Made by a program: the position numbers and the translations under genes
In this document: one piece after another, positions 1-64,000 of the stretch
Layout of the letters: the number at the start of each line of letters is the position of its first letter
Position numbering within the stretch: the first letter of the stretch is position 1
The notes under the pieces: generated by a model
What the model saw: only the letters and a program-made list of their open reading frames with translations
What the model was told of the DNA's origin: nothing
The model's database searches: none
Assembly: GCA_902526645.1 (NCBI GenBank)
Contig: CABZLS010000003.1
Span: forward strand, 20,773 to 84,772
DNA: 64,000 bases
Direction: 5' to 3'
Source of the DNA: an uncultured Pelagibacteraceae bacterium
GTDB lineage: Bacteria; Pseudomonadota; Alphaproteobacteria; Pelagibacterales; Pelagibacteraceae

Positions 1-709
1 GAATTGTAGCAGGATCAAATTTATCTTTTTTAATTAAGACTTTTGCCAACATTGCAACATCTTCTACTTTTCTACCAAACATACCAATGTGATCTAGACT
101 ATATGAAGTTCTCAAAACACCATTTCTAGAGATTAGTCCATATGAAGGTTTGTATCCAACAACTCCACAATAAGATGCTGGTCTAATTATTGAACCTCCC
201 GTCTGAGAACCGACTGAAGCAGGTGCCATAAAAGAGGCTACAGATGCTGCAGAGCCACTTGAAGATCCACCAGGCGTTCTGGTTTTATCGTGAGGATTCG
301 TTGTGGATGATGGTCCTAAGTAAGCAAGCTCTGAAGTAGCTGTCTTACCCATCACAATTGCTCCAGATGCATGAAGTAAATCAATTATTTCTGCATTTTG
401 TGAATACGATTTACCTTTTCTTATAACTGTTCCACATTCTGTCGGCATATCAACAGTCCCAATTATATCTTTAACTGCTATAGGAACTCCATGAAGAGAT
501 CCCACTGGTTTCCCTGATTTTCTGTGTTCATCCGCCTCAGCTGCTTTTTCTAATAAAACTTTTTTATCAAAATGCGCCCAAGCTTTAACATCTTTTTCAA
601 ACTCATTTATTCTTTCTATATATTTTTCGCAAACTTCAACTGAAGAAAGTTGAGCATCTTTTATTTTTGCCGCAAGTTGTTCAAGACTTAAGGAAAATAT
701 ATCTGTCAT
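1..709 (-). CDS. Amidase signature family protein (GatA-like), 3' end beyond window edge; missing from ORF track
   Basis: Hand translation from ATG at 709: MTDIFSLSLEQLAAKIK...LHGVPIAVKDII...GKTATSELAY...NPHDKTRTPGGSSSGSAA...GSQTGGSIIRPASYCGVVGYKPSYG, i.e. amidase Lys, GGSS and GSxTGGS motifs. Confidence 0.9.
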   Translation of the reverse strand, partial: MTDIFSLSLEQLAAKIKDAQLSSVEVCEKYIERINEFEKDVKAWAHFDKKVLLEKAAEADEHRKSGKPVGSLHGVPIAVKDIIGTVDMPTECGTVIRKGKSYSQNAEIIDLLHASGAIVMGKTATSELAYLGPSSTTNPHDKTRTPGGSSSGSAASVASFMAPASVGSQTGGSIIRPASYCGVVGYKPSYGLISRNGVLRTSYSLDHIGMFGRKVEDVAMLAKVLIKKDKFDPATI

Positions 710-716
710 TTAAAAA

Positions 717-2078
717 TTAATTTGCAAATAATGTCTCTGGTAACCAAAGTGCTATTCCTGGAAATAAATACATTAAAACCATAGCTAAAATTACAATAGC
801 TAAAAAAGGCATAATTCCACTAAAGATCTGCATTAACTCAACATTCTTTGATTGAACTCCTTTTAAATAATAAGCTGACATCGCCATGGGAGGTGTCAAA
901 AATGATGTTTGTAAATTCAAAGCAATTAGCATTGCAAAAAAATATGGATTTACTCCAAAAAACTCAACAAGTGGTAAAAAGATTGGAACAAAAATGATTA
1001 AAATCTCCGTCCATTCTAACGGCCAACCTAACAAAAAGATAATTAATTGAGTAATCACTAAAAATTGCCATGGTTGTAAATTTAAAGATTTAAAGAAATG
1101 TTCAAAAACTTCATGGCCACCAAGATAAGAAAAAACAGATGCAAAGGTCCAAGAACCAATAAATAACCACATTATCATTGCAGTTGTTTTTGCAGTAAGA
1201 AACACTGACTCTTTAAAATTTTTCCACTTAAGTGTTTTATAAAAATAAGAAAGTACTAATGATCCAAAAGCACCTACGGCAGCTGCTTCAGCAGGTGTAG
1301 CAATCCCGGCAAGAATCGTTCCTAAAACTAAAATTATTAAAGAAAATAAAGGTAGAAAAGATACAAGAACTTCTTTCATTATAACAGCTGTAGGAGGAAT
1401 TTCTTCTGCTGCAGGTTTTGGAGCAATCGATGGATTTAACCAAGCTCTGAATACTGCGTAAGCTATATAAAGTCCTGCTAGCATTAATCCTGGAAAAATT
1501 GCAGCAGCAAATAATCTCAATGGCGACAATTGAGCAATTACAGAATATACAATTAACATAATACTTGGAGGAATTAAAATTCCCAAACATCCACCTGAAC
1601 AAATTATTCCAGATGCAAACTTTTTATCATAACCTGCTTTAATCATTGCTGGCCATGCGAGTAGACCCATTAATGTTACTACTGCGCCAATAATTCCAGT
1701 GGCAGTAGAAAATAATGCACATGTTATTAATGCGGCCACGGCCATTGAGGCAGGAAGTTTATGAGAAGCTAATCTAATCGCAAAAAATAATTTAGCTACA
1801 ATACCAGCTCTTTCAACCAGGTATCCCATAAACAAAAAGAGTGGGACCGCTGTCAATACATTGTTGTCCATGACCGTATAAGTATTTTGAACAAAGAGTT
1901 GGAATATCCTATTATCAAAAAGATGTTCCATCTTAGTCGGATCAAAATAAGCATAATAACCAAAGCCCAAACCCATAGCCATTAAAGTAAATGCAATTGG
2001 AAAACCTAATAACACTGCAAATAAAAATATTCCCATCATCATAATTGCTACTTCAGGATTTGTTAGACTAAATAACAT
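717..2078 (-). CDS. dctM: TRAP transporter large permease subunit
   Basis: 453 aa, highly hydrophobic, GCLGILIPPSIMLIVY and TPAEAAAVG motifs; adjacent to dctQ/dctP. Confidence 0.92.
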   Translation of the reverse strand: MLFSLTNPEVAIMMMGIFLFAVLLGFPIAFTLMAMGLGFGYYAYFDPTKMEHLFDNRIFQLFVQNTYTVMDNNVLTAVPLFLFMGYLVERAGIVAKLFFAIRLASHKLPASMAVAALITCALFSTATGIIGAVVTLMGLLAWPAMIKAGYDKKFASGIICSGGCLGILIPPSIMLIVYSVIAQLSPLRLFAAAIFPGLMLAGLYIAYAVFRAWLNPSIAPKPAAEEIPPTAVIMKEVLVSFLPLFSLIILVLGTILAGIATPAEAAAVGAFGSLVLSYFYKTLKWKNFKESVFLTAKTTAMIMWLFIGSWTFASVFSYLGGHEVFEHFFKSLNLQPWQFLVITQLIIFLLGWPLEWTEILIIFVPIFLPLVEFFGVNPYFFAMLIALNLQTSFLTPPMAMSAYYLKGVQSKNVELMQIFSGIMPFLAIVILAMVLMYLFPGIALWLPETLFAN

Positions 2079-2661
2079 CTTCTTTATTCCCTTCTTGTGA
2101 CGTTCTCATTAATACTTTTTCAGTTTCCTCAGCGTCACGCTCAGTTCCTCTTTCTGGCCAACTTCCAGTTTGTATACAAATAATACATCTAAAAACCTCA
2201 CTGATACCTTGTAAAGTTAAAAGGCTGCCTGATAAAGGTATTAAAGATTTTGCCATGTATATTTGAATTTGTGCAGGACTATTCCAACTTGTTTCTTTTA
2301 TTTTCCAAGCAAGTGACGCATATTCATAACCATAAAAGGCTAATGCAAGAACACCAGGAAAAAAGAAAATAAAATACAAAACTAGATCTATCCATGCTTG
2401 TGTTCTTTGAGGAAATAATCTGTAAATTACATCACCTCTTACATGAGCCTCTGTACATAAAGTATAGGCACCTGCCATCATAAAGATAGCTCCGTACATC
2501 TGAAGACTAAAATCAAAATTCCATAAAGTTGGTGCGTTTAAAGCATATGCCATGAAAACTTCATAACACGTTCCACCCATTAAAATTACTATGCACCATG
2601 AAAAAGCTTTTCCCATTGAAACACTGAGACGATCAGCAAATTTTATGTAAGATCTCATCAT
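2068..2661 (-). CDS. dctQ: TRAP transporter small permease subunit
   Basis: 197 aa, about 4 TM segments, HVRGDVIY motif, lies between dctP and dctM. Confidence 0.9.
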   Translation of the reverse strand: MMRSYIKFADRLSVSMGKAFSWCIVILMGGTCYEVFMAYALNAPTLWNFDFSLQMYGAIFMMAGAYTLCTEAHVRGDVIYRLFPQRTQAWIDLVLYFIFFFPGVLALAFYGYEYASLAWKIKETSWNSPAQIQIYMAKSLIPLSGSLLTLQGISEVFRCIICIQTGSWPERGTERDAEETEKVLMRTSQEGNKEDVI

Positions 2662-2701
2662 AGATATAAACTTTTATTGAATTGTTCTTAAATAATCAAA
2701 T

Positions 2702-2726
2702 AAAAAAGGGGGCCGAGGCCCCCTTT
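2702..2726 (-). terminator. Intrinsic terminator / stabilising hairpin after dctP
   Basis: Minus strand reads GGGGGC-CUCG-GCCCCC-UUUUUU, 21 nt after the dctP stop and upstream of dctQ. Confidence 0.85.
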
Positions 2727-2747
2727 AAAAAATTTATCAAAAGTTAA

Positions 2748-3902
2748 TTATAACTTAACTTTTGCAATTGGACCAAACTCATTTTCATATGCAAGTTTGT
2801 AATTAGGCTGATTCATCAGCAAGTATTTCATTACTCTCTTCGCATATGCTTTCTGAGAATCTACGATTTTCTTAAAGAAAGGATCTTTCTTATTGAAATC
2901 ACCGATTACTTTATCCCAACCTTTTAATTGTTGAGCTAAAATTTCATCAGAAGTTTGATACACATTTACTTTATGCTCATTCATCAACTTAGCTAAGTCA
3001 GCCGAGTATCTTACTAAAGCTTTAAAGTAGTTATCACTGTTAGCGGCATAAGCAGCATTTTTAAGTATTGCTTGGTGCGCTGGTGATAAACTATTAAATG
3101 TTTTTTTGTTAACTGGTATTTCAAACATCTCTTGAGATTGGTGGAAACTTCCTAAGTGATAATGCTTAGAAACATCTTGCATACCAAATTGAGAGTCTGA
3201 AGTTGGGTTGTTAAACTCAGCAGCTTCAATCAAACCAGTTTTCATAGCTGGCTGAATTTCACCACCTGGTAATTGTCTAACTACCATTCCCATTGCAGTT
3301 AAAACGTTAGTCGCAAGACCAACTGTTCTGTACTTCATACCTTTTACATCAGATACTTTAGTTACGTTCTTTTTGAACCAACCAAAAGGCTGAGCTGGCA
3401 TAGGCATATGGAAAAATCCTACATAATCAAAACCTACTTTTGCAAGAGTTTCGTCATATAATTTTCTTCCTCCACCATACTCCATCCATCCCATAACTTC
3501 TTGAGATGACATACCATATGAAGGACCAGTTCCAAATAATGATGCAGCAGGATTTTTACCATACCAATATGCTGTCACCCAGTGACCCATATCTACTACA
3601 CCAGAACTTACTGCTTGTCCGATTTCTGAAGTCTTTACAACTGCTCCAACTGGTTGAAGATCAATCTGAAGAGAACCCCCAGACATTTCTTTAACCATGT
3701 TGCAATAGTCTCCAGCCATTTCAAAAAAGATGTTTGCTCCACTTGGCCATGCAGCTTGCATCTTTAAAGTTGTTGCAGCGTTTGCCTTAACATATGGCAT
3801 TGCAACAGCGGCTGCAGCTATAGCACCAGTCTTAGCAGCAGTCTTAAAGAACTTACGTCTTGAAGATGTTTTAACCTTCAATGATTTATTTTCTTTAGTC
3901 AT
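2748..3902 (-). CDS. dctP: TRAP substrate-binding protein, TakP/keto-acid-binding-like subfamily, Tat-exported
   Basis: SSRRKFFK twin-arginine signal, HWVTAYWYGK, KYRTVG (conserved Arg), AAEFNNP motifs. Confidence 0.9.
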   Translation of the reverse strand: MTKENKSLKVKTSSRRKFFKTAAKTGAIAAAAVAMPYVKANAATTLKMQAAWPSGANIFFEMAGDYCNMVKEMSGGSLQIDLQPVGAVVKTSEIGQAVSSGVVDMGHWVTAYWYGKNPAASLFGTGPSYGMSSQEVMGWMEYGGGRKLYDETLAKVGFDYVGFFHMPMPAQPFGWFKKNVTKVSDVKGMKYRTVGLATNVLTAMGMVVRQLPGGEIQPAMKTGLIEAAEFNNPTSDSQFGMQDVSKHYHLGSFHQSQEMFEIPVNKKTFNSLSPAHQAILKNAAYAANSDNYFKALVRYSADLAKLMNEHKVNVYQTSDEILAQQLKGWDKVIGDFNKKDPFFKKIVDSQKAYAKRVMKYLLMNQPNYKLAYENEFGPIAKVKL

Positions 3903-4020
3903 TATTACTCCTATTAAAGTTAATTAACTCAAATAATTAAAGCATAGATTCACTTTAGAGTCTTTGTAAAAAGAAACTCATATGTCGCAGAAATATGATT
4001 TTTTACAATCTGTAGTAGAA

Positions 4021-4974
4021 TTAATTTACTTTATTTTTACAATTTGCAGTTTTAAAAAACTCATCAATATTATCTATTGCTAAGTTAGCCATCGCAATTC
4101 TAGTATCTTTAGTAGCGCTTCCTAGATGAGGTAAAATAAAAGCAGATTTAATTTTTAGATATCCAGGGTTTAAATTCGGCTCATTTTTATAAACATCCAA
4201 ACCAACTGCATAAATCTTTCTCCTATTTAACGCATCTATTAAGGCTTCATCATCAACAATGTCGCCCCTAGCAACATTAGTTATAATTGCTCCCTTAGGA
4301 AAAAATTCGACTGTTTCTTTATTTATCATATTTTCTGTTTCTTTCGTCGCAGGACAACAAATAGATAAAACATCAGAAACTGAAAAAAGACTTTTTATAT
4401 CTTTATGGTAAACTGCACCAAGTTCTTTATCTTCGCTCAGTTTTGATCGATTATGATAGTGAATGATCATTCCAAGTGAACGTGCTATTTTTGCAATTTT
4501 TTGGCCTATTCTTCCCATTCCTAAAATTCCTAATCGTGTTCCAGTTAATTGTTTTCCAATTAAATAATCTGCTGACCATTTCCAACCACCTTCTCTTGCT
4601 GATTCAATTCCTTCAGCTGCTCTTCTACACGCACCTAAAATTAAAAGAACTCCTATCTCAGCAGTTGCATCAGACAAAACTTCTGGGGTATTAGTAACTG
4701 CTATGCCCCTTTTTTTTGCAGCTTCTAAATCAATATTTCCAAAACCCACTGCAAAGTTAGAGATTATTTTTACAGTATCTGGAAGTTTATTAATAGTTTC
4801 TTGATCTAATTTGTCTGTAAGAGATGATAAAATTCCATCACAACCTTTAGACATTTCAATTACTTTTGACTGAGAATATAATTCATCATTTGGGTTAAAA
4901 ATAGGATCAAAAGTTTTTGTAGCTTTATCCTCACTTTCTTTAATCAGCTTTCTTGTAATTAATATTTTTTTCAT
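4021..4974 (-). CDS. D-isomer-specific 2-hydroxyacid dehydrogenase (glyoxylate/hydroxypyruvate reductase-like)
   Basis: AVGFGNID, NTPEVLSDATAE, GILGMGRIG, NVARG, LDVY..EP, LPHLGSAT motifs. Confidence 0.9.
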   Translation of the reverse strand: MKKILITRKLIKESEDKATKTFDPIFNPNDELYSQSKVIEMSKGCDGILSSLTDKLDQETINKLPDTVKIISNFAVGFGNIDLEAAKKRGIAVTNTPEVLSDATAEIGVLLILGACRRAAEGIESAREGGWKWSADYLIGKQLTGTRLGILGMGRIGQKIAKIARSLGMIIHYHNRSKLSEDKELGAVYHKDIKSLFSVSDVLSICCPATKETENMINKETVEFFPKGAIITNVARGDIVDDEALIDALNRRKIYAVGLDVYKNEPNLNPGYLKIKSAFILPHLGSATKDTRIAMANLAIDNIDEFFKTANCKNKVN

Positions 4975-4992
4975 GAAATAATTTCAATTAAA

Positions 4993-6366
4993 TTAATTAA
5001 GATCAAATATTTTACCAGGATTCATTATATTGTTTGGATCCAAAGTTCTTTTGATTGATTTCATTACTGGAATGTTATCAGGGTGTTGCTCAAGCAAATA
5101 CTCTTTTTTATGAAGCCCCACTCCGTGTTCACCTGTTATAGTTCCATTAAGTTCAAGTGCTTTCTTTATTAGTGTATCGTTAAAAGCTCTGATTTGTTTA
5201 TACATTTCTTTTTTTGTAGGATCATAGGGTAGGACAACATGAAAATTTCCATCACCCATGTGACCTACCATTGGAGCTCTAACTCCAAATTTTTGTGCCT
5301 GCTTCTCTGCATATTTTACACACTCTGTGATCTTTGAAATTGGAACACATACATCAGTGGAATAAACTCTTCCATTATTATGTAAAGCTTTAACAGAGTA
5401 ATAAACATCCCATCTTGCTTTCCAAATTTTATTTCTTTCCTCTAAATCTTTTGCCCACTTAAAAGAGCTCCCTTTATTATCTTTTGATAATTCCTCTACA
5501 ATTTTTATATTTTCTTTATTTGATATCTCTGATCCATGAAATTCAAAAAATAAAGTTGGAACTGCTTTAACATCTTGTAACTTTGAATAATTGATACTAA
5601 TACCCATTTGATCTGCGTTAAGCATTTCAATTCTGGCAATTGGAACACCATACTGAATAACCTGTTGAGCTGTCATGACTGCATCCTCTAAAGAGGGAAA
5701 ATGACATATAGCACTCATTATGCTCTCTGGTATTGGAGATAATCTTAAATGAACTTCAGTGATAATACCAAGAGTTCCTTCTGCCCCAATAAATAGATTT
5801 GTTAAATTATACCCTGCTGATGTTTTTTTAGTCCTACCACCTGTTTTTATGATATCGCCATTAGGCAAAACAACAGTAAGACCTGAAATAACTGTTTTCA
5901 TAGTTCCATATTTCACAGCCATTGTGCCTGATGCTGAGGTTGAAGCCATTCCTCCCAATGCAGCATTTGCTCCTGGATCAATTGGAAAAAAAACACCGTC
6001 CTCTCTTAAATAGTCATTTAATTGCTCTTTAGTTACACAAGCTTGAACTCTACAATCAAAATCTTCTACATTAACACTTAAAATTTTATTCATTTTCTCC
6101 AAACAAATAGTTATACCGTTTTCATTTCCTACAACATTTCCCTCCAAAGAGGTTCCTGTTCCAAATGGAACAACAGGAATTTTATGTTCATTACATATTT
6201 TTAGTATTTTTGAAACTTCATCATTGGTCTCTGGAAACACTACTGCTTGGGATAAAATTGGATCATAAGTGTCTTCACCTCTTGCATAATTAGCTCTAGC
6301 AGATTCAGAAGTTGAAAATCTACTATTAAATATTCTTTTTAACTCTGTTTGAACTAACTCATTCAT
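4993..6366 (-). CDS. FAD-linked oxidase, D-lactate dehydrogenase (cytochrome)/GlcD family
   Basis: PFGTGTSLEG, FPIDPGANAALGGM, GAEGTLGIIT, GHMGDGNFH, GEHGVG, NIMNPGK motifs. Confidence 0.9.
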   Translation of the reverse strand: MNELVQTELKRIFNSRFSTSESARANYARGEDTYDPILSQAVVFPETNDEVSKILKICNEHKIPVVPFGTGTSLEGNVVGNENGITICLEKMNKILSVNVEDFDCRVQACVTKEQLNDYLREDGVFFPIDPGANAALGGMASTSASGTMAVKYGTMKTVISGLTVVLPNGDIIKTGGRTKKTSAGYNLTNLFIGAEGTLGIITEVHLRLSPIPESIMSAICHFPSLEDAVMTAQQVIQYGVPIARIEMLNADQMGISINYSKLQDVKAVPTLFFEFHGSEISNKENIKIVEELSKDNKGSSFKWAKDLEERNKIWKARWDVYYSVKALHNNGRVYSTDVCVPISKITECVKYAEKQAQKFGVRAPMVGHMGDGNFHVVLPYDPTKKEMYKQIRAFNDTLIKKALELNGTITGEHGVGLHKKEYLLEQHPDNIPVMKSIKRTLDPNNIMNPGKIFDLN

Positions 6367-6406
6367 AACTAAAAGATACTAATAAAGATTAAGAGAAAAA
6401 TACACC

Positions 6407-7573
6407 TTATTTACTTAACATTTTTTTTATATTTTCCAGTGCTTGGGAAATATTATCTCTTGAAGCAGCAAAACTAAATCTTACGTAATTTTGGCAAGTT
6501 TCACCAAATGCTGACCCAGGTACTATCGCTACACCAGCTTCATGCATAGCCTTCCTTGCAAATTCTGCACCGTTCATGCCGGTTCCTATTACTTTGGGAA
6601 ATGCATAAAAAGCTCCACCAGGTAAACTACATTCTACTCCTGGTAAATCATTTAAACCTTTATGAATCAATTCTCTTCTTTGGGTAAATTTTTCCATCAT
6701 TTCATTAATTGAATCATCTGGTCCGTCTAGTGCTGCAATGCCAGCAAACTGAGCCGCAGCATTAACACAGGAAACGCTATTAATTAATAATTTGTTTACA
6801 TGTTGAATTAAATGTTGTGGCCAAAAACTCCAACCAAGTCTCCATCCTGTCATTGAATAAGCCTTACTCCATCCTTCTAATACTATCAATCTTTCTCTCA
6901 ATTCTGGATAATGAAAAAATGAAGGCATTTCTTTGCCATCAAAAATCTGTCTACTATAAATTTCATCACTTAGTATTGTTACATGAGGATATTTTTTTAG
7001 TCCGTCAGCCAAAAAATCTATATCCCTTTTCTCAACAAAACTTCCCGTTGGGTTGTTAGGATTAATTAAAATTAATAATCGGGTCTTATCTGTAATTAAA
7101 GATAATATTTTATCAGGATTAAATTTTAGATCTTTATCCTCTGTTAAATCATAAGGGACAGATTTTGAACCTGTATAATTAATCATCGACTCATAAATTG
7201 GAAAAGCTGGTGTAGGATGTATGATTTCTGCTCCTGGTTCACCAAAACATTGTATGGCATAATGCATTGTTGGTTTTCCACCAGGCATAATAAGAATTCT
7301 TTCAGAGTCAACATCAACACTATAACGTTTTTTAATCCATCTAGTTACTGCTTGACGGCACTCAGGAATGCCATTTGACATAACATATCCATGATGTCCA
7401 TCATCTAATGCTTTTTTAGCTGCTTCAACGACATGTTTTGGAGTTTTAAAATCCGGTTGTCCCAAACCTAAGTGTATCATAGGTTTTCCCTGGGCTTCCA
7501 ATTTTTTCGCTTCTGCAAGAACAGTAAATGCAGACTCAGTACCTAATCTCTCTAAACTTTTTGCCAGTATCAT
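6407..7573 (-). CDS. PLP-dependent class I/II aminotransferase (aspartate aminotransferase-like)
   Basis: NPNNPTG, SDEIY, GWSKAYSMTGWRLG (PLP Lys), GGAFY motifs. Confidence 0.9.
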   Translation of the reverse strand: MILAKSLERLGTESAFTVLAEAKKLEAQGKPMIHLGLGQPDFKTPKHVVEAAKKALDDGHHGYVMSNGIPECRQAVTRWIKKRYSVDVDSERILIMPGGKPTMHYAIQCFGEPGAEIIHPTPAFPIYESMINYTGSKSVPYDLTEDKDLKFNPDKILSLITDKTRLLILINPNNPTGSFVEKRDIDFLADGLKKYPHVTILSDEIYSRQIFDGKEMPSFFHYPELRERLIVLEGWSKAYSMTGWRLGWSFWPQHLIQHVNKLLINSVSCVNAAAQFAGIAALDGPDDSINEMMEKFTQRRELIHKGLNDLPGVECSLPGGAFYAFPKVIGTGMNGAEFARKAMHEAGVAIVPGSAFGETCQNYVRFSFAASRDNISQALENIKKMLSK

Positions 7574-7584
7574 TTTTTTCCCCT

Positions 7585-8736
7585 CTATTTTCTATAGATT
7601 AATTTTGAACTATTCAACTCTTTTAAATTTTTACAACCCATTAAAACCATATTTCTATTTATCTCATCGTGCATAGTTTTGAGTAAATGTTCAACTCCTT
7701 GTTGGCCTCCTGCGGCCAAAGAGAACAAAAACATTTTACCAAAACTGCAAGCTTTTGCGCCTGCTGCTAAAGCTTTAAGTACATGTGTTCCTCTTCTTAC
7801 ACCCCCATCAAGAATAATTTCCAGCTTGTCTCCTACAGCATCTGAAATAGCTTTTACTTGATCAAAAGGTGATCTAGATCCATCAAGTTGTCTTCCACCA
7901 TGGTTTGAAATCATTATAGCTGTACATCCAATATCAATTGCTCTTCTTGCATCTTCAACCGACATAACCCCTTTTAGCGCAAAAGGTCCATTCCATTTTT
8001 TTACACAATACTCTGCATCCTTCCAATTCATTGCTGGATCATATTGTTCATTAATATATTCAATAACTGATTTTGCAATATTGGTACCTTTATCAGTTTT
8101 TGTAGCAACATTTGCTAATTTAAATTTACCATGTGTAAGATAATTAAATACCCAAGACGGATGAATTGCAAAACTTATTAAACTTTGTAAAGTTAACTTT
8201 GGGGGTGTCGTAAAACCTGTTCGATGATCTCTTTCTCTATTACCTGCAACTAAAGTATCAACTGTCAAACACATTCCATCAAATCCTGATCTTCTGCAAC
8301 GATCAATTAAATCATCAGTAATAGATTGATCTTTATGGACATAAAGTTGAAAAAGTTTTGGACCACCAGAAATATTTGAAATCTCCTCTATAGTATTATT
8401 AGCCATTGTGGACATACTATAAAACGTTCCAAACTTATCTGCTGCTCTTGCGGAAGCTTTGTCACCATCATGATGATAAAGTTTTTGCATTGCACATGGT
8501 GATAAAAAAATTGGCATGTCAATCTTTTTGCCAAAAATAGTTGTAGATAAGTCTGGTTTTCCAACGCTTGCTAAAATATTTGGAACTAAGTCACAATCAT
8601 CAAAAGAATTCGTATTTCTTTTAAGAGTTATTTCATCGTCAGCACCTCCATCAATATAATGAAATATTGGTGAAGGTAATTTTTTTTTTGCGAGATTTCT
8701 AAAATCATTAAAATTATAACAATTTTGTAAATTCAC
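7585..8736 (-). CDS. lldD: FMN-dependent alpha-hydroxy acid dehydrogenase (LldD/glycolate oxidase family), paralog 1
   Basis: FHYIDGGADDE, LTVDT...GNRERD, SNHGGRQLD, DGGVRRG motifs. Confidence 0.85.
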   Translation of the reverse strand: MNLQNCYNFNDFRNLAKKKLPSPIFHYIDGGADDEITLKRNTNSFDDCDLVPNILASVGKPDLSTTIFGKKIDMPIFLSPCAMQKLYHHDGDKASARAADKFGTFYSMSTMANNTIEEISNISGGPKLFQLYVHKDQSITDDLIDRCRRSGFDGMCLTVDTLVAGNRERDHRTGFTTPPKLTLQSLISFAIHPSWVFNYLTHGKFKLANVATKTDKGTNIAKSVIEYINEQYDPAMNWKDAEYCVKKWNGPFALKGVMSVEDARRAIDIGCTAIMISNHGGRQLDGSRSPFDQVKAISDAVGDKLEIILDGGVRRGTHVLKALAAGAKACSFGKMFLFSLAAGGQQGVEHLLKTMHDEINRNMVLMGCKNLKELNSSKLIYRK

Positions 8737-9887
8737 TATATTCTAAATCTTAAGTTATTTCTATTTAGATCAGAAATTTTTGTACATCCCATTAACTTCA
8801 TATCCCTAACTAATTCTGATTTATAAAGTTCTAAGGCTCTTTCGACGCCTGGTTGACCTGCTGCTGCTAAAGCATAAAGATAAAGTCTTCCACCAGAACA
8901 TGCCTTTGCGCCGAGCGATAACGCTTTAAGCATATGAGTCCCTCTATGAATTCCTCCCTCACATATGACATCAAGTTTATCTCCAACGGCGTCAACAATT
9001 TCTGCTAGCTGATCGAAAGGTGATCTTGATCCATCAAGTTGACGACCACCATGATTTGAAACCATTATACCAGTACATCCAATATCCACTGCTTTTTTTG
9101 CATCTTCTACACTCATAATTCCTTTAAGTGCAAAATGACCTCCCCATTGAGAACAAAGTTTTTCAGCATCTTTCCAATTCATAGATTGATCCAGCATAGT
9201 AGAAAAATAATTTCCTATAGAAGAATTAGTACTTGTGCCCTCCTTAACAAAATCTTGAAGATGAGGTAATTCAAACTTACCCTTTGTTAAATAGTTTATT
9301 CCCCACATTGGTTTCACTGCAAAACTAAATAAGCTAGATAAAGTTAATCTTGGTGGTGATGTGAAACCAGTTCTTAAATCTCTTTCACGATTTCCTCCAG
9401 TTATAGTATCAACTGTTAAAGCCATAACATCAAACTTAGCCGCTTTAGCACGTTCTAAACAAGAGTCATTCAGACCTCTGTCTTTATGAAAATAAAATTG
9501 AAACATTTTAGGTGTATCAATCATTGAGGATATTTCCTCAACACTTACTGTGGCTAAAGCAGAAACACCAAACATTGTATTAAACTTTTTAGCTGCTTTT
9601 CCAACTGCTCTTTCACCATCATAATGAAAAAGTCTTTGAAGAGCTGTTGGGGAAAGATAAAAAGGTAAGTCTAATTTCTTACCAAAAATAGTAGTGGATA
9701 AGTCAACATTTTCAACTCCTCTTAAAACATTAGGAACTAAATCTACATCATCAAAAGCACTAGTGTTTCTTGCGTAAGTAATTTCATCATCAGCTGCACC
9801 ATCAATGTAATGAAAAATAGGTGAGGGAAGTTTTTTTTTTGCTAATTTTCTAAAATCACTAAAATTGTGACAATCTTTTAATCTCAT
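8736..9887 (-). CDS. lldD: FMN-dependent alpha-hydroxy acid dehydrogenase (LldD/glycolate oxidase family), paralog 2
   Basis: FHYIDGAADDE, LTVDT...GNRERD, SNHGGRQLD motifs; stop shares 1 nt with the start of paralog 1. Confidence 0.85.
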   Translation of the reverse strand: MRLKDCHNFSDFRKLAKKKLPSPIFHYIDGAADDEITYARNTSAFDDVDLVPNVLRGVENVDLSTTIFGKKLDLPFYLSPTALQRLFHYDGERAVGKAAKKFNTMFGVSALATVSVEEISSMIDTPKMFQFYFHKDRGLNDSCLERAKAAKFDVMALTVDTITGGNRERDLRTGFTSPPRLTLSSLFSFAVKPMWGINYLTKGKFELPHLQDFVKEGTSTNSSIGNYFSTMLDQSMNWKDAEKLCSQWGGHFALKGIMSVEDAKKAVDIGCTGIMVSNHGGRQLDGSRSPFDQLAEIVDAVGDKLDVICEGGIHRGTHMLKALSLGAKACSGGRLYLYALAAAGQPGVERALELYKSELVRDMKLMGCTKISDLNRNNLRFRI

Positions 9888-9896
9888 ATGTATTTT

Positions 9897-10409
9897 TTAA
9901 AATTTTTTGAAAAAATTAAACATATAACTATTTGCCCCAGGATTTTTATCTCCTAAACTAGCGTTAGACAAATGATTATAGGATAATCCTAACTGACTTT
10001 GCATTGGAAGTTCTAAAGATAGTTGTATTTCACTTTTAAATTCTAATGCGTGACCTAAATCTTTTCCATTACCTTTATTATAATATCCAGGTGCAAAACT
10101 TGGAGTTAAATTCAAAAATCCAACTTTATATTGAGCTTGAACACCGGTATAAAAATATGATGCATTATCTGCTGTTATCATTGCTCCAGTAATTGGAGAA
10201 AGATTTCCTAAAAAGGTATCTCTATTTAAGTCTTCGTTTTGATGTTGAAGACCGATTAATGTTGATCGTTTTCCATTATCACTGAAATCAAACATGCCAG
10301 TATAAATATTAAATTCAGTGTTTTTATCATTTAATTTAATTTCATCGGCAATTGATGAAAAGTTAATAAATAAAAAAATAACTAATAATTTTAATCTTAA
10401 AAATTTCAT
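9897..10409 (-). CDS. Acyloxyacyl hydrolase / PagL-like lipid A 3-O-deacylase outer-membrane beta-barrel
   Basis: Signal peptide, alternating beta-strands, EFKSEIQL, HLSNA (His-x-Ser-Asn) motif, C-terminal Phe. Confidence 0.7.
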   Translation of the reverse strand: MKFLRLKLLVIFLFINFSSIADEIKLNDKNTEFNIYTGMFDFSDNGKRSTLIGLQHQNEDLNRDTFLGNLSPITGAMITADNASYFYTGVQAQYKVGFLNLTPSFAPGYYNKGNGKDLGHALEFKSEIQLSLELPMQSQLGLSYNHLSNASLGDKNPGANSYMFNFFKKF

Positions 10410-10422
10410 ATTTAAAATATAC

Positions 10423-10788
10423 TTAGTTTTTACGAATAATAAATAATTTAAATATTAAAACGCCACCAATTACAAACAGTAAAATGGGTAATAACCATAA
10501 AAAGTAGGTTTTTTCATCAAATTCTGGATCAAATAATATCCACTGACCGTATTTATCTTTAAGATAATCATAAATTTCTTTTTCCGCTAAACCATCATCT
10601 AATTTTTTTTTAACTAAAAGTTTCAAACTATTAGCAAATTCAGTATCTGAATCATAGACTGATTGTCCTTGACAAACTAAACATCTTAAATTTTTTGTAA
10701 TTTTATATTCTAAATCATTTTGTTGAGCATGGCTTGAACAAAAATTAAATAGTAATAGAAATATAAATATAAATTTTAAATACCTCAT
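10423..10788 (-). CDS. ccmH: Cytochrome c maturation protein CcmH
   Basis: LRCLVCQGQSVYDS motif, YGQWILFDP. Confidence 0.92.
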   Translation of the reverse strand: MRYLKFIFIFLLLFNFCSSHAQQNDLEYKITKNLRCLVCQGQSVYDSDTEFANSLKLLVKKKLDDGLAEKEIYDYLKDKYGQWILFDPEFDEKTYFLWLLPILLFVIGGVLIFKLFIIRKN

Positions 10789-11303
10789 TTTATTATCTTT
10801 TTAATTTCCTTGACATGAGTATCATCCAACGGTCCTATTATTTTTCTGATTATAATATTCTTTCTTATTAAATATGTTTCAGGTACTCCATATGCACCCC
10901 AATCAATTGCTATTATTCCTTTAGGATCTAAAAAAATAATATCATAGGGATTTCCTAGTTCATTTAAAAAATTATATGCACTTTGCTTTTTATCTTTGTA
11001 GTTAAGTCCAACTATTTTTATATTTTTTTCATTTGAAAGATCTTTTAAAAAGATATGTTCATCTTTACATGGCACACACCATGAAGACCAAATATTCATC
11101 AAATAAAATTGATTATCTTTAAAAATTTCTGCTGAATTTAATTCTTCTGAGCTATTAAATAATTTTGCACTAAAATTTGGGATTTTTTTATTAATATTAC
11201 TTTTAGGAATATAAATATTAGGATTTTGTAAACCTTTATAAAATAAAATAAAAATAATAATTAATAGTAAAGATATAATTATCGTTATGCTCTTATTTTT
11301 CAT
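10785..11303 (-). CDS. ccmG: Thiol:disulfide oxidoreductase CcmG/DsbE
   Basis: WSSWCVPC, GLNYKD, GAYGVPETY motifs. Confidence 0.92.
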   Translation of the reverse strand: MKNKSITIIISLLLIIIFILFYKGLQNPNIYIPKSNINKKIPNFSAKLFNSSEELNSAEIFKDNQFYLMNIWSSWCVPCKDEHIFLKDLSNEKNIKIVGLNYKDKKQSAYNFLNELGNPYDIIFLDPKGIIAIDWGAYGVPETYLIRKNIIIRKIIGPLDDTHVKEIKKIIK

Positions 11304-13167
11304 TTTTTTTTAAAATGCTTATCATTCCACCTAAAGTTATCATTAATACTGATATCCAAATCCAAATCATTAATGGTTTAAATTGATACCTAATATTCAA
11401 ATATTCCTGATTTTGAACAAAATTAATTGTCATAAATTTATCAGAAAATAAACTTGTTTTAATATCAGCTTCACTAGTAACAATATTTGGTTGATTATAA
11501 ATTCTTAATTCTGGTTTCATAACCTGAATTGTACCATCAGAATTTTCAACAATAAATTTTCCAACAAAAGAATCGAAATTTTTTTCTTTTTTTTGGTTAA
11601 TATTTTCAAAATAAATTTTAAATTTTTCAGATTGAAAAGTTTCTCCTACTTTTAAATTTGTTACTACCTCACTAGAAAGAATGTTATTAAAAATAATACT
11701 TAGTAAAAATAAACTAAAACCTAAATGTGCTATATTTTGAGATATATTGATGAATCTTTTTTTTAATAAATCTTTTAAAGTAATAAAAAATAAATAAAAG
11801 GTAGAGGAAACTAGAATAGTATTTAGAAGAAATTTAACTTCTAAAGTTTTTATAATAAAAATTGATAATAATAAAGAAATTATAAAGAAAACTATCAAGT
11901 TAGTCTTATCAGATATATCAGATTTAATCCATTTCAACTTAGGACCAATAGTCATTGCAAGCACAAAAGGAATTAAAAAGGGAATTATCAATTTATGATA
12001 AAAAGGCGGTCCAATAGATATTTTTTCTGATGTTATAACGTCTAAAAAAATTGGATATACTGTCCCAATTAAAACAACAGATAGAAAATACATCATAAAC
12101 CAATTATTTATTATTATTGATGTTTCTTTGCTAATGAGAAATAAAGAGTTTTTATTACTAACCTCGTTTTTATGGAAAAAGAAAAAAATAAATAACGATA
12201 AAAAAATTAAAGAAAAAAGAAAAATTAAAATAAACAAACCTCTTTCTGGATCATTTGCAAAAGTGTGAACTGAGTTTAATATTCCTGATCTAACTAAGAA
12301 AGTACCTGACATACTTAATGTAAACGTAGTGATTGACAAAATGATTACCCAAGAAGTTAATTGTAATCTTTTTTCCAAAACTAAAATACAATGAATTAGT
12401 GTTGTCAAAGCAAACCAAGGCATTAGAGATACATTTTCAACAGGATCCCAGAACCAAAATCCACCCCAACCCAATTCATAGTAGGCCCAAATAGAACCGA
12501 GCAAAATTCCTAGAGTTAAAAAAATCCAAGATATCAAAACCCATACTTTTATATGCTTAGCCCATTCTTTAGATATATAATTAACTGACATTGCAGCAAG
12601 TGCTGATGAAAAAATAATAGATGTTCCAACATATCCTAAATATAAAATTGGTGGATGAATTGCTAATAATGGGTCTTGTAAAATTGGATTTAATCCTAAA
12701 CCCTCTTTAGGGATTGGAAAAATATAGTTAAAAGGACTTGAAGTTTTTAACAAAAAGATAAAAAAACCGATAATTATTATTTCCTGAAATAATAAAGTTA
12801 ATATTCTATACTGAGTTAGTTGTTTGCCTGATTTTAAAATAAATAAAAAAATAAATAATGTAAGTACAAGCAACCAAAGCAATAAACTTCCCTCATGGTT
12901 CCCCCATGATCCAGAAATCTTATAAAACAATGGTTTTGTTGTATGAGAGTGATTAAAAACAGTCTCATTACTAAAGTCAGAATTTATAAAAGAAATTATC
13001 AATCCTAAAAAACTAATCAATACAAGAAAAAATTGAAGAAAAGTAAACGGTAGAATTTTTTTGTCCAATTCATCATAATTTCTAAAATTTCTAATAGAAA
13101 AAAAAATTATAAAAAAAGATGAACAAACGCCAAAAACTAAAGCATAAAAACCAATTAAACTTGCCAA
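11293..13167 (-). CDS. ccmF: Heme lyase CcmF
   Basis: WGNHEGS, LNPILQDP..IHPP, WAYYELGWGGFWFWDPVEN (WWD domain), SVHTFA; TTG start. Confidence 0.95.
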   Translation of the reverse strand: MASLIGFYALVFGVCSSFFIIFFSIRNFRNYDELDKKILPFTFLQFFLVLISFLGLIISFINSDFSNETVFNHSHTTKPLFYKISGSWGNHEGSLLLWLLVLTLFIFLFILKSGKQLTQYRILTLLFQEIIIIGFFIFLLKTSSPFNYIFPIPKEGLGLNPILQDPLLAIHPPILYLGYVGTSIIFSSALAAMSVNYISKEWAKHIKVWVLISWIFLTLGILLGSIWAYYELGWGGFWFWDPVENVSLMPWFALTTLIHCILVLEKRLQLTSWVIILSITTFTLSMSGTFLVRSGILNSVHTFANDPERGLFILIFLFSLIFLSLFIFFFFHKNEVSNKNSLFLISKETSIIINNWFMMYFLSVVLIGTVYPIFLDVITSEKISIGPPFYHKLIIPFLIPFVLAMTIGPKLKWIKSDISDKTNLIVFFIISLLLSIFIIKTLEVKFLLNTILVSSTFYLFFITLKDLLKKRFINISQNIAHLGFSLFLLSIIFNNILSSEVVTNLKVGETFQSEKFKIYFENINQKKEKNFDSFVGKFIVENSDGTIQVMKPELRIYNQPNIVTSEADIKTSLFSDKFMTINFVQNQEYLNIRYQFKPLMIWIWISVLMITLGGMISILKKNEK

Positions 13168-13170
13168 AAT

Positions 13171-13590
13171 TTATTTCTCCCCTAGTGCTTCCTTAACTTC
13201 AGGAGGCATATAATTTTCATCATGTTTAGCTAAAATTTTAGTAGCTAAGAAAAAATTTTTATCTTTCAGATAACCTTCAGCAACAACACCCTTGCCTTCT
13301 TCAAAAAGATTTGGAACAACTCCAGAATAGGTAACATATATTTCATTTTTTAGATCAGTAATTATGAAATTTATTTCATCAGAGTTTATTGAAATAGAAT
13401 TTTTTTTTACCATACCACCAACTCTAATTTTGTTATTTTCAATTTCTGAAATATTCTTAATTTCAGATGGTGATTGAAAATAAATAACATTTTGTTCAAG
13501 AGATTTTAAAATTAAAAATATAGATAATGATAGTATAATTAATATTAGTAATATGTATAAAACTCTTAATTTAACTTTTCGACCATACAT
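13171..13590 (-). CDS. ccmE: Heme chaperone CcmE
   Basis: [31 protein letters not shown] (heme-binding His/Tyr). Confidence 0.95.
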
Positions 13591-13600
13591 GGCTTAAAGT

Positions 13601-13828
13601 TTAAATAATTGAACTATTAGATAATATCTCTTTATTAATACTTTGCAATTTAGCAGATGATGCTTTTTCTGAATCTAAAGTTCCAAATTTTAATTTGAAT
13701 TTTTCTCTCTCTCTTTTATATTGAAGTTTTATAACTGCATAAAGTGATATAAAGTTAAAAAGAGTAAATATAAATGCTGACCACACGTAAATACCGTATC
13801 CATCCATATTTATTAATTCGTTAATCAT
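13601..13828 (-). CDS. ccmD: Heme exporter protein CcmD
   Basis: 75 aa, MDGYGIYVWSAF followed by one TM and a basic tail; position between ccmC and ccmE. Confidence 0.85.
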   Translation of the reverse strand: MINELINMDGYGIYVWSAFIFTLFNFISLYAVIKLQYKREREKFKLKFGTLDSEKASSAKLQSINKEILSNSSII

Positions 13829-14532
13829 AATCTATCTAAACCTTTATTCTTAATTTTTATCAGTTCTGTATTATATTTCATCAAAAAAATTAAGAGTGAA
13901 AAAAGAGCAAATGCCGCAGTCATTATCATTAATGGAAATAACATTGAAGAATGAATTGAAGATTTTGATAAAATATTTATTGAAGCAGGTTGATGGAGTG
14001 TGTTCCACCAATCAACAGAATACTTTATAATTGGAACATTTATAATTCCTAAAATTGTAATCAAACAAGTAATTTTAAATACTTGCTCTTTATCTTGATA
14101 GATTCTCCAAGCTAATAAATATAATCCATAGAATAATGCCAAAATTAACATTGAAGTAATCCTGGCATCCCAAGCCCACCAGGTTCCCCAGGTAGGCTTC
14201 CCCCAAATTGAACCTGTTACCAATGCAATAATATTAAAAATAAAACCTGATGGAGCAAGACTTTTAGAGATAAGAAAAAAATTCTTTATTTTAAAGATGT
14301 AACCGACAATTGACAACAAAGTAATTGATGAGAATATTCCCAGGGTGATCCAAGCAGCTGGTACATGAACATACATGATCCTGACTGAATGACTTTGTTT
14401 ATAGTCTTCAGGTGATAAAACTAAGGATTCAATTAAACCAATTGTAAAAATAATTAAAAATAGTGCTAAAACATATTTTGGTGCTTTAGAAGTTATAGAA
14501 AAAATCTTATTTGGTTCAAAATATTTAAACAT
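13825..14532 (-). CDS. ccmC: Heme exporter protein CcmC
   Basis: YVHVPAAW, GSIWGKPTWGTWWAWDARITS, WWNTLHQ motifs. Confidence 0.95.
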   Translation of the reverse strand: MFKYFEPNKIFSITSKAPKYVLALFLIIFTIGLIESLVLSPEDYKQSHSVRIMYVHVPAAWITLGIFSSITLLSIVGYIFKIKNFFLISKSLAPSGFIFNIIALVTGSIWGKPTWGTWWAWDARITSMLILALFYGLYLLAWRIYQDKEQVFKITCLITILGIINVPIIKYSVDWWNTLHQPASINILSKSSIHSSMLFPLMIMTAAFALFSLLIFLMKYNTELIKIKNKGLDRL

Positions 14533-14584
14533 AAATAAAATATATATTAACTATAAAATCAAAAAATATAATATGAAAAATTAG

Positions 14585-14644
14585 CTGATCAAGAATGTAG
14601 AGGGAGATAATAACGAAGGGTAAAAAATTTACACTCTTGATCAG
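14585..14644. repeat. 15-bp inverted repeat enclosing a 30-nt loop (candidate structured RNA) between hspQ and ccmC
   Basis: Arms ctgatcaagaatgta (14585-14599) and tacactcttgatcag (14630-14644); on the minus strand all 15 positions pair, with one G.U. Confidence 0.75.
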
Positions 14645-14712
14645 AATGAGATACTTTTACAAACCTGTTATGTCAAAGATTTGCACCAAATGTGGTTAAA
14701 AAATGATTTTGA

Positions 14713-15033
14713 TCAATTAGATTGCTTAAAATAAGTCGAACCCTTTTTTCCTGAAAAAATCTCTTCAATTAAAGGGTGCTTAATAGGTTCATCTGAGTCA
14801 TCATTAAGCAAATTTTGTTCAGATACATAAGCCTCATATGTAATTTCGTCATTTTCAGCTAACAAGTGATAAAAAGGTTGATCTTTTCTTGGTCTGACAT
14901 TCTTCGGAATAGATTGGTACCATTCCTCAGAATTATTAAATTCGAAATCAACATCATAAATTACTCCCCTAAACTCAAAGTGTTTATGTTTTACTATATC
15001 TCCTATGGAAAATTTTGCTTTTTGAATTGCCAT
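14713..15033 (-). CDS. hspQ: Heat shock protein HspQ (YccV-like)
   Basis: AKFSIGDIVKH..F.FRGVIYDVD, RPRKDQPFYHLLAEN, AYVSEQNL motifs. Confidence 0.92.
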   Translation of the reverse strand: MAIQKAKFSIGDIVKHKHFEFRGVIYDVDFEFNNSEEWYQSIPKNVRPRKDQPFYHLLAENDEITYEAYVSEQNLLNDDSDEPIKHPLIEEIFSGKKGSTYFKQSN

Positions 15034-15039
15034 ATAGTT

Positions 15040-15067
15040 AGTATGGGTATTTCAAAATGAAAATCAA
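15040..15067 (-). promoter_or_regulatory. Putative RpoH (sigma32) promoter of hspQ
   Basis: Minus strand TTGATT-N14-CCCATACT, ending 6 nt before the hspQ ATG; resembles CTTGAA-N13-15-CCCATNT. Confidence 0.6.
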
Positions 15068-15119
15068 TAAGAAAAATAAAAAAGTTTTTACGAAAAAATA
15101 TTTATGTTAATATCTTCCT

Positions 15120-15671
15120 GTGAATAAATCTTTATTAAAGTTTTTTACCGATTTTGGCCCTTTAATAATTTTTTTTTACTACTATTACGATAGCGGAAAA
15201 AGTTTAAAGATTGCTATCCCTCCTTTCATAATTGCGACAATAATTGCACTATTGATTGTATGGATTCTAGAAAAAAAAATTCCAAAAATGCCACTAATTA
15301 GTGGAATATTAATTACTACTTTTGGAGGACTTACAATTTATTTTAATAATCCAGTTTTTATTTATATTAAACCCACAATTATTAACATATTATTTGCCGT
15401 CGCTCTAATTTTTGGAAAATATTTTACTAATGAACCAGTTCTAAAAAAATTAATGGGAAAATCAATTGCATTAACAAATGAAGGTTGGGAAATTTTAAAT
15501 AAAAGGTGGATATATTTCTTTTTTGCTCTTGCAATTTTAAATGAACTAGTTTGGAGGACACAATCAGAAGAATTTTGGGTCAATTTTAAAGTTTGGGGTT
15601 TATTGCCAATTACATTCATTTTTACCGCTTTTCAAATTGGATTAATTAACAAATATAAGATAAATGAGTAA
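15120..15671 (+). CDS. ispZ: Intracellular septation protein A (IspZ/YciB)
   Basis: GGLTIYFNNPVFIYIKPTI, WVNFKVWG motifs; GTG start. Confidence 0.88.
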   Translation: MNKSLLKFFTDFGPLIIFFYYYYDSGKSLKIAIPPFIIATIIALLIVWILEKKIPKMPLISGILITTFGGLTIYFNNPVFIYIKPTIINILFAVALIFGKYFTNEPVLKKLMGKSIALTNEGWEILNKRWIYFFFALAILNELVWRTQSEEFWVNFKVWGLLPITFIFTAFQIGLINKYKINE

Positions 15672-16005
15672 TAACCTAAGATTAGTAATTAATAATGTTC
15701 GTAATAAAAATTTAAATAAAAGATATTTTTTTGAAAAGGATGAATTAAAAATTATTTTAGATTTATATGCTGAGATGGTTTCTCAAGGTTCTTGGAAAGA
15801 TTATGGTCTAAGTATTTCAAGTAGACAAATCGGATTTAGTGTTTTTAAAAATGCAACTGAGAATGCTCTTTATAAAATTTGTAAAAACTTTAAGCCGAAA
15901 AATAAAAACCTTAAATACTTAATAACAGATACTAATGGAAAAATATTAAAGAATTCTTTTGACCTTAATGTCTTATTAAAAAATACGAATTGGAAAAAAC
16001 TTTAA
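15664..16005 (+). CDS. DUF2794-like conserved alphaproteobacterial protein
   Basis: FFEKDELKIILDLYAEMVSQGSWKDYGL motif; neighbour of the Bax inhibitor gene. Confidence 0.7.
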   Translation: MSNNLRLVINNVRNKNLNKRYFFEKDELKIILDLYAEMVSQGSWKDYGLSISSRQIGFSVFKNATENALYKICKNFKPKNKNLKYLITDTNGKILKNSFDLNVLLKNTNWKKL

Positions 16006-16006
16006 A

Positions 16007-16771
16007 TTATCTTCTTTGACCAAAAAGTCTTAAAAGCATTATAAATAGATTTATAAAGTCTAGATAAAGTGTTAAGGCACCCATTACTGCTTTTTTACCA
16101 ATTAATTCACCTGTATCACTAGCTGTATACATGTTTTTAATTTTTTGAGTATCGTAGGCCGTAAGACCAATAAAAATTAAAACACCTAAAATTGATATTA
16201 CAAAATACATCATTGATGATTTCAAAAATATATTTACTAGAGAAGCAATAATTATTCCGATTAAACCCATTATCAAAAAAGAACCAAATTTAGTAAGATC
16301 TCTTTTAGTCGTGTATCCATAAATGCTCATAGCTCCAAAGGTTGCAGCTGTGATAAAGAAAACTCTTGTTACACTTAAACCTGTGTAAACTAAAAGAATT
16401 GATGAAAGGGATAAACCCATCAATGCTGCGAAAATCCAAAATGTTGTCTGAGCTTTAGCTGCACTCATTTTATTAATACCGAAACTCATATAAAATACTA
16501 TTCCTAATGGTGCTAACATAATAACCCATTTTAAGCCTGACATGTAAATTGTGGAACCAAAACTCGTTAAAGCTACAATTGATCCATTAACATCAGTCAC
16601 AACTGACATTTTGAAAGATATTAGAGCAACAATACCTGTTAAGAGAATCCCCGTTGCCATATAGTTATAGACCTTTAGCATATAAGCTCTAAGACCTTCA
16701 TCCATTACAGATGTAGATTCTTGAGCTGCAGCTTTAGCTCTAGCAAGTATTCCTTTTTTTTCGTAATCCAT
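16007..16771 (-). CDS. Bax inhibitor-1/YccA family membrane protein
   Basis: DEGLRAYMLKVYNYM, GYTTKRDL, LTAYDTQKIK, LYLDFINLF motifs. Confidence 0.92.
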   Translation of the reverse strand: MDYEKKGILARAKAAAQESTSVMDEGLRAYMLKVYNYMATGILLTGIVALISFKMSVVTDVNGSIVALTSFGSTIYMSGLKWVIMLAPLGIVFYMSFGINKMSAAKAQTTFWIFAALMGLSLSSILLVYTGLSVTRVFFITAATFGAMSIYGYTTKRDLTKFGSFLIMGLIGIIIASLVNIFLKSSMMYFVISILGVLIFIGLTAYDTQKIKNMYTASDTGELIGKKAVMGALTLYLDFINLFIMLLRLFGQRR

Positions 16772-16849
16772 TACTTAAAATATATAGTCTTTTACTAATT
16801 ATTCAAGATACCTTAAAAGATTAATAAAAATTTATAACAATAAATCTTA

Positions 16850-17890
16850 ATGAATTACAAAAAATTAGGAAATACCAATCTTGATGTAAGTACAATTTGT
16901 CTCGGTACGATGACCTGGGGAGAACAAAACACTCAGAAAGAAGGATTTAACCAAATGGACTATGCTCTAGATCAAGGTGTGAACTTTTGGGATACTGCTG
17001 AAATTTACTCTATTCCGATGAGAGAGGAAACATATGGGGAAACAGAGAGAATAATTGGAAACTGGTTCCAAAAAACAAATAAAAGAGACAAAGTTGTTTT
17101 AGCTTCAAAAGTTTGTGGTAACACTTCTAACAAATATATAAGAGGTGGTGGTTATAATTTTGGAAAAAAAAAAATTTTTCAAGCCCTAGAGGAAAGTCTT
17201 AAAAGGTTAAAAACAGACTATATTGATCTTTATCAATTACATTGGCCTGAGAGAAATACAAATTTTTTTGGTAAGCATGGTTATGAGCATGATGCAAATG
17301 ATAATGATTGGACTCCATTTGAAGAAATACTTGAGAGTCTAGAAAAATTTATTAATCAAGGTAAGATCAGATATATAGGTATATCAAATGAAACTGCATG
17401 GGGTTTATCAAAATTTCTTGAATTATCAAAATTAAAAAATTTACCAAAAATGATGTCAGTACAAAATCCATATAACTTACTTAATAGAACTTATGAAGTT
17501 GGGCTTGCAGAAATTTCTGTTAGGGAGAAAAGTGGATTATTAGCTTATTCTCCACTAGCATTTGGATACTTAACCGGAAAATACAGAAATAATAATTTAC
17601 CTGAAAAATCAAGGATGAAATTGTTTAAAGATTTCACAAGATACAAAAATGAAAATGGTCAAAAGGCTATAGAAGAATATTATAAAATATCTAAAAAATT
17701 TAATATTAATTTCACTCAGATGTCATTGAAGTTTTGTGAAATTCAGCCATTTATCACCAGTGTAATCATAGGGGCGACGACAATCGAACAGTTGAAAACA
17801 AATATAGAAAGTGTAAATGTAAGTTTAACAAGTGAAATTTTAAATGAAATTAATGAAGTTCAAAAAAAATTCCCAAACCCATGTCCATGA
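16850..17890 (+). CDS. Aldo/keto reductase (Tas-like)
   Basis: LGTMTWGEQN, DTAEIY, DYIDLYQLHWP, IGISNET, AYSPLAFG motifs. Confidence 0.92.
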   Translation: MNYKKLGNTNLDVSTICLGTMTWGEQNTQKEGFNQMDYALDQGVNFWDTAEIYSIPMREETYGETERIIGNWFQKTNKRDKVVLASKVCGNTSNKYIRGGGYNFGKKKIFQALEESLKRLKTDYIDLYQLHWPERNTNFFGKHGYEHDANDNDWTPFEEILESLEKFINQGKIRYIGISNETAWGLSKFLELSKLKNLPKMMSVQNPYNLLNRTYEVGLAEISVREKSGLLAYSPLAFGYLTGKYRNNNLPEKSRMKLFKDFTRYKNENGQKAIEEYYKISKKFNINFTQMSLKFCEIQPFITSVIIGATTIEQLKTNIESVNVSLTSEILNEINEVQKKFPNPCP

Positions 17891-18393
17891 TTAAAAAAAT
17901 TCTAATAATATTTTTATTTTTTACCTTTTTTTTTACCTCAAAAACTTTAGGTGAAGATCTTAAAAAAATCGGAAAATATAAAGATTGGGAAACAATAGTT
18001 TTAGCTGATACTTCAGGTAAAGTTTGCTTCGCTCAATCCATGCCGATTTTACAATCTCCTAAAACTGATAAAAGAGATGCTAGATTATTTGTAACGTTTA
18101 GACCTGGTGAAAAAATTTCTAATGAAATTAGCACCACTGCTGGTTACGAGTTTAATAAAAATAATACTGTCTTAGCAACTTCAGGAAATAACAAATTTAA
18201 ATTTGATATAAAACAACAAGGCTTTGCGTGGATGACTAGTAACAAAAAAGAGAAAATAATGGTCAAAATAATGAAAAAGGGCTCAAGAATTATGATTACA
18301 GGTTACAATGAAAAAGGTTCACAAACAATTGATCATTACTCGCTGTTAGGTTTCACTAAAGCATATAACACTGCAAAAAAAGCTTGTAGTTAG
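17887..18393 (+). CDS. Invasion associated locus B (IalB) family exported protein
   Basis: Signal peptide, GKYKDW..., KVCFA.S.P, MKKGSRIMITG, TIDHYSLLGFTKAY...C; start set at the ATG overlapping the upstream TGA. Confidence 0.75.
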   Translation: MIKKILIIFLFFTFFFTSKTLGEDLKKIGKYKDWETIVLADTSGKVCFAQSMPILQSPKTDKRDARLFVTFRPGEKISNEISTTAGYEFNKNNTVLATSGNNKFKFDIKQQGFAWMTSNKKEKIMVKIMKKGSRIMITGYNEKGSQTIDHYSLLGFTKAYNTAKKACS

Positions 18394-18396
18394 TTA

Positions 18397-19584
18397 ATGG
18401 AATCAAAAAAAAGAATTATTTTAGCTTATTCAGGTGGGTTAGATACATCTATTATTCTTAAATGGCTCCAAGAAAATTATACTGCTGAAATAATTTGTTA
18501 CACAGCTGATATTGGGCAAAAAATCAATCGAAAAAAAATTATTTCTAATGCAAAAAAATTTGGCGTTAAAAAAATAATTATAAATGATCTAAAAAATATT
18601 TTCGTAAAAGATTATATTTACCCTATGATACGTGGTCACGCAATTTATGAAGGTGTCTACCTACTAGGAACTTCCATTGCTAGGCCACTAATAGCAAAAG
18701 ATCAAATAAGAGTCGCAAAAAAATTTAAAGCATATGCTGTGTCTCATGGTGCTACTGGAAAAGGTAATGATCAAATAAGATTTGAACTTGGCTATCATTA
18801 CTTTGGTCCAAAGATAAAGGTTATTGCTCCATGGAGAATTTGGAATTTAAAATCTAGATCAGATTTAATAAATTACGCTAAGAAACATAATATTCCAATC
18901 CCAAAAGATAAAAAAGGTTCAACTCCTTTTTCAGTGGACGATAATATATTTCACACATCAACGGAAGGTAAGGTTTTAGAAAATCCAAAAAACTCCGCAC
19001 CAGAATATATTTTTCAAAGAACTATTTCTCCAGAAAAAGCTCCCAACAAACCTTCGTATGTATCCATTAACTTTAAAAATGGAGACCCTATTGGCATTAA
19101 TGGTAAAAAATTAGGACCTGCAAAATTACTTATCAAACTTAATCAATTAGCTGGAAAAAATGGAATTGGTAGAGTTGATCTTGTTGAAAATAGATTTTTA
19201 GGGATTAAGTCTAGAGGAGTTTATGAAACACCTGGCGGTACATTATTAATTATTGCACATAGGGCAATTGAGTCAGTCACACTTGATAAAGAAACAATGC
19301 ACAAAAAAGATGCTGTTATGTCTAGATATGCAGAATTAATTTATAATGGATATTGGTTTTCTAAAGAAAGAATCAAAATACAAAAAACCATAGATTTAAA
19401 GAAAAACAAAATAAATGGTTCTGTAAAACTAAAAATTTATAAAGGCAATATTACAATTCTTTCTCGAATGACAAAAAGCACTGCTTATTCTAAAAAAAAA
19501 GTTTCATTTGAGGAAAATAAGTCATTTATAAAATCAAATGTTGAAAGATTTATTAATTTTCATAAAAAAAAGTTAAGAAACTAG
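18397..19584 (+). CDS. argG: Argininosuccinate synthase
   Basis: LAYSGGLDTS, HGATGKGNDQIRFE, ENRFLGIKSRGVYETPGG motifs. Confidence 0.97.
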   Translation: MESKKRIILAYSGGLDTSIILKWLQENYTAEIICYTADIGQKINRKKIISNAKKFGVKKIIINDLKNIFVKDYIYPMIRGHAIYEGVYLLGTSIARPLIAKDQIRVAKKFKAYAVSHGATGKGNDQIRFELGYHYFGPKIKVIAPWRIWNLKSRSDLINYAKKHNIPIPKDKKGSTPFSVDDNIFHTSTEGKVLENPKNSAPEYIFQRTISPEKAPNKPSYVSINFKNGDPIGINGKKLGPAKLLIKLNQLAGKNGIGRVDLVENRFLGIKSRGVYETPGGTLLIIAHRAIESVTLDKETMHKKDAVMSRYAELIYNGYWFSKERIKIQKTIDLKKNKINGSVKLKIYKGNITILSRMTKSTAYSKKKVSFEENKSFIKSNVERFINFHKKKLRN

Positions 19585-19644
19585 CTGATTATGAAGGGAC
19601 AAATTGGGGATTGTTTATTTTTAAAAAAAACTTAATTTAAATTT

Positions 19645-20103
19645 ATGGAATCATTTAAAAATTGGATGAGAGATACAGCAAATATTTTGTTTGATGATAG
19701 TAAAAACGATTTAAGGTCATTACCAAAAACTGTAAGGTTGCAAATCCTATTAGTCCTAAGTTTTATTTGGACCACTGTTTTTAGTTTATATGTATTTTCA
19801 TATACAACTTTTGTATTTGGCTGGACTGGACTTTTTTTAGCACACATTGGATTGATATTTGCAGTATATTTAACATTTAAACATTTTCATAGAGCTGAGG
19901 AAAATTCGGCCAGTGTTTTTAAAACAAAAAATTTTGACCCTTTTAAAATAATGGTGCTTGTTTTTGTGATTGTATTTATATTTGTTTTTTCAAAAGGTAT
20001 TGAAGTATTAACAAGTCCGAATCCATATTCTTATTCAATTCCTTATGAAGGTTCTTCAAAATCAGTATTTGAAAAATGGCTACCATTTAGTAAAGATAAA
20101 TAA
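19645..20103 (+). CDS. Hypothetical membrane protein (about 3 TM)
   Basis: 152-aa ORF with hydrophobic segments, first gene of a tightly spaced plus-strand run. Confidence 0.7.
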   Translation: MESFKNWMRDTANILFDDSKNDLRSLPKTVRLQILLVLSFIWTTVFSLYVFSYTTFVFGWTGLFLAHIGLIFAVYLTFKHFHRAEENSASVFKTKNFDPFKIMVLVFVIVFIFVFSKGIEVLTSPNPYSYSIPYEGSSKSVFEKWLPFSKDK

Positions 20104-20108
20104 ATTAT

Positions 20109-20489
20109 ATGGAAAAAATAGCAAAAAATTTACAACTTATTTTAATGGTTATCATTTTAATAAGCACAGTTATTGCAGTCGGTATAGAAATGTACAAAAT
20201 GTTTGAGAATAGATCTGTTACTCTTGCAGATTTGTTATTGATGTTTCTTTACTTAGAAGTGCTTGCAATGGTGAGGGTTTTTTGGAACCAACAATCAATT
20301 AGTATTACCCTGCCATTATTAATTGCAATTACTGCTTTAGCACGATTTATTATTCTTCAAGGTAAAGAAATGGACCCAACTGCATTAGTTTATGAAGCTA
20401 TTGCTATAGTTCTAATTGCTGGTGCGATTGTTATTCTAAGATTAAGACATAGTGATAAGCTCGGTCTAAAGAAAAAAAAATCAAAATAA
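20109..20489 (+). CDS. Phosphate-starvation-inducible PsiE family protein
   Basis: LADLLLMFLYLEVLAMV, PLLIAITALARFIIL motifs. Confidence 0.85.
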   Translation: MEKIAKNLQLILMVIILISTVIAVGIEMYKMFENRSVTLADLLLMFLYLEVLAMVRVFWNQQSISITLPLLIAITALARFIILQGKEMDPTALVYEAIAIVLIAGAIVILRLRHSDKLGLKKKKSK

Positions 20490-20495
20490 ATCAAA

Positions 20496-21635
20496 ATGAA
20501 ATTTGAAGCCTCTAAGGCTGCGGCCTTAAATAAATTAAACAATTTTGTTGAAAAAAACCTTTTTGAATATTCCAAATTAAGGAATTTTGATTTTGGACCA
20601 GAAAACAGAACAAATATATCTGGTTTATCTCCATATATAACCCATGGAGTAATCAATGAAAAAGAGGTGATAGAAAAATCACTAAGCAAATTTTCTTTTT
20701 CAAAAAATGAAAAATTTATTCAAGAAGTTTTGTGGCGAACATATTGGAAGGGTTGGTTAGAATTACGACCAAACGTTTGGACAGATTACTTAGTTGAGTT
20801 GAATAAAATTCGAGAAGAATATAAAGATAACCAAAATTACAAAAATGCAATAGATGGAAAAACCGATATTGAATGTTTTAATTTTTGGGTAACAGAGCTT
20901 AAAGAAAATAATTATTTACATAATCATACTAGAATGTGGTTTGCTAGTATTTGGATTTTTACATTAGAATTACCCTGGCAATTAGGAGCAGAATTTTTTA
21001 TGCAACATCTTTACGATGGTGACTCTGCATCTAATACTCTTGGTTGGAGATGGGTAGCCGGAATCCAAACACAGGGAAAACACTATCTTGCAAACGAGTG
21101 GAATATTAAAAAATTCACTAATAATAGATTTAATAATATCAAATTAAACGAAAACGCTCCTCCAAAAGTTTCTGAAAAAACTTACTCAATAGTTAAACAA
21201 GATTTTAGCAATAAAAATATAGATAATGAAAATCTTTTTATTTTTGAAAATAGTTTATCATTTGAAACTACAGATTTTCAAAATGATAAATTTAAAAAAA
21301 TCTATATAATTTCAAATAAAAATGAAAATAGATCTATCAAACTAAGTGAAAGAGTTATTAAATTTAAAACTCTTTTAGTAGATGATCAAAAACAAAGATT
21401 AGAAAATAATTCTATTAATTGTGAGGTGGTAGATATAAGTGAGATTAAAAATATAAACGAAAAAGTTATAGCGTTATATCCAACAGTCGGTGAAAACCTG
21501 GATTATTTAAATTCAAATAATTTAAAAATAGATTTTTTATATAGAAAACTTGATCAATATTCATGGCAATATTGTAATAAAGGTTTTTTTAATTTTAAAA
21601 ATTATATTCCTAAAATAATTACAACTTTTAATTAA
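20496..21635 (+). CDS. Short photolyase-like protein (FAD-binding domain at N-terminus, no antenna domain)
   Basis: SGLSPYITHG, FIQEVLWRTYWKGW, YLHNHTRMWFASIW, HLYDGDSASNTLGWRWVAG lie within the first 200 aa; the Rossmann antenna domain is absent. Confidence 0.85.
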   Translation: MKFEASKAAALNKLNNFVEKNLFEYSKLRNFDFGPENRTNISGLSPYITHGVINEKEVIEKSLSKFSFSKNEKFIQEVLWRTYWKGWLELRPNVWTDYLVELNKIREEYKDNQNYKNAIDGKTDIECFNFWVTELKENNYLHNHTRMWFASIWIFTLELPWQLGAEFFMQHLYDGDSASNTLGWRWVAGIQTQGKHYLANEWNIKKFTNNRFNNIKLNENAPPKVSEKTYSIVKQDFSNKNIDNENLFIFENSLSFETTDFQNDKFKKIYIISNKNENRSIKLSERVIKFKTLLVDDQKQRLENNSINCEVVDISEIKNINEKVIALYPTVGENLDYLNSNNLKIDFLYRKLDQYSWQYCNKGFFNFKNYIPKIITTFN

Positions 21636-21853
21636 AACCACCTAAACATCCCGATGATTCCTGCTGTAGCATAAAAAAATTGTAAAAATAATATTCCTCT
21701 GTGACCACCCCTATAGGCCCAAATTCCAATTAAAATTGCGGAAATAAGTAACAAACAAAAACCAAAAAATTCTATGCCAATATTCATAGCTACAAATAAT
21801 GAATATAGTATTGCAGTTATAACTCCTGCCCATTCAAAAATTTTATTATTCAT
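21632..21853 (-). CDS. Small 3-TM membrane protein, PnuC-half-like
   Basis: 73 aa; FEWAG at helix 1 and LQFFY....IIGMFRW at the C-terminus. Confidence 0.65.
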   Translation of the reverse strand: MNNKIFEWAGVITAILYSLFVAMNIGIEFFGFCLLLISAILIGIWAYRGGHRGILFLQFFYATAGIIGMFRWF

Positions 21854-21858
21854 ACTTT

Positions 21859-21996
21859 TTATTCGTTTTCCAACTTGAATTTTTTTCTATTATAAATTTT
21901 TTTTTTGTTTTTTACTATTTTATTTCTGAGCATTGGTGAACTTAACAATTTAGCCATTGGATTTTTCTTCTTTAATTTTTTTCTTTTTTTGCTCAT
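21859..21996 (-). CDS. 45-aa basic protein, ArfA-like (missing from ORF track)
   Basis: Hand translation: MSKKRKKLKKKNPMAKLLSSPMLRNKIVKNKKKIYNRKKFKLENE*; fills the gap between two co-oriented genes (28-nt and 5-nt spacers). Confidence 0.7.
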   Translation of the reverse strand: MSKKRKKLKKKNPMAKLLSSPMLRNKIVKNKKKIYNRKKFKLENE

Positions 21997-22024
21997 ATGA
22001 GTTTTTAAAATTAGTATACAAAAT

Positions 22025-22714
22025 TTATCTTGCCAATTTTATGAAAATATCACCCATGCCAGCATCTAAATTTTCTAAAGGTGTATTGTTTCTTAAATTA
22101 CAATACCTACCAGTAACTTGGTGGGTTTTAACAAAATCTATTTCGTCTTTTTCACAACTTTTTCCATTATGCAACAAACCTATAACTATTCGATCATCAA
22201 GACTATAAACCTCTGATTTATTAATTTTTTTACCATCGCAAAAATAATCTTTATTTACTCTGTTTGGAAAATCCTGTTTATCGCAAGGATTTTTGATTGT
22301 TAAAACATAAAATTCCTTCAAGCCATCTTTAAATTCATATTTCATTTTTTGAGTTTCAGAGTACTTCATAAGATCACATGAACATGGAACACAACATCTA
22401 TAATAATTTCCACAAATTTTTTTTTTAGTTTTAGTTTCTTCAACAAATAAAAATTCTGTGTCGCTATTTGGATCAATCAAAGATCCAGAAACTGCACAGT
22501 ATAATTTATTAAATTCGATAAAATCCTTATAAGTAATTTTTTTATCTATAATATATTTAAAAAACTTAGGTCCTGCCGCATTTCTATTTTTATCAGGAAA
22601 TATTCTTGACCAATCAGTAATAAGCTCCTTGTGATAGTTTTTTTCTTCAGCAAACGATTTAAGCTGAAATAATATTAAAAATATAATCAAAGAAAGATTT
22701 AAAAATTTTTTCAT
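22025..22714 (-). CDS. Hypothetical secreted Cys-rich protein (10 Cys)
   Basis: Signal peptide ending SFA-EE; CGNYYRCCVPCSCD cluster; ATGA overlap with the upstream gene. Confidence 0.8.
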   Translation of the reverse strand: MKKFLNLSLIIFLILFQLKSFAEEKNYHKELITDWSRIFPDKNRNAAGPKFFKYIIDKKITYKDFIEFNKLYCAVSGSLIDPNSDTEFLFVEETKTKKKICGNYYRCCVPCSCDLMKYSETQKMKYEFKDGLKEFYVLTIKNPCDKQDFPNRVNKDYFCDGKKINKSEVYSLDDRIVIGLLHNGKSCEKDEIDFVKTHQVTGRYCNLRNNTPLENLDAGMGDIFIKLAR

Positions 22715-24141
22715 TTTTGCTTTATGGTAATTGTTTGATTTAACTCACTTACATTGAATAATTTTTTTGTTCCATTGGTCCATTTAACCTCTACTTTAAA
22801 ATTTTTTTCATTTTTTCTAATTCCATAATGTGCCACAGGCTCCATTTGGCATAAGTAACCAGATCCTGCATCAATAGTTTTGGAATGCTTTCTTTTATTA
22901 GTTATTAATGTTACCGTAGCTCCTCTCGCCGGGGCACCATATTTATTTAATGGTTTAATTCTTAGGTATTTATTTTCTTTGTCAACTTTTGCTTTATACA
23001 AAGTTAATGGTTGTTCTTTACTTTCACCACGAGCAACTAACAATTCTAAAACTCCGTCATTATCAATATCTGCGACTGCTGCCCCAGTTCCATACCCTTT
23101 AGCTTCGAGACCAACTTGAAAATTTATCTGTTCAAATTTTCCATCATCTTTAATACGAAATAATTTATTTGGTTCTGCTATATTGTTCATAAAAACTTCA
23201 TCAAAACCATCGTTATCAAAATCTGCAGAAATAATTGTTCTAATTCTAGAAGGTTTATCAAAATCTTTATTTCCTATGTCTTTAAATTCGTTTTTTTCCA
23301 AAACCCAGGCTCTATGATATCCAAGCCAATTACCACTCAGAATATCTAATCTGCCTCGATAATATATGTCTGATAAAGCTGTACCTCTCCCATTTTGGAT
23401 TGAATCATCTACTCTATAATCAAATGCTACATCTTCAAAATTTCCATTATTATTTTTATAAAGATAATTTGCTCCCCTCTCATTTGCTGCAAAAACATCT
23501 GCTCTATCTGACAAGATATGTCCTGATACCACTGCTCTTCCACCAGTGATACTATCAAGATTTAAACTCTGAGCCTTATCTTTAATCAATTCATCTTCAA
23601 TCTCATAAAATCTGGTTGGGCCTCCGTAATTTGCTACATAGACTCCATATTCACCATCTCCCTTTCTATCTACACAAACTACAGATCTTCCTGCTGTTAA
23701 ATTTAGGTTTTCTTTATTTTTTTCTAATTCGAATAAATCAAAATAATTATTATCTTCTATATCTAATAATCTATCTGAATATTTTTTATCCCCACTATAT
23801 GTATCTGTATTTAGAAAGTAAATTTCTTCAAAGCCATCTTTATCGATATCACACGCAGCAACTCCTATAGTTCTTTTTAAAGTATCTGAAAAAATTTTTT
23901 GCTGATTTAGATTCTTTAATTTTCCATCCTGAAAAGATAAAGCTAAGTTAGGATAACCAAATCCTGTTACTAAAAACTCATAATTTCCATCCATATTAAA
24001 ATCTGTTACTGAGATACCATAGCTGAGCCTTTTTTCATTATTTTCAATAATTTTTGATAGATCCTCAAAAAATTCTGCACGAGTATTATTTGTAAGAATT
24101 ACAAAAAAAATTAAAATCAAATATCGAGTAAGATTTTTCAT
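22711..24141 (-). CDS. CRTAC1-family protein (FG-GAP beta-propeller plus ASPIC/UnbV domain)
   Basis: Repeated DxDxDG loops (DFNMDG, DIDKDG, DRKGDG, DFDNDG, DIDNDG); C-terminal GATVTL...IDAGSGYLCQMEPVAHYG. Start moved to ATG 24141, which overlaps the DUF2256 stop and gives a signal peptide MKNLTRYLILIFFVILTNNTRA. Confidence 0.88.
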   Translation of the reverse strand: MKNLTRYLILIFFVILTNNTRAEFFEDLSKIIENNEKRLSYGISVTDFNMDGNYEFLVTGFGYPNLALSFQDGKLKNLNQQKIFSDTLKRTIGVAACDIDKDGFEEIYFLNTDTYSGDKKYSDRLLDIEDNNYFDLFELEKNKENLNLTAGRSVVCVDRKGDGEYGVYVANYGGPTRFYEIEDELIKDKAQSLNLDSITGGRAVVSGHILSDRADVFAANERGANYLYKNNNGNFEDVAFDYRVDDSIQNGRGTALSDIYYRGRLDILSGNWLGYHRAWVLEKNEFKDIGNKDFDKPSRIRTIISADFDNDGFDEVFMNNIAEPNKLFRIKDDGKFEQINFQVGLEAKGYGTGAAVADIDNDGVLELLVARGESKEQPLTLYKAKVDKENKYLRIKPLNKYGAPARGATVTLITNKRKHSKTIDAGSGYLCQMEPVAHYGIRKNEKNFKVEVKWTNGTKKLFNVSELNQTITIKQK

Positions 24142-24266
24142 TTTTTTGATGAACATTTTTTTGAGCAATACTTAACCTTTTCCCAATTGAGTCTCCATTT
24201 CCTTCTCCATTTAAATGGTCTTTGACATATTGGACAAACCTTAATTGGTAAATTTTCTTTTTTCAC
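24138..24266 (-). CDS. DUF2256-type 42-aa zinc-finger protein (missing from ORF track)
   Basis: Hand translation from GTG: MKKENLPIKVCPICQRPFKWRRKWRLNWEKVKYCSKKCSSKK*; overlaps both neighbours (TAGTG, ATGA). Confidence 0.88.
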   Translation of the reverse strand: MKKENLPIKVCPICQRPFKWRRKWRLNWEKVKYCSKKCSSKK

Positions 24267-25756
24267 TAAACTGTGTTTTCTTTAATGAATTTATCTGCAG
24301 CCGACAAAATTAATTTTTTTCTATCCGCTTTCATTTTATCAAAAATTCTTACCATCATTGAAAGTCTTGGATTTTTTAAAAAAAACTTTCTATTACGATC
24401 AATAAATCTCCAGTAAAGTCCGTCCATCGTGTTACACCACTCTCCTTTTTTAAAATCCATCATTTTCATAAAATAACTTGATCCACAAATGTATGGTTTG
24501 GTTGCAAAAATTCCCCCATCACTAAATAACCCCATACCATAAACATTAGGCACCATTACCCAATCTGAGGAATCTACAAACATCTCCATGAACCATTTGT
24601 AAACAATATTAGGTTTTATTTCACAAAGGTTCATTATGTTTGATAAAATCATTAATCTTTCAATGTGATGAGACCATCCAAAATTTAATGCATTTTTAAT
24701 TGCATAATCTAATGGAGGTAAACCTGTCGTTCCATCATACCATGACTTTTTCATTTTACGATTTTGTTTGAAAAAATTTCCAGTTTCCATTTCATTTGAG
24801 TAACTTTGATAAATGCCTCTCATAAATTCTCTCCATCCTATAACCTGACGAACATAGCCTTCTAAAGAATTTAACCTGATTTTTTTACTCTTATGAAAAT
24901 CTAAAACTTTTTTGATAATAAATTCAGGTGTAATTAGACCAAGGTTAATATAAGGACTTAAAGCGCTGTGAAACAAAATATTATCTTTTTGATCAACTGC
25001 GTCTTCGTAATCGCCAAATAAATTAGATTTTTCTTTAATGAAAAAATTCAATAATTTGACTACATCATTATACTCTGTAGCAAACCAAAAATTTTTGGTT
25101 GTTCCTGGATGATCTTTAAATAATTTTTCAATAATAGGTTTCAATTTTTTTGTATGACTTGTTTCATTAATTTTAGGAAACTTTGGAATAGAAATATCTT
25201 TTGGTAACTTATTTCTATTATCTTCATCAAAACTCCATTTACCTCCAATTGGGTTTCCATCTGAACCCATTAATATCCCTGATTTTTTTCTGACATCTTT
25301 ATAAAAAGTTGCCATGAAAGGTTTTTTTGATTTAGATAAATATTGTTTAAATTCCTCTCTTGAATTTAAAAACATTGGAGTTTGAACAACATTCCATTTT
25401 ATTTTTTCTTTTTTAAGAAATTGATTAATTTTTTTTTCAAAAAATTTGTCCTCAATCTCAAAGCTTGAAATTTCTTTTATTTTTTTTGAACTAATTACTT
25501 TTTTTAATTTCTTTAAATAATCGTCTTTAAATTCTTTATCCTCAATTCTAAAGTACTCTAATTTAAACTTATCTTTTTTAAGGGTTTCTGCGTGCGAACG
25601 CATTGATGATAAGAAAAGAAGTATTTTATTTTTATGATGTTTTTCATAAGTGCATAACTGGTAATCTTCAGCCATAAAAAACAGGTGGTCTTTTTTGAAG
25701 CGGTCCAAGTATTTTGATGGAAATAATTGGTTACCCAGTATAAAAAATAACTTCAT
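24266..25756 (-). CDS. Bacterial (6-4) photolyase / cryptochrome of the FeS-BCP (PhrB) clade, lacking Fe-S ligands
   Basis: ILGNQLF, HHKNKILLFLSSMR, GGKWSFDEDNR, FGDYEDA, LFHSALSPYINLG, RQVIGWREF, WSHHIERLM, WVMVPNVYGM, KPYICGSSY motifs. Confidence 0.9.
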   Translation of the reverse strand: MKLFFILGNQLFPSKYLDRFKKDHLFFMAEDYQLCTYEKHHKNKILLFLSSMRSHAETLKKDKFKLEYFRIEDKEFKDDYLKKLKKVISSKKIKEISSFEIEDKFFEKKINQFLKKEKIKWNVVQTPMFLNSREEFKQYLSKSKKPFMATFYKDVRKKSGILMGSDGNPIGGKWSFDEDNRNKLPKDISIPKFPKINETSHTKKLKPIIEKLFKDHPGTTKNFWFATEYNDVVKLLNFFIKEKSNLFGDYEDAVDQKDNILFHSALSPYINLGLITPEFIIKKVLDFHKSKKIRLNSLEGYVRQVIGWREFMRGIYQSYSNEMETGNFFKQNRKMKKSWYDGTTGLPPLDYAIKNALNFGWSHHIERLMILSNIMNLCEIKPNIVYKWFMEMFVDSSDWVMVPNVYGMGLFSDGGIFATKPYICGSSYFMKMMDFKKGEWCNTMDGLYWRFIDRNRKFFLKNPRLSMMVRIFDKMKADRKKLILSAADKFIKENTV

Positions 25757-25783
25757 ATTTAAATATAACTAATAAAATTTTTT

Positions 25784-26494
25784 ATGTCAGAAAAATATCT
25801 TATTTTTGGTGCGACAGGATCAATCGGTTCTAGTTTGGCTGAACAATTAGTAAACTCAGGAAATTCAGTTCATTTAGTTGGTAGAAGTGAAAGTGAAACT
25901 AAAAATGTTTCTGAAAAATTAGGTTGTGCATATACAATAGCTGATGTTTTACAAGATGGATTTGTAGATAAGGTTAAAAATGATATTTCTGATATAAAAG
26001 GCATCGCATATTGTGTGGGTTCAATTGATTTGAAACCTTTAAGAATGGTTAGTGAACAAGATTTTAATAAGTGTATGAAACTAAATCTATATTCAGCAGT
26101 TGAGGTTATAAAAGGCTACCAAGATAATTTGAAAAAAAATAAAGGTTCGGTAGTTTTATTTTCCACAGTTGCCGCTCAAAGAGGTTTTACAAATCATGCA
26201 ATAATAGCCTCTACAAAAGCTGCTGTGGAGGGTCTAACAGTTTCTTTAGCTGCAGAATTTGCTCCTAATATAAGAGTAAACTGTATTGCGCCTAGTTTGA
26301 CTAACTCAAAAATCGCTGAGCCAATGTTAAAAAATAAAGCACTAGCAGATGGAATAGCTAAAGCTCATCCTTTAAAAAGATTGGGCGAAGGAAAAGATTC
26401 TGCCTCTCTTGCAAAATTTCTTATTACTGATGATAGCTCCTGGGTCACAGGTCAAATTATTGCTGTTGATGGCGGCAGGTCAAAACTTTCTTAA
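25784..26494 (+). CDS. Atypical short-chain dehydrogenase/reductase
   Basis: GATGSIG, YCVGSI.LKP, FSTVAA, IASTKAAVEG, IRVNCIAPSL, DGG motifs. Confidence 0.88.
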   Translation: MSEKYLIFGATGSIGSSLAEQLVNSGNSVHLVGRSESETKNVSEKLGCAYTIADVLQDGFVDKVKNDISDIKGIAYCVGSIDLKPLRMVSEQDFNKCMKLNLYSAVEVIKGYQDNLKKNKGSVVLFSTVAAQRGFTNHAIIASTKAAVEGLTVSLAAEFAPNIRVNCIAPSLTNSKIAEPMLKNKALADGIAKAHPLKRLGEGKDSASLAKFLITDDSSWVTGQIIAVDGGRSKLS

Positions 26495-26495
26495 A

Positions 26496-27560
26496 GTGAG
26501 AAGAATAGTTGTTACATTTTTTTTATTTTTATTTTATGTAAATTATTCTTTTGCAGAAAATTTAAAATTTAAAAAGATTGTAGATTTAGAAGGTCCCTGG
26601 GGATCTACTTTTATTAATGATAAAGAATTATTAATTACAGAAAAAAGTGGAAAAATTAAATTAATAGATCTTAATACTAAAAATATTTCTGTAATAAATC
26701 ATAATCTTAACTTGCTAGAACATGGGCAGGGTGGTTTATTAGATATTCTTTTTAAAAATAATTTTGTTTATGTTTCATACACAGAAAATAGAGGAGATTG
26801 GAAAACTAGTACTTCAATAGCAAAATCAAAATTTGATAAAAAAGATTTATTTTTTAAAAATATTTTTCAAGCAAATCCACCGATTGATTCAGGATATCAT
26901 TTTGGATCAAGATTAACCATCAAGGATAACTATCTTTATGCGTCTGCTGGAGAAAGAGGACAAGGTATGATAGCACAAGATCCCACAAAACATCCTGGCA
27001 GTATTATTAGGATTAATACTGATGGAAGTATTCCAAAAGATAATCCAAAATTTGAGGGTAAATCAAATTGGTTACCTGAAATTTATCAAATAGGTATTAG
27101 AAATCCTCAAGGTCTAACTTTATCTCCATTTGATGGAAAAATTTATATGAGTAATCACGGAGCAAGAGGCGGAGATTGGTTTGGTGAAGCTAAAAAAGGT
27201 GAAAATTATGGATGGAAAATTTTGGGTTGGGGTGGAACAAATTATTCAGGTATTCCTATTGGTCCTAAATGGAAACCAGGATTTACAAAAGCGATACAAT
27301 ATTGGGTTCCATCTATAGCAACAAGTGCAATAACTATATACAAAGGTAAAGAGTTCAATGATTGGAATGGACATGCTTTAATTACTTCACTAAAAGACAA
27401 ATCCCTGAGAAAATTAATATTTGATGACTTATCGAACGTAAAAGAAGATATTATTTTTAAAAATGAAATTGGAAGAATAAGAGACATACAAGTACATCCA
27501 AGTAACGGAAAAATTTATTTTTTAGCAGGAGACAAATTGTGGCTGATGGAAAAAAATTAA
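26496..27560 (+). CDS. PQQ-dependent sugar dehydrogenase (YliI/aldose sugar dehydrogenase family)
   Basis: PWG, GQGGLLD, HFGSRL, GIRNPQG, NHGARGGD, NYGW, GRIRD motifs; GTG 26496 chosen as start because it gives a signal peptide. Confidence 0.88.
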   Translation: MRRIVVTFFLFLFYVNYSFAENLKFKKIVDLEGPWGSTFINDKELLITEKSGKIKLIDLNTKNISVINHNLNLLEHGQGGLLDILFKNNFVYVSYTENRGDWKTSTSIAKSKFDKKDLFFKNIFQANPPIDSGYHFGSRLTIKDNYLYASAGERGQGMIAQDPTKHPGSIIRINTDGSIPKDNPKFEGKSNWLPEIYQIGIRNPQGLTLSPFDGKIYMSNHGARGGDWFGEAKKGENYGWKILGWGGTNYSGIPIGPKWKPGFTKAIQYWVPSIATSAITIYKGKEFNDWNGHALITSLKDKSLRKLIFDDLSNVKEDIIFKNEIGRIRDIQVHPSNGKIYFLAGDKLWLMEKN

Positions 27561-28612
27561 TAAAAATATTAAGTATTTTAGTTGGAATTTTTTTTTATAA
27601 TTGTTTAAGTATTGCTATGGAAAAGCCTTATCATCACCTCCCAGATGGAACTTTTAGAAATCCAGAGGGTTCCCCCAAAAGAGATCCTAATGTTAAATGG
27701 TCTTATAAAATATTCAATCAAGAAAAAAAGAAGCTTGATATGACTGTACCAAAGGATCATGTTGTTAAAAAAGAGAAAGTTTTATCAGATCTTAAAAAAT
27801 ATCAAGAGGATGATTATGTGGCTTGGATAGGACATGCGACATTTTTAATAAAACTGGGTGATACAACAATAATTACAGATCCTGTTTTTTCAAAAAACGC
27901 AGGACCTTTAATATTTGGTCCAAAAAGGTTTACTGATCCTGCATTAACACTTAAAGAGATTCCAAAAATAGATCTATTTTTATTAACTCATAATCATTAT
28001 GATCATCAAGACATGACTACGATCAGAAAATTTCCATATAAAACAGCTAAAGTTTTACTTCCACTCAAACTTGGTAAATATTTTAAAAGATATAATGATG
28101 TAAATGAAATGGATTGGTATGATGAAATTAAAATAAACAACAATTTAAAAGTAACATTTTTGCCTGCGGTTCATTGGTCAAAAAGAAGTCTCACAGACAC
28201 AAACAAGACTTTGTGGGGAAATTTTTTGATTGAGTATAACAAAAAAAAAATTTTATTTGCCTGCGATACTGGTATTGGAGATATCTATAAAGAAATCGGT
28301 AATAAATTTGGTCCAATTGATCTTACATTTATAAATATTGGAGCATATAACTTTTATCCAATAATGCCTTACAAAGACAAATCAGTTTATCATACTAATC
28401 CTGAAGAAGCTTTAGAAATTGCTCGAAATTTAAAAAGTAAAAAAGTGATTGGTATGCATTGGGGAACTTTCGTTTTATCTTTAGAGCCTATTATGGAGCC
28501 TCCAACAAGATTTAAAGCTAGTGCAGAAAAATACGGATTTAAGAAAAAAGATATTATTACCTATAAAATAGGTGAGTTTGAGTCATTGAAAAAATTACTA
28601 AATTATAATTAA
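27539..28612 (+). CDS. MBL-fold metallo-hydrolase (NAPE-PLD/RomA-like)
   Basis: WIGHATF, TDPVFS, THNHYDH, PAVHWS, IGAY, HTNPEEA, GMHWGTF motifs. Confidence 0.88.
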   Translation: MADGKKLIKILSILVGIFFYNCLSIAMEKPYHHLPDGTFRNPEGSPKRDPNVKWSYKIFNQEKKKLDMTVPKDHVVKKEKVLSDLKKYQEDDYVAWIGHATFLIKLGDTTIITDPVFSKNAGPLIFGPKRFTDPALTLKEIPKIDLFLLTHNHYDHQDMTTIRKFPYKTAKVLLPLKLGKYFKRYNDVNEMDWYDEIKINNNLKVTFLPAVHWSKRSLTDTNKTLWGNFLIEYNKKKILFACDTGIGDIYKEIGNKFGPIDLTFINIGAYNFYPIMPYKDKSVYHTNPEEALEIARNLKSKKVIGMHWGTFVLSLEPIMEPPTRFKASAEKYGFKKKDIITYKIGEFESLKKLLNYN

Positions 28613-28872
28613 TTATCTAATAATTTTTTTTTTGCCTTTTCAAATTCCTCTTGGGTTAAAACGCCATCTTTCAAAAGTTGATTTAATTTTTCAATTTCAT
28701 TGCTGAGATTATTTTCATCACGAAAAAACTCTTCTGGTTTTTCATTTTCAATATTTTGTTCCTCTTTGTTAGCACTTTTTGCACTAAAACCTTTCATAAT
28801 AGCTGTGGCTCCTAAATATAAAACAAAACCAAGAATTGGTATTACTAAACCAAAAAAAATAATCTTCTCCAT
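28609..28872 (-). CDS. Small membrane protein with C-terminal SHOCT domain
   Basis: N-terminal TM; EIEKLNQLLKDGVLTQEEFEKAKKKLL. Confidence 0.85.
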   Translation of the reverse strand: MEKIIFFGLVIPILGFVLYLGATAIMKGFSAKSANKEEQNIENEKPEEFFRDENNLSNEIEKLNQLLKDGVLTQEEFEKAKKKLLDN

Positions 28873-28875
28873 TAA

Positions 28876-29079
28876 TTAATCCTCGTCTTCCTCTCTCCAA
28901 TTTTTTTCATACATAAGCCAAGCAGCAAATATAACTGAAAATGTACCAACAATCATACCATAATCAAAACCAGTTTGTTGATCATAAAGATACCAGCCTA
29001 ATTGAGTTGCTCCAATTGGGGGTATTGTCAGTATAGCCATAACTATGGCTATTCTGTACGGATATTTTGGTTTTTTCAT
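28876..29079 (-). CDS. Hypothetical small 2-TM protein
   Basis: 67-aa ORF tightly spaced with the downstream gene. Confidence 0.65.
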   Translation of the reverse strand: MKKPKYPYRIAIVMAILTIPPIGATQLGWYLYDQQTGFDYGMIVGTFSVIFAAWLMYEKNWREEDED

Positions 29080-29116
29080 ATCTCAACTTACCAAAATTTT
29101 ATTATTGATTTAAATG

Positions 29117-29962
29117 CTAAATTTGCGATCTTTTGAAACACTCAATTGTATTTTTCAGTAAACATGCAATCGTCATAGGACCTACGCCTCCTGGAACTGG
29201 TGTTAAAGCTTTAGCATTTTTAGAAACTTCATCAAATGCAACATCACCTACTATCCCTTTGTCTGTTTTATTTATACCAACATCAATTACAATCGTATCT
29301 TTTTTTACCCAATCACCTCTAACTAGCTCAGGTATACCAACTGCTGCAACAATTATATCTGCCTCTAAACACTCTGCTTTAAGATTTTTAGTTTTTGAAT
29401 GAGTAACAGTAACAGTACAATTTTCTTTTAATAGAAGTTGTGTCATTGGCTTACCATTTAAGTTTGACCTACCAACTACAACAGCTTTTTTACCATTTAA
29501 ATTGGGCTCAATTTTTTTTATCAGCAAGTAACATCCTAAAGGAGTACAAGGCACTGAGCTCTCATAACCAGAGGAGAGATTTCCTACATTCATTGGATGA
29601 AAGCCGTCTACATCTTTTGAAGGATCAATGGCTTCAATGACCTTTTGTTTATCTATATGTTTTGGAAGAGGTAATTGAACTAAAATACCAGATACTGACT
29701 CATCTTTATTTAGTTCATTTATTTTTTTTAAAATAACCTTTTCTTCTACTGAGTCTGGATATTTTATAACATCTGATTTTAACCCAACTTCATTTGCAGA
29801 TTTTTCTTTATTTCGAACGTAAATTTGACTAGGTGTTAAATCACCTATTAAGATTACTGTTAATCCAGGAACTTTATTGTATTTTGCTTTTAATTCAGAA
29901 ACTTCTTTTTTTAGTTTCTCTCTTAAAAGTGCTGCTTCTTTTTTACCATCAATTAAATTCAT
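29117..29962 (-). CDS. folD: Methylenetetrahydrofolate dehydrogenase/cyclohydrolase
   Basis: YVRNKEK, GILVQLPLP, KDVDGFH, PCTPLG, TPVPGGVGPMT motifs. Confidence 0.97.
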   Translation of the reverse strand: MNLIDGKKEAALLREKLKKEVSELKAKYNKVPGLTVILIGDLTPSQIYVRNKEKSANEVGLKSDVIKYPDSVEEKVILKKINELNKDESVSGILVQLPLPKHIDKQKVIEAIDPSKDVDGFHPMNVGNLSSGYESSVPCTPLGCYLLIKKIEPNLNGKKAVVVGRSNLNGKPMTQLLLKENCTVTVTHSKTKNLKAECLEADIIVAAVGIPELVRGDWVKKDTIVIDVGINKTDKGIVGDVAFDEVSKNAKALTPVPGGVGPMTIACLLKNTIECFKRSQI

Positions 29963-29968
29963 AAACTT

Positions 29969-30259
29969 TTAAAATATCATTGGTGCGATGTAGAGCTTCA
30001 TACACATTTCTATGAACCAAATCAACAAAAGTAAAATAATTGGGGAAATATCCAAAGCACCTAAATTTGGAAGAAATCGTCTTATTCTCATTAAAAAAGG
30101 CTCTGTAAGTCTATAAGTAAAATCTAAGATTACGAATACAAATCTATTTTGAGTATTTAAAACATTAAATGCAATTAACCAGCTTATTAAAACATTTGCT
30201 ATAACTACATATGAATAAAGTTTTAATAATTGCAAAACTAAGTAAAAAATAGCAATCAT
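29969..30259 (-). CDS. YggT family protein
   Basis: LTEPFL.RIRR.LP...LDISPI motif. Confidence 0.9.
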   Translation of the reverse strand: MIAIFYLVLQLLKLYSYVVIANVLISWLIAFNVLNTQNRFVFVILDFTYRLTEPFLMRIRRFLPNLGALDISPIILLLLIWFIEMCMKLYIAPMIF

Positions 30260-31341
30260 TTTTTTTCAACATAAATAGACTGGCTTGGAAAAGCAAAAGA
30301 AGCTTTATTACTCTCAACTATTTGTTTTATCGCAATAGCTAAACGCTCTTTTACTGATAACCAATCATTCCAACTATCCGTTTTTGTAAAACAACGAACA
30401 TACATATCTATTGAACTATCAGAAAATTTATCAACTCTCACTGCAACACCTATGCTAGTATTAAAGTCGTCACTTTTATTAATATGATCTTCAATTTGGT
30501 TTCTTATAGTTTTTAATTGATCAACTGTAGTGTCGTACTGAAGAGTAATTATCCAACTAATTAACCAATTTGAAGTTTCACTAATATTAATGACTGCATT
30601 TTCTGCAAATTGAAAATTTGGAATTATGGCTAAAGATTTATCAAATTTTCTGATTGTGGTAGATCTAAAACCAATTTTCTCAACAATGCCCTCAATTATT
30701 CCATCAACTAAAATCCAGTCACCAATTCTAAATCTTTTTTCTACTAGAACTAAAATTCCTGAAATTAAATTTTTAAATAAATCTTGAGCTCCCAAAGCAA
30801 CAGCTACTCCAAATAAACCTAGCCCAGCTATAATCGGTCCAATTTTGATACCCCACAATTCCAAAACTGCTGCCAAACCTAAAATGAAAATAAGAATTTT
30901 AAGCGATTTGATTATCCAACCAATTAATTCTCTTGTTAAAAGTTTATCAAGACCACTTAAAATATAAGATACTGGTTCAATAACTTGATGAATTATCCAA
31001 AAAATTAGAATTGTAATTAAGGTTCTGTTAATAGTATCAACAACCTCTCTACCCTCTATTGAGAAAGTCATATAATAGCTTGCAATAAAAAATCCCAGAA
31101 CAATTGGTAAAAATCTTGCCGGCCCAATTAAAGCATTTACAAATGTATCATCTAATTTATTTGTAGTTCTCTTAGAAATAATTTCTAATTTTTTAATTAT
31201 AAGTTTACTTATTAAACCCCTAAAAATTAAAAAAATTAAGAAAATTCCTATCCCGATTAATATTTGAAAAATATCTACTCCAAGAATTCCTTTATTCCAT
31301 ACTGATAAAAATATTTCTGAAAAATTATATATCAATTCCAT
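30256..31341 (-). CDS. Small-conductance mechanosensitive channel (MscS family)
   Basis: GLGLFGVAVALGAQD..KNLISG, F.IGDWI, G.VEKIGFRSTTIR, IPN motifs. Confidence 0.92.
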   Translation of the reverse strand: MELIYNFSEIFLSVWNKGILGVDIFQILIGIGIFLIFLIFRGLISKLIIKKLEIISKRTTNKLDDTFVNALIGPARFLPIVLGFFIASYYMTFSIEGREVVDTINRTLITILIFWIIHQVIEPVSYILSGLDKLLTRELIGWIIKSLKILIFILGLAAVLELWGIKIGPIIAGLGLFGVAVALGAQDLFKNLISGILVLVEKRFRIGDWILVDGIIEGIVEKIGFRSTTIRKFDKSLAIIPNFQFAENAVINISETSNWLISWIITLQYDTTVDQLKTIRNQIEDHINKSDDFNTSIGVAVRVDKFSDSSIDMYVRCFTKTDSWNDWLSVKERLAIAIKQIVESNKASFAFPSQSIYVEKK

Positions 31342-31343
31342 AA

Positions 31344-32042
31344 TTAAATTTTATATAACAAAAACTCCTCTTCTCCTGGATTAAAAAGAAATATTTTTTT
31401 CCATTTAATTTCATTCAATATAGACGAAGTTTTTTCACCTATACACATTAAATTGGTATTCATCCATATATTTTCTATTTTATTAATTTTAATAAAATTT
31501 AATAGACTAGAGGCACTATTTTGTGAATAAACATACACTAAATCCGGAACGTTTAATTTAAGTTCGTTTACAAAATTTTTATCAAATTTTTGATTGTGTT
31601 CTACCCGATAGTTAATAATTCTTTTAATATTAAAGCCCTCATTCAAAAGCTGCTTGTCCAAATCGGCTGAAATTTTTTCACCACTTATGTAAAGTAGTGG
31701 TTTAGATTTAATTTCATAATTTTGTAAAATTAATTCTTTCAAATTTAAAACATTTCCCTCTGCAGCAATTGTATTTTGAAAACCAAAGTTTCTTGCCTTT
31801 TTTTCAGTTTTATTGCCTACACAAAAACATAATATATTCCTGTTTAATTTATCTAAATCCAAAAATTTTACAGCGTTTGTGCTTGTAAATATAACTCCAC
31901 CATATTCAGAAAAATTTATTTTTTCATATTTCATTTTTTCAATAATTAATAATGGAATATGAGAAACTTGATGACCTAGTGATTTAAATTTCAAAATCAT
32001 TTCTGAACAATCCTCCAAAGGTCGCGTTAATAAAATGTGCAT
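31344..32042 (-). CDS. hemD: Uroporphyrinogen-III synthase
   Basis: ILLTRP, IFTSTNAV, CVG..T, YVYSQNSA; directly downstream of hemC. Confidence 0.88.
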   Translation of the reverse strand: MHILLTRPLEDCSEMILKFKSLGHQVSHIPLLIIEKMKYEKINFSEYGGVIFTSTNAVKFLDLDKLNRNILCFCVGNKTEKKARNFGFQNTIAAEGNVLNLKELILQNYEIKSKPLLYISGEKISADLDKQLLNEGFNIKRIINYRVEHNQKFDKNFVNELKLNVPDLVYVYSQNSASSLLNFIKINKIENIWMNTNLMCIGEKTSSILNEIKWKKIFLFNPGEEEFLLYKI

Positions 32043-32043
32043 A

Positions 32044-32961
32044 TTATCTTTTATATGAGTTGTTTGATTTAATTTTTAAAATTTCGCCAATTCTTTTTCC
32101 AACTTCATTAAATTTTTCGATTTTTTCAGTTTTTTTTTCATAAAATCTTTTTGACCCGTCTAAAGAAAAAAGTTCTGCTTCTACAATTATGTTTTCTCCA
32201 TCAATAATAGAATGTGCTCCTACAGCAGTTTCACAATTCCCCTCTAAGACTTTTAAAATATTTCTCTCCGCATGTGCTCTTTTATATGTTTCATCATGAT
32301 TTATTTTTTTTAAAAGAGAGATTATTTCATTATCATTTTCTCTGCATTGAAGCGCAATAATGCCTTGACCTGCACTAGGAAGTATTTCTTTGGTCGTAAA
32401 TATTTCTGTTATCTCATTTTCTAGTTTTAAACATTTAATTCCAGCTAAAGACAAAATAATCGCGTCGTATCTACCCTCTTTTAATTTTTTAATTCTGGTA
32501 TCAACATTACCTCTAATAAGTTTACAATTAATATCAGGTCTTAATCTTTTTATCTGAAACTCCCTCCTATATGAAGAAGTTCCGACTATAGATTTAACAT
32601 TTAACTCTTTTAACTTTTTTTTATCTTTAGAAACTAAAATTTCTTTTGGATCATTTCTTTCTAAAAAAAAATCTGTTATCAAACCATTAGTTTCCATTGC
32701 TGGTAAATCTTTAAGTGCATGAACTGCTATATCAATATTTTTGTCCATAAGTTCCTTTTCTATGTTACTTGAAAACAAACCTTTACCTCCCAATTCAGAA
32801 AGTCTCTCATTTTTTACTTGATCACCTTTAGTAGTAATTACTTTGATAACAACATTCTCTTCTCTTAAGTCAGTATTTTTTAGAATAGTATCTTTAGCTT
32901 TATGAGCGTAGAGTAATGCTAATTTACTACCTCTAGATCCAATTATTAATTCTTTGATCAT
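32044..32961 (-). CDS. hemC: Hydroxymethylbilane synthase
   Basis: GSRGSKLA, GGKGLF, AVHALKD, GTSSYRR, IRGNVDTR, LEGNC motifs. Confidence 0.96.
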   Translation of the reverse strand: MIKELIIGSRGSKLALLYAHKAKDTILKNTDLREENVVIKVITTKGDQVKNERLSELGGKGLFSSNIEKELMDKNIDIAVHALKDLPAMETNGLITDFFLERNDPKEILVSKDKKKLKELNVKSIVGTSSYRREFQIKRLRPDINCKLIRGNVDTRIKKLKEGRYDAIILSLAGIKCLKLENEITEIFTTKEILPSAGQGIIALQCRENDNEIISLLKKINHDETYKRAHAERNILKVLEGNCETAVGAHSIIDGENIIVEAELFSLDGSKRFYEKKTEKIEKFNEVGKRIGEILKIKSNNSYKR

Positions 32962-33017
32962 AAATAAATTTATTTCTTTTTTGTATTGAGATTGTACAAT
33001 TATTAAAAAGTATTTGA

Positions 33018-34091
33018 ATGAGTAAAAAACCCTTAATTCTTGGAATAGAGTCTAGTTGTGATGAAACATCAGGTTCAATAATATCAGAAAATGATAAAGG
33101 ACAGCCTATTGTTTTGTCTAATATTATATCAAGCCAAGTGGATGTGCACAAAGAATTCGGTGGAGTTGTACCCGAACTGGCTGCTAGATCACATATAGAA
33201 AAAATCGACTGGATTGTCCAAAAAGCAATAGATGATAGTGGAATTAAAATTAATGAAATTGATGCTGTTGCATCAACAGCTGGGCCTGGTTTAGTTGTTT
33301 GTCTTTCAGTTGGTTTAAGTTTTGGAAAGGCTTTAGCTGCTTCTTTAAACAAACCTTTCATAGCAGTAAATCATTTAGAAGGTCATGCTTTAAGTCCTAA
33401 GCTAAATTCAGAGTTAAACTATCCATATTTACTTTTACTTATTTCGGGTGGACATTCACAATATTTGAGTGTTAATAATTTAAGTAAATATCAAAGACTT
33501 GGAACAACCATTGATGATGCTATCGGAGAAGCTTTTGATAAAACAGCCAAACTTTTAGACATAGAATTTCCTGGGGGCCCACAAATAGAAGTTTTAGCAA
33601 AAAAAGGAGATCCAAATAAATATAATTTACCAAAACCAATTTTTAATAAAGGAGGGTGCAATTTATCTTTTGCAGGTCTTAAAACAGCAGTTTTAAAAAT
33701 CACAAATCAAATTAAAACTGACCAGGAAAAATTTGATCTTGCTGCATCATTTCAAAAAACAATATTAGAAATCTTATATAAAAAAACAAAAATAGCTTTT
33801 GAGCAATTTGAAAAACAAGTTAATCCAAAAGAAAAAAAGTTTGTTGTTGCTGGTGGTGTAGCGGCAAATAAAGAAATTAGAAATATGCTTATGAAACTTT
33901 GTGAAGAAGAAAATTATGAACCTATTTTTCCTCCTATTGAATTATGTGGAGATAATGCAGCAATGATTGGAATGGTGGGATTGGAAAAATTTAAATTAAA
34001 ACAATTTAATAATTTAGATTACCCTGCAAAACCACGATGGCCTCTTGACGAGAATGCAGCATTTCTAAAAGGTGCTGGGGTTAAATTATGA
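33018..34091 (+). CDS. tsaD: tRNA threonylcarbamoyltransferase TsaD
   Basis: LGIESSCDET, GGVVPELAARSH, NHLEGH, SGGHS, DDAIGEAFDK, CGDNAAMI motifs. Confidence 0.97.
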   Translation: MSKKPLILGIESSCDETSGSIISENDKGQPIVLSNIISSQVDVHKEFGGVVPELAARSHIEKIDWIVQKAIDDSGIKINEIDAVASTAGPGLVVCLSVGLSFGKALAASLNKPFIAVNHLEGHALSPKLNSELNYPYLLLLISGGHSQYLSVNNLSKYQRLGTTIDDAIGEAFDKTAKLLDIEFPGGPQIEVLAKKGDPNKYNLPKPIFNKGGCNLSFAGLKTAVLKITNQIKTDQEKFDLAASFQKTILEILYKKTKIAFEQFEKQVNPKEKKFVVAGGVAANKEIRNMLMKLCEEENYEPIFPPIELCGDNAAMIGMVGLEKFKLKQFNNLDYPAKPRWPLDENAAFLKGAGVKL

Positions 34092-34507
34092 GCAAAAACT
34101 ACTGGTTAATGAAATCTGAACCAGATGTTTGGTCTATAGATCAACAAGAGAAAGCTGGAAACAAAGGAGCGCCTTGGGATGGAGTGAGAAACTATCAGGC
34201 TGCAAAAAATCTAAAAACAATGAAAAAGGGTGACCAATGCTTTTTTTATCACTCAAATATTGGCAGAGAGATAGTCGGAGTCGTTGAAGTTATAAGAGAA
34301 GCTTACAGAGATAAAACTGACCAATCTGGTCGATTTGTAGCTGTAACTGTTAAATTTATTAAAAAACTTAAAAGACCAGTTTCACTAGAAAATATTAAAA
34401 AAAATAAGGAATTGAGCCATTTATTATTAATTAAACAAAGTCGGCTATCTGTAATGCCTATTGACTCTAAAAGCTGGAAAATTTTGAATGAAATGGGTAA
34501 AGTTTGA
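34088..34507 (+). CDS. EVE domain-containing protein
   Basis: YWLMKSEP, WDGVRNYQA, FFYHS, RLSVMP motifs. Confidence 0.93.
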   Translation: MSKNYWLMKSEPDVWSIDQQEKAGNKGAPWDGVRNYQAAKNLKTMKKGDQCFFYHSNIGREIVGVVEVIREAYRDKTDQSGRFVAVTVKFIKKLKRPVSLENIKKNKELSHLLLIKQSRLSVMPIDSKSWKILNEMGKV

Positions 34508-34521
34508 GATAAAATTAATTT

Positions 34522-36618
34522 ATGCCAAAAAAAAAGAAAAAAGTAAAACCTAAAAAAAGATCTTCAAAAAAAAGAAAAAAGAAAATTCAAAAAAAGACTT
34601 TCAAAAAAATCAAAATTTTAAAAAGAAAATCTAAACCAAAAAAAAAATCTTTAAAAGAAACAAAAAAAACTGACAATACATCTTCAGAATTAATTTTTAA
34701 AACTAAACCAGAATGGATTAAAAGTGGCCTTACGAATAAAGCCCAATATCAAAAAAAATATTCTGACTCAATAAAGAATAACAATGCTTTTTGGAAAAAA
34801 GAAGGAAAAAGAATTACTTGGATGAAACCTTATAAAAAGATCAAAGATGTAAAATATAGTAATAAAGAGGTTAGAATAAAATGGTTTGAAGATGGAACAT
34901 TGAATGCTTCTGCAAATTGTATTGATCGACATTTAAAAGATAAAAGAGATAAAACTGCAATTATATGGGTCGGAGATGACCCAAAAGACACCCAAAAAAT
35001 TTCTTATAAACAATTATATCAAAAAGTTTCTAGAGCAGCTAATGGTCTTAAAAAACTAGGGATAAAAAAAGGTGATCGAGTAACAATTTACTTAACTATG
35101 ATACCGGAGTTAGCAATTTTGATGTTAGCTTGTGCGAGAATTGGAGCAATACATTCAATTATTTTTGGAGGATTTTCTGCAGAGTCTATATCAGGAAGGG
35201 TAAATGATTGTGAGTCTGAATATATAATCACTGCTGATGAAGGTGTCAGAGGTGGAAAAACTATTCCACTTAAAGCAACCACAGATGAGGCACTAGTTAA
35301 TTGTCCAAACGTAAAAAAATGTATAGTTGTTAAAAGAACGGGTAATTATATTTATTGGAATAGTGAAAGAGATGTTTGGTATGATGATTTAATTAAAGAT
35401 GTATCTAGTATTTGTGAACCAGAGGAAATGAGTGCAGAAGATCCTTTGTTCATACTATATACCTCAGGATCAACTGGTAAACCAAAAGGTGTTTTGCACA
35501 CAACTGGTGGATATATGGTTTATGCTTCTATGACCCACCAATATATTTTTAATTACAAACCGAAAGACATTTATTGGTGTACAGCAGATATTGGATGGGT
35601 AACAGGTCATAGTTATATAATTTATGGGCCACTAGCTAATGGAGCAACAACTATCATGTTTGAGGGAGTTCCAAATTATCCGGATAGTTCAAGATGGTGG
35701 CAAATAGTAGATAAGTATAAGGTAAATACTTTTTATACTGCTCCAACAGCTATAAGGGCTTTAATGAGAGAAGGGGAAGATCCAGTTAAAAAAACTTCAA
35801 GAAAATCTCTGAAGTTGTTAGGAACTGTAGGGGAACCAATAAATCCTGAGGCGTGGATGTGGTATTTTAAGACTATAGGAAATTCAAAGTGTCCAATTGT
35901 AGATACATGGTGGCAAACTGAAACTGGCGGTATATTAATCGCCCCCCAAACCGGAGCAATCCCTTTAAAGCCAGGTTCTGCTACTAAGCCTTTTTATGGA
36001 ATCAAACCAGCAATAGTTGATAAAGATGGAAGAGAAATTAAAGGACCAGGAGAAGGAAGATTATGCATTACTCAATCTTGGCCAGGACAAATGAGAACTG
36101 TTTATGGAGATCATCAAAGGTTTATAGATACTTACTTTTCCCAATTTGATGGAAAATATTTTACTGGAGACGGCTGTAGAAGGGATAAAGATGGATACTA
36201 TTGGATTACAGGAAGAGTAGATGATGTAATAATTGTTTCTGGACATAACCTTGGAACAGCTGAAATTGAAAGTGCATTTGTTGCCCATCCTAAGGTAGCA
36301 GAGGCAGCAGTAGTTGGATATCCCCATGATATCAAAGGTAATGGATTGTATTGTTATGTAACTTTAAACGCTGGAGAACAAGAGACTGGAGATCTAGAAA
36401 GAGAGTTAAAACTCTGGGTCAGAAAACAAATTGGTCCTTTAGCTACTCCGGATTTAATACATTTTACACCTGGTCTACCAAAAACTCGTTCAGGAAAAAT
36501 TATGAGGAGAATTTTAAGAAAAATTGCAGCTAATGAACATAGTCAACTGGGTGACACGACAACTCTTGCTGATCCAAGTGTTGTTGAGAGTTTAGTTGAT
36601 AATAGAAAAAATAATTAA
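34522..36618 (+). CDS. acs: Acetyl-CoA synthetase with Lys-rich N-terminal extension
   Basis: [46 protein letters not shown] motifs. Confidence 0.97.
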
Positions 36619-37238
36619 AAATTAATTCTTTCTTTAAATTCTTTTTTAACAATATCCCACTTTAATATAACCGAGTTAAGAACTATTTTACGATCAAGGT
36701 TTTTTAAATCATCAGCTATTGGGGCCCACTTATATAAAGATAAAGCGCTAGGATTAAATGGTAATTCACTATGATATGTATCCCAATTAATATTTTGTAG
36801 TCTTTCAGAGAAACTTTTTTTGGCTTCTTGGATAATGTCCAAAGGCATTTTGTTAGAAATTTCATCATCTAAAATTTTAAGGAAGATCTCTTTTGCAGAG
36901 TCAATTTTTTCAAAATTTAAATTTGATTTTAAGTACGAAAATGCAAAAAAAGTTAGATCTTGTAAAGCTACTACATAAATATTCCATTTAGCTAAGTTTA
37001 CTGATGACATAAATTCATCATTTTCAAAGTGAAGCACATATCTTGTTCCCATTCTAGTTTTCAAATATCCATATAAGGTAACTTGTGTTACCCAGGCTGA
37101 CTTTGATTGAATAAATTCTTCAAGCTCATCTAAGTTTCTAATTTTTTTCTTAGGTATAAATGCTTTGAATAAAGCAAATAAATATATTTTAAAGTCACTC
37201 CATGACAGGTCTTTCCAAGATAATTTATATTTTGCCAT
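36615..37238 (-). CDS. Conserved hypothetical protein
   Basis: 207-aa ORF with normal composition; no catalytic motif recognised. Confidence 0.7.
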
Positions 37239-37364
37239 AAAATAAGGTATTTTGACTATTTATACCCCAAAAAGTCGCTTAATTTGAACAATTTTAACAC
37301 TTTAAATCTCTTTCATAATGGTTATGGTTTTTGCCAGTTATAACTAAAAAGAGAGAGGTATATA

Positions 37365-37625
37365 ATGTCAAAACAAGCACAACACTGGGAAAAAACCAGG
37401 GGATTGTTGATGGTAACATTAGCAATTTGGTTTGTATTCTCAATTGGCATCTTCCTTTTTGGAGCAGAAATGAACGAAGTTACGGGACCATTTGGTTACC
37501 CGCTGACTTATTGGTTTACTTGTCAAGGTTCTCTTGGAATATTTGTTATCCTAATTTTCTGGTTTGCAAATAGACAAGAAAAAATTGATGAAGAGTTCGG
37601 CTTCAGTGAAAGAGGGGACGACTAA
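37365..37625 (+). CDS. DUF4212-type small partner of a sodium:solute symporter
   Basis: GYPLTYWFTCQGS..IF..LIFWFA motif; SD gagagg; stop overlaps the symporter start. Confidence 0.85.
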   Translation: MSKQAQHWEKTRGLLMVTLAIWFVFSIGIFLFGAEMNEVTGPFGYPLTYWFTCQGSLGIFVILIFWFANRQEKIDEEFGFSERGDD

Positions 37626-39439
37626 TGATAAAAGGTAATTTTATAGACAATTTGCCTAAAGTTTATGGAATCTATACAGGTGGATTTTTAGCTTTCATAA
37701 TTATTATGGCAATTGCTGAGCAGATGGGTATGTCAGCTAAAGCTATCGGAATTTGTTTCGTAGCCTTTACAGTAGCCATCTACGCGATAATTGGTTATCT
37801 ATCACGTACAGCTCAAGCAGATGCGTATTACGTAGCTGGAAGACAGGTACCTACCGTGTTCAACGGAATGGCGACAGCGGCAGACTGGATGTCTGGTGCA
37901 TCGTTCGTTGCCATGGCGGGTGGTATCTACTTCAAAGGTTACGGCTATATGGCACTACTTGTTGGTTGGACTGGTGGATACGTGTTAGTTGCATCACTAT
38001 TAGCACCTTACTTAAGAAAATTTGGCTGTTATACAGTTCCAGATTTTATTGGTACAAGATACGGTGGTAATTTAGCAAGGTTACTTGCAGTAATAGTATT
38101 AACTGTTGCTTCATTTACTTATGTGACTGCACAAATTAACGCTACAGGTACTATTGCATCTGTTGCTCTTGATATTCCATTCCAATACGCAGTTTATGTT
38201 GGACTAGTAAGTATCTTATTATGTTCAATGTTAGGTGGTATGAGAGGAGTAACTTGGACACAAGTAGCGCAGTACATTGTACTAATTATAGCTTACTTAC
38301 TTCCAGTATTCTGGATCAGTAACAAAATTGGTGCGGGATTCTTCCCACACTTTATGTTAGCTGATGAAGTTTCTAGGATTGCTGAATTAGAAGCTCAGTT
38401 TGGTTTTGTAAAAAACTCTGCTGAAAATCTAAAAGAAGTACCAAAAGGCTTAGCAGGAATAACTAAAGCTCACTCAGCGGTTAACGCTACACCATGGGCA
38501 TTTATTTCATTAGCATTAGCGATGATGATGGGAACAGCTTCATTACCGCACGTGATGATGAGATATTTCACTACTCCAAGTGTAAAAGCAGCTAGAAAAT
38601 CTGTAGGTTGGTCATTATTCTTTATCTTCCTACTTTATTCTTCTGCTCCAATGTTAGCTACGCTATCTAAATTGGCATTGATTGATCCAACATTACCAAC
38701 TGGTATTATTGGAAAATCAGTTTCACAAGTTCAAGCAATAGACTGGTACCAAAACTGGAACCAAGCAAATCTAATGTTTATCAGCGACTTTAACGGAAAT
38801 GGAACAGTTGAATTAAACGAGTTCTTCATGGGTGGTAAAGCCGTTGTGTTAGCAACTCCAGAAATAGCTGGATTACCTTATGTAATCTCAGGTCTAGTTG
38901 CTGCTGGTGGTATGGCTGCTGCCATGTCTACAGCTGATGGTTTGATTCTAGCGATTGCAAATGCTTTATCTCATGACTTGTACTACAAGATCATTGATCC
39001 AAAAGCAGAAACTGCAAAACGACTAGTTGTTGCAAGGGTATTACTTGTAGTAATTGGTTTTGCTGGAGCAACTATTGCAGCAATGGAGATCCAAGGTATC
39101 TTAGGTTCGGTAATCTGGGCTTTTGACTTTGCGATGTCTGGATTGTTCTTCCCACTTGTACTTGGTGTATGGTGGAAGAGAGCTAATAGAGAAGGTGCTA
39201 TAGCTGGTATGGCTTTAGGATTAATTTCTGGTGCTGGTTACCTAATTTGGGTAAGAAACGGCGGAAGTGGATTCCTAGGTATTACACAGTTAACGTTTGG
39301 TATCTTTGGTTCAGCTGTCAGCTTAGTATCTATGGTAGTAGTAAGTTTAATTACTGCAGAGCCTAATGCTGCAACACAAAAAATGGTTGACGAGGTTCGT
39401 GTACCATCTGGTAAATCGATCCTTGGTAAACAACATTAA
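37625..39439 (+). CDS. Sodium:solute symporter, ActP-like (VC_2705 subfamily; probable acetate/monocarboxylate uptake)
   Basis: NGMATAADWMSGASF, GTASLPHVMMRYFT, AAAMSTADG motifs; near acs. Confidence 0.9.
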   Translation: MIKGNFIDNLPKVYGIYTGGFLAFIIIMAIAEQMGMSAKAIGICFVAFTVAIYAIIGYLSRTAQADAYYVAGRQVPTVFNGMATAADWMSGASFVAMAGGIYFKGYGYMALLVGWTGGYVLVASLLAPYLRKFGCYTVPDFIGTRYGGNLARLLAVIVLTVASFTYVTAQINATGTIASVALDIPFQYAVYVGLVSILLCSMLGGMRGVTWTQVAQYIVLIIAYLLPVFWISNKIGAGFFPHFMLADEVSRIAELEAQFGFVKNSAENLKEVPKGLAGITKAHSAVNATPWAFISLALAMMMGTASLPHVMMRYFTTPSVKAARKSVGWSLFFIFLLYSSAPMLATLSKLALIDPTLPTGIIGKSVSQVQAIDWYQNWNQANLMFISDFNGNGTVELNEFFMGGKAVVLATPEIAGLPYVISGLVAAGGMAAAMSTADGLILAIANALSHDLYYKIIDPKAETAKRLVVARVLLVVIGFAGATIAAMEIQGILGSVIWAFDFAMSGLFFPLVLGVWWKRANREGAIAGMALGLISGAGYLIWVRNGGSGFLGITQLTFGIFGSAVSLVSMVVVSLITAEPNAATQKMVDEVRVPSGKSILGKQH

Positions 39440-39450
39440 ATAATCTTATT

Positions 39451-39477
39451 AAAGGGGCGATTAATTTCGCCCCTTTT
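39451..39477 (+). terminator. Intrinsic terminator after the symporter
   Basis: aaaggggcga-ttaatt-tcgcccctttt hairpin with U-tract. Confidence 0.85.
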
Positions 39478-39508
39478 AATTTCAAAATTTATCCAATATA
39501 AATCTATA

Positions 39509-39865
39509 ATGTCAGCTAATTTTCATCCTTTAGTTTACATAATTGATTATATTCTTGGGGTAATTATGTGGACCCTAATAGGAAGAGTGGCAATGAATAT
39601 TTTTCAGAGAGAAGACTCACAATTCTTCTTTATGAGAGTTTTTGTAAAATTTACAAATCCTCTAATTACTTTATTTAAACCATTAACTCCTACTTTTATA
39701 ATTGGACCTTTAGTCCCTTTATATGTTGCATGGTTTTTTTTTATGATAAGATTTTACTTAATGCCATGGATTTTAGGCTATTCAGTGATGGGGATGTTAT
39801 CATTTCCTTTAGAAAGCGAAATTTCGAGGCAAATTTATCAATTTTTTAATTCAATTAAATTCTAA
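39509..39865 (+). CDS. Hypothetical YggT-like membrane protein
   Basis: DYILGVIMWTLIGR, FVKFTNP hydrophobic pattern. Confidence 0.65.
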   Translation: MSANFHPLVYIIDYILGVIMWTLIGRVAMNIFQREDSQFFFMRVFVKFTNPLITLFKPLTPTFIIGPLVPLYVAWFFFMIRFYLMPWILGYSVMGMLSFPLESEISRQIYQFFNSIKF

Positions 39866-39892
39866 AATTGATACTAGTAAAAATAAGTAATA

Positions 39893-40552
39893 ATGAAAAA
39901 AATACAAATTTCACCATCAATTTTATCAGCTGATTTTAGTCAATTAGGTAATGAAATAAAGAAGTTAGAGGATTCAGGGGCAGACATGATTCATGTTGAT
40001 GTGATGGATGGACATTTTGTTCCCAATTTAACTATTGGGCCACCTGTCATAAAGGCTCTAAAAAAACAATCATCAATGATTTTTGATGTACATTTAATGA
40101 TTTCACCTGTTCATAAATATATTCAAGCTTTTTCAGATGCGGGCGCAGATATAATTACAATTCATCCGGAAGCTACTGAAAATTTAGAGTCATCAATTAT
40201 CAAAATTAAAAGTTTAAATAAAAAGGCTGGTGTATCTTTAAATCCTGAGACTAATGTTGATGTTATTACTGATTATCTGGAAAAAATAGATTTAGTTTTG
40301 ATAATGAGTGTGAATCCTGGTTTTGGTGGACAGAAATTTATGCCAAAAGTTCTTGATAAGATAAAAAAACTAAAAAAAATTCAGGAAAAAGAAAATTATG
40401 ATTTTGATATTGAGATAGATGGAGGTATTAACTTTGAAAATTCAAAGCAAGCAATACAAGCAGGTGCAAACATTTTAGTCTCAGGAACTACAATTTTTAA
40501 AAGTAATAATGGAGATATAAAAAAAAATATTGAATTATTGAGATCAAAATAA
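39893..40552 (+). CDS. rpe: Ribulose-phosphate 3-epimerase
   Basis: SPSILSADF, HVDVMDGHFVPN, DVHLM, MSVNPGFGGQ, DGG motifs. Confidence 0.97.
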   Translation: MKKIQISPSILSADFSQLGNEIKKLEDSGADMIHVDVMDGHFVPNLTIGPPVIKALKKQSSMIFDVHLMISPVHKYIQAFSDAGADIITIHPEATENLESSIIKIKSLNKKAGVSLNPETNVDVITDYLEKIDLVLIMSVNPGFGGQKFMPKVLDKIKKLKKIQEKENYDFDIEIDGGINFENSKQAIQAGANILVSGTTIFKSNNGDIKKNIELLRSK

Positions 40553-40556
40553 TTTC

Positions 40557-42164
40557 ATGATTTATATAAATCAATTATTTTTTAAAATTTTTAATCAAAT
40601 AAGAAAAATATACCTAAACTCAAGTCATTACGATAAAAAAATTTCAAAAATTAATACTAGTATTTTTAATTATAAACCTAGTCCACATTTACTCTCATCT
40701 TTAATTAAATATCAAAAAAAAAAATTTAAAATAGAACATTTTTCTTTAGATAATGTTTGGAACAATAAAGATATTAATCAAAAAGATTTTAAAAACTTAA
40801 ACAATTTTTTTTGGTTTTTTAGTTTGGATTTAAAATCCTCAAAAAAAAAAATACAATCAGTTATTAATAGTTGGATTAATTATAACTACAAATACAATAA
40901 TAAGAGTTGGGAATTTGACCTAACATCCAAAAGAATTATAGCATGGCTTTCTTGTCATAATCTTACTTATGATGAAAGCTGTGAGCAATATAAAAATAAT
41001 TTTAATATGATTATTCAGAAACAAGCTAATCACCTAATAAATGAAATTAATAGATCAAAAATAATTGATGATAAATTAATTGGTTGTGCATCAATCATAT
41101 TAGTAGGACTATGTTATCAAAATAATAAAAGATACTTGTCTTACGGATTAGATTTAATCAAAAAAATATCAAAAATAACATTGGATAATAATGGTTTCCC
41201 AAAATCAAGAAGTATCAAACAATTAATTTTTTATTTAAAATATTTCATTTTAATTAGAGAGTGGTTTAAAGAATCTCAAATCAATGTCCCTGATCATATT
41301 GATGAGACAATTTATTATCTTGGACAAGGTTATGCTTTTGTTTGGCAAAATATTAATTCTGACATGTTATTTAACGGAAATAATGTTTCAGATAACCATA
41401 ATTTTGATAATTATTTAAAAAGATTAGGTTATAAATTCAAAAATGAATATCAAGATTTTGGTGGATACATTATTTTTAAAAATAAAAAGATATGTTTAAC
41501 GATGGATGCTGGACCTTCTCCCTTAGTAGAGTTTTCTAATGATTATCAATCTGGAGCTCTGTCTTTTGAAATTATATCTGATGGAAAAAAAATATTAAGC
41601 AATTGTGGATATTATAAAAGAAATAACAACAAACTAAAAATGTTATCAAAATCAACAGCAACTCAAAATACTTTAATAATTGATGATAATTCTTCCTGTA
41701 AATTCAAAGAAGTTAACGATTCATTGTTAGTTCAAAAAGGTTTGAAAATTATTAAAAAAGAGATGAAGTATGAAAAAAATTTTTGGAAAATAAATGTTTC
41801 ACATGATGGGTATCAAAAAAAATATAATTTAATTCATGAAAGAGAAATAGAGTTTTATCCAGAACAAAATACTTTTTTTGGAGTAGATAAAATTATAAAG
41901 AAAAAAAATAATAGTTATAAATTTGATATAAGATTTCATGTTGAACCCAATATTAAACTTATGAAAACTCAGGATAATAAAGCAATATTTATTGAATTAG
42001 AAAATCAAGGATGGAAATTTACTTGCAATAACTATGATATAAACATTGATAATGGTTTATATTTCGGTAATAAAAATTCCCATAAAAATAATCAGAATAT
42101 TTTCATTTCAGGTATTTCAAATAATCAAATTGAAAATATAAAATGGGAAATAAAAAAAATATAA
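40557..42164 (+). CDS. Heparinase II/III-like protein
   Basis: DAGP, GALSFE, NCGY, VSHDGY, HEREI, IRFH motifs; conserved position upstream of purH. Confidence 0.8.
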   Translation: MIYINQLFFKIFNQIRKIYLNSSHYDKKISKINTSIFNYKPSPHLLSSLIKYQKKKFKIEHFSLDNVWNNKDINQKDFKNLNNFFWFFSLDLKSSKKKIQSVINSWINYNYKYNNKSWEFDLTSKRIIAWLSCHNLTYDESCEQYKNNFNMIIQKQANHLINEINRSKIIDDKLIGCASIILVGLCYQNNKRYLSYGLDLIKKISKITLDNNGFPKSRSIKQLIFYLKYFILIREWFKESQINVPDHIDETIYYLGQGYAFVWQNINSDMLFNGNNVSDNHNFDNYLKRLGYKFKNEYQDFGGYIIFKNKKICLTMDAGPSPLVEFSNDYQSGALSFEIISDGKKILSNCGYYKRNNNKLKMLSKSTATQNTLIIDDNSSCKFKEVNDSLLVQKGLKIIKKEMKYEKNFWKINVSHDGYQKKYNLIHEREIEFYPEQNTFFGVDKIIKKKNNSYKFDIRFHVEPNIKLMKTQDNKAIFIELENQGWKFTCNNYDINIDNGLYFGNKNSHKNNQNIFISGISNNQIENIKWEIKKI

Positions 42165-43699
42165 TGAAAAAAATTAAATCAGCATTAATTTCCGTATCTG
42201 ATAAATCAAATTTAAAACCTTTATTACAAATTTTAAAAAGAAATAAAATTAAATTAATAAGCTCAGGTGGAACTTTCAAAACTATAAAAAAACTAAAATT
42301 TAAATGTACTGAAATTTCTGAATTTACAGGTTTTAATGAAATTCTTGATGGCAGAGTAAAGACTTTACATCCAAAAATTCATGCTGGTATTCTTTATAAA
42401 AGAAATAATAAGTCTCATATCAAACAATTAAAACTAAATGATTTTCAAAACATTGATTTAGTAATTGTAAATTTTTATCCATTTGAAAAAGTTTTAAAAA
42501 AAACAAAAAATTATAATAAAATATTAGAAAATATAGATATAGGTGGACCATCTCTTGTAAGAAGCGCAGCAAAAAATCATAAAGATGTTACTGTGGTTAC
42601 GTCAATAGATCAGTATCAAGAACTGATTAATGAAATTAAAATTAATAATGGAGCAACTTCATTGAAATTTAGACAAAAAATGTCAAGATTAGCTTTCAAC
42701 GAAACAGCATATTATGATTCTGTTATTTCAAATTATTTTAACCAATTAACTAAAACTTATTTTCCAAAAAAAAAAATAATTCATACAAACCTAATCGAAA
42801 AACTAAGATATGGAGAGAATCCTCATCAAGAAGGTGCAATCTATTCATCAAAAAACTATTTGGAATTAGAAAAAATTCATGGAAAACAACTAAGCTATAA
42901 TAATTATAATGATATTTTTTCTGCTTTAACAATTTCTAAAAATCTTCCAAAAAATGTTGGAACTGTAATATTAAAACATGCAAATCCTTGTGGTGTTTCT
43001 ATTTTAAAAAATAAAGTAAATAGCTACAAATCTGCTCTTGCTTGTGATCCAATAAGTGCATTTGGTGGAGTTGTTTCATGTAATTTCAAAATAGATAAAA
43101 CTTTAGCTATTGAGCTTAATAAAATGTTTTTTGAAGTGATTATTGCTAATGGATTTAATTCTGATGCACTTAAATTATTAAAATCAAAAAAAAATATAAG
43201 GATAATTGATGCATCTAATTTTTATTTTAATGAAGTTCTAAAAACCAATTCACTGGATGATTCTTACTTAATACAAATCGATGATAAAAAAAATTTTGAA
43301 AAAAGAGATTTTACGGTTGTTTCAAAAAAAAAACCAACTAAATCTCAATTTGATGATTTAATATTTGCATTTAATATTTGTCGTTATGTAAAATCAAATG
43401 CAATTGTAATTGCTGCTAATAAAAGTACAATTGGTATCGGGTCAGGACAGCCAAGTAGAGTTGATAGTTGTCAAATCGCAATAAATAAGATGATAAAGTT
43501 TAAAAATAATTCAGGTGAAATCGTTGCTGCATCAGATGCCTTCTTCCCTTTTGTTGATGGAATTGAAAATCTAGTGCACTCAGGCGTTACTTCAGTAATT
43601 CAACCAGCTGGATCAATTAGAGACAAAGAAATTATTAACTTTGCCAATGCAACAGATACGGTTTTGGTATTTTCTAAAACGAGACATTTTAAACATTAA
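42164..43699 (+). CDS. purH: Bifunctional AICAR transformylase/IMP cyclohydrolase
   Basis: ALISVSDK, GRVKTLHPKIH, NIDIGGPS, LRYGENPHQ, KHANPCG, ASDAFFPF motifs; start at TAATG overlap. Confidence 0.97.
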   Translation: MKKIKSALISVSDKSNLKPLLQILKRNKIKLISSGGTFKTIKKLKFKCTEISEFTGFNEILDGRVKTLHPKIHAGILYKRNNKSHIKQLKLNDFQNIDLVIVNFYPFEKVLKKTKNYNKILENIDIGGPSLVRSAAKNHKDVTVVTSIDQYQELINEIKINNGATSLKFRQKMSRLAFNETAYYDSVISNYFNQLTKTYFPKKKIIHTNLIEKLRYGENPHQEGAIYSSKNYLELEKIHGKQLSYNNYNDIFSALTISKNLPKNVGTVILKHANPCGVSILKNKVNSYKSALACDPISAFGGVVSCNFKIDKTLAIELNKMFFEVIIANGFNSDALKLLKSKKNIRIIDASNFYFNEVLKTNSLDDSYLIQIDDKKNFEKRDFTVVSKKKPTKSQFDDLIFAFNICRYVKSNAIVIAANKSTIGIGSGQPSRVDSCQIAINKMIKFKNNSGEIVAASDAFFPFVDGIENLVHSGVTSVIQPAGSIRDKEIINFANATDTVLVFSKTRHFKH

Positions 43700-44031
43700 A
43701 TTTTGTCTATTTTAGCTGCTAATATAAAATCATTTTCGGAAAGACCTTTTATAGCATGAGTTGTTATATTAATTTTTGCATAACCCCAACCAAACGATAT
43801 TTCTGGATGGTGTCCTTCCTCTTCTGATATTTGACCTACTTTATTAACAAATTTTTGACTTTCTAAAAAATTCTTAAAAGTAAATTTTTTTTCCAAAAAA
43901 AATATATTTTCATTATTTTTAATGATATCCCAACCATCTACTTTTTTTTGATATTTATGAATTTCTGAGATATCAAATGGAATTACTCCACCTTCACATG
44001 GTACACATTTTTTTTTAATTAAGTCTGACAT
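43696..44031 (-). CDS. phhB: Pterin-4-alpha-carbinolamine dehydratase
   Basis: CVPCEGG, EEGHHPEI, TTHAIKGLSENDFILAAKID motifs. Confidence 0.9.
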   Translation of the reverse strand: MSDLIKKKCVPCEGGVIPFDISEIHKYQKKVDGWDIIKNNENIFFLEKKFTFKNFLESQKFVNKVGQISEEEGHHPEISFGWGYAKINITTHAIKGLSENDFILAAKIDKI

Positions 44032-44932
44032 TATTAATTATTTTCTCAAAATTTGATTTTTTTTTTACTAAAAAATTGTTACCTATTCCATACATATTTT
44101 TAGGTAAGTCATTCATTTCTTTAATTAACAAGCTTAAATTAGTTCTTTGATAATTGATATCATATATTTCGTAGTCAAATTCTTTCAAAAATTTTTCTAA
44201 ATATGAATAATTGAACTTTTTATTTTGATCAATAAACTTTGAAAATTCAATAATTATTAATGGTGAATATTTTTTTATTAATTCTAAACCCCCTTCAATA
44301 ACACTCATCTCATGACCCTCAACATCAAGTTTAATAACTACAGCATAATTTGCCAAATTTTCATTTTCTGATGCTTTATCCAATGTAGTTGAATAAATTG
44401 TTAATTCAGATTTTTTATTAAAATTAGAATGATCTAAAGAACTCTCCCAGTTTTTTTCACTCTCATAAAAACTTAACTTACTCTTATCTTTATTTGAAAT
44501 TGCTAAATTCATAGCTTGAATAGAATTGAATTTATTCAGTTTTATATTTTCTTCAAATTCATTAAATGTAATTGGTGAAGCCTCAAACGCTATGATCTTG
44601 TTTTCTTTTTTTTTTGAAGCTACATACAAAGAATAAAAACCAAAATTTGATCCACAATCAAATAAAAAAATATCTTTACATTCACATATTTTTTCCAAAA
44701 ATTTTAATTCTTTGTGATCATCAAAATCACATTTTCTTAAAATAGAAAAGGACATAGTATTTTTTTTATAATTCGCTAAAATTTCAAAATTGTAAATTTT
44801 TACTCTTATTTTATTATTTAAATTTGACCTAATAATTCTAAAAAAAATATAATAGAAAATATTTTTTTTAAACTTTCTAATATCTTTAGAAAAAATGTAT
44901 TTTTGAAATAATTTTGTTAAAAGATTGCTCAT
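44015..44932 (-). CDS. FkbM family methyltransferase
   Basis: FDCGSNFGFYS, IAFEASP, IKLDVEGHE, PLIIIE motifs. Confidence 0.88.
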   Translation of the reverse strand: MSNLLTKLFQKYIFSKDIRKFKKNIFYYIFFRIIRSNLNNKIRVKIYNFEILANYKKNTMSFSILRKCDFDDHKELKFLEKICECKDIFLFDCGSNFGFYSLYVASKKKENKIIAFEASPITFNEFEENIKLNKFNSIQAMNLAISNKDKSKLSFYESEKNWESSLDHSNFNKKSELTIYSTTLDKASENENLANYAVVIKLDVEGHEMSVIEGGLELIKKYSPLIIIEFSKFIDQNKKFNYSYLEKFLKEFDYEIYDINYQRTNLSLLIKEMNDLPKNMYGIGNNFLVKKKSNFEKIINNVRLN

Positions 44933-44936
44933 AAAA

Positions 44937-45011
44937 TGGAGCGGGCAAAGGGGGTCGAACCCTCGACCTTCTCGTTGGCAACGAGACGCTCTACCACTGA
45001 GCTATGCCCGC
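44937..45011 (-). tRNA. tRNA-Gly (GCC)
   Basis: Full cloverleaf GCGGGCA...TCTCG-TTGCCAA-CGAGA...GGTTCGAC...TGCCCGCTCCA with encoded CCA. Confidence 0.97.
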
Positions 45012-45022
45012 ATATGTGAGAC

Positions 45023-45051
45023 ATTATAGTTAGCGGTTTTTTTTAATTCAA
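45023..45051 (-). promoter_or_regulatory. sigma70 promoter of tRNA-Gly
   Basis: Minus strand TTGAAT-N17-TATAAT ending 11 nt before the tRNA. Confidence 0.8.
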
Positions 45052-45084
45052 GCAATATTAAATATGATATATTTAAAAAATATT

Positions 45085-45732
45085 ATGAAAAAAAATGATT
45101 TACCAAAAAAGATAGCTGTATTTCCGTTAAGCAACTTTATAATATTTCCAAAAACTACTGTGCCATTAAATATATTTGAACCTAGATACATTGATATGAT
45201 TAATGACAGTATGGAATCAAACAAATTGATTGGTATTATTCAACCAAGAAATAACCAAAATGAAAATTATATCAGTCCAGAGTTACATGATGTTGGATGT
45301 TTAGGAAAAATTATTAATTTCAAAAAAACAGATGATGGAAGATACTTAATTGAACTAAAAGGGATCATCAGGTTTAAAATTGAAAATGAATATTCAACAA
45401 ATAAAAAATATAGAGAGTTTAAAATCAATTTTGATAATTATTTTGAAGATTTAATAAGCAAAAAAGAAAATCTCGAATTTTCAGATCTAGAATTAATTTT
45501 TAAAGATCTAAAATCGCTTTTTGAAAAAAAAGGATTTATAATCAATTGGCAAGCTCTCAAAGAACAAAGTTTAGATGAAATAATTAATGCCCTTGCCATG
45601 GCTTCACCTTTTACACTTGAGGAAAAACAAATTTTATTAGAAGCACAAGATTTAAAAATAAGAAAAACAAAGATTTCAGAAATTTTAACTACTTACAATC
45701 ACGATAAATATAACAATACTACAATACAATAA
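45085..45732 (+). CDS. Stand-alone LON peptidase substrate-binding (N-terminal) domain protein
   Basis: VFPL...FP...PLNIFEPRYIDM, VGCLGKI, PFTLEEKQILLEA motifs. Confidence 0.9.
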   Translation: MKKNDLPKKIAVFPLSNFIIFPKTTVPLNIFEPRYIDMINDSMESNKLIGIIQPRNNQNENYISPELHDVGCLGKIINFKKTDDGRYLIELKGIIRFKIENEYSTNKKYREFKINFDNYFEDLISKKENLEFSDLELIFKDLKSLFEKKGFIINWQALKEQSLDEIINALAMASPFTLEEKQILLEAQDLKIRKTKISEILTTYNHDKYNNTTIQ

Positions 45733-45734
45733 GT

Positions 45735-46808
45735 TTAAAAAAATAATCCTTCGTTTGCGTATTTGATAAATTTTTCATTTAAAAATTTATTTTTTCCTAA
45801 AAACTTTACTGACTTACTCATAAAGTCGTTATCAAATTTACTTTCGAGATTAAAATATTCATAAATAAAGTCAATTCCGTTTAAAAATAGATAATTTTTA
45901 TGTTTAGTATTTTTTTCAAAATTTGAACAAATTGAACTATCTAATTGTAAACCATTATTAATTTTGTTTTTGATAATTTCTAAAAGTTCTCTTATATCTC
46001 TAATAGTCATATTAAAACCTTGTCCTGCTAAAGGGTGAATTTTATGAAGTAGATCTCCAAATGCTAAAATATTTTTGTAATGATAAACTCTTAGATTTGT
46101 CGATTTTAAACTAAATATCGAAGGTCGTTGAATTTTAGTAATTGAGTAATTTTTATTATAATTTTTAATTAAACTCTCTAGATTTATTTCTTTTTTTCCT
46201 CTTATTGAATAAACTATTGAAGTTTTTTTTTCTGATAAAGGTAAAAAAGCTAACGGACCCATTTGTGTAAAAATCTGTACTGCTGTATCGTTCTTCTTAA
46301 TTTTTTTATGCTCTATAATAGTTGCATACGCAAAACTTTTGTAATCTTTATCAATTTTTTTATAAAAAAATTTTTTCGTAAAAAAATTATTCATTTCACA
46401 ATTGATAATTAAATTGTAATTTTTTTTTAATAATTCTTGGTAATTGTAAATTTTTTTAAATTTGAAATTTTTTTTTTTAATAAGTTTGGACTTCAACAAA
46501 TTGTAAATTTGATTATTTTTTATTATGTAAAAAAGATGTTTATTTTTATTTTCAAAATTAATTAATCTTTCATTATTCAAATTTTCTGAAAAAATTTCAA
46601 TTCTATTAATTTTCCAACTTAATTTTTTTATATTTGAGATATTTTCATTAAAAAAATCAAAATTTGATTTTGAAATACTTAATGTCCTATTTTCGTTGAG
46701 TTTATTAGTTTTTTGTTTACAAAATAAATCCACAATAATACCTTGATTGACTAATGCTTTAGCTAAAGTCAAACTTGTCAATCCATCTCCTATAATGCAA
46801 ACTTTCAT
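45735..46808 (-). CDS. UbiH/UbiF-type FAD-dependent hydroxylase
   Basis: MKVCIIGDGL, GPLAFLP, FGD..HKIHPLAGQGFN motifs; start moved to ATG 46808. Confidence 0.82.
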   Translation of the reverse strand: MKVCIIGDGLTSLTLAKALVNQGIIVDLFCKQKTNKLNENRTLSISKSNFDFFNENISNIKKLSWKINRIEIFSENLNNERLINFENKNKHLFYIIKNNQIYNLLKSKLIKKKNFKFKKIYNYQELLKKNYNLIINCEMNNFFTKKFFYKKIDKDYKSFAYATIIEHKKIKKNDTAVQIFTQMGPLAFLPLSEKKTSIVYSIRGKKEINLESLIKNYNKNYSITKIQRPSIFSLKSTNLRVYHYKNILAFGDLLHKIHPLAGQGFNMTIRDIRELLEIIKNKINNGLQLDSSICSNFEKNTKHKNYLFLNGIDFIYEYFNLESKFDNDFMSKSVKFLGKNKFLNEKFIKYANEGLFF

Positions 46809-46871
46809 AATTATTTTAATTTTAACAATAAAAATTAGATGATACAAAGTGATAAATTTGATTCTGCACAT

Positions 46872-48962
46872 ATGAATATAAAAGAAATAGCCAATTCAAT
46901 ATCAATTTTTCTTTTTAAAAGATTAATTGAAATATTTGGTATAATAGTTTTTCTTCTAGGAATTTTACTTTTTATTGCATTAATTAGCTATTCACCTACC
47001 GATCCAAATTTTATATATGCAGAAAATACAGAGATAAAAAATATCTTAGGATTTCAGGGAAGTTATACATCAGATATTTTTTTTCAATCAATTGGACTAA
47101 TTTCACTTTTAATTCCATTTACATTTGTATTAACCGGTATAAATATTTTTCGGCAAAAAGAATTTTTCATATTTATCGAAAGTTTATTTTTTATAATCAT
47201 TTACTCTTTAGTAGGATCTCTATTTTTTAATTACTTTTATTCAAATAATTTTAGTATTCATATAAACGGAAATGGTGGCTTTATTGGTGAATATCTTAAT
47301 CGATCATTTATTAATAGTTTAGTAAGTTCATATGAGACAATTGCATACTATTTGTTAATTATTATTACTTTAATATTATTTTTAACGAGTATTAACTTTA
47401 AACTTAAAATTTTTTTTCAAAGTTTTAAAAAGCTTTTAAAAAGGTTTTTTGGGAAAAGTGAAAAAAATTATACTAATAAAAATGAAGTTATTGAAGAATT
47501 TTTACCTCAAGAAGAAATAAAAAATCTTATTCAAGAAGATCTTCCATTTATAAAAACAGATAAAAACTTATCTCAAAATAAAGTTCAATTCAGCCTTCCA
47601 TCTACTAATTTACTTAAAACACCTTCTAAAAAAGAAAAAATTGATACAAATAAAAACGAAAATAATGATCCAAAATTTCTCGAAAAAATACTTTTGGATT
47701 TTGGGGTTAATGGTAATATAAAAAAAGTAAGTCATGGTCCTGTTGTAACATTAAACGAATTTGAACCAGCGGCAGGAATAAAAGTCTCTAAAATTATCAA
47801 TCTATCAGATGATATAGCAAGAAACACAAGCTCTGAGTCTGCTAGAATATCAATAATACCCGGTAGTAACACAATAGGTATTGAGTTACCAAACCTTCAC
47901 CGAGAAAATGTTTTCTTAAGTGAAATTTTAAATGACACAAATTTTAAAAAAAAAGATATAAAATTGCCCATTGCTTTAGGAAAAAATATTTCTGGTTTGC
48001 CAATTATTGGAGATTTAGCATCTATGCCTCATTTATTAATAGCCGGTACAACTGGTTCAGGAAAATCAGTTTGTATAAATACCATAATCTTATCCCTACT
48101 TTATCGACACTCTCCAGAAAAATGTAAATTTATTTTAATTGATCCAAAAATGCTTGAACTTTCCACTTATGAGGGAATACCACATTTACTTTGTCCAGTA
48201 ATTACTGAAGCTAAAAAAGCAGCATCTGTTTTGGGATGGGTAGTTAAAGAAATGGAGAGCAGATACAGATTAATGACAAAAGAAGGTGTTAGAAATATTG
48301 ATGGTTATAATTCGAAACATAAACTTCCAATGCCATATATTGTTGTAGTTGTTGATGAAATGTCTGACTTAATGTTAGTTGCCGGTAAAGAAATTGAAAA
48401 CTATATTCAAAAATTATCTCAAATGGCAAGAGCTGCTGGTATTCATATTATAATGGCAACTCAAAGGCCAAGTGTTGATGTAATTACAGGAACAATTAAA
48501 GCTAACTTCCCAACAAGAATTTCATTTCAAGTTACTTCAAAAATAGATAGTCGTACAATTTTAGGTGAACAAGGTGCTGAACAATTGTTAGGTAAAGGTG
48601 ATATGCTTTACATGTCATCAGCAAATAAAGTAATAAGAATTCATGCGCCTTTTGTATCTGAAAATGAAATTGAAAAAATAAATAATTTTTTAAGATCTCA
48701 GGCCGAGCCTGATTATGTTGATGAAATTTTAAATTTTGCAGATGAAAAGGAAGTTAGTGAAAATACAAAAAATCAAGGTGATAAAGATGAATTATATACA
48801 GCTGCAGTTGAAATAATTAAAACAGAAGGAAAAGCATCTACATCCTTTTTACAAAGAAAACTTCAAATTGGTTATAATCGTGCTGCTAGGATTATCGATA
48901 TGATGGAAGCTGAGGGGATTGTGAGTAAAGCAAATCATGTTGGGAAAAGGGATGTTCTTTGA
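46872..48962 (+). CDS. ftsK: DNA translocase FtsK
   Basis: N-terminal TMs, GTTGSGKS, LIDPKMLEL, VVDEMSDL, ATQRPSVDV, C-terminal gamma domain LQIGYNRAAR. Confidence 0.96.
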   Translation: MNIKEIANSISIFLFKRLIEIFGIIVFLLGILLFIALISYSPTDPNFIYAENTEIKNILGFQGSYTSDIFFQSIGLISLLIPFTFVLTGINIFRQKEFFIFIESLFFIIIYSLVGSLFFNYFYSNNFSIHINGNGGFIGEYLNRSFINSLVSSYETIAYYLLIIITLILFLTSINFKLKIFFQSFKKLLKRFFGKSEKNYTNKNEVIEEFLPQEEIKNLIQEDLPFIKTDKNLSQNKVQFSLPSTNLLKTPSKKEKIDTNKNENNDPKFLEKILLDFGVNGNIKKVSHGPVVTLNEFEPAAGIKVSKIINLSDDIARNTSSESARISIIPGSNTIGIELPNLHRENVFLSEILNDTNFKKKDIKLPIALGKNISGLPIIGDLASMPHLLIAGTTGSGKSVCINTIILSLLYRHSPEKCKFILIDPKMLELSTYEGIPHLLCPVITEAKKAASVLGWVVKEMESRYRLMTKEGVRNIDGYNSKHKLPMPYIVVVVDEMSDLMLVAGKEIENYIQKLSQMARAAGIHIIMATQRPSVDVITGTIKANFPTRISFQVTSKIDSRTILGEQGAEQLLGKGDMLYMSSANKVIRIHAPFVSENEIEKINNFLRSQAEPDYVDEILNFADEKEVSENTKNQGDKDELYTAAVEIIKTEGKASTSFLQRKLQIGYNRAARIIDMMEAEGIVSKANHVGKRDVL

Positions 48963-49510
48963 TAAAAAAAATCTTTTTAATTACATCCTTAATATTATTT
49001 ATAAATAACGCATCTGCATCAATCAAAAATAATATAATCAACAAATTCAATGATATTGAAAATATATCATTTAAATTTGAACAAAATATAAATGGTAAGA
49101 TTGAAAAAGGTGATTGTACGATAGAATATCCAAAGAAAATTTTTTGTAAATATGATTTAGCTAACAATAAAATTTTAGTTTCAAATGGTAAATCATTGGT
49201 GATTAAAACTATTAATAGTTATTATCTATATCCACTTGAGAAAACACCGTTGAGTCTGATACTTGATAAAGAACTTTTATTAAAAAAAATAAAATATTTA
49301 GATGAAAGAGATATAAATGAAAATTTTGTAAATTTTAGCTTTAAAGAAAATGACAATGAAATTAATCTTTTTTTTGATAAAAAAACTTTTAATCTAATTG
49401 GTTGGCAAACCATTGATATATATCAAAATATAAGCATTACATATCTTTCCTCAATTAGAAGAAATCAAAAATTAGAGAAAAAATTATTTCAACTACCAGA
49501 AAATGATTAA
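48959..49510 (+). CDS. lolA: Outer-membrane lipoprotein chaperone LolA
   Basis: Signal peptide, F.Q, YP..K....Y, LVSNG, YPLEKTPL; follows ftsK. Confidence 0.8.
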   Translation: MIKKIFLITSLILFINNASASIKNNIINKFNDIENISFKFEQNINGKIEKGDCTIEYPKKIFCKYDLANNKILVSNGKSLVIKTINSYYLYPLEKTPLSLILDKELLLKKIKYLDERDINENFVNFSFKENDNEINLFFDKKTFNLIGWQTIDIYQNISITYLSSIRRNQKLEKKLFQLPEND

Positions 49511-49511
49511 A

Positions 49512-50015
49512 TTATAAAATAATTGTTTCTGTTTTAAAGATTTTCATTCCTCTTGAAATATAATTTTTTAATGCATTTCTATGATCTAATGAACAAGTGT
49601 GAACCCAAACTCTTTTAGGCTTATTTGAAAAAGATTTCTTTATTGCTGTTGACAAAAGGTATGAACCTAATTTTTTATTCTGATATTCCTCTAATAATCC
49701 TAAATAAGCTATTTCTACCTCACTCTTCTCAGAATGAAATATAAGTTCGAAATACCCGGCTAAATCTTCTTTATTTTTTAAAATATAAGTTTTTACTCTT
49801 TTATCATTTACGTAATTTTCCCATTGATTTTCTGTCCAACTTAATCGATCAACCCAATGGTGATTTTTTCCAATTTTTTTATAAAAAAACTTATTAATTT
49901 GAAAATTGGATGGCTTTAATAATGTAATTGAATTATTTTCTGAATAATTAGAGCTATCATTTAATTCATTAAGAAAATTAATTTCCAAGTAGTTCCTCTC
50001 AACTTTTTTATTCAC
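49512..50015 (-). CDS. GNAT family N-acetyltransferase
   Basis: AGYFEL, IAYLGL..EYQNKKLG, RVWVHTCSLDH..AL.NY..RG motifs. Confidence 0.88.
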   Translation of the reverse strand: MNKKVERNYLEINFLNELNDSSNYSENNSITLLKPSNFQINKFFYKKIGKNHHWVDRLSWTENQWENYVNDKRVKTYILKNKEDLAGYFELIFHSEKSEVEIAYLGLLEEYQNKKLGSYLLSTAIKKSFSNKPKRVWVHTCSLDHRNALKNYISRGMKIFKTETIIL

Positions 50016-50377
50016 TCGACCATCTTCCCTACTCTTTCACCTCCGAATAGATGAAAATGCAAATGAGGTACTTCTTGACCTCCATGCTCACTTATATTAA
50101 CTAAAGCTCTATATCCTTTACCAGTGTCTACTGATATACCAAGCTTTTTTGCAACTAAATTTATACCCCTAAATAAACCCACTATCTCTTCTGAAGAGGC
50201 TTTTTGACTAAAATCATCAAGATCAATATATTTTCCTTTAGGTATTACTAATACATGAATTTTTTTTTGTGGATTAATATCATGAAATGACAATACGTAA
50301 TCATCCTCATAGATCTTTTTACAAGGAATTTCTCCTCTTAAAATTTTAGCAAAGATATTATTATCATCGTAACTCAT
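50012..50377 (-). CDS. Histidine triad nucleotide-binding protein (HinT-like)
   Basis: NIFAKILRGEIP, GQEVPHLHFHL.GG motifs. Confidence 0.93.
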   Translation of the reverse strand: MSYDDNNIFAKILRGEIPCKKIYEDDYVLSFHDINPQKKIHVLVIPKGKYIDLDDFSQKASSEEIVGLFRGINLVAKKLGISVDTGKGYRALVNISEHGGQEVPHLHFHLFGGERVGKMVE

Positions 50378-50646
50378 TTTTTTCTTTTATTAAGTTCCTC
50401 CACTACATCTTCAATTTTTATATCATATGCTTCTAAATACATTATCAAATGATAAAAAACATCTGCTGCCTCGTGAATTTTATTTGAGTTATTTTCTACT
50501 GCCTCAATAAGTTCATTTATTTCTTCTAATACTTTATCTTTAATTAAAGATTTATCACTGAGTAATTTATTTGTATAAGAACCTTCCACTGGAGATTTTT
50601 TTCTCTCTCTTGCTAGTTTAATCAAATTTTCTAAAGTGCTGAGCAT
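50374..50646 (-). CDS. hisE: Phosphoribosyl-ATP pyrophosphatase
   Basis: SYT..L, KVLEE..E, EAADV.YHL motifs. Confidence 0.93.
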   Translation of the reverse strand: MLSTLENLIKLARERKKSPVEGSYTNKLLSDKSLIKDKVLEEINELIEAVENNSNKIHEAADVFYHLIMYLEAYDIKIEDVVEELNKRKK

Positions 50647-50647
50647 A

Positions 50648-51403
50648 TCAAATTCTAACAGGAATCCCTTTTGAGTCCAAATATTCCTTAGCTTCTTTTA
50701 TTGAATGTTTTCCATAATGAAATATGGAAGCCGCTAAAACTGCGCTAGCTTTTCCTAATTTAATTCCATCCACTAAGTGATCTAAATTACCAACACCACC
50801 AGAAGCAATTACAGGAATATTAACTTTAGATGAAATTTTAGACATCAAATCAATATCATAACCAACTTGTGTTCCATCCCTATCCATAGAGGTTATTAGT
50901 AATTCTCCGGCCCCATTTTTCTCCATTAGTTTCGCATACTCCAATGCATCAATACCACTATTATTTCTTCCTCCGTGAGTAAAGACTTCCCACTTATCTC
51001 CGTTTTTTTTAGCATCTATTGCAACTACAATGCATTGGGATCCAAACTTTTTTGAACTATCAATAACAACTTTAGAATTTTCAACTGCTGCTGTATTAAT
51101 AGAAACTTTGTCAGCACCACAGTTAAGTAATTTATTAATATCTTCTACACTTTTAATTCCACCCCCAACAGTTAAAGGAACAAAACACTTCTTTGAAGTT
51201 TTTTCTACAACATCGTAAATGATATCTCTCTTTTCATTAGAAGCAGTTATATCCAAAAAACAAATCTCATCAGCTCCACCATCACTATAAATTTTTGCTT
51301 GTTCAACAGGATCACCAGCATCTTTTAAATCAACGAAATTAATTCCTTTTACAACACGTCCATTTTTAACATCCAGGCACGGAATGATTCTATTCTTAAG
51401 CAT
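50648..51403 (-). CDS. hisF: Imidazole glycerol phosphate synthase cyclase subunit
   Basis: [30 protein letters not shown] motifs. Confidence 0.97.
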
Positions 51404-52112
51404 CCTCTTTTACTAGCTCCTCTAATTTAATTTCATCATCATAGATGGCTTTACCGACTATTATACCTTCAACGTTTTTTAAATTCTTTGCTTTTTTAAT
51501 ATCATCTATTGATGAAACACCACCTGAGATAATTACAGGACAATTTGATATCTCAGCAACTTTTATTGTTTCATCAAAATTTGGGCTTTGCTTCATTCCA
51601 TCTCTGTTTATATCAGTATAAATCAATCTACTTGCGCCAAAATCGTTCACTTCTTTCAAATAATCTAAAGTCAATTTATTGGAATTTTCCCTCCAACCTG
51701 AAACTGATAAATATCCATCTTTAGCATCTAACCCTAAGGCAATTTTATTTGGAAATTTTTCACAAGCCTCTTTTAGAAAATTTTTATCTTTTATAGCAGC
51801 ACTTCCTAAAATAACTTTTTCAACACCGGCATCAGTATATTTCTGAATACTTTCAAAATTTCTGATACCTCCACCAATTTCAATTTTAAAATCAAATTTT
51901 GTGACTATTTCTTTAATAATATCCAAATTAATTGTTTGACCAGTTAAAGCTCCATCCAAATCAACTATATGCAAGTTTTTAAAACCAAAATCTTTATATT
52001 TACCAGCTTGCTCAACTGGTGACAGTTTATATTCAGTTTTATTATCAAAATCTCCTTTGACTAACCTCACACATTTTTTATCTTTAATATCTATTGCTGG
52101 AAATATTTTCAT
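51396..52112 (-). CDS. hisA: ProFAR isomerase
   Basis: IFPAIDI....[26 protein letters not shown] motifs. Confidence 0.96.
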
Positions 52113-52739
52113 TTACAAGTTTATAAAATTATCAATTATTTTAAGTCCCATCTTATCGCTCTTTTCAGGGTGAAATTGGGTTCCAAATATATTTTCTTTT
52201 TCAACAGAACAAACAATGTTTGATGAATAATCTGTTGTTGCTGAAATCACTTTTTTATCATTTGGTACAAATTCATAACTATGAACAAAATACATGTGAG
52301 AATTATTAACTATATGTTTAAAAATTTTACTGTCTTTGACAATATTGATTTGGTTCCAGCCAATATGAGGCAGTTTAAATTTTCCATCTTGATTATTTAT
52401 TTTTGAAACTTTTCCCGAGATCCATCCTAACCCCTTAGTTTCAGTTTCCTCATAGCCAACATCGGCAAACATTTGTAAGCCAACACAAATTCCAAGAAGA
52501 GGTTTTTTATTAGTTATTGCAAAGTCATTAAGTGTATCTGAAAGACCATTAATATTGTTTAAAGCTTCTACACAGCTTTTAAAGGAACCCTGCCCTGGTA
52601 AAACTACTTTATCACTTGATTTAATCTTATTTAAATCTGAAGTTACCTCGATATTTACTTTGTCTTTGGCAACTTCTTTAAAAGAGTTTATTACCGAGCT
52701 TATATTGCCCGAGTTGTAATCAACAATTGTAACTTTCAT
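52113..52739 (-). CDS. hisH: Imidazole glycerol phosphate synthase glutaminase subunit
   Basis: LPGQG, GICVG.Q, PHIGWN, YFVHSY, QFHPEKS motifs. Confidence 0.96.
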   Translation of the reverse strand: MKVTIVDYNSGNISSVINSFKEVAKDKVNIEVTSDLNKIKSSDKVVLPGQGSFKSCVEALNNINGLSDTLNDFAITNKKPLLGICVGLQMFADVGYEETETKGLGWISGKVSKINNQDGKFKLPHIGWNQINIVKDSKIFKHIVNNSHMYFVHSYEFVPNDKKVISATTDYSSNIVCSVEKENIFGTQFHPEKSDKMGLKIIDNFINL

Positions 52740-52744
52740 TAATT

Positions 52745-53335
52745 TTATAATGAGCCTTTAGTAGAAGGAATTGATTTACTATTCCTAGGGTCTATCTCTA
52801 ATGCAGCTCTTAATGATCTTGCAAGTCCTTTAAAGCAAGACTCAATAATGTGGTGACTATTGTCCCCATAAATATTTTCAACATGTAAAGTAATTCCGGC
52901 GGCTTGAGAAAACGCTTGAAACCATTCTTTGAAAAGTTCAGTGTCCATTTCTCCAAGTTTTTCAACTTTTAAATTTACTTTCCAAATTAAATAAGGTCTA
53001 TTAGAAATATCAATTGCTACACGTGATAAAGTTTCATCCATTGGGATCATCGCGTGAGCATACCTTCTAATTCCAACGGATTTTTTAAGAGCTTTTTTTA
53101 AAGCTTCACCAATAGCGATTCCTGTATCTTCAGTTGTGTGGTGTAAATCAATATGAGTATCGCCTTTAGCTTTAATATTCATATCTATTGAAGAATGCTT
53201 AGATAGTTGTTCAAGCATGTGGTTTAAAAAACCAATTCCTGTGTCAATTTTGTATTTACCCTTGCCATCAATATTTAAATCAACACTAATACTTGTCTCT
53301 TTTGTTTTCCTACTGATTTTACCTTTACGCTTCAT
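52745..53335 (-). CDS. hisB: Imidazoleglycerol-phosphate dehydratase
   Basis: [41 protein letters not shown] motifs. Confidence 0.97.
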
Positions 53336-53391
53336 AATTAAAAACAGGTATACATATATTATTCAATTATGGCAATAATACTAAAGCTGGG

Positions 53392-53420
53392 CTTGAACTA
53401 TTAAAAATAGTATCCATTTA
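53392..53420 (+). promoter_or_regulatory. Putative RpoH (sigma32) promoter of hslVU
   Basis: CTTGAA-N15-TCCATTTA, ending 6 nt before the hslV ATG. Confidence 0.7.
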
Positions 53421-53426
53421 TAAGCT

Positions 53427-53942
53427 ATGACAACGATTGTTTTAGTAAGAAAAAATAATGAAGTAGTTGTGGCTGGAGATGGCCAAGTTAGTATGGGAAA
53501 TACAGTTGTTAAGAGCACTGCTTCAAAAGTAAGAAAAATTGAAAAAAGAGGTGTTGTAGCTGGATTTGCAGGTTCAACTGCTGACGCGCTTACTTTATTC
53601 GAAAGATTAGAAGCTAAATTAGAGAAACACGCTGGAAACTTATCAAGGGCTGCTGTTGAGCTAGCTAAAGATTGGCGAACAGATAAATATTTAAGAAGAC
53701 TTGAAGCTTTAATGGCCGTTGGAGATAAACAAAATAGTTATATAATTTCTGGAACTGGAGATGTCCTAGAACCAGAGGGAGATGTAATTGGTATAGGCTC
53801 TGGAGGAAATTACGCCCTGGCTGCTGGAAAAGTTTTAATGGGGTCAGAAATGAGTGCTGAACAGCTTGCAAAAAAATCAATTGAAGTCGCTGCTGAAATA
53901 TGTGTGTTTACAAATAATAACGTAAAAATAGAAAAGATATAA
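53427..53942 (+). CDS. hslV: ATP-dependent protease subunit HslV
   Basis: [25 protein letters not shown] motifs. Confidence 0.97.
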
Positions 53943-55315
53943 TGGATAAATCTAACGTAACGCAATTACATCCTAAAGATAAAGATAAATCTAAAGAAAG
54001 TTTTTTAGGTAGCTCGTTATCACCAAGAGAAATTGTATCAGAATTAGATAGATTTGTAGTAGGACAAAACAAAGCAAAAAGAGCCGTGGCTGTTGCTTTA
54101 AGAAACAGATGGAGAAGACAAGCGCTAGAGGGTGAAATGAAAAATGAAGTTTTACCAAAAAATATATTAATGATTGGACCCACAGGTGTTGGTAAAACAG
54201 AAATTTCAAGAAGATTATCTAAATTGGCTGAGGCTCCCTTTGTAAAAGTAGAAGCAACAAGATTTACTGAAGTTGGATACGTTGGCAGAGACGTAGAACA
54301 AATAATAAGAGATTTAATTGAAATTGCAATTGCAATGGAAAAAGTGAAAAAAAGAAAGGAAGTAAAAGCAAAAGCACAAAAGCTAGCTGAGGAAAAAGTA
54401 TTAGATGCTTTAGTTGGTAAAAAAGCAAGTGCTGCTACAAGAGAAAGTTTTAGACAAAGATTAAGAAATGGTGACTTAGATGATAATGAAATAGAAATTG
54501 CTGTAAGTAATACAGGAAATAATAACACATCATTTGAAATTCCTGGAATGCCTGGTGCTAATGTTGGAATGATTAACATCGGTGAAATGCTTGGAAAATC
54601 AATGGGTGTAAAAGAAAAAAAGAAAAAAATGACTGTAAAAGAGTCTCACGAAATTTTAATAAATGATGAGTCTGATAAATTAATTGAACAAGATAAAATC
54701 ATTAAAACTGCAAAAACTTCAACCGAGAATAATGGAATAGTTTTCTTAGATGAGATAGATAAAATTTCAGGAAGAACTGATAGAGTTGGTGGTGATGTCT
54801 CAAGAGAAGGTGTTCAAAGAGATTTGCTTCCTTTAATAGAAGGTACAACAGTTAACACAAAATATGGACCAATTAAGACAGATCACATTTTGTTTATTGC
54901 CTCTGGAGCATTTCAACTCGCTAAACCATCAGATTTATTGCCCGAATTACAAGGCAGATTGCCTATCAGAGTAGAGTTGGAAGCCTTAACTAGCGAAGAT
55001 TTTAAAAGGATTTTGAAAGAACCCGATTACAGTTTAATTAAACAATATGTTGCTTTACTAAAAACTGAAAATGTTGAATTAGAATTTTCTGATGATGGGA
55101 TTGATGCAATAGCCAATATAGCTTCAGAAGTTAATTCTACAGTTGAAAATATTGGAGCTAGAAGATTACACACTATCATAGAAAAAATATTAGATGAAAT
55201 TAGTTTTACTGCCACAGATAGATCTGGTGAGAAAATTATAATTAATAAAGATTATATAAATAAAAATTTAAGCAATTTAGTCAAAGATACCGATTTATCT
55301 AAATTTATACTTTAG
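53942..55315 (+). CDS. hslU: ATP-dependent protease ATPase subunit HslU
   Basis: [38 protein letters not shown] motifs. Confidence 0.97.
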
Positions 55316-55721
55316 TTTTTTTAAGATAAATATAAAACGATCCACTTCCACCATCTTCAATATCTGCTTCCCTAATATAGTTTATCAAGTTCATCAAATT
55401 TTTGTCATTTTTAATAAATTCTGGAACAGAATTTTTTAAAATACCAAATTCTTTAGAGACATAAGGATCCTTTTCATTATTTGAGTGAAGACCTTTGCCG
55501 GTAACAATTACTAATTTATATATACCATTATTATAAGATTGTTCTATTAGCTCTTTAATTCTATTATTAGCCTCATCTAAACTGTAACCATGTAAATCAA
55601 ATGTTAAAGTTTTCTTGATTTTTTTTTTTGAACTATCTTCATCTTTTACTGGTAAAGGATCATTTTTAGACAAAAAATCGTTCCAATCTTTTTTGTCTTT
55701 TTCTGAAATTTTTTTAGCCAA
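55305..55721 (-). CDS. Smr/MutS2 C-terminal domain protein
   Basis: [24 protein letters not shown] motifs. Confidence 0.92.
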
Positions 55722-56318
55722 TTAAGTTAAAGTTTCTATTAACTGCCAATTTGGATTGTTTGACCTTATGTCTCTTGAAAAAACCCAGGTATCATAAATT
55801 TTTTTAATTTGATCAGGAGATCCAGATACAATTTTTTTATCTTTATCTCGAATACATGTTATGACTTCAGCTACAAATTCGACTGTGACTTGTAGTGCCT
55901 TATTAATATTTTTATGCTCTTTTATGTCTGCAGAATTGATACCTATAAAAGTAATCTCAGCATAATGACCTCTTTTCTTTCTTTCAGTTAGAGCTTGATT
56001 AAACTGATCGTAAATTTTTTTACTTAACAAAGGTTTACTTGTAGTAAGTTTATTATCATTATCACTAAAATCAGTAATTATCGTTTCGTATGCAATTTTA
56101 GCACCTTTTAAAAAATCTTTTTGTGCATTTTCATCGAAGACTTGATTTGAAAAATCATTTTTATTAGGTCTTGGGTTTTTTAAAATTTCTTCAAATTGAG
56201 GAAATGTTTTTCCCTCAAAGCCAGTTCTTTTGCCTAAAATCCCCCTTAATCTTAAAAAGATAAATCCTGCTATCATTGCTAGCAGAATGATATCTATATA
56301 CTCGAAGCTATAATTCAT
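55722..56318 (-). CDS. Tim44/TimA family protein
   Basis: IFLRLRGILGKRTG, F..GAKIAYE.I, DTWVFSR....NPNW motifs. Confidence 0.92.
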   Translation of the reverse strand: MNYSFEYIDIILLAMIAGFIFLRLRGILGKRTGFEGKTFPQFEEILKNPRPNKNDFSNQVFDENAQKDFLKGAKIAYETIITDFSDNDNKLTTSKPLLSKKIYDQFNQALTERKKRGHYAEITFIGINSADIKEHKNINKALQVTVEFVAEVITCIRDKDKKIVSGSPDQIKKIYDTWVFSRDIRSNNPNWQLIETLT

Positions 56319-56380
56319 AATTTAATATAATAGTAATTACTCTGTTGATTAATTTCAACTAGCAATTAAATTAAAGACAA

Positions 56381-56806
56381 ATGAACTCAGTTATTCTAGC
56401 CATTATTTTAATTCCGATTATTGAAATATACCTGTTTATTAAAATTGGATCCCAAATTGGAGCTTTTAATACTATTTCATTGATTTTTATAACCGCAATA
56501 ATCGGAATAATTTATGCGCGATATGAAGGCATTAATACTTTAAAGTCTGGTTTTTCACAAATCATCAAAGACGAGTTGCCTGCTTACGAAATCATTTCTG
56601 GAGCAGCTATCGCCTTTGCAGCACTACTTTTAATAATTCCAGGTTTTGCAACTGACCTAATAGGTTTTTTATTAATTTTACCCTTTACACGAAAATTAAT
56701 TTTTGGAAAAATTTCTAAAAATTTAAAAAAAAGAAATTCTAAAAAAGATAATTTTATCGAAGGAGAATTTGAAGATTTGGAGGAAGACAATGACAGAAAA
56801 CTTTAA
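56381..56806 (+). CDS. fxsA: FxsA family membrane protein
   Basis: PIIEIYLFIKIG, LLIIPGFATD..G motifs. Confidence 0.92.
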   Translation: MNSVILAIILIPIIEIYLFIKIGSQIGAFNTISLIFITAIIGIIYARYEGINTLKSGFSQIIKDELPAYEIISGAAIAFAALLLIIPGFATDLIGFLLILPFTRKLIFGKISKNLKKRNSKKDNFIEGEFEDLEEDNDRKL

Positions 56807-57212
56807 AATTTTAGCTCAATATGTGAAAGATATTTCAAGTGAAACATCGAATGTTGAAACTTATTTGTTTGTAAAAGAAAATATTGCAAAATATCAATTG
56901 AATATTGATATAACTTCTAAACCATTAAAAAATAAACTTGTAGAAGTAAATTTAACTTTAAAATTTGAGGATAAAGAAATAAATGAAAAAAAATCATATT
57001 TTGAAATAATCTATTCAGTCGTAGTAAGAGTAAACGATGAGATTACAGATAAAAAAGATTTAGAAAAAATAATTTTATGTGAGGTTCCAACTAAAGTTTC
57101 ACCAGAGCTAGAAAAAACTTTTTTAAATTTAGTTCATAACTCAGGTCATCCAGAAATAAAATTGGATAAAAAATTTGATTTTCAAAGACTTTACAATGAA
57201 AAATTTAATTAA
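56790..57212 (+). CDS. secB: Protein-export chaperone SecB (divergent)
   Basis: AQYVKDISSE motif, SD ggagg, conserved position after fxsA. Confidence 0.8.
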   Translation: MTENFKILAQYVKDISSETSNVETYLFVKENIAKYQLNIDITSKPLKNKLVEVNLTLKFEDKEINEKKSYFEIIYSVVVRVNDEITDKKDLEKIILCEVPTKVSPELEKTFLNLVHNSGHPEIKLDKKFDFQRLYNEKFN

Positions 57213-57870
57213 AAAAATTTTTTTTCAAACTTGATTTCAAATATTCATCATGTTTTTTTAATTCATCTTTGTCCGGCTTTATAATCTTTTTATAATAAAG
57301 AATTTTTCCAAAATTTTCTTTGTTAACTTGGTAATCTTGACTTTCAAAATTTAGCATAGGTTCTTTTTGATCTGTCAAATTTATATAAACTTTTGCAAGT
57401 AAATCACAATCAACTAAAGCTGTATGTTTTAATCTTTTTGAATTATCAATTCTATACCTTTTACATAACGCATCTAAACTATTAGATGATCCAGGAAATT
57501 TGTCTCTAGCTAACACTAAAGTATCTACAACATCATTATCAATTTTACTTTTACCCAGAATTTTCATTTCATTGTTTAAGTGAGATAAATCAAATTCTGC
57601 ATTATGAATTATAAGTTTTTTATTTTTTAGAAAATTCAAAAACTCGTCTACTATATCTTTGAACCTTTTTTGCTCAGATAAAAACTTGTCAGAATACCCA
57701 TGGACAGCAAAAGCTTTATCTGAAACTTTTCTGTCTGGATTTAAGTAGTAATGAAATTTTTTTCCAGTTGGGATTAAATTGTCCAATTCAATACATCCTA
57801 TCTCAACGATTCTGTGTCCATCCTCAACCTTTAAACCAGTGGTTTCTGTATCTAAAACAACTTCTTTCAT
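57205..57870 (-). CDS. dnaQ: DNA polymerase III epsilon subunit
   Basis: VLDTETTG, IHNAEFD, SLDALCKRY, HTALVDC motifs. Confidence 0.96.
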   Translation of the reverse strand: MKEVVLDTETTGLKVEDGHRIVEIGCIELDNLIPTGKKFHYYLNPDRKVSDKAFAVHGYSDKFLSEQKRFKDIVDEFLNFLKNKKLIIHNAEFDLSHLNNEMKILGKSKIDNDVVDTLVLARDKFPGSSNSLDALCKRYRIDNSKRLKHTALVDCDLLAKVYINLTDQKEPMLNFESQDYQVNKENFGKILYYKKIIKPDKDELKKHDEYLKSSLKKNFFN

Positions 57871-58439
57871 TTTTTCAATTTTCTTAAAATATATACTAAT
57901 TTTGACTTTATAGGTTTACTTTTAAAGTTATTTTCAATAATGAAATTTGATTTTTTCTTTTTAAAAGAAAGCGGAAGTTGTATTCTTCTAAATTCTCTAA
58001 TTAACTTTGAATTGTAACCTCTTCTAAGGATTAATCTTTTTTTTATATCTTTTTTTTTTGATTGTATAAATACAATTATATCATTCTTTTTATTGAGTTT
58101 ATTTTCAAGAAATAAAGGAATATCTAAGATAACAAATTTTTTTTTTTTGTTCTTTGTTAGGAACTTGTTTAATTTCTTTCTTACAATTGGATGAATTATT
58201 CTAGAAATTTTTTTTAAATTATTTTTTTTATCAAGTATACATTTTATAAGATTTTCTTTTTTAATTGGAAAAGTTAAATCATATTTTTTTAATTTTTTTT
58301 TTATTTTGTTAAAACAATTCTTGTCTTTATTATATATCTCTGAAACAATTTTATCCGCATTAAATACGGGATAATCGAATCTATTTGCTATATATGTTTT
58401 ACCAGCACCAATATCGCCTACTATTGCAATTCTAATCAT
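57867..58439 (-). CDS. coaE: Dephospho-CoA kinase
   Basis: GDIGAGKT, FNADKIV, IIHP.V, DIPLFLE motifs. Confidence 0.9.
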   Translation of the reverse strand: MIRIAIVGDIGAGKTYIANRFDYPVFNADKIVSEIYNKDKNCFNKIKKKLKKYDLTFPIKKENLIKCILDKKNNLKKISRIIHPIVRKKLNKFLTKNKKKKFVILDIPLFLENKLNKKNDIIVFIQSKKKDIKKRLILRRGYNSKLIREFRRIQLPLSFKKKKSNFIIENNFKSKPIKSKLVYILRKLKK

Positions 58440-59232
58440 TGTATAAGTAAGTTAATAATTTATCATCAATTTTTGGAAATTTGCCAGTCCACAATTCAAA
58501 AGCTTTTTGTGCTTGATAAACAAACATCATTTTTCCATTAAGCCATACGTTACCGTTTTTTTCAGCTTCTTTGAGGAAATTAGTTACTGATGGATTGTAG
58601 ATAACATCATAAAATATTACTTTTTTAGAAATTTTTTCAAAATTAAAGTGCAATTTGTCCTCATTTTTTAAACCAAGACTTGTTGCATTTATGATTAAAT
58701 CCGACTCTTTAAATTCTCCCCAATCACTTATTTGGATTAATGGAAATTGTTTCTTTAATTTTTCAAGTTTTTCATGAGTTCTATTTGTAACAAAAATTTT
58801 CTTAAAACCTAAATTTTGAAGGCCAAATATAATTGATGGAACTACACCGCCTGCTCCAAATATAAAGGCAGATTTATTTTTTAAATTAAAATTCTTTTCT
58901 CTTAGAGAATTTTCAAAACCAAATATATCTGTGTTATCCCCAATAATTGTATCATCCTTCTTATAAACTGTATTAACTGATTGAGTTTTATTTGCTAAAT
59001 CTGAAAGCTTATCTAAAAATGGTATTATTCTTTGTTTAAATGGAATTGTTATATTAATTCCAGATAATTCATTATTTCTAATTTGCTCAATTATTTTAAT
59101 CAATTCTTCGTTGCTTGGTTTTTTTTTAGCATAATCAGCATTAATTGAATTTTGTTTGAACCAATAATTATGTATTTTTGGAGATAATGAATGATTTATG
59201 GGATCACCAATTATTAAATATTTTTTAGTCAT
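58432..59232 (-). CDS. aroE: Shikimate dehydrogenase
   Basis: GDPINHSLSP, NITIPFK, SVNT, NTD, GAGG, NATSLG, YDVIY motifs. Confidence 0.95.
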   Translation of the reverse strand: MTKKYLIIGDPINHSLSPKIHNYWFKQNSINADYAKKKPSNEELIKIIEQIRNNELSGINITIPFKQRIIPFLDKLSDLANKTQSVNTVYKKDDTIIGDNTDIFGFENSLREKNFNLKNKSAFIFGAGGVVPSIIFGLQNLGFKKIFVTNRTHEKLEKLKKQFPLIQISDWGEFKESDLIINATSLGLKNEDKLHFNFEKISKKVIFYDVIYNPSVTNFLKEAEKNGNVWLNGKMMFVYQAQKAFELWTGKFPKIDDKLLTYLYND

Positions 59233-59815
59233 AATAACTATTTAAATATGTTTTAATTTTTTCGATGGGAATACCCATTATTGAATTTCTATTTCCATCA
59301 ATATTAGAAAATAAATTTTTACCAAGTCCTTCGATTTGATAAACATTATAAGCATATAAAGTTTCATCACTTATTTTTGATAAATAATTCTTTAATTCTT
59401 CATCTGACATTTTTTTCATTGTAAGTTTCGCCTTGTCAGTATAATTCCAAATCATTTTTCCATTTTTAGAAATACATACTGAACTAATTAAATAATGTGT
59501 TTGTCCATTTAAATCTTTTAAAATTTTTAGAGCTTGTTCTCTATTAATTGGTTTTGAAATAATTTTTCCATTTAAATCTATAACACTATCTGCTCCTATA
59601 ACTAATCTTTCTTGATATTTCTGACTAACCTTATTTGCTTTAAGCTCTGCTAGATTTTTTGAAATTAATTCTGGAGTTGCTTTTTCTTTTCTTAAACTTT
59701 GTTTAACTAAATCTTCGTCTACATTTGATGGCACCACATCACATATTATATTATTTTGTTTTAAGATTTGATTTCTAACTTCACTTTTTGAGGCTAATAT
59801 AACTTTATTTACCAT
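59225..59815 (-). CDS. maf: Maf family nucleotide pyrophosphatase
   Basis: ILASKS..R, IGADS, KP, YQIEG motifs. Confidence 0.92.
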   Translation of the reverse strand: MVNKVILASKSEVRNQILKQNNIICDVVPSNVDEDLVKQSLRKEKATPELISKNLAELKANKVSQKYQERLVIGADSVIDLNGKIISKPINREQALKILKDLNGQTHYLISSVCISKNGKMIWNYTDKAKLTMKKMSDEELKNYLSKISDETLYAYNVYQIEGLGKNLFSNIDGNRNSIMGIPIEKIKTYLNSYYD

Positions 59816-60638
59816 TCGACTTATTTAAATATATATCATGAATTTTAATAATTGATGCTGCAGTTTCCTCAACTGATTTACGTGTCACATCTATTATTGG
59901 CCATTTAAATTTTTTGAAAGTTCTTTTTGCCTCATCCACTTCAATCTTTATCTTTTCTAAATCAATATAATCTTTGTTTTGACTTTCCTTTAAAGAATTC
60001 ATCCTATTTTTTCTGATATCGGCCAATCTTTCTGCTTCTGTGGTTAAACCTATTACACAAAATGAATCAGGATTTTTCTTCAAACTTTCAGGAATAGAGT
60101 CATTGTTAACTAATGGAATATTTATTGTTTTATAACCTTTGTTTGCTAAATAGATTGATGTAGGCGTTTTGCTCGTCCTGCTTACCCCTAATAAAATTAT
60201 ATCTGATTTTTTAACATCTTTTAATAAGTTTCCGTCATCATGATTCATAGTGAATTGTATTGCCTCTATTTTTTTATAATATTCCTCATTTAAAGCATAT
60301 TGACCACTGGGAACATGTGAGGCTTTTTGATTCAATAATTTTGAAAAATTTAAGATTAGTTCACCCAATATTCCAAAACAAGGAATTTTTTTTTCATCAC
60401 TGTTATTTGCTAAATATTTGGCTAAATTACTATCTACTATTGAATATAATATAACTGGATTTTCATTTTTTTTAGCTTGAGATAATATTTTAGAAATTTG
60501 GTTTTCTGTTCTAGTAAAAGAATAAGTATATATTTTATATTCTATATTTTTAAATTGAGCTTTTATTGCTAAAAAAATTCTATCCAATGTTTCACCAGTA
60601 GAATCTGATATTAGGTAAATTTGGTAAATATTAGTCAT
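59805..60638 (-). CDS. PEP synthase / pyruvate phosphate dikinase regulatory kinase-pyrophosphorylase (DUF299)
   Basis: ISDSTGET, AIQFTMNHDDG, GVSRTSKTPTSIYLA, DVTRKSVEETA motifs. Confidence 0.95.
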   Translation of the reverse strand: MTNIYQIYLISDSTGETLDRIFLAIKAQFKNIEYKIYTYSFTRTENQISKILSQAKKNENPVILYSIVDSNLAKYLANNSDEKKIPCFGILGELILNFSKLLNQKASHVPSGQYALNEEYYKKIEAIQFTMNHDDGNLLKDVKKSDIILLGVSRTSKTPTSIYLANKGYKTINIPLVNNDSIPESLKKNPDSFCVIGLTTEAERLADIRKNRMNSLKESQNKDYIDLEKIKIEVDEAKRTFKKFKWPIIDVTRKSVEETAASIIKIHDIYLNKSNGK

Positions 60639-60899
60639 GTATATATTGTTAATATCTTTGTAATATTTTAATTAAATTAAACAAATTTATTTTTTTTTAA
60701 TTTTTATTGTAAAATAAGGGTTTTATTAACATTTTAAAACAAGTGGAAAACAAATATACACATCTATTAGCAAGTTAATAAAATACAAAAAATTAAAGGG
60801 AATAAATTAAATAAATAGTTAATAAAATGTTAATAAAATTATGTTACCATTATTCACATAGCCTATAAATAATACAATATAATAATATATAATTATTTA
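60639..60899. other. Probable chromosomal replication origin (oriC)
   Basis: 261-bp intergenic region of about 14% GC (hand count) between the DUF299 gene and hemE, the known origin locus of several alphaproteobacteria; DnaA box TTATTCACA at 60850-60858 plus near matches; flanking genes diverge. Confidence 0.7.
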
Positions 60900-61901
60900 A
60901 TGACCCCAATTGATAAAGTTTTAAAAAAAAAAGATACAACTATTAATCCTATCTGGATAATGAGACAAGCTGGGAGATATTTGCCTGAATTTAGAGAAAT
61001 AAGAAAAATAAATCCAGATTTTATTAAATTATGTTTAAATGAAAAACTTGCTTCTGAAATTACCTTACAGCCTTTAAAAAGATTTAAGTTAGACGCAGCA
61101 ATTATTTTTTCAGATATATTAATTTTACCATATGGTTTAAACCAAGAGGTTAAATTTAAAAAAGATTTTGGTCCTTTGTTGAGTGATTTGAATTTAGATG
61201 AAATCTCTAAACTAAATGAAAATGATTTTGTTAAAAAAGTTTTACCAGTATATAAAGCAATAAATCTTGTTAGCTCAAATAAATTAGTTGAAAACAAAAA
61301 TACCATAGGTTTTGTGGGCGCACCTTGGACATTACTAGTTTATATGCTGAACAAACAATCACCTAAAAAAAAATTAAAAAATAATTTTTTTGTTGATAAT
61401 GTGTATATTAATAAAATTCTATATGTATTAGAAAAATTCTTAAAAATTCATATTAAAAATCAAATTAAAAATGGCGCAAATACCATACAAATTTTTGATA
61501 GTTGGGCAGGTCTACTTGAGAATAAATATATTGCAAATTATGTTTATGAACCAACTTTTAATCTTGTAGAATTTGTTAAAAATTTAAAAGTACCTGTCAT
61601 ATGTTTTCCAAGGGGTATTAAAGATTATAAAACTTATTGTAAAACTATTAAACCAGATGGAATTTGTATAGATTATGAAGTAGATCCATTATTAATAAGA
61701 AAAGAAATTCAAATACCAATTCAAGGAGGAATGGATCCTAAAGTTCTGTTAACTGATAAAGAAACTTTAAAAAAAGAGGCTACAAAATATTTAGATATAT
61801 TCAAAGATCATCCATATATATTTAATTTAGGACACGGAGTATTACCACAAACGGACCCGATAATGATGGAATATTTAGTAAACTTAGTAAAGGATTATTA
61901 A
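60900..61901 (+). CDS. hemE: Uroporphyrinogen decarboxylase
   Basis: PIWIMRQAGRYLPE, AAIIFSDIL, GFVGAPWT, QIFDSW, IFNLGHG motifs. Confidence 0.97.
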   Translation: MTPIDKVLKKKDTTINPIWIMRQAGRYLPEFREIRKINPDFIKLCLNEKLASEITLQPLKRFKLDAAIIFSDILILPYGLNQEVKFKKDFGPLLSDLNLDEISKLNENDFVKKVLPVYKAINLVSSNKLVENKNTIGFVGAPWTLLVYMLNKQSPKKKLKNNFFVDNVYINKILYVLEKFLKIHIKNQIKNGANTIQIFDSWAGLLENKYIANYVYEPTFNLVEFVKNLKVPVICFPRGIKDYKTYCKTIKPDGICIDYEVDPLLIRKEIQIPIQGGMDPKVLLTDKETLKKEATKYLDIFKDHPYIFNLGHGVLPQTDPIMMEYLVNLVKDY

Positions 61902-61902
61902 A

Positions 61903-62901
61903 ATGGAAAATAATGTCAATCACCCCGATATTAAATTTGGAAAAACCGGTGTTTTAATAGTTAACTTAGGAACTCCTGACTCGACAAATTGGTTTGATAT
62001 AAGGAAATATTTAAAAGAATTTTTATCGGACAGAAGAGTAATCGAAGTAAATCCAGTTATTTGGCAAATAATATTAAATGTTTTTATTTTAAATTTAAGG
62101 CCATCAAAAACTGCTAAAGCTTATAAAGAAATATGGATGAAAAATGAAAATATATCGCCACTTTTATTTTATACAAGAAAACAAGCTGAAAAAATTTCTA
62201 CTGCTATATCAAATGAAAATTTAGTAATAGATTTTGCTATGCGATATGGAAACCCTAGTATAAAAAGTAAAATCGCTAAATTACATGATTTGGGTTGTGA
62301 GAATTTAATTATTTTACCTTTATATCCTCAATATGCTGCGGCAACCACTGCAACTGTCTGTGATGAAGTATATAGAACTCTTATGAAAATGAGATGGCAA
62401 CCATCACTAAAAATAGTGCCACATTATGAGTCAGATCCTTTATATATAGAAGCGCTCGTAAATTCTTTGAATAAAAAAATTAAAGAAATAAATTGGAAGC
62501 CAGATTTGATATTAGCTTCTTATCATGGAATACCTCAAAAATATTTTGATAAGGGCGATCCTTATCATTGCTATTGTCACAAGACCACGAGACTAATATC
62601 AGAAAAGTTTACTTCAATTGAAATTAAGACAACATTCCAATCTAGATTTGGTCCTGAGAAATGGCTTCAACCTTACACAGATAAAACTTTAGAAAATTTA
62701 CCCAAAGAAGGTAAAAAAAATGTCTTGGCCATATGTCCAGGATTTTCCTCAGATTGTGTCGAAACTTTAGAGGAAATCCAAATTCAAGGAAAAGAGAGTT
62801 TTTTAGAATCTGGTGGAGAAAATTTTGATATGGTACCGTGTTTGAATGATAATGAAGATCACATAATTTTATTAAAATCTTTAATTCAAAAAAACATTTG
62901 A
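61903..62901 (+). CDS. hemH: Ferrochelatase
   Basis: NLGTPD, FLSDRRV, AMRYGNP, PLYPQY, SYHGIP, FQSRFG, DCVETLEEI motifs. Confidence 0.97.
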   Translation: MENNVNHPDIKFGKTGVLIVNLGTPDSTNWFDIRKYLKEFLSDRRVIEVNPVIWQIILNVFILNLRPSKTAKAYKEIWMKNENISPLLFYTRKQAEKISTAISNENLVIDFAMRYGNPSIKSKIAKLHDLGCENLIILPLYPQYAAATTATVCDEVYRTLMKMRWQPSLKIVPHYESDPLYIEALVNSLNKKIKEINWKPDLILASYHGIPQKYFDKGDPYHCYCHKTTRLISEKFTSIEIKTTFQSRFGPEKWLQPYTDKTLENLPKEGKKNVLAICPGFSSDCVETLEEIQIQGKESFLESGGENFDMVPCLNDNEDHIILLKSLIQKNI

Positions 62902-62904
62902 TTA

Positions 62905-63339
62905 ATGAATACTTACTTACTTTTTAAATCTTTACATTTGATATCTGTCATTTCTTGGATGGCTGGATTGTTATATCTTCCAAGAATTTTCGTTTATCAT
63001 TCTCAAAACAATACTCAGCCAATTATATCAGAGGTGTTTAAGGTTATGGAAAGAAAACTATTTTTTTATATCATGACACCAGCAATGATATTATCTTGGC
63101 TATTTGGCTTGCTACTTATCCACGAAATAGGATTTGAAAAACTTGGACAAACTTGGATGATTTTGAAGTCGATATTTGTGGTTATATTAACAATTTATCA
63201 TTTTTATCTTGGTCGTATTTTAGGACAGTTTAAATTAGACCTTAATACGCATTCACATAAATTTTATCGATTTATAAATGAAATACCCACATTATTGCTT
63301 ATTTTAATCATATTTGTTGTGGTTTTTAAGCCTATCTAG
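62905..63339 (+). CDS. hemJ: Protoporphyrinogen IX oxidase HemJ
   Basis: KSLHLISVISWMAGLLYLPRIFVYH, MERKL...IMTPAM, R.INEIP motifs. Confidence 0.95.
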   Translation: MNTYLLFKSLHLISVISWMAGLLYLPRIFVYHSQNNTQPIISEVFKVMERKLFFYIMTPAMILSWLFGLLLIHEIGFEKLGQTWMILKSIFVVILTIYHFYLGRILGQFKLDLNTHSHKFYRFINEIPTLLLILIIFVVVFKPI

Positions 63340-63402
63340 GGTTGAAATAATTTAGATAGCATATATATTATAAAAATTATTAAGTCCTTAATAATTTAAA
63401 TC

Positions 63403-64000
63403 ATGAACATTCAAGAACTAAAACTTAAATCATCTGAACAGCTAATTACTCAAGCAGAAGAGCTTGGTATTGAAAATGCTAGTACACTCAGAAAACAAGA
63501 AATTTTATTTGCGATTTTAAAGAAAGTTGCTGAAAAAGAGGAAATTACCGGCGCTGGTGTTTTACAACTTTTACAAGATGGTTTTGGATTTTTAAGAGCT
63601 ATGGAATCAAATTATCTTCCAGGACCTGATGATATATATGTTAGTCCAAGTCAAATAAGAAAATTTGGATTAAGAACAGGTGATACTGTGGAGGGCCCAG
63701 TAAGAGCACCAAAAGAAGGTGAAAGATATTTTGCTTTATTGCAAGTTAGTAAAATAAATTTTGAAGAACCAGATAAATCAAGACACAAAATTGCATTCGA
63801 CAACTTAACCCCACTTTATCCTGATAAGCAGCTTGTAATGGAAATCGAGGCTACAAAACCCGATAAAAAGCAAGATTTAACACCCAGACTTATAGACCTA
63901 GTAAGTCCTATTGGAAAAGGACAAAGATCGATAATTATTTCACCTCCTAAAGCAGGAAAGACAATGATTCTGCAGAGTATAGCCAACTCTATCGCAAAAA
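63403..64000 (+). CDS. rho: Transcription termination factor Rho, 3' end beyond window edge; missing from ORF track
   Basis: Hand translation: [10 protein letters not shown]...LQDGFGFLR...[25 protein letters not shown]...[19 protein letters not shown]. Confidence 0.97.

What the first reader, a model, noticed from the sequence alone, without database searches (positions are those of the whole stretch)
21632..25756. Best candidate for an undescribed system: six-gene coupled operon joining a (6-4) photolyase, a zinc-finger, CRTAC1, a Cys-rich secreted protein, an ArfA-like peptide and a half-PnuC
Seen: photolyase stop and DUF2256 start overlap (TAGTG, 24264-24268); DUF2256 and CRTAC1 overlap (ATGA, 24138-24141); CRTAC1 and the Cys-rich gene overlap (ATGA, 22711-22714); then 28-nt and 5-nt gaps to the 45-aa basic ORF and the 73-aa membrane ORF. 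No terminator is visible. Established: DUF2256 commonly accompanies bacterial (6-4) photolyases. Inference: a surface-ocean UV-stress module acting at three levels: DNA repair, rescue of ribosomes stalled on photodamaged or truncated mRNA, and an exported Ca-binding propeller with a disulfide-rich partner (envelope protection or aggregation), with possible flavin/vitamin uptake. I do not know this combination as a described system.
Basis: partly seen in the sequence, partly recalled or inferred. Interest (0 to 1): 0.78.

Follow-up and report, generated by a model that had tools for sequence, protein, structure and literature searches.

The report
Photolyase genes plus swappable passenger genes
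The six tightly packed genes in this SAR11 (Pelagibacter) genome are real, but they are not one UV-defence system: a conserved photolyase pair sits next to a slot whose gene content varies between relatives, and the real novelty is an exported pair, a CRTAC1-like protein and an uncharacterised cysteine-rich partner, that stay neighbours in over 100 marine bacterial species without any photolyase.

Summary
All six minus-strand ORFs, their overlaps and gaps, and the lack of terminators are confirmed. The gene identities mostly hold. They are a PhrB-type photolyase, DUF2256, a true CRTAC1 homologue (E 7.5e-98 to PDB 9etn), a secreted Cys-rich protein with no Pfam family and no fold match (AF2 pLDDT 93.8), a short ArfA-like peptide (hhalign 94%), and a 3-TM protein weakly like the N-terminus of PnuC.

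In 76 related SAR11 loci, the stretch between DUF2256 and a convergent second photolyase-like gene ranges from 147 to 4640 bp.
- CRTAC1 and the Cys-rich gene: 29/76 loci, always together.
- ArfA-like gene: 9/76.
- 3-TM gene: 64/76.
- The commonest occupant, a GATase-like gene, is absent from the window.

In 109 of 120 other marine loci (mostly alphaproteobacterial), CRTAC1 and the Cys-rich gene are neighbours in divergent, convergent or co-directional order, never with a photolyase in the 8-kb piece fetched. One protein fuses both.

Gene overlaps are the norm in this 94%-coding genome. So the locus is a photolyase core plus a flexible slot. The undescribed unit is the CRTAC1 plus Cys-rich pair. 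The ArfA-like gene has phage relatives.

The parts
24266..25756 (-). PhrB-type ((6-4)/FeS-BCP family) photolyase, 496 aa. Conserved core gene of the locus. It probably lacks the Fe-S cluster.
   Evidence: Pfam DPRP (2e-64) + FAD_binding_7. Best PDB matches are A. tumefaciens (6-4) photolyase PhrB, E 3e-83. In that alignment PhrB C350 aligns to Pro, C438/C441 fall in a 10-residue deletion and only C454 is kept. Present by design in all 80 loci.
24138..24266 (-). DUF2256 zinc-ribbon protein, 42 aa. Fixed partner of the photolyase.
   Evidence: Pfam DUF2256 E 4e-18, 65.7 bits against a cut-off of 25. CPIC...CSKKC motif read from the sequence. Found downstream of the photolyase, on the same strand, in 76/76 loci; a few loci carry an inserted gene between the two.
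22711..24156 (-). CRTAC1 homologue: FG-GAP Ca-binding beta-propeller plus ASPIC/UnbV domain, with a Sec-type signal peptide. First gene of the two-gene cassette.
   Evidence: Pfam FG-GAP_3 and UnbV_ASPIC. E 7.5e-98 to PDB 9etn 'Cartilage acidic protein 1', residues 33-464 against 19-488. The conserved start is the ATG at 24156. N-terminus MFIKKMKNLTRYLILIFFVILTNNTRA/EFF. Present in 29/76 loci, always with the next gene.
22025..22714 (-). Cys-rich exported protein ('cys229'), 229 aa. Unclassified family and obligate neighbour of CRTAC1.
21859..21996 (-). Short ArfA-like basic peptide, 45 aa. A flexible gene with phage relatives.
   Evidence: The only PDB sequence hits are ArfA. hhalign against an ArfA alignment gives probability 94.1%, E 1.2e-7 over 32 columns. 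JGI names two homologues ArfA. Purifying selection: variable sites by codon position 19/15/32, synonymous 4149 against nonsynonymous 2675 codon differences. Present in 9/76 loci. 38 viral contigs encode relatives. No Pfam ArfA hit.
21632..21853 (-). 3-TM membrane protein, 73 aa, weakly like the first three helices of PnuC. The most conserved of the downstream genes.
   Evidence: Pfam NMN_transporter E 0.011, profile positions 2-66 of 175, below the cut-off. 25/30 family members hit it, best 2.8e-4. JGI names one homologue PnuC. No PDB sequence hit to PnuC. The AF2 model is uninformative. Present in 64/76 loci. Its stop overlaps the stop of the convergent gene by 4 nt.
20496..21635 (+). Convergent photolyase-like gene ('phr2'), 379 aa. 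It forms the far boundary of the variable slot.
   Evidence: FAD_binding_7 only. Residues 4-197 align to residues ~206-395 of class I CPD photolyases. The remaining ~180 aa have no hit. Present in all loci whose contig reaches that far.
25762..25790 (-). Promoter-like site just upstream of the photolyase start, inside the 5' end of the divergent SDR gene. A candidate for the only promoter of the string.
   Evidence: CTGACA-17-TATATT, 10 of 12 matches. Only 27 bp separate the divergent start codons at 25756 and 25784. This is a consensus match only, and promoter-like sites are not enriched in the region (25 found against 35 expected).

Best explanation
The locus is a mosaic, not a single system.

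(1) A conserved core: a PhrB-type photolyase and its DUF2256 zinc-ribbon partner repair UV photoproducts. This function is inferred from homology.

(2) A flexible-gene slot lies downstream on the same strand, closed by a convergent photolyase-like gene. Related SAR11 genomes carry from zero to five or more passenger genes there. Because this streamlined genome has almost no intergenic DNA and no terminators, whatever sits in the slot is probably transcribed by read-through from the photolyase promoter. That step is inferred. Metatranscriptome contigs do cross every junction that could be laid.

(3) In this window the passengers are three separate things.
(a) A two-gene exported module: a CRTAC1-like Ca-binding beta-propeller plus a Cys-rich protein of no recognisable fold. 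I propose they form a periplasmic or surface complex in which the Cys-rich subunit supplies a metal- or disulfide-based site. Fasciclin is an occasional third partner, which points to a cell-envelope or surface role rather than DNA repair.
(b) A short phage-type ArfA-like peptide. It would recruit RF2 to ribosomes stalled on truncated mRNA, if it works like ArfA.
(c) A 3-TM PnuC-like protein. It would have to oligomerise like a SemiSWEET to transport a small nucleoside or vitamin-like molecule.

Shown: gene identities, variable slot content, strict pairing of CRTAC1 with the Cys-rich gene, and the pair's independence from the photolyase. Inferred: co-transcription, complex formation and all biochemical functions.
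For: Slot variability. In 76 SAR11 loci picked by photolyase similarity, the photolyase-to-phr2 interval ranges from 147 to 4640 bp. It shows 27 different gene orders. The commonest is DUF2256-GATase-3TM (27 loci).

Pairing. CRTAC1 and cys229 are both present in 29 loci, both absent in 47, and never alone.

Independence from the photolyase. 120 loci found by the YRCCWPCxCD motif hold cys229 relatives (most 40-55% identical, a few distant ones 32-36%). Of these, 109 have an adjacent CRTAC1 (49-69% identical): 39 divergent, 52 convergent, 18 co-directional. None has a photolyase, DUF2256, ArfA-like or 3-TM gene in the 8-kb piece. No other neighbour gene is shared across these arrangement classes.

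Fusion. P0458 (859 aa) carries a cys229 domain at 31-229 and a CRTAC1 domain at 246-735.

A third partner. Fasciclin recurs with the pair both in the slot (8 loci, opposite strand) and elsewhere (10 loci).

Export. Both proteins have signal-peptide-like N-termini.

Genome packing. Overlaps are the norm and there are no terminators.

RNA. Metatranscriptome contigs cover all six genes, the 45-aa gene only at its 5' end. They span the junctions at 22711, 24138 and 24266. Contigs diverge exactly at the 3-TM gene's start (loose ends at 21853/21854), as expected for a population-variable slot.

ArfA-like gene. PnuC-like gene.
Against: - All 80 closest relatives of this particular cys229 (78-99% identical) lie in this same slot after photolyase-DUF2256 on the same strand. 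The window's exact six-gene order recurs in 18 of them. So within this lineage the linkage to the photolyase is stable, and a selected co-expression cannot be excluded.
- Contig-based RNA evidence cannot separate one transcript from several, or RNA from contaminating DNA.
- No complex prediction or experiment supports a CRTAC1/cys229 interaction. The single fusion comes from one cluster of unknown organism.
- In 4 Planctomycetota/Gammaproteobacteria loci cys229 relatives lack a neighbouring CRTAC1. In 4 Planctomycetota/Chloroflexia loci CRTAC1 relatives lack cys229. In 8 giant-virus contigs cys229 is fused to DUF2237 instead. The pairing is therefore lineage-restricted.
Confidence: 0.75

Rival explanations
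1. The six genes are one dedicated surface-ocean UV-stress operon acting on DNA repair, ribosome rescue and envelope protection, with vitamin uptake.
For: One strand, overlapping or near-abutting genes and no terminator. RNA contigs cross the junctions. The ArfA-like and PnuC-like identities are supported. The exact order recurs in 18 of the 80 closest relatives.
Against: Gene content downstream of DUF2256 varies freely among close relatives. The opposite-strand fasciclin insert breaks the string in 8 loci. Homologous CRTAC1/cys229 pairs elsewhere never accompany a photolyase. Overlaps are generic in this genome. No riboswitch or other known RNA element ties the genes together.
Confidence: 0.08
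2. A weaker, regulatory version. The slot is an expression platform. Genes landing behind the photolyase inherit its light- or UV-linked transcription, so selection keeps passengers there that are useful in bright surface water, without any shared mechanism.
For: This cys229 lineage is found only in this slot, in 80/80 loci. Nearly all passengers are co-oriented with the photolyase. The 3-TM gene is kept in 84% of loci. There is no room for separate promoters or terminators.
Against: There are no expression data under light or UV. In RNA contigs the photolyase word depth is much higher than that of the passengers, which is confounded by population frequency. Passengers include a GATase-like gene and DUF4174, with no obvious link to light. 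Fixed location is equally explained by vertical inheritance with gain and loss through recombination in the flanking core genes.
Confidence: 0.25
3. The 45-aa gene is not a ribosome-rescue factor. It is a small partner, leader or regulatory peptide of the 3-TM gene, and the two form a unit.
For: The 45-aa gene is followed by the 3-TM gene after 5 nt in 12 of 12 metagenomic places and in most loci. It misses Pfam ArfA. It lacks the GKGS residues of the ArfA KGKGS loop.
Against: hhalign probability is 94% to ArfA over its functional core. The only PDB hits are ArfA. Phage relatives occur without any 3-TM gene. Three loci have the peptide without the 3-TM gene, and most loci have the 3-TM gene without the peptide.
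Confidence: 0.15

Closest known systems
PhrB / FeS-BCP (CryPro) bacterial (6-4) photolyases with an adjacent DUF2256 gene
   Same: Same two-domain architecture and full-length similarity to A. tumefaciens PhrB (E 3e-83). DUF2256 lies downstream on the same strand in 76/76 relatives.
   Different: Three of the four PhrB Fe-S cysteine ligands are missing. Substrate specificity was not tested.
CRTAC1 (cartilage acidic protein 1; PDB 9etn) and bacterial ASPIC/UnbV FG-GAP proteins
   Same: FG-GAP propeller plus ASPIC/UnbV domain, E 7.5e-98 over nearly the whole protein, secreted.
   Different: The protein ends after the ASPIC domain: the match stops at residue 488 of the 586-residue chain, and there is no Pfam EGF hit. 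Here it is strictly paired with a Cys-rich partner gene that the CRTAC1 papers I retrieved did not mention.
ArfA (alternative ribosome-rescue factor A), including short phage-encoded forms
   Same: An N-P-x-A-x-L-L-x-x-P-x-x-R ... K-N-K-K ... Y-x-R-K core aligned to ArfA residues 10-43. Close to the Roseobacter phage CRP-212 and Brevundimonas phage forms. A pelagiphage ArfA is reported in PMC12753301.
   Different: A 2-residue deletion removes GKGS. No Pfam PF03889 hit. It is a complete 45-aa ORF with its own stop codon, and no hairpin was seen. To my knowledge (not tested here), ArfA has been described mainly in beta- and gammaproteobacteria.
PnuC nicotinamide riboside transporters, with SemiSWEET as the half-size precedent
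   Same: Three predicted TM helices. A consistent weak match to PnuC profile positions 2-66 in 25/30 family members.
   Different: Only 73 aa against about 7 TM helices in PnuC. The score is below Pfam's cut-off. There is no PDB sequence hit. Oligomerisation and substrate are unknown.
Hypervariable regions or flexible genomic islands of SAR11 and other streamlined marine bacteria
   Same: A fixed chromosomal position between conserved genes, with presence/absence and replacement of cassettes among close relatives.
   Different: Very small (0-4.6 kb). Passengers are co-oriented with, and abut, a conserved operon. No integrase or repeat was looked for or seen.

Membership tests
FeS-BCP / PhrB-type (6-4) photolyase | DPRP N-terminal domain plus FAD-binding helical domain, with full-length similarity to PhrB/CryB | tested here: met
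   Pfam DPRP 2e-64 and FAD_binding_7. PhrB E 3e-83 and CryB E 1.5e-72.
FeS-BCP / PhrB-type (6-4) photolyase | Four cysteines that bind the [4Fe-4S] cluster (PhrB C350, C438, C441, C454; residue numbers from my own knowledge of PhrB) | tested here: not met
   In the alignment C350 aligns to Pro, C438/C441 lie in a 10-residue gap and only C454 aligns to Cys.
FeS-BCP / PhrB-type (6-4) photolyase | Light-driven repair of (6-4) photoproducts | not testable with these tools
   Needs an enzyme assay.
DUF2256 | Pfam PF10013 above the gathering score, with two CxxC-type pairs | tested here: met
   65.7 bits against 25. CPIC ... CSKKC in the sequence.
CRTAC1 family | FG-GAP repeats followed by an ASPIC/UnbV domain, with strong similarity to animal CRTAC1 | tested here: met
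   (E 7.5e-98 to 9etn).
CRTAC1 family | C-terminal EGF-like Ca-binding domain of animal CRTAC1 | tested here: not met
   There is no EGF Pfam hit. The protein ends after UnbV_ASPIC at residue 472 of 476. The match stops at residue 488 of the 586-residue chain.
ArfA | Match to the curated family model (Pfam PF03889 or NCBIfam) | tested here: not met
   No ArfA hit at E <= 10 (Pfam) or E <= 1 (NCBIfam).
ArfA | Homology to ArfA over the ribosome/RF2-binding core | tested here: met
   hhalign probability 94.1%, E 1.2e-7. In the profile search the top six PDB hits are all ArfA, E 0.087-0.25.
ArfA | KGKGS loop | tested here: not met
   KNKKK-IYNRK replaces KNKKGKGSYMRK, a 2-residue gap. Phage relatives share this short form.
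ArfA | RF2-dependent release of non-stop ribosomes | not testable with these tools
   Needs a biochemical or genetic assay.
PnuC (NMN_transporter, PF04973) | Score above the gathering threshold and the full set of about 7 TM helices | tested here: not met
   16.2 bits against 27.3. Only profile positions 2-66 of 175 are matched. The protein is 73 aa.
PnuC (NMN_transporter, PF04973) | Reproducible similarity of the whole family to one PnuC repeat | tested here: inconclusive
   25/30 members hit, best E 2.8e-4. The family profile finds no PnuC in the PDB, and the AF2 model is uninformative.
Six-gene conserved operon or 'system' | The gene set is kept together across relatives | tested here: not met
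   27 gene orders in 76 loci. The exact order was seen in 1/76 loci and in 18 of the 80 closest relatives.
CRTAC1 + cys229 two-gene module (proposed here) | Strict co-occurrence and adjacency across lineages and gene orientations | tested here: met
   29 loci with both and 47 with neither. 80/80. 109/120 in three orientations. One fusion protein. Not met in the few Planctomycetota, Chloroflexia, Gammaproteobacteria and giant-virus cases.

The most novel reading that the evidence does not exclude
CRTAC1 and the cys229 protein form a previously undescribed two-component exported system. In it, a Cys-rich subunit with no detectable structural relative is the obligate partner of a bacterial CRTAC1, with fasciclin as an occasional third member. 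The family also occurs fused to CRTAC1 in one protein of unknown, possibly eukaryotic, origin, and fused to DUF2237 in giant viruses. If true, it would give a genetic handle on the molecular role of the CRTAC1 fold, which to my knowledge is still undefined even in animals. It would also define a new protein family in SAR11, one of the most abundant marine bacterial groups.
Probability: 0.5. Interest if true: 0.65.

Novelty: new variant of a known kind. Interest (0 to 1): 0.45.

Why it matters
Treating tight gene packing in streamlined genomes as evidence of a functional system is a recurrent trap. Here the comparison across about 280 loci shows that only two of the five junctions reflect conserved partnerships: photolyase with DUF2256, and CRTAC1 with cys229.

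The positive result is a well-defined target. It is an abundant, strongly conserved, exported protein family with a confident model but no fold match. It is genetically locked to CRTAC1 homologues in SAR11, SAR116 and other marine Alphaproteobacteria.

Two smaller leads also come out. One is a phage-type short ArfA in an alphaproteobacterium. The other is a one-repeat PnuC-like membrane protein kept beside two photolyase-family genes.

Tried and rejected
- The search for related loci with the diverse cys229 alignment failed because no stretch was conserved enough. A degenerate DNA motif was used instead.
- A YHS/TRASH-like treble-clef reading of the motif C73-x2-S ... CC-x-P-C-x-C-D came from memory.
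- The AF2 model of the 73-aa protein folded as two long helices and was not used. Its family profile hit only an unrelated CtaJ chain.
- tblastn of the 45-aa peptide against GenBank phages found nothing, because of the low-complexity filter.
- The Rfam scan of 20000-27000 found nothing at E <= 1, so there is no known riboswitch ahead of the 3-TM gene.
- Literature searches found no paper describing a bacterial CRTAC1 partner, a DUF2256 function, or this SAR11 slot.
- The listing of cluster members gave no organism for the fusion protein.


Full report
**Source and observation.** The window is a SAR11 (Pelagibacter) chromosome piece. Its GC content is 22-36%, and the closest loci are all Pelagibacteraceae single-cell or isolate genomes.
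- a TAG/GTG 1-nt overlap at 24266;
- ATGA at 24138-24141;
- ATGA at 22711-22714;
- a 28-nt gap and a 5-nt gap.

The 73-aa gene's stop also overlaps, by 4 nt, the stop of a convergent photolyase-like gene (20496-21635). No terminator-like hairpin was found on either strand between 20400 and 26600.

There are two corrections.
- The CRTAC1 start that is conserved in all relatives is the ATG at 24156 (MFIKK...). The ATG at 24141 is an Ile codon in most relatives.
- Tight packing carries little information here. About 94% of the window is coding, 24 of 54 same-strand neighbour pairs overlap, and 14 of 54 can have 1- or 4-nt stop/start overlaps.

**What the six genes are.**

(i) The 496-aa protein has DPRP + FAD_binding_7. 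It matches A. tumefaciens (6-4) photolyase PhrB over its full length (E 3e-83). In that alignment three of PhrB's four Fe-S cysteine ligands are missing.

(ii) The 42-aa protein is DUF2256 (E 4e-18).

(iii) The 481-aa protein is a true CRTAC1 homologue. It has FG-GAP_3 + UnbV_ASPIC and matches PDB 9etn 'Cartilage acidic protein 1' at E 7.5e-98. It has a signal-peptide-like N-terminus.

(iv) The 229-aa protein ('cys229') also starts with a signal-peptide-like segment.
- It has no Pfam or NCBIfam match and no PDB sequence match, even with a family profile.
- An exhaustive HMMER search found 349 representatives at E <= 1e-3.
- Their alignment has 19 invariant columns, including NRNAAG, YCxVSGS, YYRCCxPCxCD, DPC and GGMGDIF.
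- AlphaFold2 gives a confident model, pLDDT 93.8 and pTM 0.86.

(v) The 45-aa basic peptide is a real gene under purifying selection. Across 34 distinct alleles, variable sites by codon position are 19/15/32, and synonymous codon differences outnumber nonsynonymous ones.
- Of 177,635 PDB sequences, the only hits below E = 1 are E. coli ArfA, both with the single sequence and with the family profile; the profile search adds one unrelated chain at E 6.5.
- A profile-profile comparison was run against an alignment of E. coli ArfA plus annotated and unannotated phage ArfAs. It gives probability 94.1%, E 1.2e-7 over 32 columns.
- JGI independently names two homologues ArfA.
- It lacks two residues of the KGKGS loop and misses Pfam PF03889.

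(vi) The 73-aa protein has three hydrophobic segments. It gives a sub-threshold but reproducible hit to positions 2-66 of the PnuC profile, in 25 of 30 family members, best E 2.8e-4. JGI names one homologue PnuC. Neither a PDB profile search nor the AF2 model adds support.

**Test of the 'system': neighbourhood conservation.** Eighty SAR11 loci were fetched by photolyase similarity alone, at 85-95% identity. In the 76 that reach both boundaries, the interval from the photolyase stop to the convergent gene ranges from 147 to 4640 bp and shows 27 gene orders.
- DUF2256 is in 76/76 loci.
- The 3-TM gene is in 64/76.
- A 240-aa GATase-like gene that the window lacks is in 56/76.
- CRTAC1 and cys229 are in 29/76, always together.
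- A DUF4174 gene is in 16/76.
- The ArfA-like gene is in 9/76.
- In 8 loci a fasciclin gene on the opposite strand lies between CRTAC1 and cys229, which cannot be one operon.
- In 2 loci DUF2256 directly abuts the 3-TM gene.
- In 3 loci nothing lies between DUF2256 and the convergent gene.

The window's order was seen in one of the 76 loci.

Searching from the other side, all 80 closest relatives of this cys229 (78-99% identical) sit in this same slot. The exact six-gene order recurs in 18 of them. It is therefore a lineage-specific state of a variable slot.

**The pair elsewhere.** A degenerate DNA motif for YRCCWPCxCD found 120 further loci. They come from Pelagibacteraceae, SAR116/Puniceispirillaceae, Rhodospirillaceae, other alphaproteobacterial single cells, and a few Planctomycetota and Gammaproteobacteria.
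- In 109 of them a CRTAC1 homologue (49-69% identical) lies directly beside the cys229 homologue: 39 divergent, 52 convergent and 18 co-directional.
- In 7 more the match is at the edge of the fetched piece.
- In 4 (Planctomycetota, Gammaproteobacteria) there is no CRTAC1.
- None contains a photolyase, DUF2256, ArfA-like or 3-TM gene.
- No other neighbour is shared across the arrangement classes.
- A fasciclin gene follows CRTAC1 in 10 of the divergent loci.

One representative (P0458, 859 aa) fuses a cys229 domain to a CRTAC1 domain. Its source organism is unknown.

Adjacency kept through three different gene orientations, together with a fusion, is classical evidence for a functional partnership. 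This partnership is independent of the photolyase. It is also lineage-restricted:
- four CRTAC1 homologues in Planctomycetota and Chloroflexia have no cys229 nearby;
- giant-virus MAGs carry cys229 fused to DUF2237, without CRTAC1.

**The two small genes.** The ArfA-like gene is followed after 5 nt by the 3-TM gene in 12 of 12 metagenomic contexts, whatever lies upstream. Relatives of the peptide, 37-76 aa with the same KKNP[IM]AK.L..P..R...[IV]..KK.Y.RK core, are encoded on 38 IMG/VR viral contigs. None of those carries any other gene of this locus. One of them carries a phage-type M15 peptidase. A published pelagiphage, HTVC027P, encodes an ArfA-domain protein (PMC12753301). The chromosomal copy therefore looks like a flexible, phage-related gene.

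**Expression.** Marine metatranscriptome assemblies contain contigs covering all six genes, though for the 45-aa gene only its 5' end. Contigs cross the junctions at 22711, 24138 and 24266. Contigs diverge exactly at the start of the 3-TM gene, which mirrors the population-level variability. These are assembled contigs. They show presence, not transcript structure, and may include DNA. No known RNA element was found.

**Interpretation.** The best-supported reading is a conserved photolyase-DUF2256 core followed by a small flexible-gene slot. Its passengers are probably read through from the photolyase promoter, simply because there is no room for their own signals. The candidate promoter is at 25790-25762, and only 27 bp separate the photolyase from the divergent SDR gene.

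Among the passengers, CRTAC1 + cys229 is a genuine and apparently undescribed two-gene exported module. I propose a periplasmic or surface complex with a cell-envelope role. The proposal rests on both signal peptides, the Ca-binding propeller, the invariant Cys/polar motifs and the recurring fasciclin partner. It remains an inference.

A weaker model, in which the slot acts as a light-linked expression platform, cannot be excluded without expression data.

**Novelty and score.** The locus type is known: a small hypervariable slot in a streamlined genome. The photolyase-DUF2256 pair is known. CRTAC1, ArfA and PnuC are known families, of which these genes are divergent or reduced forms. What is new is the strict CRTAC1-cys229 partnership and the cys229 family itself, which has no family model and no fold match. 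Interest is moderate, 0.45. The pair, if confirmed as a complex, would deserve about 0.65.

Noticed in passing
window 24266-25756 (-): The PhrB-type photolyase lacks three of the four Fe-S cluster cysteines of A. tumefaciens PhrB: C350 aligns to Pro, and C438/C441 fall in a 10-residue deletion. It is probably an Fe-S-free member of the 'FeS-BCP' family.
   Followed up: partly
window 20496-21635 (+): The convergent 379-aa gene has only the FAD-binding helical domain of class I CPD photolyases, and it sits at the N-terminus (residues 4-197). About 180 residues with no family match follow, and there is no N-terminal alpha/beta domain. The gene is conserved in all related loci. It may be a truncated or rearranged photolyase/cryptochrome.
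   Followed up: partly
window 24138-24168 (-): The conserved CRTAC1 start (ATG 24156) lies inside the 3' end of DUF2256. In relatives with a DUF4174 gene in first position, that gene starts at the same place with the same first residues (MLKKMF...). Cassette exchange therefore seems to reuse one start region.
   Followed up: partly
L016, L080 and 54 other loci, between DUF2256 and the 3-TM gene: A 240-aa class-I glutamine-amidotransferase-like gene is the commonest occupant of the slot (56/76 loci). It is absent from the window.
   Followed up: partly
L038 13585-14058 (-); L092, L139, L141 and 7 more: A 157-aa fasciclin-domain gene recurs with the CRTAC1/cys229 pair. It lies on the opposite strand between them in the photolyase slot, and directly after CRTAC1 in other alphaproteobacteria.
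   Followed up: partly
L336-L343 (giant-virus MAG contigs): cys229-family domains fused to DUF2237 are encoded in Nucleocytoviricota MAGs (55-95% identical to P0365). No CRTAC1 lies within 4 kb.
   Followed up: partly
L298-L335 (IMG/VR viral contigs): Thirty-eight viral contigs encode 37-76-aa relatives of the ArfA-like peptide. In L304 the match lies inside a larger low-complexity ORF in another frame, so some gene calls there are uncertain.
   Followed up: partly
window 25757-25783: Only 27 bp separate the divergent start codons of the photolyase and an SDR-family oxidoreductase (25784-26494). Both promoters must therefore lie inside coding sequence.
   Followed up: no
window 26409-27560 (+): The longest ORF of the PQQ-type glucose/sorbosone dehydrogenase-like gene overlaps the SDR gene by 86 nt from a TTG start. 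The true start is probably further downstream.
   Followed up: no
window 10001-14000, 40001-48000, 58001-62000: These stretches have markedly lower GC (0.22-0.26 against about 0.30-0.35). They may be further flexible regions of this genome.
   Followed up: no
window 21887-21926: The read-laying tool refuses this A-rich stretch inside the 45-aa gene, so RNA evidence for the 3' two-thirds of that gene (21859-21929) and for its junction with the 3-TM gene could not be obtained.
   Followed up: no

Follow-up and report, generated by a model that had tools for sequence, protein, structure and literature searches.

The stretch of DNA analysed here (the window) comprises 64,000 nucleotides of a contig from an uncultured Pelagibacteraceae bacterium (SAR11). 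On its minus strand it carries a short open reading frame (ORF) for a protein of 45 residues, MSKKRKKLKKKNPMAKLLSSPMLRNKIVKNKKKIYNRKKFKLENE. ArfA is a small protein by which ribosomes stalled on defective mRNAs are set free, and a first-pass annotation of the same DNA had likened the product of this ORF to it; the coordinates and the protein given there agree with ours. The ORF, its segments and its two neighbours are the following:

22025–22714, minus strand: upstream gene for a Cys-rich, secreted-looking protein of 229 residues, a variable neighbour outside the conserved module
21859–21996, minus strand: ArfA-like ORF of 45 residues, ATG at 21996–21994 and TAA at 21861–21859 (ORF listing and sequence)
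21964–21996, minus strand: very basic N-terminal segment of the ORF, residues 1–11, MSKKRKKLKKK (alignments)
21913–21963, minus strand: core of the ORF, residues 12–28, NPMAKLLSSPMLRNKIV, equivalent to ArfA N14–E30 (hhalign and HMMER alignments)
21862–21912, minus strand: basic C-terminal tail of the ORF, residues 29–45, KNKKKIYNRKKFKLENE, equivalent to ArfA 31–48 (alignment and BLASTP to a viral protein on contig L191)
21632–21853, minus strand: downstream gene for a membrane protein of 73 residues, a conserved partner that starts 5 nt past the ORF stop

An A/T-rich stretch lies in the middle of the ORF (21887–21926).

The ORF is short, 44% of its residues are lysine and the G+C content of the window is 29%, so that one might take it for no gene at all: a chance AT-rich open frame whose likeness to ArfA stems from lysine-rich composition. 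The lack of a direct match in Pfam and NCBIfam and the non-significant BLASTP result against E. coli ArfA, both detailed below, would fit this explanation. It is opposed by the conservation of the frame, which is unbroken in 62 loci, nearly all of them from Pelagibacteraceae (60 stem from genome records, namely 59 of Pelagibacteraceae and one contig labelled Polaribacter). Among these intact loci, 38% of the synonymous but 4% of the non-synonymous sites differ, 68% of the differences fall on the third codon position, and pN/pS amounts to 0.11 in the ORF frame, which corresponds to purifying selection; in the other five frames the ratio is 0.85–1.9 in four and 0.19 in one antisense frame. Moreover, a search with the ORF protein returned 200 homologues, the best 120 of which are 84–100% identical, shuffle controls of the ArfA match gave z values of 9–21, and marine metatranscriptome contigs span the locus and cross the junction between the ORF and the 73-residue gene. 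The ORF is a genuine, conserved SAR11 gene that is under purifying selection and lies in transcribed DNA, which answers the question of conservation raised by the first-pass annotation; the conservation and codon-position results refute the chance frame as far as sequence data can, and we regard it as almost certainly wrong. The description of the ORF as unannotated does not hold: The identical protein is contained in NCBI nr and has been predicted on no fewer than 1000 public contigs, and in IMG a member of its 90%-identity cluster bears the name “stalled ribosome alternative rescue factor ArfA”, with several copies so labelled. We found no description of these IMG-labelled SAR11 copies in the literature searched.

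The chromosomal site of the ORF is fixed across SAR11, with no phage genes nearby. In 49 of 61 SAR11 loci a membrane gene of 73–80 residues follows 2–5 nt 3′ of the ORF (counted from an alternative upstream start codon, it overlaps the ORF by a few nucleotides), and the two genes are probably co-transcribed. The 73-residue protein displays weak similarity to the N-terminus of PnuC (E 0.11). Upstream, the 229-residue protein has no family match, and elsewhere in SAR11 its place is taken by a 239-residue GATase or a 225-residue acetyltransferase-like protein whose gene shares a 4-nt ATGA overlap with the ORF. The locus had previously been assigned to a UV-repair operon: Photolyase-family genes do flank the region, but the immediate upstream gene varies between SAR11 genomes and only the 73-residue downstream gene is constant. 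A role in ribosome rescue does not account for the constant association of the ORF with a small membrane gene. This association could mean that the peptide is tied to that protein, as a coupled leader or a small subunit, and that its ArfA likeness is convergent or a relic; the abundance of AAA lysine codons in the ORF, with A-runs of up to 10 here and 15 in the related locus L004, may be counted in favour of this explanation as well. However, selection acts on the amino acid sequence, as the pN/pS value attests, and relatives of the protein occur in phages, other Alphaproteobacteria and CPR bacteria without that neighbour. Column shuffles rule out that the match to ArfA arises from composition, and a single BLASTP step leads from the ORF to a protein above the ArfA threshold of Pfam. 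We thus consider a peptide dedicated to the membrane protein very unlikely.

The likeness to ArfA had originally been noticed as an ungapped match to residues 14–34 of the E. coli protein with 9 of 21 positions identical, followed by Y-x-R-K. Our alignment confirms this match as well as the replacement of GKGS by K-I in the ORF, which is two residues shorter at this point. By itself, the pairwise comparison with E. coli ArfA does not reach significance: BLASTP gave an E value of 2.3 for a different segment (the E. coli sequence used is 97–100% identical to PF03889 proteins). Neither the ORF nor its 32 SAR11 relatives matched PF03889 (ArfA; gathering threshold 25.5 bits) at E ≤ 10, an NCBIfam scan of the same proteins gave no ArfA match, and more distant relatives scored 12–19 bits on PF03889, which is below the threshold. 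In the PDB, ArfA chains were the sole matches of the ORF by phmmer (E 0.53), and the profile of the SAR11 family placed six of six ArfA sequences at the top (E 0.09–0.24), the next match following at E 8.9. When the SAR11 family was compared with enterobacterial ArfA by hhalign, a probability of 76% was obtained (E 2e-5, z 9.2 over column shuffles). Searches with E. coli ArfA yielded enterobacterial copies only, among the 120 matches listed, for which reason we built a more diverse ArfA set from phage proteins; a genome scan with the enterobacterial alignment was likewise confined to enterobacterial copies because its patterns are enterobacteria-specific. Against the profile of ten phage proteins above the Pfam ArfA threshold, hhalign returned a probability of 94% and an E value of about 1e-7 over 32–34 columns, with a score of 36.1 versus 7.35 ± 1.51 in 100 column shuffles (z = 19). 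When the ArfA profile was used in an ordinary HMM search, the score was 22–27 bits, which is modest in absolute terms because the sequence is short and rich in lysine. A bridge is provided by a viral protein encoded on contig L191 (2570–2692), which passes the PF03889 threshold with 39.3 bits and to which the ORF aligns by BLASTP with 51% identity over 37 residues (E 1e-8) and a single gap at GKGS. These comparisons show that the ORF is homologous to ArfA, with significance at the profile level; the profile match that the first-pass annotation had left to be looked for exists, and, together with the one-step link to the L191 protein, it bears out the idea of a divergent ArfA relative in an alphaproteobacterium. 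Weak matches to DUF4322 (E 0.003–0.06 in 15 of 32 members, far below the threshold) were treated as an effect of composition and discarded. The AlphaFold2 model of the ORF monomer is all helix (pLDDT 82, pTM 0.38) and is uninformative for the ribosome-bound shape.

In E. coli ArfA, residues 1–13 contact h44 and S12, a patch of L19, L24 and F25 binds RF2, P23 is located at the decoding centre, and the segment 31–48 lies in the mRNA tunnel, of which residues 31–47 are the minimum since the shortest active truncation ends at N47 (PMC5378476). Residues 1–11 of the ORF stand in for ArfA residues 1–13 and presumably take over their role. Within the core, L17, M22 and L23 align to L19, L24 and F25, and P21 aligns to P23. 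Among 32 aligned SAR11 sequences, N12, P13, L17, L18, L23, R24, N25 and K26 are invariant in all and P21 is almost always conserved, whereas M, I, L and A all occur at position 22; the equivalents of ArfA N14, L19, L20, P23, F25, R26, K34, Y39, R41 and K42 are all invariant or nearly invariant. The equivalents of the hydrophobic patch and of the proline are kept in the ORF, and contacts to RF2 and to the decoding centre are predicted for them. In the tail, K32, Y35, R37 and K38 match ArfA K34, Y39, R41 and K42; nine of its 17 residues are Lys or Arg, and it has about the length found in the shortest active E. coli truncation. Two motifs are absent. The first is KGKGS, which is nearly invariant in canonical ArfA and for which neither the alignment nor BLASTP to the L191 protein reveals a counterpart in the ORF. 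It is not strictly required for PF03889 membership, because a protein of Pseudoalteromonas phage J2-1 reaches 41.3 bits on this family without GKGS; the same protein also passes the threshold of DUF7230. The second is the KH motif (ArfA K44-H45), which is common to ArfA and BrfA and is reported to contact the mRNA entry channel (PMC8012679); the aligned positions of the ORF are F40 and K41. DUF7230 proteins of Alphaproteobacteria have KH, as do several phage-encoded ArfA proteins. Finally, an A18T change inactivates E. coli ArfA, and the equivalent position is a lysine both in the ORF and in phage proteins that pass the ArfA threshold.

By the similarities described in the following, the ORF is a member of an ArfA branch without GKGS that overlaps Pfam DUF7230 (PF23876) and phrog_20887 and occurs in SAR11, other Alphaproteobacteria, CPR bacteria and many phages. 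The DUF7230/phrog_20887 proteins are uncharacterised, comprise 40–55 residues and stem from Alphaproteobacteria, CPR bacteria and large phages; with the ORF they share the pattern [KR]NP[IV]AK-x-L-x-x-P-x-[FL]R-x-[RK][IV]V-x-x-KK-x-Y-x-RK and the lack of GKGS. A published function for DUF7230 was not found in the literature searched. The ORF matches phrog_20887 over residues 9–39 (E 1.7e-6, 28.9 bits), a family to which a protein of Sinorhizobium phage phiM19 provides a full-length match of 113 bits. DUF7230 itself (threshold 27 bits) is not matched by the ORF; of 32 SAR11 relatives, a single one matches it (E 0.006). Relatives that do pass its threshold are P0272 (31.8 bits), L166 (33.1), L162 (33.0) and L164 (36.6), and P0272 is retrieved by the SAR11 profile at E 9.6e-4 in a search of 1.8 billion proteins. 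In hhalign, the SAR11 family and distant DUF7230-type relatives align with a probability of 99.2% (E 3.5e-19). Chromosomal DUF7230 genes, which we located by a hand-written degenerate DNA pattern, are present in Pseudaquidulcibacter saccharophilus and in a Hyphomonadaceae MAG (both 33 bits); the protein of the former (L166) is 62% identical to the ORF (BLASTP E 4e-9), and both have a Y-x-R-K-x-K-H sequence like E. coli ArfA.

The chromosomal relatives L166 and L162 also bear on regulation. Just 5′ of the stop codon they contain, within the reading frame, a hairpin rich in GC together with a U-run (fold z −5.1 and −6.4, respectively; the loop of the L166 hairpin exceeds 8 nt, so that it is missed by a simple terminator scan and becomes visible by folding), and their proteins carry a hydrophobic tail. 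Such an arfA-type hairpin makes sense solely in a back-up to trans-translation. Whereas the two alphaproteobacterial DUF7230 genes keep KH, the in-frame hairpin and the hydrophobic tail, the SAR11 gene is without all three and, on this comparison, has evidently lost them. It ends in its own TAA after codon 45, no hairpin was detected in its coding region (folding z +1.2 and +0.4 versus shuffles), and no terminator-like site was found in it. The earlier proposal of an early stop of its own, no hydrophobic tail and no need of non-stop-mRNA control fits these results, from which it would follow that the protein is made constitutively or under other control. As a tentative extension, which we rate as plausible without leaning towards it, DUF7230/phrog_20887 may represent a large unrecognised ArfA branch that SAR11 has streamlined to a 45-residue factor with its own stop and uncoupled from trans-translation.

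We favour, with moderate confidence, the interpretation that the ORF encodes a minimal member of the ArfA superfamily that most likely acts in release-factor-dependent rescue of non-stop ribosomes in the manner of E. coli ArfA, without control by trans-translation. That it binds and rescues ribosomes, with which release factor it does so and how it is regulated are inferred, and the course of events would be as follows: On a message without a stop codon, a ribosome runs to the 3′ end, which leaves the mRNA tunnel of the 30S subunit empty. The basic tail (residues 29–45) would enter the empty tunnel and the core (residues 12–28) would occupy the A site, where L17, M22 and L23 together with a short strand would keep a release factor of class I (RF2 being the most likely one) in its open form, packed against the switch-loop Trp of RF2. 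The GGQ loop of the release factor could now cleave the peptidyl-tRNA. ArfA and RF2 form species-adapted pairs, and the residues of E. coli RF2 that contact ArfA include W319, V198 and F217. Production of the protein would be constitutive or under other control and not solely a response to failure of trans-translation. The use of UGA as a stop codon requires RF2, and UGA is used directly beside the ORF, in the ATGA overlap. No release factor was found in the 64-kb window by its GGQ motif, and a prfB paper yielded no data on Pelagibacter prfB. To be weighed against this interpretation are the absence of a direct Pfam or NCBIfam match, of KGKGS, of KH and of non-stop control, as well as the lysine at the A18 position, the constant membrane-gene neighbour and the modest absolute scores.

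The first-pass annotation had also pointed to similar proteins in phages, and relatives proved abundant there. While tblastn of the ORF against a phage collection found nothing, probably owing to low-complexity masking, less lysine-rich relatives succeeded as queries. The nearest relatives outside SAR11 lie on viral and T4-like phage contigs (53–74% identity). ArfA-like proteins are encoded by pelagiphages HTVC027P (gp30) and HTVC034P (gp63), roseophage CRP-212, Caulobacter phage Cr30, Brevundimonas phage Bambus, Citromicrobium phage RXM and the marine viral contig L191. They have an N-terminal NP-x-AK motif in common with the SAR11 ORF, which in the L191 protein extends to an identical KNPMAKLLSS, and at 37–60 residues they likewise end in their own stop codon; unlike the ORF, most of them keep KG[KR]GS[YF] and exceed the Pfam ArfA threshold. 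The GKGS-less protein P0263 is 71% identical to HTVC027P gp30 over 21 residues. For this gp30, an ArfA domain and expression early and again late in infection have been reported. Such a background would also suit an ArfA homologue with a different job on the ribosome, which could occupy the empty mRNA tunnel to a different end: Its partner might be RF1, or RF1 and RF2 alike as in the case of ArfT; vacant ribosomes might be parked or silenced by it; or it might descend from a phage factor that became domesticated and that changes translation in infected cells. The motifs and regulation of the ORF differ from those of canonical ArfA, and ArfT demonstrates that a small factor can use RF1 or RF2 (PMC8012679). 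Yet no part of the protein is better conserved than the positions whose E. coli counterparts touch RF2 and the decoding centre, the phage genes are phage-borne whereas the SAR11 gene resides at its fixed, phage-free chromosomal site, and chromosomal relatives in other Alphaproteobacteria keep the arfA-type regulatory hairpin. We consider a different job unlikely, albeit deserving of more weight than either the membrane partner or the chance frame, and prefer release-factor-dependent rescue. Since close relatives are widespread among pelagiphages and T4-like phages, it may be that phages regularly supply a rescue factor of their own.

According to a survey of 15,259 genomes and to reviews, ArfA is found solely in some beta- and gamma-proteobacteria; the survey lists arfA in 0 of 2376 and ArfB in 2022 of 2376 alphaproteobacterial genomes and scores Pelagibacter ubique HTCC1040 as positive for smpB and ssrA and negative for arfB, arfA and rqcH. 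If the rescue interpretation is true, a gap in the rescue back-up of one of Earth's most abundant organisms would be closed, and nucleotide- or threshold-based surveys would miss a whole ArfA branch, which is now filed as a domain of unknown function and would gain a testable one. Should DUF7230/phrog_20887 indeed be such a branch, as in the tentative extension above, release-factor-dependent rescue would extend to SAR11, further Alphaproteobacteria, CPR bacteria and many phages of sea and soil, lineages that are at present listed without arfA; SAR11, the most abundant bacteria of the ocean and thought to rely on tmRNA only, would run two rescue routes in parallel, with its phages carrying copies of their own. 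A natural ArfA without the non-stop-mRNA switch, KGKGS and KH would define the minimal release-factor-recruiting sequence; were activity absent, the protein would still demonstrate how far the ArfA fold can drift.

Among known rescue systems, E. coli ArfA (YhdL; PF03889; PDB 5MGP, 5MDV, 5U4I, 7OJ0) comes closest. Both it and the ORF are small basic peptides with the common core N-x-x-x-x-L-L-x-x-P-[LM]-[FL]-R-x-[RK]-[VI]-x-K-N-K-K, then Y-x-R-K, and the ORF has the total length of active truncated ArfA and a basic tail of tunnel length. It differs by the two-residue deletion at KGKGS, the lack of KH, a much more basic N-terminus and a score below the Pfam ArfA threshold; it has its own stop without an in-frame hairpin or hydrophobic tail, which implies that it would not be controlled by tmRNA; and its host is an alphaproteobacterium, outside the described range of ArfA. 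BrfA of Bacillus and ArfT of Francisella are short basic peptides that recognise a vacant mRNA tunnel and bring in a release factor, the same job as proposed for the ORF; BrfA is treated as evolutionarily independent of ArfA (PMC8012679), and no match of the ORF to BrfA was seen. ArfT belongs to a widespread repeat family (PMC6514570), which the Pfam scan did not return for the ORF, and an identity of the ORF with ArfT was rejected. ArfB (YaeJ), lastly, is a back-up to trans-translation whose C-terminal tail is basic and inserts into the mRNA tunnel, as is proposed for the ORF, but it possesses a GGQ hydrolase domain of its own, for which a peptide of 45 residues has no room.

The 45-aa ORF had been placed exactly by the first-pass annotation: it occupies positions 21859-21996 on the minus strand of a window with 29% G+C, runs from ATG to TAA and encodes MSKKRKKLKKKNPMAKLLSSPMLRNKIVKNKKKIYNRKKFKLENE. 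The gene is present in single-cell, metagenome-assembled and isolate genomes of Pelagibacteraceae (SAR11), which places the source organism in SAR11, and a protein search returned 200 homologs; the 120 matches listed are almost all 44-48 aa long, 84-100% identical and from marine metagenomes. Scanning a single genome from each species yielded 60 loci, 59 of them from Pelagibacteraceae; when five further metagenome and genome loci are counted in, a total of 62 loci have the frame open. In a set of 40 distinct 138-nt alleles, third codon positions account for 68% of the pairwise differences. The ORF frame has a pN/pS of 0.11; four other frames give 0.85-1.9, and the antisense frame whose third positions coincide with those of the ORF gives 0.19. 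The exact protein is encoded on at least 1000 public contigs. In four marine metatranscriptomes, contigs span both neighbor genes as well as the ORF's 5' half, and some extend from the downstream gene into the ORF, although these contigs lack strand information and may include DNA, so that their support for the gene is weak. The ORF is a gene, and we give virtually no credence to the alternative that it is an open frame arising by chance.

The one scan locus outside Pelagibacteraceae (L062 578-694) lies on a 2.7-kb contig that bears the label Polaribacter sp. MAG. Its product is a 38-aa relative of viral type (KKKKNPIAKLLRLPKLRMKIIQSKKIYNRKK), and the locus probably stems from a phage or from mis-binned DNA and not from Bacteroidota. 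AAA lysine codons form long A runs in the ORF, with 10 A at window positions 21903-21912 and 15 A in another copy (L004 6001-6025); on A runs this long, E. coli ribosomes can slide.

Six genes, with the ORF in fifth place, follow one another on the same strand:

24266-25756, minus strand, photolyase-related DPRP gene
24138-24266, minus strand, DUF2256 protein of 42 aa with two Cys pairs (CPIC...C...C)
22711-24168, minus strand, FG-GAP/ASPIC-UnbV protein
22025-22714, minus strand, Cys-rich protein of 229 aa with a hydrophobic stretch at its N-terminus, matching no family
21859-21996, minus strand, the ORF
21632-21853, minus strand, very conserved membrane protein of 73 aa, starting 5 nt past the ORF stop

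On the opposite side lies another photolyase-family gene, convergent with these, and argG is found beyond it. The DUF2256 gene overlaps the end of the DPRP gene by 1 base, and the 229-aa gene overlaps the FG-GAP/ASPIC-UnbV gene by 4 nt. A UV-repair operon, as initially proposed, is not established, for the upstream gene differs among SAR11 genomes: the pair of FG-GAP/ASPIC-UnbV and 229-aa genes occurs in only some genomes, the 229-aa gene preceding the ORF in 19 of 61 SAR11 loci, and elsewhere the gene just upstream is GATase or acetyltransferase-like, with an ATGA overlap with the ORF. In other SAR11 loci compared, DPRP is followed by a GATase gene, not by DUF2256, which gives the interval between DPRP and the ORF the look of a variable island. 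UGA, as seen in the ATGA overlap, serves as a stop codon here, and a UGA stop codon requires RF2. A membrane gene of 73-80 aa directly follows the ORF in 49 of the 61 loci, against a changing upstream gene, and it is with this small membrane protein that the ORF forms the conserved unit. The membrane protein itself gives just one family hint, PnuC, whose N-terminal third it matches weakly (E 0.11). That the ORF product is a peptide tied to this membrane neighbor would fit such a pairing; weighed together with the resemblance to ArfA described below, we consider it improbable.

The ArfA core on which the resemblance was first proposed is accurate, and its ungapped match (9 of 21 residues identical), the Y-x-R-K after it and the presence of K-I where ArfA has GKGS were all confirmed. 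The full E. coli ArfA sequence used here was 97-100% identical to PF03889 proteins when searched. Neither Pfam nor NCBIfam gave an ArfA match for the ORF or 32 relatives, and BLASTP of the ORF against E. coli ArfA gave E 2.3. In phmmer against the PDB, the sole matches of the ORF were ArfA chains (E 0.53), and a SAR11 profile placed all six distinct ArfA sequences on top (E 0.09-0.24; next match 8.9). With hhalign, the SAR11 family aligned to enterobacterial ArfA with 76% probability (E 2e-5; score 26.7 versus 8.6 +/- 2.0 in 150 column shuffles), and to a diverse independent profile, built from phage proteins above the Pfam ArfA threshold (pf16, J2-1, Bambus, XM05, CRP-212, RXM, Cr30, RsoM2USA) and two enterobacterial sequences, with 94% probability (E about 1e-7, z 19). 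On these profile comparisons and the bridging sequences described below, we hold the homology of the ORF to the ArfA superfamily to be established with high confidence. Salmonella phage Arash (OQ632216.1 57961-58074) has a segment with 63% identity to residues 4-41 of E. coli ArfA; the feature covering it bears the name 'ribosomal protein L2', probably a misannotation.

ArfA has been described as confined to some beta- and gamma-proteobacteria (reviews; PMC8012679). In a survey of 15,259 genomes, arfA was reported from none of the 2376 Alphaproteobacteria, and the score for Pelagibacter ubique HTCC1040 was positive for smpB and ssrA and negative for arfB, arfA and rqcH. Our literature search found no paper linking ArfA to a SAR11 chromosome and none mentioning DUF7230; the only related report found, a 2025 paper, assigns an ArfA domain to the pelagiphage gene HTVC027P gp30. 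IMG automatic annotation already calls several copies of this protein ArfA.

A set of 1.8 billion representative proteins, searched exhaustively with a profile, gave only 32 matches, the distant ones having in common [KR]NP[IV]AK-x-L-R-x-P-x-[FL]R-x-R[IV]V-x-x-KK-x-Y-x-RK. These distant relatives match Pfam DUF7230 (P0272: 31.8 bits, threshold 27) and, below threshold, Pfam ArfA, and the ORF itself matches phrog_20887 (E 1.7e-6). The closest GKGS-less relatives outside SAR11 reside on T4-like phage contigs:

L156 7001-7240, relative on a T4-like phage contig
L157 1562-1693, relative on a T4-like phage contig
L158 3187-3357, relative on a T4-like phage contig

Near them lie genes for lysozyme, the gp45 sliding clamp, the gp44 clamp loader, the RegA translational repressor, gp13 and gp15, and a Tet/JBP dioxygenase gene is also present on one of the three contigs. 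Further relatives occur on marine viral contigs (31-36% G+C, identity up to 74%) and in cultured phages of Sinorhizobium, Rhizobium, Agrobacterium and Acinetobacter. A degenerate DNA pattern retrieved copies from Pseudaquidulcibacter saccharophilus, a Hyphomonadaceae MAG and an unclassified alphaproteobacterium, all three above the DUF7230 threshold, as well as from Saccharibacteria and Paceibacteria. Two cultured pelagiphages infecting SAR11 strain HTCC1062 carry ArfA-like genes with KG[KR]GSF, labelled hypothetical protein in GenBank (HTVC027P gp30, L159 326-502; HTVC034P gp63, L160 142-267), so that host and phage each own a version.

Alignment of SAR11, bridging and canonical sequences reveals a continuum between GKGS-less and canonical ArfA. 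The marine viral contig L191 (2570-2692; IMG/VR contig 3300020478_001901) encodes MAKTKNPMAKLLSSNAYAQRVVRPKKGKGSYSRKQAPLEAYGRA, which exceeds the PF03889 threshold (39.3 bits) and shares 51% identity with the ORF across 37 residues (E 1e-8), the sole gap being two residues at GKGS. It combines a SAR11-type N-terminus, KNPMAKLLSS, identical to that of the ORF, with the canonical motif KKGKGSYSRK, and judged by its residues it is an almost perfect link between these groups. A phage J2-1 protein without GKGS scores above threshold for ArfA as well as for DUF7230, and across 21 residues the GKGS-less P0263 has 71% identity to HTVC027P gp30, which has KKGRGSF.

Compared with E. coli ArfA, the SAR11 ORF is without KGKGS and KH and has a far more basic N-terminus. 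Its message is unstructured (folding z +1.2 over 221 nt, +0.4 over the ORF), and no terminator-like site was found in it. The stop at codon 46 lies at about the endpoint of the shortest active E. coli truncation (N47; PMC5378476). SAR11 L17, M22 and L23 correspond to the L19/L24/F25 patch that binds RF2 Trp319, and P21 to P23 at A1492/A1493 (PMC5378476); K32, Y35, R37 and K38 correspond to K34, Y39, R41 and K42. In SAR11, variation at most of these positions is absent or rare; position 22 is M, I, L or A. By this correspondence, the part of ArfA that works in E. coli is the part that the SAR11 ORF keeps. From homology and residue conservation, which underlie the predicted binding, partner and activity, we consider a release-factor-dependent rescue factor the probable identity of the ORF product: the tail would sense the empty mRNA tunnel, the core in the A site would hold the release factor, probably RF2, open, and the latter would cleave peptidyl-tRNA, with expression not gated by trans-translation. 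The main alternative, a diverged ribosome-tunnel binder with another role, shares the homology and appears unlikely.

For a rescue role speak two chromosomal DUF7230 genes:

L166 5042-5206, 54 aa, Pseudaquidulcibacter saccharophilus SZ9
L162 about 5519-5674, minus strand, 51 aa, Hyphomonadaceae UBA1933

They encode ...KNKKTYSRKIKHKKGG... followed by the hydrophobic ends AAFFICSFI and AAFIFI, and their Y-x-R-K-x-K-H is spaced as E. coli Y39-H45. Within the last third of each ORF lies a GC-rich hairpin with a U-run (folding z-scores -5.1 and -6.4, respectively), the stop codon coming just after; the Paceibacteria copy has a strong hairpin at the ORF 3' end (z -3.8). In this case, which rests on two closely related alphaproteobacterial genes for the combination of hairpin and hydrophobic tail, the in-ORF hairpin points to ArfA function for the GKGS-less branch independently of sequence similarity, as support rather than proof. 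In published arfA, a stem-loop leads to termination or RNase III cleavage, and ArfA is made from the non-stop message and held low by tmRNA (PMC8012679). The two genes share this in-ORF hairpin architecture and place the arfA non-stop arrangement in Alphaproteobacteria, in a family filed as of unknown function.
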